Below, piece after piece: positions 1-64,000 of a stretch of DNA of 64,000 nt (within the stretch, counting starts at the first letter, position 1; each line of letters starts with the position of its first letter). The notes under the pieces are model-generated. The model worked only from the letters and a program-made list of their open reading frames with translations. It was not told the origin of the DNA and made no database searches. This DNA comes from Eledone cirrhosa (taxonomy: Eukaryota), in assembly GCA_964016885.1 (NCBI GenBank), contig OZ024743.1, positions 337,218,001 to 337,282,000 of the forward strand, in the 5' to 3' direction. Position numbers and translations under genes: made by a program.

Positions 1-730
1 ACATCACCAACAGCCCTAAGAACAACACCCCACCAGGGTGCTCTTGCCGTAAGCCCGAAGCTCGTCCCCTTCAACAGCAATGCAACACATCCGTCTGCTG
101 TAGTTTATGAAGCTGTGGTCACTTCCAACCGACCAAATCAACCACAGGAGGTCAAATCCTATGTGGGTATGGCGGAGGGCTGATTTAAAGAATGCTTCCT
201 GAACCTACAATCCGACCTTTAGGTACCCGGACAGACGTTCATCCACGAAACTCGCGAGCCACGTATGGTCCCTCAAGGACTCAAGTATAGACTACTCCAT
301 TCAATGGAAAGTCATCACTAAGTCCAAGCCATACGCAAGAGGCAATCCGTCGTGTGGACTATGTATTGATGAAAGAATAAATATTCTAAAGAGATTACGC
401 AATAGTGATTGCCTAAACACGAGAAATGAATTCTTCACACGTTGTCCACACGTTTGGAAACACCTCTTACATAACTACAAAGCTCCGGATTGAATTACAA
501 CAACATCCTAATTTTCTTATCAACTAAAAACTTTCGGACTTTCGCAGTTATCTCCCTTACACCTCTCGCACGCAATTTAGTATTGCCTGTGTGAAGTGAT
601 CGTTTCTGTGCATGCGCGTTCGAACGGTTGTCCTTCCTGTTCCGTATAACCATGTCCATTACGAGCTGAGGATCCGTAAGGTGAAACAATTGTTCTCAGT
701 ATGGTGAACTAACTGTTGTGTAACGACTTC
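1..730 (+). mobile_element. 3' part of a Penelope-like retroelement (decayed GIY-YIG endonuclease plus 3' UTR with hammerhead), ending in (TA)n
   Basis: Manual translation of 1-493 across frameshifts and a stop gives CSCRKPE..PLQQQCN../AVVYEAVVT..KSYVGMAEG*FKE../STKLASHVWSLKD..YSIQWKVI..KPY..CGLCIDERINI..CLNTRNEFFTRCPH, typical of the C-terminal GIY-YIG of PLEs. HHR at 656-704; TA run from 731. Confidence 0.8.
656..704 (+). ncRNA. Minimal type I hammerhead ribozyme (PLE pLTR type)
   Basis: CCATTACGAG-CTGAGGA-TCCGTAAGGT-GAAAC-AATT-GTT-CTCAGTATGG: core boxes intact, stem I GAG/CTC extended by TAC/GTA and CCA/TGG, stem II CC-GTAA-GG, palindromic stem III ACAATTGT. Confidence 0.75.
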
Positions 731-742
731 TATATATATATA

Positions 743-794
743 TGGAAAAAGATGAGTATTGACTCCCATGTACGTCAATTCTCATCTTTTTCCA
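743..794. repeat. Short inverted repeat/hairpin adjoining (TA)n
   Basis: TGGAAAAAGATGAG-T-ATTGAC (10-nt loop) GTCAAT-T-CTCATCTTTTTCCA. Confidence 0.85.
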
Positions 795-904
795 TTCTCT
801 GAGGCTTCTAAACCCCACTATCAGGCTAAAAATTTCTTTAGTAAAAAATGCGGTGAAAGCTTATATTTCTAATTTCAAACTCGCTCACTGTTTCAAAACA
901 TACT

Positions 905-908
<4 letters not shown>

Positions 909-982
<74 letters not shown>

Positions 983-993
983 TATATAAATAC
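909..993. repeat. (TA)n microsatellite
   Basis: Directly visible dinucleotide run. Confidence 0.95.
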
Positions 994-996
994 ATT

Positions 997-1874
<878 letters not shown>

Positions 1875-1915
1875 ATATATATATATCTGTTATTATCCTT
1901 TATATATATATATAT

Positions 1916-2027
1916 CTGTTATTAATTCTGGCAATATTACGCAAATATGACCCTCCCCAAATATAACAATATCTGTTTCGACACACGATTTCATATAAAA
2001 AACCTCGCAAAACTAATTCATCGCCGC
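1916..2027 (+). mobile_element. Solo 3' tail of the Naiad-like PLE family, inserted in (TA)n
   Basis: Matches 52739-52850 (CTGTTATTAATTCTGGCAATATTACGC...TTCATCGCCGC); flanked by TA runs. Confidence 0.9.
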
Positions 2028-2047
2028 TATATATATATATATATATA

Positions 2048-2362
2048 CAAATAAAGATTCAGCGAGAATCGCATTTTCGGCGGGCAGGAAAAGCGAAGGG
2101 AAACGCAAAAATCAGAAATGATACTGGCAAAGTGCTCAATAGTTAAAAACCAGAGCTAAACAATGTGTTAAGAAGCCATACAAAACTGAAAAGGTGGTCA
2201 AGAAAGCATTAACCACCCAAGCCAAAAACCAAATGGCTTCTTAACACATTGTTTAGCTCTGGTTTTTAACTATTGAGCACTTTGCCAGTATAATTTCTGA
2301 TTTTTGCGTTTCGCTTCGCTTTTCCTGCCCGCCGAAAATGCGATTCTCGCTGAATCTTTATT

Positions 2363-2364
<2 letters not shown>
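2048..2364. repeat. Fold-back insert in (TA)n: 132-bp inverted arms and a 53-nt spacer holding a decayed hammerhead-like fold
   Basis: Arms 2048-2179 and 2233-2364 are near-perfect reverse complements. Spacer plus the start of the right arm reads CTGAAAA-GGTGGTCAA-GAAAGCA-TTAACCACC-CAAGCCA..TGGCT-T-CTT. Confidence 0.85.
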
Positions 2365-2733
<369 letters not shown>

Positions 2734-2946
2734 AAGGAACGCAGACAAACAAAAGCAACAGGCTTCGTTTGCCAACATGACGATCTTTATTCATTTGCAA
2801 TATGTCGGTGTTTCCACTTCTTCCAAACTTGGGAAGAAGTTGTCGTCTGCTTACTTGAAGCTATTTCTGGTTTCCTTTCAAGAAACGTTTTCCAAGCTTT
2901 CTAAACACACACACTGTTGTACATAGCCCTTGTTGTTTTTTCTCTC

Positions 2947-3006
<60 letters not shown>

Positions 3007-3169
3007 CTCTCTCTCTCAATCACTCGCGCTCTATTTATCTTCCTCTCTTCCCCTCTTTCTCTTTACATTTGTGTGTCTGTCTCTATCTCTCTGTCAAAGT
3101 CTCTCTCTCTCTCGTTCTTTCTCTCTCTCTCTCTCTCTCTCTATCTCTATCTATATCTATCTATCTGCC

Positions 3170-3241
<72 letters not shown>

Positions 3242-3494
3242 CCTCTCTCTATCTATCTATCTACCTATCTATCTATCTATCTATCTAATAATCTAGCTGT
3301 CGTCTGTTCTACAGCGTAGATGTAACTCACTTCGCGCAGAAGTTTTGTTCAAATTTATTGCGGAAATTTTGTAAGCTCGCACGCTTTAGTCCCCCCTTCC
3401 TTCCCAACTAACGTCATAGAGAAGGAAGGAAAAAATTAGAATAAAAACAGACGAATCTGCGGAGAAAAAAAATGACGAAAACACAAATCTGGAC

Positions 3495-5220
3495 ATGGAT
3501 TCCAACAACGAAAAAAAAAAATTTGAAAAATTGCATGACAATACTAATAACACAAACAAAGACACAACAAACACAAAAATAACAGTTGAAAGTAACACCA
3601 TATCAGAAAGCAAAGCAGACGACAAGATTTCATTTGGACAGAAAACAAAGAAATCTTTGACTTATATAGCGGAAAATATTTCAGATGTGGCACGAAGGAT
3701 CACAGACGCCAAACAATACATAAGTGAAGGAGAGAATGGTATTTTATCGGTAAAAATGCCTCAAGAATTCACCAAAGACATTGAAAGCCGAACGGTCAAG
3801 TTTCGGACCATCAACAACAGTACAAAAAAACCTGAACAGCCTTCTCAAGCAGATATCAAAACAGTACTCACAGAAGTACTTAATGAAACCACTTTCATAA
3901 GAAAAGACAGACTGTATGGAAGCCTAGCAATTATCATGAAGAACGAATCGGCGGCAAAAAAAATGTGCTTTGTCACCGATTCGTTCGAAAAATTTCACCT
4001 TTTATCCATCTTATATGGGGAAAATAACTCAACGCATATGGCTGGATACAATGATGCCAGATGTGGACTACTGCTGGCTCATAGCTGGCTTCATCGATCC
4101 AGTGAATGACAACGTGATTTCCATTGGGAAAACCACAGGCAATGCGTTCAGTGGAACAGGTATAGAGCTGGTAGTGCAAATGAAGCCTGAACGCATCGCC
4201 CAAATACCCGACAGAATCCTATTAGAGGACCACGGGTATATAAACATTAGCGTGGAGGGGAGAAGGCCGTCCTGCCATATCTGTGCAGGCAGAGGGCACC
4301 TGAAGGCCGCTTGTCCCCAACTCAACAAAAAGAAAACCCTGCTACCAACATCAGCTCCACCACCACCACCACAACAGATAAACAAACAACAAAACTCAGT
4401 CCCACCCAACCCGTCCCTCAGTAAAACCACAACACCACCACAACACAAACAGTCACAACACATTACCCCAAAACAAAATACAGGCCCACCCAACCGCTCA
4501 CTCAATAAAACAACACAACCACCGCAGACACAACACACAACACAGTCTAACATAGTGACATCCATCTCCCCCACAAAGAAAACCAACACGGAAACATTAC
4601 CAGCAAACATACCTCTTCCCTCCAACACTGAAGATAACCCAACGAATTCGGAGGAAGAAACGGAGTCCTTCAGACAGATTAAAAGGAAAAAAAGAAAACA
4701 TGTGCAAAACACACAAGGACAAACAACCCCCACCCAAATCTCAACACAATCCAACAAAACAGGAAACACCCCTCCAGCAACAAACAAAACCAAACCTGCC
4801 CCTCCCTTCTTCGAAACACTCACACCATCCGAAAAAAAGACATTACACTATACTTACATCAACAGAAACAATAATAAATTAAATGAACTCATAAACAATA
4901 ATCCTTCGGTACAAACCGAAGGTGTAAACTTTGTTTCGTCAGAAAACTACCCACATTTAAAATTAATAAAGATCCCAATGAACCTCTACCAAAAAACTAA
5001 AAAAGGATTTTAAGGAGGACGTAGGACCACCCTCTGTCAAACCCATAAACCGCGTCCTACTAAAAAGCTTTCCCCCTCCCCTTCCCCTCCCCAACACAAC
5101 TCCAAACACCCCAACCCACCACACACTGACGACCCCACACCACCACAAGACACCCCTTCACCCAACACCCCCGACCCCATGGAAGTCGTGCAACCCGAAC
5201 CCCGGGAAGCGGAAAGGTAG
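3495..5220 (+). pseudogene. Tx1 copy A ORF1 (gag-like nucleic-acid-binding protein), frameshifted
   Basis: ORFs 3495-4109 and 3970-5013 plus tail ..MEVVQPEPREAER*; zinc knuckle CHICAGRGHLKAAC (CX2CX4HX4C); frameshifts lie at or near A homopolymers. Confidence 0.8.
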
Positions 5221-5253
5221 GTCTCTACACTCTCCTTTGGCTCTGCCGCCCAC

Positions 5254-8200
5254 ATGGATGTGTTAAGAGTAGGATGTTTGAATGCACGTGGCCTGGGCTC
5301 AACTTGGAAGCAAGCAAAGCTTCTAAATGACCTCAGGTCATGTAGTATAAATGTAATGGTTATCTGTGAGACTCGAATCAGCGTCGTGCGGCAGCTGGCC
5401 CCCACCTTCGATGACTTTGAGGTGCATGCATCTCTCTGTCAACCTGGAGGTGGGGGTGGGGTTGTCGTACTGCTGCAAAAACACCTGGGTCTTGCCGTAC
5501 AGGTTGTGCACTCGGACCCGGAGGGTCGTTTGTTGGTGCTAGACGTTGGCAGTAGTGAAAGTGCGGCCTTGAGACTGGTCGCCGTCTACTCCCCTTTCGG
5601 AGCTGAACGGCCCGACTTCTTCCAGCGTTTGGAGACTTTTCTGTGAACGTCGCGTTCCCTGCTTCTAGCGGGGGATTGGAATGACATCCTGGATGCACGT
5701 TGGGACTATGCAGGAGCATGTCCTAATAGAGGGGGGTGTAACAGCCTCAAGGGGTTACTCGACCGTTTTAACTTGGTCGATAGATATCGACTAGATTTTC
5801 CAACTGTGCTAACCTGGACTTGGAGAAACCACAGTGGTCAATCTAGATCGTACTTAGATAGATTCTTAGTTAGAAGTAAGGATAGGGACATATTAAGCTG
5901 TCCAGAAATGCGCACGGTTGGCTACACGGATCACAAATTAGTAACCTGCGTGGTCAATCTCGAGAAAACACATAAACAGGGTCCCGGTTACTGGAAACTT
6001 AATTTGTCTTTACCAGCAAAAGAGACTTACAGAAACCGGATTAGCAGATTAGTTAAGGAGAGGTTGACGGGTGCAATCGTCAACAACCGATGGTGGGCAT
6101 CTCTCAAAAGAGAGATTAGAACAGAATCAATAAGTTATAGCAAGATGTTAGCTGCCGATAGGAATAGAAACGAGAAAGAATTAACAGGTAAATTAGAAGA
6201 GGCAATCAAGAGTGAAGATGTGGCCAGAGTACTGGCATCGAGGACGGCCTTGAACCAGTTTTTCGATGCAAAGCACGAAGGCTGCGTCATTCGAAGTAAA
6301 ATACGTGCTCTAGGTAATGAGGGGGCCAAAGCTGTTAGCTGGGCCCGCGTGACAGAAGCTAAGAGTGGAAATCGATCCACCATCCGGTCGTTGCAAGACG
6401 AGGATGGACGAGTGATCCGGGAGCCTAAGCAGATGTGCGAGGACTTTCAAAGGCACTTTGCCCGATTATTCGGGGGAGGCGAGGGTCCGGGTGGGGACGT
6501 GGATTTCGGTCCATACCTCGATGGCCTGCCGCGTCTCTCGAGCGAAGAGGCAGAGTCCTGCGAGGGACCAATCTCGGCTGATGAGATCGGGGATGCGCTG
6601 AGCCAATGCAGCAGACGCAAATCTCCAGGTCTCGATGGTATACCTTACGAACTTTATTTAGCAATGCCGGTCTTCTTCTCCGAACTCCTCGAAGCGGTCT
6701 ACTGCAATTGGCAGCAGAACGGGAGAATTCCTTGTTCTGTAGCCAAGGGCGTAGTCTCGCTGGTGAGGAAGGACGAGAACATGGGGGATAGTATAAATAA
6801 TTTTCGGCCCATAACCCTGCTAAACACAGAGTTAAAGATTTTGGCCAAGGTGTTAGCAAAGAGGTTGGCGCTTGTCGTGGGTAGCCTGGTGGGAGATGCG
6901 CAGACATGTGCTATCCCATCCAGGTCCATTCACAATAACCTCCACCTCATGCGATACATCATAGAGAGGGTTGGCAACAAACCCGGCTTCGGTGGGGCCC
7001 TGATCAACTTGGATCAGTCTAAGGCCTTCGATAGGGTCGACCATGGTTACCTGGATGCGGTGCTAGCGGCGGCTGGGTTCGGTCCTGTTTTCAGAGGCTG
7101 GATCACTGCCTTACATAGCAACCACATCTGTTCTAGGATCAAGGTGAACGGCTACCTTTCGAAGCCGTTCGAAATCACACGATCCATTCGACAGGGGTGC
7201 CCTCTCTCCTCCCTTCTGTACGTATTGACTCTCGAGCCTTTACTGAGGAAGTTGGAGTTGTTGCAGGGTATCCCCCTGGAACCAGGATTGAGCAAAGCGG
7301 TGTCGGCCTACGCAGATGAGGTAACAGTAATGGTATCGACCGACTCGGAGATCGAGGCGATCGGTACCTTACTGGAGGATTACGAAAGGTCAGGAGCGAA
7401 ACTGAACCGGGAAAAATCCATCGGGCTGCAACTCGGAACGTGGAGAGGCAGACCGATGCCTCCCGACGGTGTCGTCGGACACTGGACGGAGGGCCCGGTA
7501 AAGTTGCTTGGGGTCTGGTTTGGACCGGACCTCCAGGTGGAAAAGAACTGGGACGAGGTTACGAACAAGGTGTTTGCACTAACCCAGAAATGGGCCAAGT
7601 GTAAGTTGTCCCTAAAAGGCCGGGCGGAGGTGGCGAACATTTACATAGCGTCCGTCACTTACTACCGCCTGACTGTCGTGCCTTGCCCTAAGGAAACACT
7701 CACCACCATGGAACGCATGCTCTTCCAATTTCTTTGGAAGAAGCGCCCTCCTATGGTGAGAAGATCCATCTGCTGCCAACAACCTTCGAAAGGAGGGCTG
7801 GGGATGCCGTGGTTGATGATGCGTAGGCACGCATTAAGGCTACGGCACCTACAGGTATTCCTCACTGGTCAACCGGTGTGGGCTCCGTTCGTGAAACGAG
7901 CCTTTCCGAGACTCATCTCGCTCACCGAGCTGCAGTCCTGGGTCAAGCAAAGATCCGGAAAACTGGGAGACTGGCACACTGAGTGTGCTCAGGCGCTCAG
8001 GGCTCTCTGGCAAGCGGGCCAGGCCATCGGTGGAGAATCCACCTCATCATTCTATAGAGGGCTGGTGGCTAGCAGGGGCGATGACACCCTTGGAGAGTCG
8101 CTGGACATGGAAGAGGACGAACTGGCCAGCCTGTTCGGTAGGACTTTCGGCCCGGGACCAATGGACAACTTCCAGAAGTCACTAGCCTGGCAGTGCTACC

Positions 8201-8688
8201 GGGGGGCTCTACCCGTTCGAGAGAGGCTCTACAGACACGGGCGCCCGGGCAGGGATCCATCGAAAAAGATTTGCCCTAGATGCGTGCGTCACGAAGAAAC
8301 CGTTGCGCACGCATTGGTGCAATGTCCGGGCGTGGCTGATCTGTGGGGCTACGCCGAACGACTGCTGTCGCGGGTGGCGCCGATTCGATTGACCGCCGAG
8401 TCCGTGATGACAATCAAACCGCCTCCCCTCTTCACAAAGGAAGCAAAGGCGGTTTTTCTGTGCGTAATAGCCATGTTGAAAGAGGTTGTTTGGTGGACAC
8501 GATTGAAAGTTCTGAGGTCAGGCAACTTCCTCTCTGGTCACAGTCTGGTCTACTTCTTCCGATATCACTTCGGAAGAAGGATAAGAATGCAGAGAGAGGT
8601 GCTTGGCCACAGCCAGTTTTATGAAAGGTGGGTGATAGTGGCGAGAATGGCTCGTGTAAATGGCCCTTCTCTGTATACCATCCTGTAG
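5254..8688 (+). pseudogene. Tx1 copy A ORF2 (APE endonuclease, reverse transcriptase, C-terminal zinc finger) with one premature stop
   Basis: LNARGL, ICET, GDWN, YLDRF, TDHK (APE); KSPGLDG, NFRPITLLN, LDQSKAFDRV, SIRQGCPLS, AYADE (RT; YADD in copies B and F); CPRC..H..C. TGA at 5644-5646 where copy F has GGG; the 5254 and 5773 ORFs share a frame. Confidence 0.9.
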
Positions 8689-9142
8689 GTAAAGAAGTGA
8701 AGGAGAAGGGAGCACCTTCTCCATGTGCTCCCCGGGCAAATGATTGCACACTTTTTCGGGGGGGGGGGGGTGCAACCCCCATCACGTCCCCTCCCTTTTG
8801 AGGTTGTTTTCGATTATTTTCATTTTATACCCTTTTTACTCGATTGTATGTAAACTCCCCCTTTGTATTTGTCCCTTCTTTTTATGTCTTTATGGTAAAT
8901 AAAGAAATATATCTATCTATCTATCTATGTCTCACTCTTTCATTTACCTCCTCTCTCTGGCACTCTCTTTATTTCGATGTCATAGACTCCCCCAATCTGA
9001 TTCATTTTATCTTTCATCTCTGCCTGTCTGTAAATCTTTTGTCAGTCAGTCTGAATGTATGTCTGTCTAGCTATCAGTCTGTCTGTCTGACAGCCAGTCT
9101 GTCTATCTCTCTATCAGTCTGTCAGACTACCAGTCTATCTGT

Positions 9143-11042
9143 CACCTCATGCGATACATCATAGAGAGGGTGGGGTGTAAACCCGGCTTCGGTGGGGCTC
9201 TGATCAATTTAGATCAGTCTAAGGCATTCGATAGGGTCGACCATCGATACTTGGAAGCGGTTCTCAAGGCGGCCGATTTCGGTCCCGTTTTCAGAGGCTG
9301 GATCAAGGCGATGCCCACCAGAATCTGCTCGAGGGTCAAGGTGTACGGCTACCTATCGGAGCCATTCGCAATCACGCGTTCCATTCGACAAGGATGCCCT
9401 CTCTCCTCCATTCTGTATGTATTGACTCTAGAGCCACTACTGCGGAAGTTGGAGCTTTTGCAGGGCATCCCTTTAGAACCGGGACTGCGAAAAGCGGCGT
9501 CGGCTTATGCCGACGACGTGACGGTAATGGTGTCGAAAACCTCGGAAATCGAAGCAACCTACTACAGGAATACGAAAGGTTCACAGGAGCAAAACTGAAC
9601 CCGGACAAGTCTGTCGGTTTGCAACTTGGAACGTGGAGAGGCAAACCGATGCCGTCTGGTTCGGTCCAGACGTCCAGGTGGAGAAAAGCTAGAACGAGGT
9701 CATGGTCAAGGTATTTGCGCTCATCCAGAAGTGAACAGAGTGCAAACTATCTTTGAATGGTCAAGCGGAGGTGGCGAACACTTTCATAGCGTCCGTCATC
9801 TACTACCGCTTGACTGTCGTGCCTTGTCCCCGTGAATACCTCACCAAGATGGAACACATGCTCTTCCAGTTCCTGTGGAAGAAGCAGGCTCCGCTGGTGA
9901 GGAGATCCGTCTGCTGTCAACACCCTTCCAACGGAGGGATGGGCATGTCGTGGCTAATGATGCGCAAACATGCGCTGAGGCTACGGCATCTCCAGGTATT
10001 TCTCACAATCCAACAGGTGTGGGCACCGTTTATGAGACAGGCCTTCCCACAACTTGTCTCGCTGACGGAGCTGCAGTCCTGGGTGAAGCGAAGACCGAAG
10101 AAGATGGGCGCCTGGCACATTGCATGCGCCCAGGCGCTCACAGTCTTCTATCAAGCGGGCACAGCAATCAGTGGAGACTCCACTTCGACATTCTATAGAG
10201 GGTTAGTACTTTACAAGTGCGACGACGTGCTCGGGAAGACTCTAGGCGTCGAAGACGACGTGCTCACCAGTCTGTTCGGTAGGACTTTCCGCCCGGGACC
10301 TATGGACAACTTCCAGAGGTCCCTGGCCTGGCAGTGCTACCGGGGAGCTCTACCCGTTCGAGACAAGATCTACAGGCACGGACGCTCCGGCAGGGATCCT
10401 TCCAAGAGGACGTGTCCAAGATGCGAGCAGGACATTGAAACCGTCCTACACGCAATTGTACACTCCCCAGGCGTAAGCGACATGTGGAACTATGCAGAAC
10501 AACTGCTGTCGCATATGGGACAAATCCAGTTGACTGCCGAGTCCATAGTAAGGATCAAACCGCCAGCCTCTTTCAAAAACGAAAGAGAGACGGTTTTCCT
10601 CTGTACAGTGGCTATGGTGAAAGAGGTTATATGGTGGACAGATGCCTTTCTCTCCGGACAACAATTGATTCCCTTCTTTAAGTATCACTTTAGAAGGAGA
10701 ATCAGAGCGGAGAGGGAGGCACTGCACCCCAGTAAATTTACTGAAAGGTGGGTGAATGAAGCGAAAATGGCCCGAGTGATTGGGCCTTCTCTGTTTATAA
10801 GCCTGTAGGTTAAAGAAGAGAGCAAAAGGAAGAAGGGGGCACTTGCACAACATGCTCCTGAAGTTAAGGGTTGTTCTATCGACGGAGTATTAAACAACCC
10901 ATTTGTGCCCCCTCCCCTATTGGGGATTTCGATTGTTATAATTGTTTGTTTCAATATTTTTACACGACTGTATGTAAAATCCCCGGCATGTATCTTTGTA
11001 TTGTCCCCTTTTCTTGTGCACCCTTGTGGCAAATAAAGAAAT
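9143..11042 (+). mobile_element. 5'-truncated Tx1 copy B (RT to 3' UTR), degenerate
   Basis: Begins at HLMRYIIERVG; QGCPLS and YADD present; ORFs 9149-9598 and 9753-10808; ends AATAAAGAAAT followed by (TATC)n. Confidence 0.9.
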
Positions 11043-11050
11043 ATATCTTT

Positions 11051-11091
<41 letters not shown>

Positions 11092-14000
11092 ATAGTATAG
11101 ACGCTTGCAACATCGGCTCCTGCCTTTTTGAATTTTTTACCTATTAACAGTAAGTGTTTGTTTTTATTGTGTTGTCTTCGTGTATTTTAACCTCCTGGCT
11201 AGGTCTGTAGACGGGTGGTCATCGTATTTTTACCCCTTTTGGGGGTAAAAACTATTCCTAAAAAGTTTTTGTTGACTCGCATGTCAAAAATGGACGCCAT
11301 ATCTGTATCACATTTGAAGGAAAATGCTACGCCCACTAAGGAAGAGAAGAGAAAGAAGCAAGCGGTACATAACGCTTTGCTTTCCCCCCTCAACTTTTTA
11401 AAAGACTCTGAAAACGGCGATATGCCCAACAAACATGTAAATACGGGTGTAAACCCAATTAGTTACACCAAAATTAACAACGAAAACACTAACAATGACA
11501 ACACCAACACACCAAATGAGGAAAACAACAGCAACAAAAATGAAAATAACTCCAACTCCAACACTGAAAAAATTGAAAACTACAATGAGAAACAGAACAA
11601 CTCAAACACCAACAACGATAAAAAAAGTATCCTTTGAACAGACTGCTAAAAAGTCCGTCACTTATATGCTTGAAGATATATCAAACGCAAGAGAAATGCT
11701 GGAAAAAGCAAAACAATAAGTATCTTTTGGCGGAAATGGATATTTTTTCATCAATTCGTCCCCAGAACTTAAAAAACAGACTCAATTAAGAACTGTTGTA
11801 TTCCGTACAATTGCAAACAAAACCAAAAAACCATCACAACCATCTCAATCTGAGATTCAGTTGGTCCTAAAAGAGGCCATGAAGGACATATTATTTATAC
11901 AAAAGGATAAACTCTATTGGAGTTTATCCATATTGATGAAAGACGAATTGGCGGCGAAAAAATACTCTGTGTTGCCAATTCGTTCCACGAACTACACCTT
12001 TTTCCCAACCTACATGTGTATAAAAACACAAAGAATTTGGATCAACACAATCATCCCGAACATTGAATACTGAGGTTACTAACCGGTTTCCTCAACTTAG
12101 ACGAGGACAATTTAATCTCAGTAGGGAAGGCATCCGGCGACGCGTACAATGGAACGGGCATCGAAATTTTGACCTAAATAAGGCCGGAACGTATCGCCCA
12201 AATCCCTGAACGCGTCATGCTGGATGACCGTAACTACCTCAGATCATTGTGGAGGGTAAGCGACCATCCTGTTACCTCTGTGGTGACAGAGGTCACCTGA
12301 GGGCTAACACCTAAAAAAACCTTTGCTACAAACACCACAACAACAAAAACAACCAACACCACCACCACAAAAACAACTAAATACACCACCACCACCACAA
12401 CGACAACAAAAACCAAAAACACCACCTCCGCCGCCACAACAACAACAAAAACGTGAAAAAACAACACAGAACACTGTCCCACCCAACCCCTCCCCACCCA
12501 AAACAAATACAAAAACACACACACCGCAAACACTACCGGAAAATATACCCCTCCCACTCAATACCGGAGACAATCCCCTTTCGTCGCAAGACGAAGGAGA
12601 CCCTTTCCAAGTAGTAAAAAGAAAGAAGAGGAGGCGCACCACAGACACACTTATTAAAATATGAGAAAACAAACTATATACAAAACACCCCTCCCCATTA
12701 CACAACATTAACTGCAACGCAAAAAAAAGACTTTACAATATACATACATGAACACAAGCAACAAAGAATTAATGAAAACAATTTTTGAAAACCCTTCGGT
12801 CCAAACCGATGGGCCTAATTTTGTGACTGCTGTGGGACTACCACATTTAAAAATGGTTAAAGTCCCAATGAACTTATTTAAAACATTAAAAATCAATTTC
12901 ACGGAGGACGTGTCCGTCTCCCCTGCACCAAGCCAATCAACCACGTCCTCCTAAAAAATTTCCCCACCTCCTACACAGACACCCACTCAACTACAAACAC
13001 CCCAACCCCACAACATACTGCTGCTCCTACACTTCCACAAACCACCACCCCACCCAGCAACCCCTCCCCCACTCGCATGGAAATTGTGCAGCCCGGTCCC
13101 CGGGACGCAGAGAGGTAAGTGCCTTTTCTCTTTACCACCAACATGGCTGTGCTGAGAGTAGGTTGTCTAAATGCGCATGGCCTGGGCTCACCTTGTAAGC
13201 AAGCAATGATTCTAAATGACCTCAGGTCACGATGTATAAATGTGATGGTTATTTGTGAGGCCCGGATCAGCAGCGTGCGACAGCTGGCCCCCACCTTTGT
13301 GGACTTTGAGATGCACGCATCTCTCTGTCTCTATGGACGTCCCGCTCCTTGCTTTTAGTGGGGGACTGGAATGTTATCCTAGATGCACGATGGGACTATG
13401 TAGGGGCATGTCCCGATAGAGGGGGTTGTAACAGCCTCAAGGGGTTAATCGGCCGATTTGACCTGGCCGATAGATATCGACTAGATTTTCCGACTGTGCC
13501 AACCTGGACTTGGACAAACCATAGCGGTCAATCTAGATCGTACCTAGATAGGTTCTTAGTTAGAAATAAGGATAGGGACTTTTTAAGTTGTCCAGAAATG
13601 CTCATGGTTGGCTATTCAGACCACAAGTTAGTGACCTGCATAGTCAACTTTGATAGAACGCATATACTGGGACCCGGTTACTGGAAGCTCAACTTGTCCT
13701 TACCGGCAAGTAAAGCTTACAGGGACCGGATTAGTACTTTAGTTAAGGAGCGGTTGACGAGCGCCATCCTCAACAGCAGGTGGTGGGGCTCTCTCAAAAG
13801 AGAGATTAGAGTAGTTTCAATAAGAGTTAGTAAGGAGTTAGCCTCAGATAGAAATAGGAAGGAAAGGGAGTTGGTAGATAGTGTAGAAGAGGCAATTAGA
13901 AGCGGCGACGTAGCCAGAGTGCTAGCGTCGAGAACGGCCTTGGGCCAGTTCTTCGACGCGAAACACGAAGGCTGCGTTGTCCGAAGCAAAATACGTGCTC

Positions 14001-15490
14001 TGGAAAACGAGGGGACCAAAGCTGTTAGCTGGGCCCGCGTGACAGAAGCGAAAAGTGGGATTAGATCCACTATCCGGGCTTTGCGAGACCAGGATGGACG
14101 GGTGTTCCTTGAACCTAAGCAAATGTGTGTGGCTTTCAAAGGCACTTTGCCCGATTGTTCGAAATGGGCGAGGGGCCGGATGGGGATGTGGACTTCGGTC
14201 CATACCTCGACGGCCTGCCGCGTCTTTCGGACGAGGAGGCGAAGTCCTGCGTCCGTCATCTATTACCGCCTGATCGTCGTGCCTTGCCCAAGGGAAACGC
14301 TCACCAAAATGGAGCGCGCACTCTTCCAATTTCTTTGGAAGAAGCGGGCTCCTTTGTTGAGGAGATCCATCTGCTGTCAACACCCTTCGAAAAGAGGGCT
14401 GGGGAGGCCGTGGCTGCTGATGCGTAAACACGCATTAAGGCTACGGCACCTCCAGGTATTCCTCACCGGTCAACCGGTGTGGGCCCCGTTTGTGAGGCGA
14501 GCCTTTCTGAGACTCGTCTCGTTCACCGAGCTGCAGTCCTGGGTCAAGCAAAGACCGAGAAAACTAGGCGCCTGGCACACCGAGTGTGCCCAGGCGCTCA
14601 CGGCTCTCTGGCAGGTGGACCCGGCTATCGGTGGAGACTCCACCTCGTCATTCTATAGAGGGCTGGTGGTTAGCAGGTGCGACGACGCCCTCGGAGAAAC
14701 CCTAGGCGTGGAAGAAGACGAACTGGCCAGCCTATTCAGTAGGGCATTTGGCCCGGGACCTATGGACAACTTCCGGAGGTCCCTGGCCTGGCAGTGCTAC
14801 CGAGGGGCTCTGCCCGTTCGAGAAAAGCTCTACAGACACGGGCGCCCGGGTAGGGACCCCTCGAAAAAGATCTGTCCCAGATGCGTGCGCTACGAGAAAA
14901 CCGTTGCGCACGTATTGGTACACTGCTCGGGCGTTGCCGATCTGTGGGGCTATGTCGAACGACTGCTGTGACGGGTGGGACCAATCCGGTTGACGACCGA
15001 GTCCATTGTAACGATCAAGCCGCCTCCCCCCTTCAAAAATGAAGGAGAGGCGGTCTTCCTCTGTGTAATAGCCATGGTGAAAGAATAGGTATGGTGGACA
15101 CGTTTGAAAGGGCTGAGGTCGGACACCTTTCTCTCCGGCCAACAACTGATCCTTTTCTTTAAATACCATTTTAAGAGAAGGATCAGAATGGAGAGAGAGG
15201 TGCTCTACCCCAGCAAGTTTTATGAAAGGTGGGTGAAAGTAGCGAGAATGGCCCGTGTGAATGGGCCTTCTCTCTTTATCAGCCTGTAGGTGGAAATGTG
15301 CTCCTAAGGAAAAGGGTTGTACACTTCTTGGGGGTGTGTGCGACCCCCAAAACGCCTCCTCCCTATTGAGGACTGTATTGTTAATTTTATATTTGTTATT
15401 TGTTTTTACTCGTTCTTTTATGTACCCCCCCCCCCCTCACTTGTATTTGTCTCCTTCTTTTGTGCCCTCGTGGCTAATAAATAGAAACTT
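11092..15490 (+). mobile_element. Tx1 copy C, both ends present but RT domain deleted
   Basis: 5' end ATAGTATAGACG resembles copies E-G; decayed ORF1 (~11281-13118); ORF2 from 13143 with deletions at ~13330 and ~14250; ends AATAAATAGAAACTT-(ATCT)n. Confidence 0.9.
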
Positions 15491-15502
15491 ATCTATCTAT
15501 CT

Positions 15503-15791
15503 AAATTCGCTGAAAGGTGGGTGAATGTGGCGAAAATGGCCCGAGTGAATGGGCCTTCTCTGTATATAAACCTGTAGGTTGAGGAAGATAAACAGAGAGA
15601 AGACAGGAACACCTACAGAACGTGCTCCTGGTGTTGAGTAATGTTCCCCTATATTGGGGATTTCAATTGTTATTTTATTATATATAGTTTATTGTTATTT
15701 ATTAATGTTAAAGTTATATGATTTTTATGTAAAACCCCGCCATCTTGTAATGTCCCATTTTTGTACGCCCCTGTGTCAAATAAAGAAAGAT
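15503..15791 (+). mobile_element. Short 5'-truncated Tx1 copy D (end of ORF2 plus 3' UTR, B-like)
   Basis: KFAERWVNVAKMARVNGPSLYINL*, then a 3' UTR similar to copy B, ending AATAAAGAAAGAT-ATCTATCTGTCTG. Confidence 0.85.
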
Positions 15792-15796
15792 ATCTA

Positions 15797-15833
<37 letters not shown>

Positions 15834-15840
15834 ATATCTG

Positions 15841-18800
15841 TCTGTCTATCTATCTGTCCGTTTGTCTGACAGTCTGCCTGTCTAACTGACTCCCAGTATG
15901 TCTATCTATCTGTCCGTTTGTCTGTCTGCCTGTCTAACTGACTCCCAGTCTGTCTATCTATCTGTCCGTTTGTCTGACAGTCTGCCTGTCTAACTGACTC
16001 CCAGTCTGTCTATCTATCTGTCCGTTTGTCTGTCTGCCTGTCTAACTGACTCCCAGTCTGTCTATCTATCTGTCCGTTTGTCTGACAGTCTGCCTGTCTA
16101 ACTGACTCCCAGTATGTCTATCTATCTGTCCGTTTGTCTGACAGTCTGCCTGTCTAACTGACCCCCAGTCTGTCTATCTATCTGTCCGTTTGTCTGTCTG
16201 CCTGTCTAACTGACTCCCAGTATGTCTATCTATCTGTCCGTTTGTCTGTCTGCCTGTCTAACTGACTCCCAGTATGTCTATCTATCTGTCCGTTTGTCTG
16301 ACAGTCTGCCTGTCTAACTGACTCCCAGTATGTCTATCTATCTGTCCGTTTGTCTGTCTGCCTGTCTAACTGACTCCCAGTATGTCTATCTATCTGTCCG
16401 TTTGTCTGACAGTCTGCCTGTCTAAATGACCCCCAGTCTGTCTATCTATCTGTCCGTTTGTCTGTCTGCCTGTCTAACTGACTCCCAGTATGTCTATCTA
16501 TCTGTCCGTTTGTCTGTCTGCCTGTCTAACTGACCCCCAGTCTGTCTATCTATCTGTCCGTTTGTCTGTCTGCCTGTCTAACTGACTCCCAGTATGTCTA
16601 TCTATCTGTCCGTTTGTCTGTCTGCCTGTCTAACTGACTCCCAGTATGTCTATCTATCTGTCCGTTTGTCTGTCTGCCTGTCTAACTGACTCCCAGTATG
16701 TCTATCTATATGTCCGTTTGTCTGACAGTCTGCCTGTCTAACTGACTCCCAGTATGTCTATCTATCTGTCCGTTTGTCTGACAGTCTGCCTGTCTAACTG
16801 ACTCCCAGTATGTCTATCTATCTGTCCGTTTGTCTGACAGTCTGCCTGTCTAACTGACTCCCAGTATGTCTATCTATCTGTCCGTTTGTCTGACAGTCTG
16901 CCTGTCTAACTGACTCCCAGTATGTCTATCTATCTGTCCGTTTGTCTGACAGTCTGCCTGTCTAACTGACTCCCAGTATGTCTATCTATCTGTCCGTTTG
17001 TCTGACAGTCTGCCTGTCTAACTGACTCCCAGTATGTCTATCTATCTGTCCGTTTGTCTGACAGTCTGCCTGTCTAACTGACTCCCAGTATGTCTATCTA
17101 TCTGTCCGTTTGTCTGTCTGCCTGTCTAACTGACTCCCAGTCTGTCTATCTATCTGTCCGTTTGTCTGACAGTCTGCCTGTCTAACTGACTCCCAGTATG
17201 TCTATCTATCTGTCCGTTTGTCTGACAGTCTGCCTGTCTAACTGACTCCCAGTATGTCTATCTATCTGTCCGTTTGTCTGTCTGCCTGTCTAACTGACTC
17301 CCAGTATGTCTATCTATCTGTCCGTTTGTCTGACAGTCTGCCTGTCTAACTGACTCCCAGTATGTCTATCTATCTGTCCGTTTGTCTGTCTGCCTGTCTA
17401 ACTGACTCCCAGTCTGTCTATCTATCTGTCCGTTTGTCTGACAGTCTGCCTGTCTAACTGACTCCCAGTATGTCTATCTATCTGTCCGTTTGTCTGACAG
17501 TCTGCCTGTCTAACTGACTCCCAGTATGTCTATCTATCTGTCCGTTTGTCTGACAGTCTGCCTGTCTAACTGACTCCCAGTATGTCTATCTATCTGTCCG
17601 TTTGTCTGACAGTCTGCCTGTCTAACTGACCCCCAGTCTGTCTATCTATCTGTCCGTTTGTCTGACAGTCTGCCTGTCTAACTGACTCCCAGTATGTCTA
17701 TCTATCTGTCCGTTTGTCTGACAGTCTGCCTGTCTAACTGACTCCCAGTATGTCTATCTATCTGTCCGTTTGTCTGACAGTCTGCCTGTCTAACTGACTC
17801 CCAGTATGTCTATCTATCTGTCCGTTTGTCTGACAGTCTGCCTGTCTAACTGACCCCCAGTCTGTCTATCTATCTGTCCGTTTGTCTGACAGTCTGCCTG
17901 TCTAACTGACTCCCAGTATGTCTATCTATCTGTCCGTTTGTCTGACAGTCTGCCTGTCTAACTGACTCCCAGTATGTCTATCTATCTGTCCGTTTGTCTG
18001 ACAGTCTGCCTGTCTAACTGACTCCCAGTATGTCTATCTATCTGTCCGTTTGTCTGACAGTCTGCCTGTCTAACTGACCCCCAGTCTGTCTATCTATCTG
18101 TCCGTTTGTCTGTCTGCCTGTCTAACTGACTCCCAGTATGTCTATCTATCTGTCCGTTTGTCTGTCTGCCTGTCTAACTGACCCCCAGTCTGTCTATCTA
18201 TCTGTCCGTTTGTCTGTCTGCCTGTCTAACTGACTCCCAGTATGTCTATCTATCTGTCCGTTTGTCTGTCTGCCTGTCTAACTGACTCCCAGTATGTCTA
18301 TCTATCTGTCCGTTTGTCTGTCTGCCTGTCTAACTGACTCCCAGTATGTCTATCTATCTGTCCGTTTGTCTGACAGTCTGCCTGTCTAACTGACTCCCAG
18401 TATGTCTATCTATCTGTCCGTTTGTCTGTCTGCCTGTCTAACTGACTCCCAGTCTGTCTATCTATCTGTCCGTTTGTCTGACAGTCTGCCTGTCTAACTG
18501 ACTCCCAGTATGTCTATCTATCTGTCCGTTTGTCTGACAGTCTGCCTGTCTAACTGACTCCCAGTATGTCTATCTATCTGTCCGTTTGTCTGACAGTCTG
18601 CCTGTCTAACTGACTCCCAGTATGTCTATCTATCTGTCCGTTTGTCTGTCTGCCTGTCTAACTGACTCCCAGTCTGTCTATCTATCTGTCCGTTTGTCTG
18701 ACAGTCTGCCTGTCTAACTGACTCCCAGTATGTCTATCTATCTGTCCGTTTGTCTGTCTGCCTGTCTAACTGACTCCCAGTATGTCTATCTATCTGTCCG

Positions 18801-21800
18801 TTTGTCTGTCTGCCTGTCTAACTGACTCCCAGTATGTCTATCTATCTGTCCGTTTGTCTGACAGTCTGCCTGTCTAACTGACCCCCAGTCTGTCTATCTA
18901 TCTGTCCGTTTGTCTGTCTGCCTGTCTAACTGACTCCCAGTCTGTCTATCTATCTGTCCGTTTGTCTGACAGTCTGCCTGTCTAACTGACCCCCAGTCTG
19001 TCTATCTATCTGTCCGTTTGTCTGACAGTCTGCCTGTCTAACTGACCCCCAGTCTGTCTATCTATCTGTCCGTTTGTCTGACAGTCTGCCTGTCTAACTG
19101 ACCCCCAGTATGTCTATCTATCTGTCCGTTTGTCTGTCTGCCTGTCTAACTGACCCCCAGTCTGTCTATCTATCTGTCCGTTTGTCTGACAGTCTGCCTG
19201 TCTAACTGACCCCCAGTATGTCTATCTATCTGTCCGTTTGTCTGACAGTCTGCCTGTCTAACTGACCCCCAGTATGTCTATCTATCTGTCCGTTTGTCTG
19301 TCTGCCTGTCTAACTGACCCCCAGTCTGTCTATCTATCTGTCCGTTTGTCTGTCTGCCTGTCTAACTGACTCCCAGTCTGTCTATCTATCTGTCCGTTTG
19401 TCTGACAGTCTGCCTGTCTAACTGACCCCCAGTCTGTCTATCTATCTGTCCGTTTGTCTGACAGTCTGCCTGTCTAACTGACCCCCAGTCTGTCTATCTA
19501 TCTGTCCGTTTGTCTGACAGTCTGCCTGTCTAACTGACCCCCAGTATGTCTATCTATCTGTCCGTTTGTCTGTCTGCCTGTCTAACTGACCCCCAGTCTG
19601 TCTATCTATCTGTCCGTTTGTCTGACAGTCTGCCTGTCTAACTGACCCCCAGTCTGTCTATCTATCTGTCCGTTTGTCTGTCTGCCTGTCTAACTGACTC
19701 CCAGTCTGTCTATCTATCTGTCCGTTTGTCTGACAGTCTGCCTGTCTAACTGACTCCCAGTCTGTCTATCTATCTGTCCGTTTGTCTGTCTGCCTGTCTA
19801 ACTGACTCCCAGTATGTCTATCTATCTGTCCGTTTGTCTGTCTGCCTGTCTAACTGACCCCCAGTCTGTCTATCTATCTGTCCGTTTGTCTGACAGTCTG
19901 CCTGTCTAACTGACCCCCAGTCTGTCTATCTATCTGTCCGTTTGTCTGACAGTCTGCCTGTCTAACTGACTCCCAGTCTGTCTATCTATCTGTCCGTTTG
20001 TCTGTCTGCCTGTCTAACTGACTCCCAGTCTGTCTATCTATCTGTCCGTTTGTCTGACAGTCTGCCTGTCTAACTGACCCCCAGTCTGTCTATCTATCTG
20101 TCCGTTTGTCTGACAGTCTGCCTGTCTAACTGACTCCCAGTCTGTCTATCTATCTGTCCGTTTGTCTGTCTGCCTGTCTAACTGACTCCCAGTCTGTCTA
20201 TCTATCTGTCCGTTTGTCTGACAGTCTGCCTGTCTAACTGACCCCCAGTCTGTCTATCTATCTGTCCGTTTGTCTGACAGTCTGCCTGTCTAACTGACTC
20301 CCAGTCTGTCTATCTATCTGTCCGTTTGTCTGTCTGCCTGTCTAACTGACCCCCAGTCTGTCTATCTATCTGTCCGTTTGTCTGTCTGCCTGTCTAACTG
20401 ACTCCCAGTCTGTCTATCTATCTGTCCGTTTGTCTGTCTGCCTGTCTAACTGACTCCCAGTCTGTCTATCTATCTGTCCGTTTGTCTGTCTGCCTGTCTA
20501 ACTGACCCCCAGTCTGTCTATCTATCTGTCCGTTTGTCTGACAGTCTGCCTGTCTAACTGACTCCCAGTCTGTCTATCTATCTGTCCGTTTGTCTGTCTG
20601 CCTGTCTAACTGACCCCCAGTCTGTCTATCTATCTGTCCGTTTGTCTGACAGTCTGCCTGTCTAACTGACTCCCAGTCTGTCTATCTATCTGTCCGTTTG
20701 TCTGTCTGCCTGTCTAACTGACCCCCAGTATGTCTATCTATCTGTCCGTTTGTCTGACAGTCTGCCTGTCTAACTGACTCCCAGTCTGTCTATCTATCTG
20801 TCCGTTTGTCTGACAGTCTGCCTGTCTAACTGACTCCCAGTCTGTCTATCTATCTGTCCGTTTGTCTGACAGTCTGCCTGTCTAACTGACTCCCAGTCTG
20901 TCTATCTATCTGTCCGTTTGTCTGTCTGCCTGTCTAACTGACCCCCAGTATGTCTATCTATCTGTCCGTTTGTCTGACAGTCTGCCTGTCTAACTGACTC
21001 CCAGTCTGTCTATCTATCTGTCCGTTTGTCTGTCTGCCTGTCTAACTGACTCCCAGTCTGTCTATCTATCTGTCCGTTTGTCTGACAGTCTGCCTGTCTA
21101 ACTGACTCCCAGTCTGTCTATCTATCTGTCCGTTTGTCTGTCTGCCTGTCTAACTGACTCCCAGTCTGTCTATCTATCTGTCCGTTTGTCTGACAGTCTG
21201 CCTGTCTAACTGACTCCCAGTCTGTCTATCTATCTGTCCGTTTGTCTGTCTGCCTGTCTAACTGACTCCCAGTCTGTCTATCTATCTGTCCGTTTGTCTG
21301 TCTGCCTGTCTAACTGACTCCCAGTCTGTCTATCTATCTGTCCGTTTGTCTGTCTGCCTGTCTAACTGACCCCCAGTCTGTCTATCTATCTGTCCGTTTG
21401 TCTGTCAGTCTGCCTGTCTAACTGACTCCCAGTCTGTCTATCTATCTGTCCGTTTGTCTGTCTGCCTGTCTAACTGACCCCCAGTCTGTCTATCTATCTG
21501 TCCGTTTGTCTGTCTGCCTGTCTAACTGACTCCCAGTCTGTCTATCTATCTGTCCGTTTGTCTGTCTGCCTGTCTAACTGACTCCCAGTCTGTCTATCTA
21601 TCTGTCCGTTTGTCTGTCTGCCTGTCTAACTGACCCCCAGTCTGTCTATCTATCTGTCCGTTTGTCTGTCTGCCTGTCTAACTGACCCCCAGTCTGTCTA
21701 TCTATCTGTCCGTTTGTCTGTCTGCCTGTCTAACTGACCCCCAGTCTGTCTATCTATCTGTCCGTTTGTCTGTCTGCCTGTCTAACTGACCCCCAGTCTG

Positions 21801-24800
21801 TCTATCTATCTGTCCGTTTGTCTGTCTGCCTGTCTAACTGACCCCCAGTCTGTCTATCTATCTGTCCGTTTGTCTGTCTGCCTGTCTAACTGACCCCAGT
21901 CTGTCTATCTATCTGTCCGTTTGTCTGTCTGCCTGTCTAACTGACCCCCAGTCTGTCTATCTATCTGTCCGTTTGTCTGTCTGCCTGTCTAACTGACTCC
22001 CAGTCTGTCTATCTATCTGTCCGTTTGTCTGTCTGCCTGTCTAACTGACTCCCAGTCTGTCTATCTATCTGTCCGTTTGTCTGTCTGCCTGTCTAACTGA
22101 CCCCCAGTCTGTCTATCTATCTGTCCGTTTGTCTGTCTGCCTGTCTAACTGACTCCCAGTCTGTCTATCTATCTGTCCGTTTGTCTGTCTGCCTGTCTAA
22201 CTGACCCCAGTCTGTCTATCTATCTGTCCGTTTGTCTGTCTGCCTGTCTAACTGACCCCCAGTCTGTCTATCTATCTGTCCGTTTGTCTGTCTGCCTGTC
22301 TAACTGACTCCCAGTCTGTCTATCTATCTGTCCGTTTGTCTGTCTGCCTGTCTAACTGACCCCAGTCTGTCTATCTATCTGTCCGTTTGTCTGTCTGCCT
22401 GTCTAACTGACCCCCAGTCTGTCTATCTATCTGTCCGTTTGTCTGTCTGCCTGTCTAACTGACTCCCAGTCTGTCTATCTATCTGTCCGTTTGTCTGTCT
22501 GCCTGTCTAACTGACTCCCAGTCTGTCTATCTATCTGTCCGTTTGTCTGTCTGCCTGTCTAACTGACCCCAGTCTGTCTATCTATCTGTCCGTTTGTCTG
22601 TCTGCCTGTCTAACTGACCCCCAGTCTGTCTATCTATCTGTCCGTTTGTCTGTCTGCCTGTCTAACTGACTCCCAGTCTGTCTATCTATCTGTCCGTTTG
22701 TCTGTCTGCCTGTCTAACTGACTCCCAGTCTGTCTATCTATCTGTCCGTTTGTCTTCTGCCTGTCTAACTGACTCCCAGTCTGTCTATCTATCTGTCCGT
22801 TTGTCTGTCTGCCTGTCTAACTGACTCCCAGTCTGTCTATCTATCTGTCCGTTTGTCTGTCTGCCTGTCTAACTGACCCCCAGTCTGTCTATCTATCTGT
22901 CCGTTTGTCTGTCTGCCTGTCTAACTGACTCCCAGTCTGTCTATCTATCTGTCCGTTTGTCTGTCTGCCTGTCTAACTGACTCCCAGTCTTGTCCTATCT
23001 ATCTGTCCGTTTGTCTGTCTGCCTGTCTAACTGACTCCCAGTCTGTCTATCTATCTGTCCCGTTGTCTGTCTGCCTGTCTAANNNNNNNNNNNNNNNNNN
23101 NNNNNNNNNNNNNNNNNNNNNNNNNNNNNNNNNNNNNNNNNNNNNNNNNNNNNNNNNNNNNNNNNNNNNNNNNNNNNNNNNNNNNNNNNNNNNNNNNNNN
23201 NNNNNNNNNNNNNNNNNNNNNNNNNNNNNNNNNNNNNNNNNNNNNNNNNNNNNNNNNNNNNNNNNNNNNNNNNNNNNNNNNNACTGACCCCCAGTCTGTC
23301 TATCTATCTGTCCGTTTGTCTGACAGTCTGCCTGTCTAACTGACTCCCAGTATGTCTATCTATCTGTCCGTTTGTCTGTCTGCCTGTCTAACTGACCCCC
23401 AGTCTGTCTATCTATCTGTCCGTTTGTCTGTCTGCCTGTCTAACTGACCCCCAGTCTGTCTATCTATCTGTCCGTTTGTCTGTCTGCCTGTCTAACTGAC
23501 TCCCAGTCTGTCTATCTATCTGTCCGTTTGTCTGTCTGCCTGTCTAACTGACCCCCAGTCTGTCTATCTATCTGTCCGTTTGTCTGTCTGCCTGTCTAAC
23601 TGACCCCCAGTCTGTCTATCTATCTGTCCGTTTGTCTGACAGTCTGCCTGTCTAACTGACTCCCAGTCTGTCTATCTATCTGTCCGTTTGTCTGTCTGCC
23701 TGTCTAACTGACCCCCAGTCTGTCTATCTATCTGTCCGTTTGTCTGACAGTCTGCCTGTCTAACTGACCCCCAGTCTGTCTATCTATCTGTCCGTTTGTC
23801 TGACAGTCTGCCTGTCTAACTGACTCCCAGTCTGTCTATCTATCTGTCCGTTTGTCTGTCTGCCTGTCTAACTGACTCCCAGTCTGTCTATCTATCTGTC
23901 CGTTTGTCTGTCTGCCTGTCTAACTGACCCCCAGTCTGTCTATCTATCTGTCCGTTTGTCTGTCTGCCTGTCTAACTGACCCCCAGTCTGTCTATCTATC
24001 TGTCCGTTTGTCTGACAGTCTGCCTGTCTAACTGACTCCCAGTCTGTCTATCTATCTGTCCGTTTGTCTGTCTGCCTGTCTAACTGACTCCCAGTCTGTC
24101 TATCTATCTGTCCGTTTGTCTGTCTGCCTGTCTAACTGACCCCCAGTCTGTCTATCTATCTGTCCGTTTGTCTGACAGTCTGCCTGTCTAACTGACTCCC
24201 AGTCTGTCTATCTATCTGTCCGTTTGTCTGTCTGCCTGTCTAACTGACTCCCAGTCTGTCTATCTATCTGTCCGTTTGTCTGTCTGCCTGTCTAACTGAC
24301 CCCCAGTCTGTCTATCTATCTGTCCGTTTGTCTGTCTGCCTGTCTAACTGACCCCCAGTCTGTCTATCTATCTGTCCGTTTGTCTGACAGTCTGCCTGTC
24401 TAACTGACTCCCAGTCTGTCTATCTATCTGTCCGTTTGTCTGTCTGCCTGTCTAACTGACCCCCAGTCTGTCTATCTATCTGTCCGTTTGTCTGACAGTC
24501 TGCCTGTCTAACTGACCCCCAGTCTGTCTATCTATCTGTCCGTTTGTCTGACAGTCTGCCTGTCTAACTGACTCCCAGTCTGTCTATCTATCTGTCCGTT
24601 TGTCTGTCTGCCTGTCTAACTGACTCCCAGTCTGTCTATCTATCTGTCCGTTTGTCTGTCTGCCTGTCTAACTGACCCCCAGTCTGTCTATCTATCTGTC
24701 CGTTTGTCTGTCTGCCTGTCTAACTGACCCCCAGTCTGTCTATCTATCTGTCCGTTTGTCTGACAGTCTGCCTGTCTAACTGACTCCCAGTCTGTCTATC

Positions 24801-27800
24801 TATCTGTCCGTTTGTCTGTCTGCCTGTCTAACTGACTCCCAGTATGTCTATCTATCTGTCCGTTTGTCTGTCTGCCTGTCTAACTGACCCCCAGTCTGTC
24901 TATCTATCTGTCCGTTTGTCTGACAGTCTGCCTGTCTAACTGACCCCCAGTCTGTCTATCTATCTGTCCGTTTGTCTGACAGTCTGCCTGTCTAACTGAC
25001 CCCCAGTATGTCTATCTATCTGTCCGTTTGTCTGACAGTCTGCCTGTCTAACTGACCCCCAGTATGTCTATCTATCTGTCCGTTTGTCTGACAGTCTGCC
25101 TGTCTAACTGACCCCCAGTATGTCTATCTATCTGTCCGTTTGTCTGTCTGCCTGTCTAACTGACCCCCAGTCTGTCTATCTATCTGTCCGTTTGTCTGAC
25201 AGTCTGCCTGTCTAACTGACCCCCAGTATGTCTATCTATCTGTCCGTTTGTCTGACAGTCTGCCTGTCTAACTGACCCCCAGTATGTCTATCTATCTGTC
25301 CGTTTGTCTGTCTGCCTGTCTAACTGACCCCCAGTCTGTCTATCTATCTGTCCGTTTGTCTGTCTGCCTGTCTAACTGACTCCCAGTCTGTCTATCTATC
25401 TGTCCGTTTGTCTGACAGTCTGCCTGTCTAACTGACCCCCAGTCTGTCTATCTATCTGTCCGTTTGTCTGACAGTCTGCCTGTCTAACTGACCCCCAGTC
25501 TGTCTATCTATCTGTCCGTTTGTCTGACAGTCTGCCTGTCTAACTGACCCCCAGTATGTCTATCTATCTGTCCGTTTGTCTGTCTGCCTGTCTAACTGAC
25601 CCCCAGTCTGTCTATCTATCTGTCCGTTTGTCTGACAGTCTGCCTGTCTAACTGACCCCCAGTCTGTCTATCTATCTGTCCGTTTGTCTGTCTGCCTGTC
25701 TAACTGACTCCCAGTCTGTCTATCTATCTGTCCGTTTGTCTGACAGTCTGCCTGTCTAACTGACTCCCAGTCTGTCTATCTATCTGTCCGTTTGTCTGTC
25801 TGCCTGTCTAACTGACTCCCAGTATGTCTATCTATCTGTCCGTTTGTCTGTCTGCCTGTCTAACTGACCCCCAGTCTGTCTATCTATCTGTCCGTTTGTC
25901 TGACAGTCTGCCTGTCTAACTGACCCCCAGTCTGTCTATCTATCTGTCCGTTTGTCTGACAGTCTGCCTGTCTAACTGACTCCCAGTCTGTCTATCTATC
26001 TGTCCGTTTGTCTGTCTGCCTGTCTAACTGACTCCCAGTCTGTCTATCTATCTGTCCGTTTGTCTGACAGTCTGCCTGTCTAACTGACCCCCAGTCTGTC
26101 TATCTATCTGTCCGTTTGTCTGACAGTCTGCCTGTCTAACTGACTCCCAGTCTGTCTATCTATCTGTCCGTTTGTCTGTCTGCCTGTCTAACTGACTCCC
26201 AGTCTGTCTATCTTTCTGTCCGTTTGTCTGACAGTCTGCCTGTCTAACTGACTCCCAGTCTGTCTATCTATCTGTCCGTTTGTCTGTCTGCCTGTCTAAC
26301 TGACTCCCAGTCTGTCTATCTATCTGTCCGTTTGTCTGTCTGCCTGTCTAACTGACCCCCAGTCTGTCTATCTATCTGTCCGTTTGTCTGTCTGCCTGTC
26401 TAACTGACCCCCAGTCTGTCTATCTATCTGTCCGTTTGTCTGACAGTCTGCCTGTCTAACTGACTCCCAGTCTGTCTATCTATCTGTCCGTTTGTCTGTC
26501 TGCCTGTCTAACTGACTCCCAGTATGTCTATCTATCTGTCCGTTTGTCTGTCTGCCTGTCTAACTGACCCCCAGTCTGTCTATCTATCTGTCCGTTTGTC
26601 TGACAGTCTGCCTGTCTAACTGACCCCCAGTCTGTCTATCTATCTGTCCGTTTGTCTGACAGTCTGCCTGTCTAACTGACCCCCAGTATGTCTATCTATC
26701 TGTCCGTTTGTCTGACAGTCTGCCTGTCTAACTGACCCCCAGTATGTCTATCTATCTGTCCGTTTGTCTGACAGTCTGCCTGTCTAACTGACCCCCAGTA
26801 TGTCTATCTATCTGTCCGTTTGTCTGTCTGCCTGTCTAACTGACCCCCAGTCTGTCTATCTATCTGTCCGTTTGTCTGACAGTCTGCCTGTCTAACTGAC
26901 CCCCAGTATGTCTATCTATCTGTCCGTTTGTCTGACAGTCTGCCTGTCTAACTGACCCCCAGTATGTCTATCTATCTGTCCGTTTGTCTGTCTGCCTGTC
27001 TAACTGACCCCCAGTCTGTCTATCTATCTGTCCGTTTGTCTGTCTGCCTGTCTAACTGACTCCCAGTCTGTCTATCTATCTGTCCGTTTGTCTGACAGTC
27101 TGCCTGTCTAACTGACCCCCAGTCTGTCTATCTATCTGTCCGTTTGTCTGACAGTCTGCCTGTCTAACTGACCCCCAGTCTGTCTATCTATCTGTCCGTT
27201 TGTCTGACAGTCTGCCTGTCTAACTGACCCCCAGTATGTCTATCTATCTGTCCGTTTGTCTGTCTGCCTGTCTAACTGACCCCCAGTCTGTCTATCTATC
27301 TGTCCGTTTGTCTGACAGTCTGCCTGTCTAACTGACCCCCAGTCTGTCTATCTATCTGTCCGTTTGTCTGTCTGCCTGTCTAACTGACTCCCAGTCTGTC
27401 TATCTATCTGTCCGTTTGTCTGACAGTCTGCCTGTCTAACTGACTCCCAGTCTGTCTATCTATCTGTCCGTTTGTCTGTCTGCCTGTCTAACTGACTCCC
27501 AGTATGTCTATCTATCTGTCCGTTTGTCTGTCTGCCTGTCTAACTGACCCCCAGTCTGTCTATCTATCTGTCCGTTTGTCTGACAGTCTGCCTGTCTAAC
27601 TGACCCCCAGTCTGTCTATCTATCTGTCCGTTTGTCTGACAGTCTGCCTGTCTAACTGACTCCCAGTCTGTCTATCTATCTGTCCGTTTGTCTGTCTGCC
27701 TGTCTAACTGACTCCCAGTCTGTCTATCTATCTGTCCGTTTGTCTGACAGTCTGCCTGTCTAACTGACCCCCAGTCTGTCTATCTATCTGTCCGTTTGTC

Positions 27801-30800
27801 TGACAGTCTGCCTGTCTAACTGACTCCCAGTCTGTCTATCTATCTGTCCGTTTGTCTGTCTGCCTGTCTAACTGACTCCCAGTCTGTCTATCTATCTGTC
27901 CGTTTGTCTGACAGTCTGCCTGTCTAACTGACCCCCAGTCTGTCTATCTATCTGTCCGTTTGTCTGACAGTCTGCCTGTCTAACTGACTCCCAGTCTGTC
28001 TATCTATCTGTCCGTTTGTCTGTCTGCCTGTCTAACTGACCCCCAGTCTGTCTATCTATCTGTCCGTTTGTCTGTCTGCCTGTCTAACTGACTCCCAGTC
28101 TGTCTATCTATCTGTCCGTTTGTCTGTCTGCCTGTCTAACTGACTCCCAGTCTGTCTATCTATCTGTCCGTTTGTCTGTCTGCCTGTCTAACTGACCCCC
28201 AGTCTGTCTATCTATCTGTCCGTTTGTCTGACAGTCTGCCTGTCTAACTGACTCCCAGTCTGTCTATCTATCTGTCCGTTTGTCTGTCTGCCTGTCTAAC
28301 TGACCCCCAGTCTGTCTATCTATCTGTCCGTTTGTCTGACAGTCTGCCTGTCTAACTGACTCCCAGTCTGTCTATCTATCTGTCCGTTTGTCTGTCTGCC
28401 TGTCTAACTGACCCCCAGTATGTCTATCTATCTGTCCGTTTGTCTGACAGTCTGCCTGTCTAACTGACTCCCAGTCTGTCTATCTATCTGTCCGTTTGTC
28501 TGACAGTCTGCCTGTCTAACTGACTCCCAGTCTGTCTATCTATCTGTCCGTTTGTCTGACAGTCTGCCTGTCTAACTGACTCCCAGTCTGTCTATCTATC
28601 TGTCCGTTTGTCTGTCTGCCTGTCTAACTGACCCCCAGTATGTCTATCTATCTGTCCGTTTGTCTGACAGTCTGCCTGTCTAACTGACTCCCAGTCTGTC
28701 TATCTATCTGTCCGTTTGTCTGTCTGCCTGTCTAACTGACTCCCAGTCTGTCTATCTATCTGTCCGTTTGTCTGACAGTCTGCCTGTCTAACTGACTCCC
28801 AGTCTGTCTATCTATCTGTCCGTTTGTCTGTCTGCCTGTCTAACTGACTCCCAGTCTGTCTATCTATCTGTCCGTTTGTCTGACAGTCTGCCTGTCTAAC
28901 TGACTCCCAGTCTGTCTATCTATCTGTCCGTTTGTCTGTCTGCCTGTCTAACTGACCCCCAGTCTGTCTATCTATCTGTCCGTTTGTCTGTCTGCCTGTC
29001 TAACTGACTCCCAGTCTGTCTATCTATCTGTCCGTTTGTCTGTCTGCCTGTCTAACTGACCCCCAGTCTGTCTATCTATCTGTCCGTTTGTCTGACAGTC
29101 TGCCTGTCTAACTGACTCCCAGTCTGTCTATCTATCTGTCCGTTTGTCTGTCTGCCTGTCTAACTGACCCCCAGTCTGTCTATCTATCTGTCCGTTTGTC
29201 TGTCTGCCTGTCTAACTGACTCCCAGTCTGTCTATCTATCTGTCCGTTTGTCTGTCTGCCTGTCTAACTGACTCCCAGTCTGTCTATCTATCTGTCCGTT
29301 TGTCTGTCTGCCTGTCTAACTGACCCCCAGTCTGTCTATCTATCTGTCCGTTTGTCTGTCTGCCTGTCTAACTGACCCCCAGTCTGTCTATCTATCTGTC
29401 CGTTTGTCTGTCTGCCTGTCTAACTGACCCCCAGTCTGTCTATCTATCTGTCCGTTTGTCTGTCTGCCTGTCTAACTGACCCCCAGTCTGTCTATCTATC
29501 TGTCCGTTTGTCTGTCTGCCTGTCTAACTGACCCCCAGTCTGTCTATCTATCTGTCCGTTTGTCTGTCTGCCTGTCTAACTGACTCCCAGTATGTCTATC
29601 TATCTGTCCGTTTGTCTGTCTGCCTGTCTAACTGACTCCCAGTCTGTCTATCTATCTGTCCGTTTGTCTGTCTGCCTGTCTAACTGACCCCCAGTCTGTC
29701 TATCTATCTGTCCGTTTGTCTGTCTGCCTGTCTAACTGACTCCCAGTCTGTCTATCTATCTGTCCGTTTGTCTGTCTGCCTGTCTAACTGACCCCCAGTC
29801 TGTCTATCTATCTGTCCGTTTGTCTGTCTGCCTGTCTAACTGACCCCCAGTCTGTCTATCTATCTGTCCGTTTGTCTGTCTGCCTGTCTAACTGACCCCC
29901 AGTCTGTCTATCTATCTGTCCGTTTGTCTGTCTGCCTGTCTAACTGACCCCCAGTCTGTCTATCTATCTGTCCGTTTGTCTGTCTGCCTGTCTAACTGAC
30001 TCCCAGTATGTCTATCTATCTGTCCGTTTGTCTGTCTGCCTGTCTAACTGACTCCCAGTCTGTCTATCTATCTGTCCGTTTGTCTGTCTGCCTGTCTAAC
30101 TGACCCCCAGTCTGTCTATCTATCTGTCCGTTTGTCTGTCTGCCTGTCTAACTGACTCCCAGTCTGTCTATCTATCTGTCCGTTTGTCTGTCTGCCTGTC
30201 TAACTGACCCCCAGTCTGTCTATCTATCTGTCCGTTTGTCTGTCTGCCTGTCTAACTGACCCCCAGTCTGTCTATCTATCTGTCCGTTTGTCTGACAGTC
30301 TGCCTGTCTAACTGACTCCCAGTCTGTCTATCTATCTGTCCGTTTGTCTGTCTGCCTGTCTAACTGACCCCCAGTCTGTCTATCTATCTGTCCGTTTGTC
30401 TGTCTGCCTGTCTAACTGACCCCCAGTCTGTCTATCTATCTGTCCGTTTGTCTGACAGTCTGCCTGTCTAACTGACTCCCAGTCTGTCTATCTATCTGTC
30501 CGTTTGTCTGTCTGCCTGTCTAACTGACTCCCAGTCTGTCTATCTATCTGTCCGTTTGTCTGTCTGCCTGTCTAACTGACCCCCAGTCTGTCTATCTATC
30601 TGTCCGTTTGTCTGTCTGCCTGTCTAACTGACCCCCAGTCTGTCTATCTATCTGTCCGTTTGTCTGTCTGCCTGTCTAACTGACTCCCAGTCTGTCTATC
30701 TATCTGTCCGTTTGTCTGTCTGCCTGTCTAACTGACTCCCAGTCTGTCTATCTATCTGTCCGTTTGTCTGTCTGCCTGTCTAACTGACCCCCAGTCTGTC

Positions 30801-33800
30801 TATCTATCTGTCCGTTTGTCTGTCTGCCTGTCTAACTGACCCCCAGTCTGTCTATCTATCTGTCCGTTTGTCTGACAGTCTGCCTGTCTAGCTGACTCCC
30901 AGTATGTCTATCTATCTGTCCGTTTGTCTGACAGTCTGCCTGTCTAACTGACCCCCAGTCTGTCTATCTATCTGTCCGTTTGTCTGACAGTCTGCCTGTC
31001 TAACTGACTCCCAGTATGTCTATCTATCTGTCCGTTTGTCTGTCTGCCTGTCTAACTGACCCCCAGTCTGTCTATCTATCTGTCCGTTTGTCTGTCTGCC
31101 TGTCTAACTGACCCCCAGTCTGTCTATCTATCTGTCCGTTTGTCTGTCTGCCTGTCTAACTGACTCCCAGTCTGTCTATCTATCTGTCCGTTTGTCTGTC
31201 TGCCTGTCTAACTGACCCCCAGTCTGTCTATCTATCTGTCCGTTTGTCTGTCTGCCTGTCTAACTGACCCCCAGTCTGTCTATCTATCTGTCCGTTTGTC
31301 TGACAGTCTGCCTGTCTAACTGACTCCCAGTCTGTCTATCTATCTGTCCGTTTGTCTGTCTGCCTGTCTAACTGACCCCCAGTCTGTCTATCTATCTGTC
31401 CGTTTGTCTGACAGTCTGCCTGTCTAACTGACCCCCAGTCTGTCTATCTATCTGTCCGTTTGTCTGACAGTCTGCCTGTCTAACTGACTCCCAGTCTGTC
31501 TATCTATCTGTCCGTTTGTCTGTCTGCCTGTCTAACTGACTCCCAGTCTGTCTATCTATCTGTCCGTTTGTCTGTCTGCCTGTCTAACTGACCCCCAGTC
31601 TGTCTATCTATCTGTCCGTTTGTCTGTCTGCCTGTCTAACTGACTCCCAGTCTGTCTATCTATCTGTCCGTTTGTCTGTCTGCCTGTCTAACTGACTCCC
31701 AGTCTGTCTATCTATCTGTCCGTTTGTCTGTCTGCCTGTCTAACTGACCCCCAGTCTGTCTATCTATCTGTCCGTTTGTCTGTCTGCCTGTCTAACTGAC
31801 CCCCAGTCTGTCTATCTATCTGTCCGTTTGTCTGACAGTCTGCCTGTCTAACTGACTCCCAGTATGTCTATCTATCTGTCCGTTTGTCTGACAGTCTGCC
31901 TGTCTAACTGACTCCCAGTATGTCTATCTATCTGTCCGTTTGTCTGTCTGCCTGTCTAACTGACCCCCAGTCTGTCTATCTATCTGTCCGTTTGTCTGTC
32001 TGCCTGTCTAACTGACCCCCAGTCTGTCTATCTATCTGTCCGTTTGTCTGACAGTCTGCCTGTCTAACTGACTCCCAGTCTGTCTATCTATCTGTCCGTT
32101 TGTCTGACAGTCTGCCTGTCTAACTGACTCCCAGTATGTCTATCTATCTGTCCGTTTGTCTGTCTGCCTGTCTAACTGACCCCCAGTCTGTCTATCTATC
32201 TGTCCGTTTGTCTGTCTGCCTGTCTAACTGACCCCCAGTCTGTCTATCTATCTGTCCGTTTGTCTGTCTGCCTGTCTAACTGACTCCCAGTCTGTCTATC
32301 TATCTGTCCGTTTGTCTGTCTGCCTGTCTAACTGACCCCCAGTCTGTCTATCTATCTGTCCGTTTGTCTGTCTGCCTGTCTAACTGACCCCCAGTCTGTC
32401 TATCTATCTGTCCGTTTGTCTGACAGTCTGCCTGTCTAACTGACTCCCAGTCTGTCTATCTATCTGTCCGTTTGTCTGTCTGCCTGTCTAACTGACCCCC
32501 AGTCTGTCTATCTATCTGTCCGTTTGTCTGACAGTCTGCCTGTCTAACTGACCCCCAGTCTGTCTATCTATCTGTCCGTTTGTCTGACAGTCTGCCTGTC
32601 TAACTGACTCCCAGTCTGTCTATCTATCTGTCCGTTTGTCTGTCTGCCTGTCTAACTGACTCCCAGTCTGTCTATCTATCTGTCCGTTTGTCTGTCTGCC
32701 TGTCTAACTGACCCCCAGTCTGTCTATCTATCTGTCCGTTTGTCTGTCTGCCTGTCTAACTGACCCCCAGTCTGTCTATCTATCTGTCCGTTTGTCTGTC
32801 TGCCTGTCTAACTGACCCCCAGTCTGTCTATCTATCTGTCCGTTTGTCTGACAGTCTGCCTGTCTAACTGACTCCCAGTCTGTCTATCTATCTGTCCGTT
32901 TGTCTGTCTGCCTGTCTAACTGACTCCCAGTCTGTCTATCTATCTGTCCGTTTGTCTGTCTGCCTGTCTAACTGACCCCCAGTCTGTCTATCTATCTGTC
33001 CGTTTGTCTGACAGTCTGCCTGTCTAACTGACTCCCAGTCTGTCTATCTATCTGTCCGTTTGTCTGTCTGCCTGTCTAACTGACTCCCAGTCTGTCTATC
33101 TATCTGTCCGTTTGTCTGTCTGCCTGTCTAACTGACCCCCAGTCTGTCTATCTATCTGTCCGTTTGTCTGTCTGCCTGTCTAACTGACCCCCAGTCTGTC
33201 TATCTATCTGTCCGTTTGTCTGACAGTCTGCCTGTCTAACTGACTCCCAGTCTGTCTATCTATCTGTCCGTTTGTCTGTCTGCCTGTCTAACTGACCCCC
33301 AGTCTGTCTATCTATCTGTCCGTTTGTCTGACAGTCTGCCTGTCTAACTGACCCCCAGTCTGTCTATCTATCTGTCCGTTTGTCTGACAGTCTGCCTGTC
33401 TAACTGACTCCCAGTCTGTCTATCTATCTGTCCGTTTGTCTGTCTGCCTGTCTAACTGACTCCCAGTCTGTCTATCTATCTGTCCGTTTGTCTGTCTGCC
33501 TGTCTAACTGACCCCCAGTCTGTCTATCTATCTGTCCGTTTGTCTGTCTGCCTGTCTAACTGACCCCCAGTCTGTCTATCTATCTGTCCGTTTGTCTGAC
33601 AGTCTGCCTGTCTAACTGACTCCCAGTCTGTCTATCTATCTGTCCGTTTGTCTGTCTGCCTGTCTAACTGACTCCCAGTATGTCTATCTATCTGTCCGTT
33701 TGTCTGTCTGCCTGTCTAACTGACCCCCAGTCTGTCTATCTATCTGTCCGTTTGTCTGTCTGCCTGTCTAACTGACCCCCAGTCTGTCTATCTATCTGTC

Positions 33801-36800
33801 CGTTTGTCTGACAGTCTGCCTGTCTAACTGACTCCCAGTATGTCTATCTATCTGTCCGTTTGTCTGTCTGCCTGTCTAACTGACTCCCAGTATGTCTATC
33901 TGTCTGTCCGTTTGTCTGACAGTCTGCCTGTCTAACTGACCCCCAGTCTGTCTATCTATCTGTCCGTTTGTCTGACAGTCTGCCTGTCTAACTGACCCCC
34001 AGTCTGTCTATCTATCTGTCCGTTTGTCTGACAGTCTGCCTGTCTAACTGACCCCCAGTCTGTCTATCTATCTGTCCGTTTGTCTGTCTGCCTGTCTAAC
34101 TGACTCCCAGTATGTCTATCTATCTGTCCGTTTGTCTGACAGTCTGCCTGTCTAACTGACTCCCAGTATGTCTATCTATCTGTCCGTTTGTCTGTCTGCC
34201 TGTCTAACTGACCCCCAGTATGTCTATCTATCTGTCCGTTTGTCTGTCTGCCTGTCTAACTGACTCCCAGTATGTCTATCTATCTGTCCGTTTGTCTGAC
34301 AGTCTGCCTGTCTAACTGACTCCCAGTATGTCTATCTATCTGTCCGTTTGTCTGTCTGCCTGTCTAACTGACCCCCAGTATGTCTATCTATCTGTCCGTT
34401 TGTCTGTCTGCCTGTCTAACTGACTCCCAGTATGTCTATCTATCTGTCCGTTTGTCTGTCTGCCTGTCTAACTGACTCCCAGTATGTCTATCTATCTGTC
34501 CGTTTGTCTGTCTGCCTGTCTAACTGACCCCCAGTATGTCTATCTATCTGTCCGTTTGTCTGTCTGCCTGTCTAACTGACTCCCAGTATGTCTATCTATC
34601 TGTCCGTTTGTCTGACAGTCTGCCTGTCTAACTGACTCCCAGTATGTCTATCTATCTGTCCGTTTGTCTGTCTGCCTGTCTAACTGACCCCCAGTATGTC
34701 TATCTATCTGTCCGTTTGTCTGTCTGCCTGTCTAACTGACTCCCAGTATGTCTATCTGTCTGTCCGTTTGTCTGACAGTCTGCCTGTCTAACTGACCCCC
34801 AGTCTGTCTATCTATCTGTCCGTTTGTCTGACAGTCTGCCTGTCTAACTGACCCCCAGTCTGTCTATCTATCTGTCCGTTTGTCTGACAGTCTGCCTGTC
34901 TAACTGACCCCCAGTCTGTCTATCTATCTGTCCGTTTGTCTGTCTGCCTGTCTAACTGACTCCCAGTATGTCTATCTATCTGTCCGTTTGTCTGACAGTC
35001 TGCCTGTCTAACTGACCCCCAGTCTGTCTATCTATCTGTCCGTTTGTCTGACAGTCTGCCTGTCTAACTGACCCCCAGTCTGTCTATCTATCTGTCCGTT
35101 TGTCTGACAGTCTGCCTGTCTAACTGACCCCCAGTCTGTCTATCTATCTGTCCGTTTGTCTGACAGTCTGCCTGTCTAACTGACTCCCAGTATGTCTATC
35201 TATCTGTCCGTTTGTCTGTCTGCCTGTCTAACTGACCCCCAGTATGTCTATCTATCTGTCCGTTTGTCTGTCTGCCTGTCTAACTGACTCCCAGTATGTC
35301 TATCTATCTGTCCGTTTGTCTGACAGTCTGCCTGTCTAACTGACTCCCAGTCTGTCTATCTATCTGTCCGTTTGTCTGTCTGCCTGTCTAACTGACCCCC
35401 AGTCTGTCTATCTATCTGTCCGTTTGTCTGACAGTCTGCCTGTCTAACTGACCCCCAGTCTGTCTATCTATCTGTCCGTTTGTCTGACAGTCTGCCTGTC
35501 TAACTGACCCCCAGTCTGTCTATCTATCTGTCCGTTTGTCTGACAGTCTGCCTGTCTAACTGACCCACAGTCTGTCTATCTATCTGTCCGTTTGTCTGAC
35601 AGTCTGCCTGTCTAACTGACTCCCAGTCTGTCTATCTATCTGTCCGTTTGTCTGTCTGCCTGTCTAACTGACCCCCAGTCTGTCTATCTATCTGTCCGTT
35701 TGTCTGACAGTCTGTCTGTCTAACTGACCCCCAGTCTGTCTATCTATCTGTCCGTTTGTCTGACAGTCTGCCTGTCTAACTGACCCCCAGTCTGTCTATC
35801 TATCTGTCCGTTTGTCTGACAGTCTGCCTGTCTAACTGACTCCCAGTCTGTCTATCTATCTGTCCGTTTGTCTGTCTGCCTGTCTAACTGACCCCCAGTC
35901 TGTCTATCTATCTGTCCGTTTGTCTGACAGTCTGCCTGTCTAACTGACCCCCAGTCTGTCTATCTATCTGTCCGTTTGTCTGACAGTCTGCCTGTCTAAC
36001 TGACCCCCAGTCTGTCTATCTATCTGTCCGTTTGTCTGACAGTCTGCCTGTCTAACTGACTCCCAGTCTGTCTATCTATCTGTCCGTTTGTCTGTCTGCC
36101 TGTCTAACTGACCCCCAGTCTGTCTATCTATCTGTCCGTTTGTCTGTCTGCCTGTCTAACTGACCCCCAGTCTGTCTATCTATCTGTCCGTTTGTCTGTC
36201 TGCCTGTCTAACTGACCCCCAGTCTGTCTATCTATCTGTCCGTTTGTCTGTCTGCCTGTCTAACTGACCCCCAGTCTGTCTATCTATCTGTCCGTTTGTC
36301 TGTCTGCCTGTCTAACTGACCCCCAGTCTGTCTATCTATCTGTCCGTTTGTCTGACAGTCTGCCTATCTAACTGACCCCCAGTCTGTCTATCTATCTGTC
36401 CGTTTGTCTGACAGTCTGCCTGTCTAACTGACTCCCAGTCTGTCTATCTATCTGTCCGTTTGTCTGTCTGCCTGTCTAACTGACTCCCAGTCTGTCTATC
36501 TATCTGTCCGTTTGTCTGACAGTCTGCCTGTCTAACTGACTCCCAGTCTGTCTATCTATCTGTCCGTTTGTCTGTCTGCCTGTCTAACTGACCCCCAGTC
36601 TGTCTATCTATCTGTCCGTTTGTCTGACAGTCTGCCTGTCTAACTGACCCCCAGTCTGTCTATCTATCTGTCCGTTTGTCTGACAGTCTGCCTGTCTAAC
36701 TGACTCCCAGTCTGTCTATCTATCTGTCCGTTTGTCTGACAGTCTGCCTGTCTAACTGACTCCCAGTCTGTCTATCTATCTGTCCGTTTGTCTGACAGTC

Positions 36801-39800
36801 TGCCTGTCTAACTGACTCCCAGTCTGTCTATCTATCTGTCCGTTTGTCTGACAGTCTGCCTGTCTAACTGACCCCCAGTCTGTCTATCTATCTGTCCGTT
36901 TGTCTGACAGTCTGCCTGTCTAACTGACCCCCAGTCTGTCTATCTATCTGTCCGTTTGTCTGACAGTCTGCCTGTCTAACTGACTCCCAGTCTGTCTATC
37001 TATCTGTCCGTTTGTCTGACAGTCTGCCTGTCTAACTGACTCCCAGTCTGTCTATCTATCTGTCCGTTTGTCTGACAGTCTGCCTGTCTAACTGACCCCC
37101 AGTCTGTCTATCTATCTGTCCGTTTGTCTGACAGTCTGCCTGTCTAACTGACTCCCAGTCTGTCTATCTATCTGTCCGTTTGTCTGACAGTCTGCCTGTC
37201 TAACTGACCCCCAGTCTGTCTATCTATCTGTCCGTTTGTCTGACAGTCTGCCTGTCTAACTGACCCCCAGTCTGTCTATCTATCTGTCCGTTTGTCTGAC
37301 AGTCTGCCTGTCTAACTGACTCCCAGTCTGTCTATCTATCTGTCCGTTTGTCTGACAGTCTGCCTGTCTAACTGACTCCCAGTCTGTCTATCTATCTGTC
37401 CGTTTGTCTGACAGTCTGCCTGTCTAACTGACCCCCAATCTGTCTATCTATCTGTCCGTTTGTCTGACAGTCTGCCTGTCTAACTGACTCCCAGTCTGTC
37501 TATCTATCTGTCCGTTTGTCTGACAGTCTGCCTGTCTAACTGACCCCCAGTCTGTCTATCTATCTGTCCGTTTGTCTGACAGTCTGCCTGTCTAACTGAC
37601 CCCCAGTCTGTCTATCTATCTGTCCGTTTGTCTGACAGTCTGCCTGTCTAACTGACCCCCAGTCTGTCTATCTATCTGTCCGTTTGTCTGACAGTCTGCC
37701 TGTCTAACTGACTCCCAGTCTGTCTATCTATCTGTCCGTTTGTCTGACAGTCTGCCTGTCTAACTGACTCCCAGTCTGTCTATCTATCTGTCCGTTTGTC
37801 TGACAGTCTGCCTGTCTAACTGACCCCCAGTCTGTCTATCTATCTGTCCGTTTGTCTGACAGTCTGCCTGTCTAACTGACTCCCAGTCTGTCTATCTATC
37901 TGTCCGTTTGTCTGACAGTCTGCCTGTCTAACTGACCCCCAGTCTGTCTATCTATCTGTCCGTTTGTCTGACAGTCTGCCTGTCTAACTGACCCCCAGTC
38001 TGTCTATCTATCTGTCCGTTTGTCTGACAGTCTGCCTGTCTAACTGACTCCCAGTCTGTCTATCTATCTGTCCGTTTGTCTGACAGTCTGCCTGTCTAAC
38101 TGACTCCCAGTCTGTCTATCTATCTGTCCGTTTGTCTGACAGTCTGCCTGTCTAACTGACCCCCAGTCTGTCTATCTATCTGTCCGTTTGTCTGACAGTC
38201 TGCCTGTCTAACTGACCCCCAGTCTGTCTATCTATCTGTCCGTTTGTCTGACAGTCTGCCTGTCTAACTGACTCCCAGTCTGTCTATCTATCTGTCCGTT
38301 TGTCTGTCTGCCTGTCTAACTGACCCCCAGTCTGTCTATCTATCTGTCCGTTTGTCTGTCTGCCTGTCTAACTGACCCCCAGTCTGTCTATCTATCTGTC
38401 CGTTTGTCTGACAGTCTGCCTGTCTAACTGACCCCCAGTCTGTCTATCTATCTGTCCGTTTGTCTGACAGTCTGCCTGTCTAACTGACTCCCAGTCTGTC
38501 TATCTATCTGTCCGTTTGTCTGTCTGCCTGTCTAACTGACTCCCAGTCTGTCTATCTATCTGTCCGTTTGTCTGACAGTCTGCCTGTCTAACTGACTCCC
38601 AGTCTGTCTATCTATCTGTCCGTTTGTCTGTCTGCCTGTCTAACTGACCCCCAGTCTGTCTATCTATCTGTCCGTTTGTCTGTCTGCCTGTCTAACTGAC
38701 CCCCAGTCTGTCTATCTATCTGTCCGTTTGTCTGTCTGCCTGTCTAACTGACCCCCAGTCTGTCTATCTATCTGTCCGTTTGTCTGTCTGCCTGTCTAAC
38801 TGACCCCCAGTCTGTCTATCTATCTGTCCGTTTGTCTGTCTGCCTGTCTAACTGACCCCCAGTCTGTCTATCTATCTGTCCGTTTGTCTGTCTGCCTGTC
38901 TAACTGACCCCCAGTATGTCTATCTATCTGTCCGTTTGTCTGTCTGCCTGTCTAACTGACCCCCAGTCTGTCTATCTATCTGTCCGTTTGTCTGACAGTC
39001 TGCCTGTCTAACTGACTCCCAGTCTGTCTATCTATCTGTCCGTTTGTCTGTCTGCCTGTCTAACTGACCCCCAGTCTGTCTATCTATCTGTCCGTTTGTC
39101 TGACAGTCTGCCTGTCTAACTGACTCCCAGTATGTCTATCTATCTGTCCGTTTGTCTGTCTGCCTGTCTAACTGACCCCCAGTCTGTCTATCTATCTGTC
39201 CGTTTGTCTGACAGTCTGCCTGTCTAACTGACTCCCAGTCTGTCTATCTATCTGTCCGTTTGTCTGTCTGCCTGTCTAACTGACCCCCAGTCTGTCTATC
39301 TATCTGTCCGTTTGTCTGTCTGCCTGTCTAACTGACCCCCAGTCTGTCTATCTATCTGTCCGTTTGTCTGACAGTCTGCCTGTCTAACTGACCCCCAGTC
39401 TGTCTATCTATCTGTCCGTTTGTCTGACAGTCTGCCTGTCTAACTGACTCCCAGTCTGTCTATCTATCTGTCCGTTTGTCTGTCTGCCTGTCTAACTGAC
39501 CCCCAGTCTGTCTATCTATCTGTCCGTTTGTCTGTCTGCCTGTCTAACTGACTCCCAGTCTGTCTATCTATCTGTCCGTTTGTCTGTCTGCCTGTCTAAC
39601 TGACCCCCAGTATGTCTATCTATCTGTCCGTTTGTCTGACAGTCTGCCTGTCTAACTGACCCCCAGTCTGTCTATCTATCTGTCCGTTTGTCTGTCTGCC
39701 TGTCTAACTGACCCCCAGTCTGTCTATCTATCTGTCCGTTTGTCTGACAGTCTGCCTGTCTAACTGACCCCCAGTCTGTCTATCTATCTGTCCGTTTGTC

Positions 39801-40648
39801 TGTCTGCCTGTCTAACTGACTCCCAGTCTGTCTATCTATCTGTCCGTTTGTCTGACAGTCTGCCTGTCTAACTGACTCCCAGTCTGTCTATCTATCTGTC
39901 CGTTTGTCTGTCTGCCTGTCTAACTGACCCCCAGTCTGTCTATCTATCTGTCCGTTTGTCTGACAGTCTGCCTGTCTAACTGACCCCCAGTCTGTCTATC
40001 TATCTGTCCGTTTGTCTGTCTGCCTGTCTAACTGACTCCCAGTCTGTCTATCTATCTGTCCGTTTGTCTGTCTGCCTGTCTAACTGACCCCCAGTCTGTC
40101 TATCTATCTGTCCGTTTGTCTGTCTGCCTGTCTAACTGACTCCCAGTCTGTCTATCTATCTGTCCGTTTGTCTGTCTGCCTGTCTAACTGATCCCCAGTC
40201 TGTCTATCTATCTGTCCGTTTGTCTGACAGTCTGCCTGTCTAACTGACCCCCAGTCTGTCTATCTATCTGTCCGTTTGTCTGTCTGCCTGTCTAACTGAC
40301 TCCCAGTCTGTCTATCTATCTGTCCGTTTGTCTGACAGTCTGCCTGTCTAACTGACTCCCAGTCTGTCTATCTATCTGTCCGTTTGTCTGTCTGCCTGTC
40401 TAACTGACCCCCAGTCTGTCTATCTATCTGTCCGTTTGTCTGACAGTCTGCCTGTCTAACTGACCCCCAGTCTGTCTATCTATCTGTCCGTTTGTCTGTC
40501 TGCCTGTCTAACTGACCCCCAGTCTGTCTATCTGTCTGTCCGTTTGTCTGACAGTCTGCCTGTCTAACTGACCCCCAGTCTGTCTATCTATCTGTCCGTT
40601 TGTCTGACAGTCTGCCTGTCTAACTGACTCCCAGTATGTCTATCTGTC
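15841..40648. repeat. Satellite array of 52/56-bp monomers (~24.8 kb, roughly 450 units)
   Basis: Monomer ACTGAC(T/C)CCCAGT(C/A)TGTCTATCTATCTGTCCGTTTGTCTG(ACAG)TCTGCCTGTCTA; period checked at 16581 to 16633 = 52. Confidence 0.98.
23083..23282. other. Assembly gap (200 N)
   Basis: Run of N inside the satellite; small indel errors accumulate just upstream. Confidence 0.99.
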
Positions 40649-41460
40649 TTTGATAGTAGACGTCTTTCATATCGGCTCTTCGATTTGGAATTTTTACCTG
40701 GAATATTTGTGAGTGCATTATTTAAATTGTTTTTTATTATTGACTCTAACCCCTAGTCTGGGACTGTAGACGTAGGGTAAATATATTTTCACCCCTTTTG
40801 GGGTGAAAAATATTTAATTCAAAAATGTTTATCGATACCGTTGAAAACGATATCGCCATATTGGAAGCTAACGCCACGCCTACCAAAAAAATAAGCGAGA
40901 AAGAGGGAACAACAATTCAAACTGTTGAACAGCCCCTCCTCTCCAATGAAAAAAAAAAAGAATACTAATTCGAATGAAAACCTAAATTTTGAAGAAGCGG
41001 TCTTCCTCTGTGTAATAGCTATGGTAAAAGAGGTTATATGGTGGACGCGTCTGAAAGGGCTGAGGTCGGACACCTTTCTTTCCGGCCAACAACTGGTCTT
41101 TTTCTTCCGATACCATTTCGGAAGAAGGATTAGGATGGACAGAGAGGTGCTCCACTCCAGCCAGTTTTATGAAAGGTGGGTGAAAGTTGCGAGAATGGCC
41201 CGTGTGAATGGGCCTTCTCTCTATATCAGCCTGTAGGTGGAACAGGAAGAAGGGAGCACCCTCTCTTTGTGCTCCCGTGGAGAAGGGTCGCACACTTTTT
41301 TTCGGGGGTGTGTGTGACCCCAAAACGATCCCTCCCTATTGAGGACCTTCTTGTTACTATTTTGTTTGTTATATTTTTCTTACTCGATGTTTATGTAAAC
41401 TCCCCCCACCCATGTACATGTCCCTTTCTTTTGTGCCCTAGTGGCAAATAAACAGAAATT
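40649..41460 (+). mobile_element. Internally deleted Tx1 copy E (5' ~345 bp joined to 3' ~465 bp)
   Basis: 40649-40996 matches the start of copy F (41469 onward); from ~40998 it matches F 46579-47040; junction ..TTTTGAAGAA|GCGGTCTTCC. Confidence 0.92.
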
Positions 41461-41644
41461 TGTCTGTCTTTGATAGTAGACGTCTTGCACATCGGCTCTT
41501 CGATTTGGAATTTTTACTTGGAATATTTGTGAGTGCATTATTTAAATTGTTTTTTATTATTGACTCTAACCCCTAGTCTGGGACTGTAGACGCAGGGTAA
41601 ATATATTTTCACCCCGTTTGGGGTGAAAAATATTTAATTCAAAA

Positions 41645-43399
41645 ATGTTTATCGATACCGTTGAAAACGATATCGCCATATTGGAAGCTAACGCCACGCC
41701 TACCAAAAAAATAATCGTGAAAGAGGGAACAACAATTCAAACTGTTGAACAGCCCCTCCTCTCCAATGAAAAAAAAAAGAATATTAATTCGAATGAAAAC
41801 CTAAATTTTGAAGAAAAAAATACCACAAATAATGAAACCAACAACATTACAACAACAAGCAACAAAGACAACAAAATTTCTTTTGCCCAAACGGTCAGGA
41901 AAGCTATTGAATACAAGCCCATAGATATTACTAACGCTAAACAAAACTTGCTAGATGCCAGAAAATACGTATCTTTTGGGGAGGATGGTTCTTTTACGAT
42001 CAACTCCCCAGAAGAAGTTCGTCAACAGGTATATAGGAATACGATAACCTACAGGACTATATCCAATGCAACAAGAAAGCCAGCTCAATTGACAGAAAGT
42101 CAAATTGAGCTGGTTCTGAAAGACATTAAAAAGGACATACTCTTTATTGAAAGAGGAAGGCTGTATGCCAGCATTATAATCCGAATGAAGGACGAAATGC
42201 TGGCTCAAAAATGTTCGGTGGCACCTATAGTGTCACCACAATACACCTTCTTCCCCACATATAAAGGAAGAAGAACACAAAGAATAAGAATGTGGAGCCC
42301 AACGCCAGAAGTTAACATCTGGTCCGTCCTGACAGGATTTACGGACCTAGAAAAGGATATCCTTATTTCAGCAGGGGAGTCTACCAGTGGACTGTTCGGG
42401 GGGGGGGGGAAGTCTGGAGGTTCTCTTACAGATGACACCTGAGAGAATCGCCGGAATACGCGACCGAGTCCTACTGGATGGGCGAACCTTCATAAATATT
42501 ACGGTGGAAAGCAGGAGACCCTCATGTTACCACTGCGCTGGCAGAGATCACCTGAGGACGGCCTGCCCTCTACTAATAACAAAAAACCACTACTACAAAC
42601 ACCACAACAACAACAAAACCAACCAGCACCACCACCACAAAAACAACAAAATACACTACCATCACCACCACAACGACAACAAAAACCAACAACACCACCT
42701 CCTCCACCACCACCACAACAACAACATCAACAACAGCTCAAGAAAACAACCCAAAACACGGTCCCACCCAGCCCCTCCCCACAGAACACATACAAAAACA
42801 CACACTTCATACACAACCCGGAAATATACCCCTCCCCTCCAATACGAAAGGGGAGCTCATATCGTCGGAAGACGAGGGGGCTCCCTTCCAAAAAGTGAAA
42901 AGAAAAAAAGTACACACACCACACAAACAAAAATAACCCCACCTGACAACACAACACAAACAACAAAACGCAAACTCACGCAAGAACAACAAGCAAAAAC
43001 AAACACAACAACACAAAAACTCTACACATACATAAACAAAAACAATAAAGACTTAACGGAAAAAATAGAAAACAACCCTTCGGTACAAACCGAAGGGCCG
43101 AATTTTGCAACGGCAATGGGACTCCCTAACCTGAAAATGGTGAAAGTCCCACTTGACATTTTCAAGACTTTGAAAAACATTTACCCTGAGGACGTGGGGC
43201 CACCCTGCACCAGGCCACTCAACCGCGTCCTCCTGAAAGGTTTTCCCCTCCTCTCCTCAAACACCCACACAACTCCAAACACCCCAACCCCTCCACACAC
43301 TAATACCCCCACACCACCACAAACCACCACCCACCCATCAACCCCTCCACCAGCCCCATGGAAACTGAGCGGCCCGAACCCCGGGACGCAGAGAGGTAA
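41645..43399 (+). pseudogene. Tx1 copy F ORF1
   Basis: ORFs 41645-42442 and 42387-43487 (part); knuckle CYHCAGRDHLRTAC; ends ..METERPEPRDAER*. Confidence 0.8.
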
Positions 43400-43422
43400 G
43401 TGCCTCTTTCTTTGCCACCAAC

Positions 43423-46400
43423 ATGGCTGTGTTAAGAGTATGTTGTCTAAATGCGCATGGCCTGGGCTCACCTTGGAAGCAAACTAAACTTCTAAATGAC
43501 CTCAGGTCACAATGTATAAATGTGATGGTTATTTGCGAGGCCCGGATCAGCAGCGTGTGACAGCTAGCCCCCACCTTTGATGACTTTGAGATGCACGCAT
43601 CTCTCTGTCAGCCCGGAGGTGGGGGTGGGGTTGTCGTTCTGCTGCAAAAGCATCTGGGTCTCGCTACACAGACGGTACACTTGGACCCGGAGGGTCGACT
43701 CGTGGTTCTGGACCTTGGCAATGGTGAAGGCGAAGCTTTTAGGCTTGTCGCCGTATATGCCCCTTTTGGGGCAATGCGGTCGGACTTCTTCCATCGTTTG
43801 GAGACTTTTCTAGGGACGTCCCGCTCCTTGCTTTTAGTGGGGGACTGGAATGGTATCCTAGATGCACGTTGGGACTATGTAGGGGCATGTCCCGATAGAG
43901 GGGGGTGTAACAGCCTCAAGGGGTTAATCAGCTGATTTGACCTGGTCGATAGATACGGACTAGATTTTCCGACTGTGCCAACCTGGACTTGGACAAACCA
44001 TAGCGGTCAATCTAGATCGTACCTAGATAGGTTCTTAGTTAGAATTAAGGATAGGGACTTTTTAAGTTGTCCAGAAATGCTCATGGTGGGCTATTCAGAC
44101 CACAAGTTAGTGACCTGCGTAGTCCACCTTGATAGAACGCATAGGCAGGGACCCGGTTACTGGAAGCTCAACTTGTCCTTACCGGCAAGTAGAGCTTACA
44201 GGGACCGGATTAGAACCTTAGTTAAGGAGCGGTTGACGGGCGCCATCGTCAACAGCAGGTGGTGGGGCTCTCTAAAAAGAGAGATTAGAGTAGTTTCAAT
44301 AGGAGTTAGTAAGGAGTTAGCCTCAGATAGAAATAGGAAGGAAAGGGAGTTGGTAGTTAATGTTGAAGAGGCAATGAGAAGCGGCAACGTGGCCAGAGTG
44401 CAAGCGTCGAGAACGGCCTTGAACTAGTTCTTCGACGCGAAACACGAAGGCTGCGTTGTCCGAAGCAAAATACGTGCTCTGGGAAACGAGGGGACCAAAG
44501 TTGTTAGCTGGGCCCGCTTGACAGAAGCGAAAAGTGGGATTAAATCCACTATCCGGTCTTTGCGAGACCAGGATGGAGGGGTGATCCTTGAACCTAAGCA
44601 AATGTGCGAGGCCTTTCAAAGGCACTTTGCCCGATTGTTCGGGAGGGGCGGGGCGCCGGTTGGAGATGTGGATTTCGGTCCATACCTCGACGGGCCGATC
44701 TCAGCTGCTGAAATAAGGGACGTGCTGAGCCTATGCGGCAAACGCAAATCTCCAGGGCTCGATGGTCTGCCCTACGAACTATATATTAATATGCCGGACT
44801 TGTTCCCCGATCTCCACGAGGCGGTCTACTGCAACTGGCAACAGAACGGGAGAATTTCCTGTTCTGTGACCAAGGGCGTAGTCTCGCTAGTGAGGAAGGA
44901 CGAGAACAAGGGGGATGACATTAGTAATTTTAGGCCCATAGCTCTGCTAAATGCAGTGTTAAAGATTTTGGCCAAGGTGTTAGCGAAGAGGTTGGTGCTT
45001 GTCGTGGGGAGCCTGGTGGGAGATGCGCAGACATGCTCTATCCCCTCCAGGTCCATCCACGACAACCTCCACCTCATGCGATACATCATAGAGAGGGTTG
45101 GGAACGAACCCGGCTTTGGTGGGGCTCTGATAAATTTAGATCAGTCTAAAGCGTTCGATAGGGTTGTCCATGGTTACCTGGATGCGGTGCTAGCGGCGGC
45201 TGGGTTCGGACCCGTTTTCAGGGGCTGGATCACTGCCATGCACAGCAGCCGCATCTGCTCTAGAGTTAAGGTGAACGGCTACCTTTCGGAACCGTTCGAA
45301 ATCACCCGCTCCATCCGACAGGGGTGCCCTCTCTCCTCCCTTCTGTATGTATTGGCTCTCGAGCCACTACTGCGGAAGTTGGAGTTGTTGCAGGGCATCC
45401 CTTTGGAACCGGGATTGCGCAAAGCAGTGTCGGCCTACGCCGATGACGTAATAGTAATGGTGTCGACCATCTCGGAAATCGAGGCAATCGGCACCTTACT
45501 TGAGGAGTACGAAGGGTTGACAGGGGCTAAGCTGAACCGGGACAAGTCAGTCGCTTTGCAACTCGGCGAGTGGAGGGGCAAAGCGATGTCGTGCCACGGT
45601 ATCGTCGGACGGTGGACGGAGGGCCCGGTGAAGTTGCTTGGGGTCTGGTTCGGACCGGATCTCCAGGTGGAGAAAAACTGGGGTGAGGTGACGAATAGGG
45701 TGTTTGCACTGACCCAGAAGTGGGCCGAGTGCAAACTATCCCTGAAAGGTATGGCGTAGGTGGCGAATGATCACATAGCGTCCGTCATCTATTACCGCTT
45801 GACTGTCATGCCTTGCCCGGGTGAGATCCTCGCCAAAATGGAGCGCGCCCTCTTTTATTTCCTTTGGAAGAAGAGGTCTCCTCTGGTGAGGAGATCCATC
45901 TGCTGTCAACACCCTTTGAAAGGAGGGCTGGGGATGCCGTGGCTAAAAATGCGTAAACACGCATTGAGGCTAAGGCACCTCCAGGTATTCCTCACCGGTC
46001 AACCGGTGTGGGCCCCGTTCGTGAGGCGAGCCTTCCCGAGGCTCGTCTCGCTCACCGAGCTGTAGTCCTGGGTGAAGCAAAGACCGAGAAAACTGGGCGA
46101 CTGGCACACCGAGTGTGCCCAAGCGCTCACGGCTCTCTGGCAGGCAGACCCAGCTATCGACAGAGACTCCACCTCGTCATACTATAGAGGGCTGGTGGTT
46201 AGCGGGTGCGACGACGCCCTCGGAGAAACCCTAGGCATGGAGGAGGACGAACTGGCCAGTCTATTCGGTAGGACTTTCGGCCCGGGACCTATGAACAACT
46301 TCCAGAAGTCCTTGGCCTGGCAATGCTACCGAGGGGCTCTGCCCGTTCGGGATAAGCTCTACAGACACGGGCGCCCGGGTAGGGACGCCTCGAAAAAGAT

Positions 46401-46818
46401 CTGTCCCAGATGCGTGCGCGACGAGGAAACCGTCGCGCACGCATTGGTGCACTGCCCGGGCGTTGCCGATCTGTGGGGCTATGTCGAACAACTGCTGTCA
46501 CGGGTGGGACCAATTAGGTTGACCACCGAGTCCATTGTAACGATCAAGCCGCCTCCCCCCTTCAAAAATGAAGGAGAGGCGGTCTTCCTCTGTGTAATAG
46601 CCATGGTAAAAGAGGTTATATGGTGGACGCGTCTGAAAGGGCTGAGGTCGGACACCTTTCTCTCCGGCCAACAACTGGTCCTTTTCTTCCGATACCATTT
46701 CGGAAGAAGGATTAGGATGGAGAGAGAGGTGCTCCACTCCAGCCAGTTTTATGAAAGGTGAGTGAAAGTTGCGAGAATGGCCCGTGTGAATGGGCGTTCT
46801 CTCTATATCAGCCTGTAG
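43423..46818 (+). pseudogene. Tx1 copy F ORF2 (APE-RT-CCHC), with several premature stops
   Basis: Fragments 43591-43935, 43975-44427, 44518-45759 (QGCPLS, YADD), 45760-46065 and 46072-46761. Confidence 0.9.
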
Positions 46819-47044
46819 GTGGAACAGGAAGAAGGGAGCACCCTCTGTTTGTGCTCCCGTGGAGAAGGGTCGCACATTTTTTCGGGGGTGTGTGTGACCC
46901 CAAAACGATCCCTCCCTATTGAGGACCTTCTTGTTACTATTTTGTTTGTTATATTTTTCTTACTCGATGTTTATGTAAACTCCCCCCACCGATGTACATG
47001 TCCCTTTCTTTTGTGCCCTAGTGGCAAATAAACAGAAATTTGTC

Positions 47045-47520
47045 TTTGATAGTAGACGTCTTGCAGATCGGCTCTTCGATTTGGAATTTTTACTTGGATT
47101 ATTTGTGAGTGTATTATTTAAATTGTTTTTTATTATTGACTCTAACCCCTAGTCTGGGACTGTAGACGTAGGGTAAATATATTTTCACCCCGTTTGGGGT
47201 GAAAAATATTTAATTCAAAATGTTCATCGATATCGTGGAAAACGAGGAAGCCATATTGGAAGCTAACGCCACGCCTACCAAAAAAAGCGAGAAAGAGGGA
47301 ACAACAATTCAAACTGTTGAACAGCCCCTCCTCTCGAATGAAAAAAAAGAATATTAATTCGAGTGAAAACCTAAATTCTGAAGAAAAAAATAACAAGAAA
47401 ATAAACACCACAAAAGGTGAAACCAACAATTAAATTTTTCTTACTCGTTCTATATGTAACCCCCCCCCCCCATGTACATGTCCCTTTCTTTTGTGCCCTA
47501 GTGGCAAATAAACAGAAATT
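47045..47520 (+). mobile_element. Internally deleted Tx1 copy G (5' ~390 bp plus 3' ~85 bp)
   Basis: Same termini as E and F; jumps from early ORF1 to the end of the 3' UTR at ~47433; followed by (TGTC)n. Confidence 0.9.
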
Positions 47521-47610
47521 TGTCTGTCTGCCTGTCTGTTGTCTGCCTGCCTGTCTGTCTGTCTGTCTGCTTGTCTGTTTGTCTGTCTGTCTGTCTGTTT
47601 GTCTGTCTGC
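47521..47610. repeat. Degenerate (TGTC)n microsatellite
   Basis: Directly visible. Confidence 0.9.
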
Positions 47611-48345
47611 TTCTTTTTCCCTCCTCCCCCTTCCTATCTCTAGCCTCCTGCCTCTCTCACTTTCCCTCTCTTCTCCCATCACGCCAACATTTCTCTCTCT
47701 CTTTCTCTCTCTCTGCCCTCTCTCTCTGTCTCTCTCTCTATCTCTCTCTTCTGTATTTCTTTCAACTGTTTGTCTATATTCGAAGCCCTTCTCTCATTAT
47801 CTTTTAACCTTTTTTCTCTCATCATCTTCTGATCAAACGGTTCCCTATCTCTCACTATCACCCCCAATATTATTCCCCTTTCTTATTACAATTATATATT
47901 CCAGATATCTCGGGTTTTCCATTATTTTCTCATATTCACATTATCTACTTCTCCATGAAAGCCCCACCCACACGCCACCACCCTTTCTCTTACAAACTGT
48001 ACTCTTGTTTGGACCCGTAACTCCTGATGGAATCGTAGAGGCGTTGTGGTAACATATGGCGTGTCTTGGGCATTTTAAACTTGGCGGAACCCAACCTCTC
48101 TCTAGGTCTGCGTACAAACAATTTCCGAGAGAGACAGAGAGAGAGGAGGGAGCGGAGAGAGAGAATCGATCCTAGTACTGGACTGATACATTCTTTTATC
48201 GACCTTGAAAGGATGAAAAGCATAGTTCACTTCTCTTATAAACTAGCACTCTCTCTATCTACCTTTCTATGTAAACCCACCTCTCTCTCTTATAAACTGG
48301 CGCTTTCTTTATTTTAATGCCATGATCTCAAATTTTCTTTATCCA

Positions 48346-48580
<235 letters not shown>

Positions 48581-48666
48581 GCACGCTCACTGTATCTTTC
48601 TTTAAGCGTGAAATTAATACGAATTTATGTTAATGCATCCTCTTGTTTGTTTATTTCTTGTTTCCT

Positions 48667-49263
<597 letters not shown>

Positions 49264-49280
49264 GTATATATATATATGTG

Positions 49281-50864
<1,584 letters not shown>

Positions 50865-50867
<3 letters not shown>

Positions 50868-52274
50868 GCTATACGGACCCCCCAAAACACTGATCAGGTA
50901 AGAAAAATGGTCGCACATGCAATAGGGGCTAGTATCAAAACTACCCTAAAGGGCCACATATTTAAGTTCAATGAGAAAATCTACACCCAAAATGAGGGAG
51001 CAGCCATCGGCGTCAGCATAGCTGGCGATGTTGCCAACCTTTTCATGGTATGGTGGGAAAGGAGACTTAAAGATCTCCTTAATGAAAGCTCCATAGACCT
51101 CATCATGTACTCTCGTTATGTAGACGATATCAATATATTTATAAGAACACCCCCACTAGAGAGCACTAACAAGTTTGATTTAGAACGTAGCACGATGGAA
51201 AGCATCCAGCAGAGAGCTAATTCCATACACCAGAGTATAACTGTAACTATAGACTTCCCTTCCAAACACCCTAACAATAGACTACCTGTATTAGACACAG
51301 AACTCTGGATCAACACTATAGACGAGAGAGCCCAAATTCTCCACTCACACTATGCTAAACCCATGGCCTCCAAATACCTGATACTCAAAAACTCAGCAAT
51401 GTCCAGTAGTGCTAAGTTTAATATTCTGATCGCAGATTTGGTACGAGTGATGAAGAATGTGTCCAGCATGTGCGACCCAACAGAAATGGAAGGACACATC
51501 CAACACTTCATCAACCGCATGCAGTTCTCTGGCTACAACCAAAGAGACAGAGTCAGAGTATACGAAGGAGCCATGGAAAAGTATAAGACCCTCATAGAAC
51601 TGGACATGAAAGGAATTTGCCCACTATACAGGAGCAAATCATGGAATAGCTTAGATAGGGCTAGACATAAGATAGGGAAGGCCACATCATGGTACGACAA
51701 CCAGAGATATCAGAGTGTCATGTTTGTGGACGCCACCCCTGGAGGGAAATTAGCTAACCAGTGTAGAAAGGCCCTGAGAAAGACCCACTTAAAAATAAAG
51801 GTGGTAGAAAAGCCAGGAACCACCATAAAATCCCTGATCAGCAAAACCTACCCTTTTAAGAAAACCCACTGTACCAATAGGAAATGTATCATATGTAAGG
51901 TGAACCCCCGGATAAACTGTAAAACTAGAAACGTAGTCTATAGCATAAGATGTACAGAGGGTACTTGCAGAAACACGACAACAACATACATAGGTGAGAC
52001 AGCTCGTAGCATAGGTGAAAGGATAGACCAACACTGGGGGGAACTAAAAGGACGAAAAAACGGGTCAGTACTATATGAACATGCTAGACAACATCATGAC
52101 GGTAACATAGACAACATAGAAATTAGAATAATATCTAAACATAGGAATGACCCAGCAGATAGGCAAATCAGAGAGGCCAGTGAAATAGAAATTAGAAGAC
52201 CAAAGCTAAACAGAAAGAATGAGTGGAACAACAACAACACCCAAACAAACAACACTGACCTAAGAGAAGTATAA
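50865..52274 (+). CDS. Partial PLE reverse transcriptase-GIY-YIG endonuclease polyprotein (open to its stop, 5' truncated)
   Basis: QNEGAAIGVSIAGDVANLFM, RYVDD, LPVLDTELW, YAKPMAS, FSGY, CTNRKCIIC, NVVYSIRC..C, YIGETARS..ER..QH, HARQHH, REASEI. Confidence 0.85.
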
Positions 52275-52540
52275 ATAAATAAGTAAATTAAATTAAATAA
52301 AATAAGATAAATAAATACATACACAAGCACATAAACACACACTAGTCACCCAGCAGACACAACACTATACACACTAGTCACACATCACACATAACACTAT
52401 ACACACACGCAAACGCATGCGCAAAGAAGACAAAATAAAATAAGATAAACAAACAAGCAAATAAATAAATAAATATATAGACAGACTGAACAAAAAAAAT
52501 GGCGTAGACATACAACACAACAGGAGGAACAATGAATATA

Positions 52541-52590
52541 ACACCACTGACGATGTTGCAGATGTGCAACGAAAGATTTATGTAAACTAT
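52541..52590 (+). ncRNA. Hammerhead-like motif in the Naiad-like 3' UTR (second copy at 61941-61990)
   Basis: CTGACGA-T-GTTGCA-GATG-TGCAAC-GAAAG-ATTTATGTAAA-CTA; stem II is perfect but the stem I partner is not evident; copy 2 has GAAC. Confidence 0.5.
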
Positions 52591-52849
52591 ATATATATGT
52601 GTTTGTCTATATTGTATCTGTATTATTTTTGACCGCCGGTCAGTCAATGGCAACATTGAGGACCGAGTAAGTTAGATCGCAGATATATATATATAAAAGA
52701 CAGCGAGAAGCGAAAACCAACCAAACAGTGAGTGTGTTCTGTTATTAATTCTGGCAATATTACGCAAATATGACCCTCCCCAAATATAACAATATCTGTT
52801 TCGACACACGATTTCATATAAAAAACCTCGCAAAACTAATTCATCGCCG

Positions 52850-52896
<47 letters not shown>

Positions 52897-52919
52897 TATA
52901 TACACACATATATATATAC

Positions 52920-52955
<36 letters not shown>

Positions 52956-53094
52956 CTATATATATATATAGATATATATATATATATCTATATATATATA
53001 ATACATATATATATATCTACATATATATATATATCTATACATATATATCTATACATATATATACATATATATCTATACATATATATATATAGAC

Positions 53095-53127
<33 letters not shown>

Positions 53128-53169
53128 CGATATTAATAAATGGAACCTATATTTATATAAACATATTTA

Positions 53170-53230
53170 TTTTATTATACATATTTCAAGGACACCAAGT
53201 TAAATTATGGTGTGCTTTCATCAGACAAAA
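53170..53230 (-). ncRNA. Type I hammerhead ribozyme in a short insert between TA tracts
   Basis: Minus strand TTTTGT-CTGATGA-AAGCACACCA-TAATTTAACT-TGGTGTCCTT-GAAAT-ATGT-ATA-ATAAAA. Confidence 0.75.
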
Positions 53231-53290
53231 TACAATATAGATCAGTTTTATAAATAAATATTGACATACCCTTAAAAATGCAACCATTAC

Positions 53291-53329
53291 TGTTGGAAGC
53301 TCCTGGATAGTATCCGGGAGCTTCCAACA
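53291..53329. repeat. 19-bp-arm hairpin at the 5' end of the HHR-bearing insert
   Basis: TGTTGGAAGCTCCTGGATA-G-TATCCGGGAGCTTCCAACA. Confidence 0.85.
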
Positions 53330-53488
53330 TTTTTATATATATATATATATATGCATATATATATATACATATATATATATTTCCATTTGTTAATATCGTA
53401 TGTTTATTCCAAATACTTGTTGAGTGCTTCATATCAGTTATAAAAATATTTGCTTGTTGTATCCCAACAATTTAAATAGAACTTTTGC

Positions 53489-53520
53489 ATATATATATAT
53501 AGACATATATATATATATGC

Positions 53521-53593
<73 letters not shown>

Positions 53594-53616
53594 TATATAT
53601 ATATATATATAGACAT

Positions 53617-53647
<31 letters not shown>

Positions 53648-53861
53648 CACACATATATATATATACATATGTATATATATATATATACACATATATATAT
53701 ATACATATGTATATATATATATATATACACATATATATATATGTACATATATATATATATATAGACATATATATATTTATATATATAAATAAATATATAA
53801 ACATATATATATATATATATACATATATATTTATATGTATATATATATATATAAACATATA

Positions 53862-53942
<81 letters not shown>

Positions 53943-54057
53943 GTATATATATACATATATACATATATGTATATATATACATATATACATATATATATAT
54001 ATATGCATATATATATATACATATATACATATATATATATATGCATATATATATATA
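53489..54057. repeat. Long interrupted (TA)n microsatellite (similar tracts at 49111-49410, 52851-53126, 55175-55385, 57159-57237, 57945-58092, 59215-59402 and 62183-62275)
   Basis: Directly visible. Confidence 0.95.
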
Positions 54058-54633
54058 TTTTATAATATGTAATCCATGTGCAACCACACAGTATCCTTCT
54101 CCCCTTGTTTTCCATATATATTTACCTAGACTGCGATTATTTCTTTCTCTCTTTCTCTCTTACTGCTCCCCCGTTCTCTCTGTTTCTCTTACCTTCTTTC
54201 GCCCCCTCTGTCAGTTACCTTTCTCTCGACTGACCTCTTCCTCGCACTTCCACTCACTCACTCTCTGTTTCTCCCCTTCTCGCGTTCGCTAGTAGTGGGG
54301 TTCCTTCTTTCTCACACCGCACTCACGGCGTACGGTCTGCTTCTCTGACCGTTCATGAAATTCACCCAGCTTATGCTGACCGGATAACTATCATGTGGCT
54401 TGCTGTTTTTCAAACCTTCGGTTCGCTTTTCCTTCTGTTATTTACTTGTCTCACTCGCTTTACGCGTTTCACTTGTCCCAATAGCTTGTTTTAGTTATTG
54501 CACGCACCAACCTGAGGTATCTGATTTTTAATGCAATGAAATACCAATGATGGTTGGCAAATCACTGATGAGGGACTAATTTTATAATATGTAATCCATG
54601 TGCAACCACGCAGTATCCTTCTCCCCTTGTTTT

Positions 54634-54636
<3 letters not shown>
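54058..54636 (+). mobile_element. Small non-coding, terminally redundant insert (522-bp unit, 57-bp direct repeats) with a decayed hammerhead-like fold
   Basis: Direct repeats 54058-54114 and 54580-54636; 54507-54557 reads CCAAC-CTGAGGT-ATCTGATTTTTAATGCAAT-GAAAT-ACCAATG-ATG-GTTGG; (TA)n on both sides. Confidence 0.6.
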
Positions 54637-54714
<78 letters not shown>

Positions 54715-54718
<4 letters not shown>

Positions 54719-55175
54719 GTATAGGATTATCCGAGATGTAGTAATGGTTAATTACTACACTGGATATGCTTGACGTACGGTGAGAGGTTACTCTACGAGT
54801 TATGGAAGAATTGTTGAAGAAACTTAGTTCCTGATCCTTCTGTATTCCGGAGTGTATATAAACAATGAATAATAACAGGTAGACATCATAAAAAGGTAAT
54901 TTATTCCGTGTGCTTACAAATGTTTCCACGGTGGTACTACAGCCTAGTTATGCTATGAGCAAATTTGCAACTATTTGCAGAACTCAAATATCCAATGCTG
55001 TGACCACTGTATCCTCTGAGGATACAGTGGTCACAGCATTGGATATTTGAGTTCTGCAAATAGTTGTAAATTTGCACATAGCATAACTAGGCTGTAGTAC
55101 CACCGTGGAAACATTTGTAAGCACACGGAATAAATTACCTTTTTATGATGTCTACCTGTTATTATTCATTCTTTA
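54715..55175. mobile_element. PLE pLTR-like remnant with near-perfect palindrome 54864-55170 (153-bp arms, axis 55017) and a long-stem-II hammerhead
   Basis: ..GTATCCTC-T-GAGGATAC..; right arm CTGAGGA-TACAGTGGT..(~67 nt)..ACCACCGTG-GAAAC-ATTT-GTA-AGC. Confidence 0.75.
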
Positions 55176-55185
55176 TATATATATT

Positions 55186-55385
<200 letters not shown>

Positions 55386-55479
55386 ACGAAGGAAATGTGG
55401 TAAGGAACCAGGTGGACCATAACGCACCAAAGTACTCAATACTTAGGGTAGTAGAGTGCGTAATAGGAACAAGTAAGAC

Positions 55480-55482
<3 letters not shown>
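55386..55482 (-). mobile_element. 97-bp solo 3' tail of the 49411-50867 PLE family, in (TA)n
   Basis: Near-identical to 49411-49507. Confidence 0.9.
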
Positions 55483-55542
<60 letters not shown>

Positions 55543-55547
<5 letters not shown>

Positions 55548-57151
55548 AATTTATATCTAGTAACATTTATATACACACAGATGCATATCAATGCTAGCAA
55601 ATATATAGGTTTTGTCTTATTAACAATGTGGTTCAACGCATGGGGTTGCAGAACAATAATATGAGAGACATAAAATAAGAAAATTATAAAATTAACTTAC
55701 TTACTAAAAAATCACTTCCAACTAATTAGTTTCTGGAATGGAGTAAATATATTTTCCGAAGAAACTTATAGAAAATCATTCCGTCATCAGGAAAGTCTTT
55801 TTCCGTATAGGTCTCCAGGCATAGCGAGGACACTGGAAACTTATTAAAAAAAATAATTCAGTGGAATGGAAATAGCGATGCGTGGACTGGATTCCAAGCC
55901 ATTGAGAAAATCACTGCCTCCACGTCCGTGGCAAATTCAAAAAGAATCAATCACGTGACATCGAGGTCAATCAGTGGAAAGCGAGTGGTTATTAAGACAG
56001 CGGCCAGCTTACTACCATAGTAGCAGTCATGGCCAAATATTGCTCGACAAATGAATTGGAGATAATTATAAGGAATTTATATCTAGTAACATTTATATAC
56101 ACACAGATGCATATCAATGCTAGCAAATATATAGGTTTTGTCTTATTAACAATGTGGTTCAATGCATGGGGTTGCAGAACAATAATATGAGAGACGTAAA
56201 ATAAGAAAATTATAAAATTAACTTACTTACTAAAAAATCACTTCCAACTAATTAGTTTCTGGAATGGAGTAAATATATTTTCCGAAGAAACTTATAGAAA
56301 ATCATTCCGTCATCAGGAAAGTCTTTTTCCGTATAGGTCTCCAGGCATAGCGAGGACACTGGAAACTTATTAAAAAAAAATAATTCAGTGGAATGGAAAT
56401 AGCGATGCGTGGACTGGATTCCAAGCCATTGAGAAAATCACTGCCTCCACGTCCGTGGCAAATTCAAAAAGAATCAATCACGTGATATCGAGGTCAATCA
56501 GTGGAAAGCGAGTGGTTATTAAGACAACGGCCAGCTTACTACCATAGTAGCAGTCATGGCCAAATATTGCTCGACAAATGAATTGGAGATAATTATAAGG
56601 AATTTATATCTAGTAACATTTATATACACACAGATGCATATCAATGCTAGCAAATATATAGGTTTTGTCTTATTAACAATGTGGTTCAATGCATGGGGTT
56701 GCAGAACAATAATATGAGAGACGTAAAATAAGAAAATTATAAAATTAACTTACTTACTAAAAAATCACTTCCAACTAATTAGTTTCTGGAATGGAGTAAA
56801 TATATTTTCCGAAGAAACTTATAGAAAATCATTCCGTCATCAGGAAAGTCTTTTTCCGTATAGGTCTCCAGGCATAGCAAGGACACTGGAAACTTATTAA
56901 AAAAAATAATTCAGTGGAATGGAAATAGCGATGCGTGGACTGGATTCCAAGCCATTGAGAAAATCACTGCCTCCACGTCCGTGGCAAATTCAAAAAGAAT
57001 CAATCACGTGACATCGAGGTCAATCAGTGGAAAGCGAGTGGTTATTAAGACAGCGGCCAGCTTACTACCATATTTACTCCATTCCAGAAACTAATTAATT
57101 GGAAGTGATTTTTTAGTAAGTAAGTTAATTTTATAATTTTCTTATTTTACG

Positions 57152-57158
<7 letters not shown>
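55543..57158 (-). repeat. Tandem array of a 526/527-bp unit (~2.9 copies) plus an inverted ~88-bp piece of the same unit, flanked by (TA)n
   Basis: Unit starts at 55545, 56071 and 56598; 57070-57158 is the reverse complement of part of the unit; each unit has minus-strand CTGATGA-CGGA..TTCG-GAAAA-TATA-TTT. Confidence 0.9.
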
Positions 57159-58700
<1,542 letters not shown>

Positions 58701-58722
58701 ATACATATATATATATATATAT

Positions 58723-58789
<67 letters not shown>

Positions 58790-59129
58790 CATAATATAAG
58801 ATCAAAAGATGGTTAAAGGAGTTCAATATATTTTATTATGCGCATTTCAAAAACAAACATCATCAAACAATAATATTTGTGTTTTCATCAGATAAAACAG
58901 GAGAACATGATATGAAGGCTAAAAAAACACTTGTTGATAGTGCAGTTTTAAATCAACATATGTTGATTTAAAACTGCACTATCAACAAGTGTTTTTTTAG
59001 CCTTCATATCATGTTCTCCTGTTTTATCTGATGAAAACACAAATATTATTGTTTGATGATGTTTGTTTTTGAAATGCGCATAATAAAATATATTGAACTC
59101 CTTTAACCATCTTTTGATCTTATATTATG
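58790..59129. repeat. Perfect 340-bp palindrome (170-bp arms, axis 58959/58960) carrying a hammerhead in each arm
   Basis: ..AAATCAACAT|ATGTTGATTT..; the + arm continues as unique sequence to ~59214, then (TA)n. Confidence 0.92.
59022..59088 (+). ncRNA. Type I hammerhead ribozyme (mirror copy on the minus strand, 58831-58897)
   Basis: TTTTAT-CTGATGA-AAACACAAATATTATT-GTTT-GATGATGTTTGTTTTT-GAAAT-GCGC-ATA-ATAAAA; all three stems pair and stem III is palindromic (ATGCGCAT). Confidence 0.8.
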
Positions 59130-59248
59130 CATACTCCAGTCCCACAAACTGTAGAGTGCTTCTTATCCGATATCTGCATTGCTTTATTGTACTACAATAA
59201 AACTCACCTCCTACATATATATATACATATATACATATATATATATAC

Positions 59249-59297
<49 letters not shown>

Positions 59298-59350
59298 CAT
59301 ATATATATATACATATATACATATATATACATATATATATATACATATAT

Positions 59351-59402
<52 letters not shown>

Positions 59403-59405
<3 letters not shown>

Positions 59406-62181
59406 ACAACAAATAGATGACGAGAAAGAGGCAGAGTTCACCATAGCTAGAAATAAGATTAGACAAATAGTAGACAGATATACTAAGAGACAGAGCAGAC
59501 CAGAGGCCCAACAACTTGGGAGGAAACGTGTAGAAGGCTTGGTTAGCCTCAAGCAGCGCACAAGGGATGGTGAGGTAGTATGTCTACCCACGGATAAGTC
59601 TGGTAGGATTTCAATAGATAGCATGCCGAACTACATCAAGGCTATGCAACCCCACATCACCAACACGAGCGAAATTGCACAACAAACACACGATGGGAGA
59701 GAGAAAATCCTCAACGCTCACATGATAATGTAGACCGACAGACGCATGATAATGTAGCCAAGCAGACGCACTGCCAACAACTTCCAGGCGTCTAACAATG
59801 GCATACCACCCTTGTATGGGCTCCGCAAAGACCACAAGACAGTCGACGATCCGACAACAGGACCACCAACAAGACCCGTATGCGGAGCTAATATAGCTAG
59901 TAACTACAGGATCTCCTACTTCCTCTCAGTGGTTATACGCCCCATAATCAAGATGTCCCCAGATGTATGTGACAGTACAGAGGACCTCCTCAGCAGAATC
60001 AGTGAGTGCAACAAAAACAGGAACCTATCCAACTGCATAATAAGCAGCATGGATGTGGTGTCACTGTACCCATCCATTAACATTGATTTTACTGTGAAAA
60101 GATGTGTGGAGATGATCATTGAGAGTGAGGTGGAGTTCTGCGACGTCGACACAGACGAACTGGGCCTCCTACTTAGACTTACCTACGACACTGACTACCT
60201 AGACAGCCATGACCTTAGACGTTTCTGCCCTAGTAGACCTATAAGAGGTAGACCCCCCACCATAACCTCAATGGCAAAAAAGACTAACATGGGAAGGTGG
60301 ATTGGGTGGACCAAAGCTATACGGACCCCCCAAAAAAATGATCAGGTAAGAAAAATGGTCGCACATGCAATAGGGGCTAGTATCAAAACTACCCTAAAGG
60401 GCCACATATTTAAGTTCAACGAGAAGATCTACACCCAAAATGAGGGAGCAGCCATTGGCGTCAGCATAGCTGGTGATGTTACCAACCTTTTCATGGTATG
60501 GTGGGAAAGGAGACTTAAAGATCTCCTTAATGAGAGCTCCATAGACCTCATCATGTACTCTCGTTATGTAGACGATATCAATATAGTTATAAGAACATCC
60601 CACTAGAGAGCACTAACAAGTTTGATTTAGAACGTAGCACAATGGAAAGCATCCAGCAGATAGCTAATTCCATACACCAGATTATAACTGTAACTATCGA
60701 CTTCCCTTCCAAACACCCTAACAATAGACTACCTGTATTAGACACAGAACTCTGGATTAACACTATAGACGAGAGAGCCCAAATTCTCCACTCACACTAT
60801 GCTAAACCCATGGCCTCCAAATACCTGATACTCAAAAACTCAGCAATGTCCAGTAGTGCTAAGTTTAATATTCTGATCGCAGATTTGGTACGAGTGATGA
60901 AGAATGTGTCCCGCATGTGCGACCCAACAGAAATGGAAAGACACATCCAACACTTCATCAACCGCATGCAGTTCTCTGGCTACAACCAAAGAGACAGAGT
61001 CAGAGTATACGAAGGAGCCATGGAGAAGTATAAGACCCTCATAGAACTGGACATGAAAGGAATTTGCCCATTATACAGGAGCAAATCATGGAATAGCTTA
61101 GATAGGGCTAGACATAAGATAGGGAAAGCCACCCCATGGTACGACAACCAGAGATACCAGAGTGTCATCTTTGTGGACACTACCCCTGGAGGGAAATTAG
61201 CTAACCAGTGTAGAAATGCCCTGAGAAAGACCCACTTAAAGATTAAGGTGGTAGAAAAGCCAGGAACCACCATAAAATCCCTGATCAGCAAAACCTACCC
61301 TTTTAAGAAAACCCACTGTACCAATAGGAAATGTATCATATGTAAGGTAAACCCCCGGATAAACTGTAAAACTAGAAACGTAGTCTATAGCATAAGATGT
61401 ACAGAGGGTACTTGCAGAAACATGACAACAACATACATAGGCGAGACAGCTTGTAGCATAGGTGAAAGGATAGACCAACACTGGGGGGAACTAAAAGGAC
61501 GAAAAATACGTACATGCTAGACAACAACATGACGGTAACATAGACAACATAGAAATTAGAATAATATCTAAACATAGAAATGACCCAGCAGATAGGCAAA
61601 TCAGAGAGGCCAGTGAAATAGAAATTAGAAGACCAAGACTAAACAGAAAGAATGAATGGAATAACAACAACACCCAAACAAACAACACTGACCTAAGAGA
61701 AGTATAAATAAGTAAATAAAATAAAATAAATAAATAAATACATACACAAGCACAATAACAACAAGCACATAAACACACACTAGTCACCCACCACACAGCA
61801 AACAAAACACTATACACACACGCAAACGCATGCGCAAAGAAGACAAAATAAAATAAACAAACAAGCAAATAAATAAATAAATATATAGACAGACTGAATA
61901 AAAATGGCGTAGACATACAATACAACAGGAGGAAAAGATAGCACCACTGACGATGTTGCAGATGTGCAACGAACGATTTATGATAAACTATATACATGTG
62001 TTTGTGTCTATATTGTATCTGTATTATTTTTGACCGTCGGTCAGTCAATGGCAACATTGAGGACCGAGTAAGTTAGATTACCGATATAAAAGACACAGAA
62101 GCAAGAAGCGAAAACCAACCAAACAGTGAGTGTGTTCTGTTATTAATTCTGGCAATATTACGCAAATATGACCCTCCCCAA
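59403..62181 (+). mobile_element. Penelope-like element (Naiad-like), copy 2: longer but disrupted
   Basis: [43 protein letters not shown]; stop at 59731, frameshifts near 60600 and 61505; (TA)n on both sides. Clade call is from recalled motifs (DKS in place of DKG; C..C/H..H in the endonuclease), not a phylogeny. Confidence 0.88.
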
Positions 62182-62182
62182 G

Positions 62183-62272
<90 letters not shown>

Positions 62273-63001
62273 TATGGGAGGAGGTTATAGTTCACTTGAA
62301 GCATTGTGTAATGAGGTATAAACGTTAGAATATGTGTAATAAGGCCAAGACAATGCAGATATGGACATAGAAAAAGAATGCAATAGTGAGAGATATTGAT
62401 GAGAATTCGTCTTTCACCTTGAATTTATTTAAATGTCCTTAATTTTCGAGATAATATCTCTTCTTCGGAGGGAAGTAAAAGTCTCAGACCAGCGTCTAAA
62501 TTTCCAATGAAGCCATGCTGACCGGAAATAGTATAGAGTTCTAACTTTAATATCAAAGAATTAAAATTAGGTGGGTAAAGAGTAGTCTCCCTTTAAGAGG
62601 GGTTTGTTTATGTTTTTGTTGTGTTTTTTAAATTTTATATGCGTGCCTGTATATGTGTGTGGGAGAAAGCATGAAGGTGTAGGTATGTGTGTGTGTGAGT
62701 GTGGGAAGATAGGTCTAATCGTAAAAGTGGGGGGTAGGTGTTATCTGGTGTTAGAACTGGTTTTGTGTGTGTATGTGTGAGAGAGAATAAGTGGAGGTGT
62801 GTGCGTGCGTGTGTGTGGGGTGTGTAAAGTGTGGCTAGAGGCCCTATCAGGTTATAAATTGGGTGTTGAGCTCTAGTCTATTATTGATTGGTGGATGTGT
62901 TCTATCTATAATGAGTGCTTCCTTGATTCTAAGATTACCGAGGTTTCTTTCTTTAGTTTCTATCCTAACTGTTATGTTTTTATCAGTGTTTTTGCATTTA
63001 T

Positions 63002-63466
63002 TGTTTCTTAGAAACAACAACAGCCATCCGCAGAGCCATCAGACGAGAAGGTCTGGATATTCAACTGGCCCATTCGGGTCCTTCTTTGCGTGGACGGCTA
63101 GCTAAGAGACACTCCACCAGACATGACAACTGCTGCAGACTAGCCAACTGCCCCATCAACGACACAGACCTATGCCACCAGGCTTACGTAGTTTACAGAC
63201 TAGAGTGTGACAAATGCAACAACTTCTACGTAGGTAGCACCACCAGACCACTCCACATAAGAATAAAAGAACACCTCAATACTAACGCTTCCTCATTTAA
63301 GAAACACCTAGTTAAATGCAAAAACACTGATAAAAACATAACAGTTAGGATAGAAACTAAAGAAAGAAACCTCGGTAATCTTAGAATCAAGGAAGCACTC
63401 ATTATAGATAGAACACATCCACCAATCAATAATAGACTAGAGCTCAACACCCAATTTATAACCTGA
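63002..63466 (+). CDS. Partial PLE GIY-YIG endonuclease domain
   Basis: ..AIRRAIRREGLDIQLAHSGPSLRGRL..CRLANCP..CHQAYVVYRLECDKCNNFYVGSTTRPLHIRIKEH..LRIKEALII..PPINNRLEL. Confidence 0.8.
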   Translation, partial: CFLETTTAIRRAIRREGLDIQLAHSGPSLRGRLAKRHSTRHDNCCRLANCPINDTDLCHQAYVVYRLECDKCNNFYVGSTTRPLHIRIKEHLNTNASSFKKHLVKCKNTDKNITVRIETKERNLGNLRIKEALIIDRTHPPINNRLELNTQFIT

Positions 63467-63841
63467 TAGGGCCTCTAGCCCCACTTTACACACCCCACAC
63501 ACACGCACGCACACACCTCCACTTATTCTCTCTCACACATACACACACAAAACCAGTTCTAACACCAGATAACACCTACCCCCCACTTTTACGATTAGAC
63601 CTATCTTCCCACACTCACACACACACATACCTACACCTTCATGCTTTCTCCCACACACATATACAGGCACGCATATAAAATTTAAAAAACACAACAAAAA
63701 CCTAAACAAACCCCTCTTAAAGGGAGACTACTCTTTACCCACCTAATTTTAATTCTTTGATATTAAAGTTAGAACTCTATACTATTTCCGGTCAGCATGG
63801 CTTCATTGGAAATTTAGACGCTGGTCTGAGACTTTTACTTC

Positions 63842-63876
63842 CCTCCGAAGAAGAGATATTATCTCGAAAATTAAGG
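63842..63876 (+). ncRNA. Minimal hammerhead-like motif (mirror copy 62437-62471, minus strand)
   Basis: CCT-CCGAAGA-A-GAGAT-ATT-ATCTC-GAAA-AT-TA-AGG; one deviation from the CUGAnGA box (CCGAAGA). Confidence 0.55.
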
Positions 63877-64000
63877 ACATTTAAATAAATTCAAGGTGAA
63901 AGACGAATTCTCATCAATATCTCTCACTATTGCATTCTTTTTCTATGTCCATATCTGCATTGTCTTGGCCTTATTACACATATTCTAACGTTTATATATA

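Follow-up and report, generated by a model that had tools for sequence, protein, structure and literature searches.

Copies of a Penelope-like element in Eledone cirrhosa that begin at a predicted hammerhead cleavage site

A 97-bp insertion in the genome of Eledone cirrhosa appears to be the reverse-transcribed 3' fragment of a Penelope-like element (PLE) RNA that was cleaved in the germ line, after GUC, by the hammerhead ribozyme in its own pLTR; we put the probability of this reading at about 0.86. The insertion lies in a window of 64,000 nucleotides, the whole stretch of DNA that was analysed (assembly GCA_964016885.1, contig OZ024743.1, positions 337,218,001 to 337,282,000 of the forward strand). 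The first-pass annotation of this window had proposed a cDNA of the ribozyme's 3' product, and three genome-wide observations agree with it: a peak of 5' breakpoints at the predicted cut, breaks of both arms of head-to-head copies at the same position, and tails inserted at the cut site. Cutting in vivo is what we infer from these DNA junctions.

The insertion, its element and the ribozyme

The solo copy occupies positions 55386..55482 on the minus strand and comprises pLTR bases +1 to +97, numbered from the predicted hammerhead cut (+1 is window position 49507). It is identical at 92 of 97 bases to positions 49507-49411 (minus strand) of a longer copy in the window. Its 5' end is the G directly after the GTC (49508) of the longer copy, and its 3' end falls on the same base in both. 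The annotation had placed the 5' end of the insertion exactly at a predicted hammerhead cleavage site, with the 3' end shared and (TA)n on both sides, and the window coordinates bear this out. It had also delimited the longer copy as 49595 to 49411 on the minus strand; the 3' end at 49411 stands, and the other boundary moves from 49595 to 50823. At its 3' end the solo copy adjoins the target array, (TA)106 at 55174..55385. At its 5' junction stands (TA)31 (55483..55544), an array that also borders a neighbouring 526-bp tandem element on the 3' side of the latter. The flanks being (TA)n, no target-site duplication is readable around the solo copy. Only the 3' strand of stem I is retained, and, judged as a retrozyme, the insertion is a single 97-bp piece without a core instead of two tandem units.

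The nearest relative of the solo copy that has a full core differs at 1 of 97 bases and carries the core UUGAUAA, as do all full-core copies that share the solo copy's marker (17 of 17). By sequence, its donor likely had this core, that of a sister subfamily, and not UUGAGAA. The annotation had named the UUGAGAA ribozyme as the one that cut in vivo; junctions and tails at the bond point to cutting there, and the part that gives way is the core variant, since the donor was likely UUGAUAA.

The longer copy (49411..50823, minus strand) belongs to the same PLE family and is 5'-truncated. It includes the end of the GIY-YIG endonuclease ORF, about 1.3 kb of 3' UTR and the pLTR, and ends in (TA)n at 49410. 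At other loci its sequence runs on into a GIY-YIG and reverse transcriptase (RT) reading frame, and motifs of both domains were identified by eye in three loci (L193, L194 and L196). Locus L193 has the layout pLTR-ORF-3'UTR-pLTR with a unit of 3,542 bp. Pfam and PDB searches with the element ORF gave no match; its motifs are DKT, a CxCX5C linker, CxxC/CxH near the conserved E and N, and RW(R), L194 having RWR where RWK is expected. A 19-base 3' anchor has 27,163 exact matches in the 3.0-Gb genome. An inverted arm was flagged in 57 of 100 unselected copies, the insertion target is (TA)n, and the copies have two 3' ends, +97 and +20. The second of these, at +18 to +20 (49488..49490, minus strand), is the end of inverted arms and of 17-20-bp mini-copies and may mark a second start of reverse transcription. 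A single RT and GIY-YIG ORF between two pLTRs, the inverted arm and an optional tail make this an EN+ Penelope-like element with Hydra-clade motifs, and as such an ordinary member of a known clade. An assignment to Neptune was rejected, the motif set fitting the Hydra clade as described in PMC8557442.

Our own descriptor scan and fold place a type I hammerhead at 49503..49596 on the minus strand; an Rfam search did not detect it there. Stem I pairs 49596-49592 with 49507-49503 (5 bp), loop II has about 37 nt, stem II is closed by G-C, the GAAA stands at 49530-49527, and stem III (49527-49509) is a near-palindrome of 6 bp followed by the cut after 49508. The core TTGAGAA (UUGAGAA; 49585..49591, minus strand) is a variant of the form U3-U4-G5-A6-N7-A8-A9. 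N7 is G, U or A depending on the subfamily and one subfamily has C3; the register is fixed because position 7 varies among subfamilies. The canonical fold has -20.0 kcal/mol against -22.8 for the minimum free energy structure. Across 8 copies the stems are 94% paired, and the GUC triplet and U3-A8 core are present. These copies are too alike for stem covariation, with no two-sided change and one G-C/G-U change. By fold and core, the longer copy holds a genuine type I hammerhead. Hammerhead cleavage leaves one product with a 3' end at C-1 and another with a 5' end at G+1. The predicted bond here, GUC^G, lies at 49507..49508 (minus strand), and it is there that the genome-wide peak of 5' junctions, the double-arm breaks and the tail inserts fall.

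Several other features lie nearby. Three tandem 526-bp units, each with a type I hammerhead of CUGAUGA core, occupy 55545-57160 (minus strand); the array is retrozyme-like, ends in (TA)n and has an inverted 5' piece at 57070-57161. At 50739-52850 and 59758-62275 (plus strand) are two copies, 91% alike, of another PLE family that has RT and GIY-YIG frames, the former standing head-to-head with the longer copy through a 45-bp inverted repeat (50823-50867). Further CUGAUGA hammerhead-like motifs found by descriptor are located at 59028-59082 (plus), 58891-58837 (minus) and 53224-53176 (minus), and the first two form an inverted pair flanking a perfect hairpin (58910-59009). Elsewhere the window contains a 25-kb satellite (15793-40649) with 52/56/108-bp units from TCTG/TCTA repeats, and decayed non-LTR retrotransposon copies with gag-like, endonuclease and RT frames at 41627-47045 and 4845-15500 (plus).

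Junctions and tails at the predicted cut

The 5' breakpoints were counted with an exact whole-genome pattern in which six A/T bases directly precede the element sequence, taken from position k onward. There are 54 such junctions at +1, compared with 8 at +2, 8 at +3, 9 at +4, 17 at -3 and 11 at -1 and -2 together (this total counted by eye among 45 matches). The count at +1 exceeds the mean of 8.8 at six neighbouring positions with a Poisson p of ~1e-24, and the highest neighbour with p 7e-13. The solo copy of the window is absent from the 54 matches; it has a private change in its anchor. In the first 30 of these 54 junctions, 19 join (TA)n directly, 7 have other AT-rich flanks and 4 are tail inserts. 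The histogram of breakpoints relative to GUC, proposed as a check by the annotation, thus has a sharp single-base peak at GUC^. The annotation had also allowed for a single event and a possible coincidence; instead the junction is recurrent.

A pattern independent of the flank gave 608 matches at +1/-1 against 116 at -3/-4. In the first 30 of the 608, 24 are true junctions, and the other 6 are intact copies in which an additional G or point changes satisfied the pattern. From 608 matches against 19,743 anchor copies and the pass rate of the pattern, the share of copies that break at the cut is about 2-4%, and the pattern estimate of 2.5-4% agrees with 2-3 of 100 unselected copies. The short 3' product alone, as the annotation had proposed, would thus seem to be a retrotransposition substrate, since +1 junctions recur, and by a minor route. 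The smallest of these copies, 17-20-bp mini-copies at L031, L032 and L039, run from +1 to the second 3' end and lie between (TA)n arrays. A cluster at +7..+10 (96 junctions over 3-4 positions) is taller than that at +1; it is attributable to TA microhomology at those positions, and GGGG at +1 has none with (TA)n. At the cut, microhomology explains neither the direct nor the tailed class of junctions. A stricter pattern, TATATA followed by GGGG, was dropped as too narrow (11 matches, including 1 unrelated and 3 mini-copies), and GGGGG variants were put aside as run-length changes. CpG decay of C-1 as the source of a T before GGGG was rejected as well, being too rare (1 of ~22 intact copies by eye).

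Might the solo copy be an ordinary truncation, or the remnant of a later DNA deletion (through (TA)n expansion or insertion of the neighbour), that met the cut site by chance? At a background of about 9 junctions per position, part of the +1 copies would be accidental, and the solo copy is itself ambiguous in that its 5'-side (TA)n is common to the neighbouring insertion and its (TA)n flanks hold no readable target-site duplication. However, the excess over background at +1 makes up 45 of all 54 junctions and, within the solo copy's marker group, 35 of 38 (~83-92%). Chance may fit one copy but not the genome-wide signal, and for the solo copy we regard it as improbable.

Many copies stand head-to-head, and 383 such joints are close to the cut. 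The first 30 comprise 14 in which both arms begin at +1 with untemplated filler between them, 3 blunt joints and 13 others; the blunt CCCC|GGGG joints are explicable by CG microhomology. L304 (G000:C7:18516100-18516650) has the same 5-base insert at the cut in both arms of one insertion. This shared insert implies either a single template for the two arms or the copying of one arm from the other, and two arms may therefore represent one event. For the neighbouring hammerhead family, that of the 526-bp tandem units, a single head-to-head joint was seen close to the predicted cut (L260), and it is exactly on it; of 5 direct (TA) junctions in this family 1 coincides with the cut, and as a replication these numbers are underpowered.

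The tails at the cut are the strongest line of evidence for cleavage. Copies with an insertion in -10..+6 (a window of 16 junctions) were screened and scored by eye. Among the first 100 of 131 such copies, 12 have an A/T-rich insert that is not a duplication exactly between GTC and GGG, and 1 has a non-duplication insert elsewhere in the window; a downstream control window gave 0-1 of 81 by eye. In a supplementary pattern, the first 30 of 60 matches are, apart from tails, mostly point changes or small deletions. Sixteen distinct tailed copies examined in full have an A/U-rich or poly(A) insert exactly at the cut, among them a run of 28 A (L267), mixed U-then-A runs and A runs broken by G. Fifteen of the 16 extend at least 109 nt upstream and so hold a complete ribozyme; among the 70 unselected copies whose start lies upstream of -23, the figure is 10 (Fisher p 2e-9). 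Other copies record related events: in L308 and L309, +1 is joined to poly(A) of another context, and L282, L285 and L312 end at GTC and pass into (TA)n within a few bases. In L309 (G000:C1282:10650-11150) the sequence joined to +1 is a mixed poly(A) run and, beyond it, the element's own ORF, prematurely ended; RT seems to have jumped there to a truncated transcript with a poly(A) tail.

Tails and peak together also bear on the idea that RT merely stalls on uncut RNA, either at the foot of the hairpin or dimer duplex that stem III forms or where the G run ends, with no chemistry involved. Such a stall is conceivable in that stem III is near-palindromic, forms a stable dimer (-26.3 kcal/mol) and has a 3' strand reaching to -2, and in that copies with a C3·A8 core likewise show peak and tails. 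It predicts ends at -1/-2, however, where there are 11 junctions together, and not the 54 at +1. It also leaves unexplained the poly(A) and oligo(U) tails that start exactly after C-1, as well as their near restriction to copies with the whole ribozyme, although every copy spanning the site has stem III. We therefore think a stall very unlikely.

The C3·A8 cores were tried as a dead-ribozyme control. From the C3-G8 tests cited in PMC11167929, as far as that paper's account of them goes, such a core would be expected to be weak, with poor pairing; a literature search for G8A/C3U rescue data found nothing relevant. At first the comparison seemed to favour such a control (p 0.0002 for 38 vs 18 against 16 vs 35), and per anchor the counts are 38 of 10,600 and 16 of 9,143 (p 0.014). 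Both versions were rejected because C3·A8 copies are tailed in proportion: the core occurs in 3 of 15 tailed copies having a core (e.g. L303, L306 and L307) and in 18 among the first 100 of 3,940 full-core copies (Fisher p 1.0). The C3·A8 marker group also peaks at +1, more weakly but really (p 0.0015; 16 junctions vs 5.8 per position). In this group the broken copies bear the 3' end typical of C3·A8 copies. The difference in rate may track the share of full-ribozyme templates. Either the C3·A8 core retains activity, or its cleavage occurs in trans via the palindromic stem III, or the signal is partly non-catalytic, and given this parity of tails no natural dead-core control backs the chemistry.

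The same indifference to C3 or U3 would suit a protein nuclease or a second transcription start that makes the end at +1, the hammerhead being incidental or presenting the bond, and the part of PMC11167929 on the Anolis PLE describes hammerhead cleavage only with protein present; a start site, however, gives no 3' end at C-1, where 16 copies end before their tail, the Anolis cleavage is described there as requiring the ribozyme core and not the endonuclease, and the bond used is the one that hammerhead rules predict, which makes this the least probable of the alternatives, slightly below a stall.

Most copies start elsewhere, and a possible route to the cut copies

The first 100 anchor matches on contig C1 served as an unselected sample. 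Of these copies, 58 have their 5' end at -45..-26 and 10 reach beyond -100, with none between -46 and -102; another 10 start within -25..-2, 2 start at -1/+1, and the remaining 20 start downstream of +1. One divergent copy, L050, was scored +14 by script and by eye starts at +1, which raises the -1/+1 class to 3 of 100; one of the two script-scored copies is compatible with microhomology. Over half of the sample begins at -45..-34 (49541..49552, minus strand), in a pile-up that breaks off sharply at -45. Close to -40..-45, about 680 direct junctions were counted on one strand, more than at +1 (the variable-gap TA patterns overcount plus-strand copies, and minus-strand totals alone were used). 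The edge (window 49552, minus strand) sits on an A in what we take to be an initiator-like context, inside loop II of the hammerhead. It is the probable transcription start of the pLTR. An internal promoter with Inr and DPE is described for Penelope of D. virilis in the relevant part of PMC2377424. Most short copies would then be run-offs from the capped end of uncut RNA that has no 5' half of the ribozyme.

The solo copy and its relatives could arise as follows. The element protein would nick (TA)n and start reverse transcription internally, at +97 or +20. The majority of templates would be uncut RNA that begins at about -45 inside the ribozyme and is missing its 5' half, giving the common -45..-34 copies. 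Read-through RNA that spans the downstream pLTR would carry a whole ribozyme and would occasionally be cut. On the 3' product the enzyme would run off at +1, add 0-3 untemplated bases and be joined to the target, as in the solo copy, or to a second arm. Tailing of the 5' product with oligo(U)/oligo(A) or poly(A) may occasionally follow, and RT may jump from +1 to this tailed end, leaving a healed copy with the tail frozen at the cut. Template jumping has a precedent in R2. For the present element both steps, the tailing and the jump from end to end, are proposals, and ligation at the RNA level is an alternative to them. Cutting likely lowers full-length transposition and does not enable it, because it parts the ORF-bearing RNA from the priming sites.

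We tentatively extend this to a fate switch, which we hold somewhat less likely to be right than wrong. The promoter inside the ribozyme would leave the RNA's 5' end unable to cut, and the whole ribozyme downstream would cut read-through RNA. The cell would then tail the new 3' end with U and A, and the RNA, stripped of its start sites, would become mRNA or a substrate for decay, while RT would at times jump and write the tails into the genome; C3·A8 RNAs would be cut by trans dimers or with protein help. If so, one could tell from genome assemblies in general which of the PLE ribozymes are active in vivo.

Comparison with known systems

PLE hammerheads, U3-A8 cores, inverted arms and (TA)n targeting are already known. 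The element resembles the Hydra clade, as the pertinent sections of Craig et al. 2021 (PMC8557442) define it, in its RT and C-terminal GIY-YIG ORF, the motifs DKT, CxCX5C, CxxC/CxH and RW(R), the pLTR hammerhead, (TA)n, and inverted arms plus tail. It differs in a unit of 3.5 kb, against "generally <3 kb", and in its tens of thousands of copies, and its placement is by motifs, without a tree. The same sections call the function of hammerheads in EN+ PLEs unclear. The ribozyme shares with the PLE hammerheads described by Cervera & De la Pena 2014 (PMC4209133, in its part on these motifs) the type I form, a 5-bp stem I, a long stem II with G10.1-C11.1 and a palindromic stem III; U3-A8 core covariation was described there in Schistosoma PLE hammerheads. 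Compared with them, stem III has 6 bp and loop II about 37 nt here.

Activity of PLE hammerheads in vivo is described as unshown in three papers, PMC11167929 and PMC4209133 among them. Our literature search returned no earlier report of a junction peak or cut-site tails for PLE hammerheads, and relevant papers or supplements may contain some, or may document activity of C3·A8 cores. One genome here provides base-exact, countable evidence for both ends of the cut, with tails on the 5' product preserved; genomic junctions indicate the 3' product as an integration substrate, and template jumping by a PLE reverse transcriptase is suggested. Because an assembly is all that it requires, the analysis is open to repetition with any PLE family; it also singles out an RNA, a bond and core variants. 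Poseidon PAc of Anolis, in the results of Frangieh et al. 2024 (PMC11167929) that concern templates and targets, likewise has two internal starts of reverse transcription, which match the tail, and AT-rich targets, and uncut RNA as the dominant substrate, as we propose. In contrast to the RNA-seq data described there, with no reads starting or stopping at the cut, about 2-4% of the genomic copies here begin at it, in addition to the tails.

Non-LTR retrozymes (PMC7229834; bioRxiv 10.64898/2026.07.22.740005) are, in the descriptions drawn on here, similarly short and non-autonomous, with type I hammerheads, and probably moved by PLE proteins. According to the description in PMC7229834, however, retrozymes are tandem units each with a whole ribozyme, whereas the solo copy cannot propagate as a ribozyme unit. 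The closest precedents for the argument are the HDV-like ribozyme of R2 (PMC3774820) and the twister ribozyme of Perere-3 (PMC8501958), for which the passages concerned report that genomic 5' junctions and untemplated bases record cleavage in vivo, with a putative jump mentioned for R2 (PMC3774820). In those accounts the ribozyme stands at the element's 5' end, where it generates the full-length template. The hammerhead here, unlike theirs, stands just upstream of the priming sites, and its cut would yield only dead copies of 17-97 bp and healed copies.
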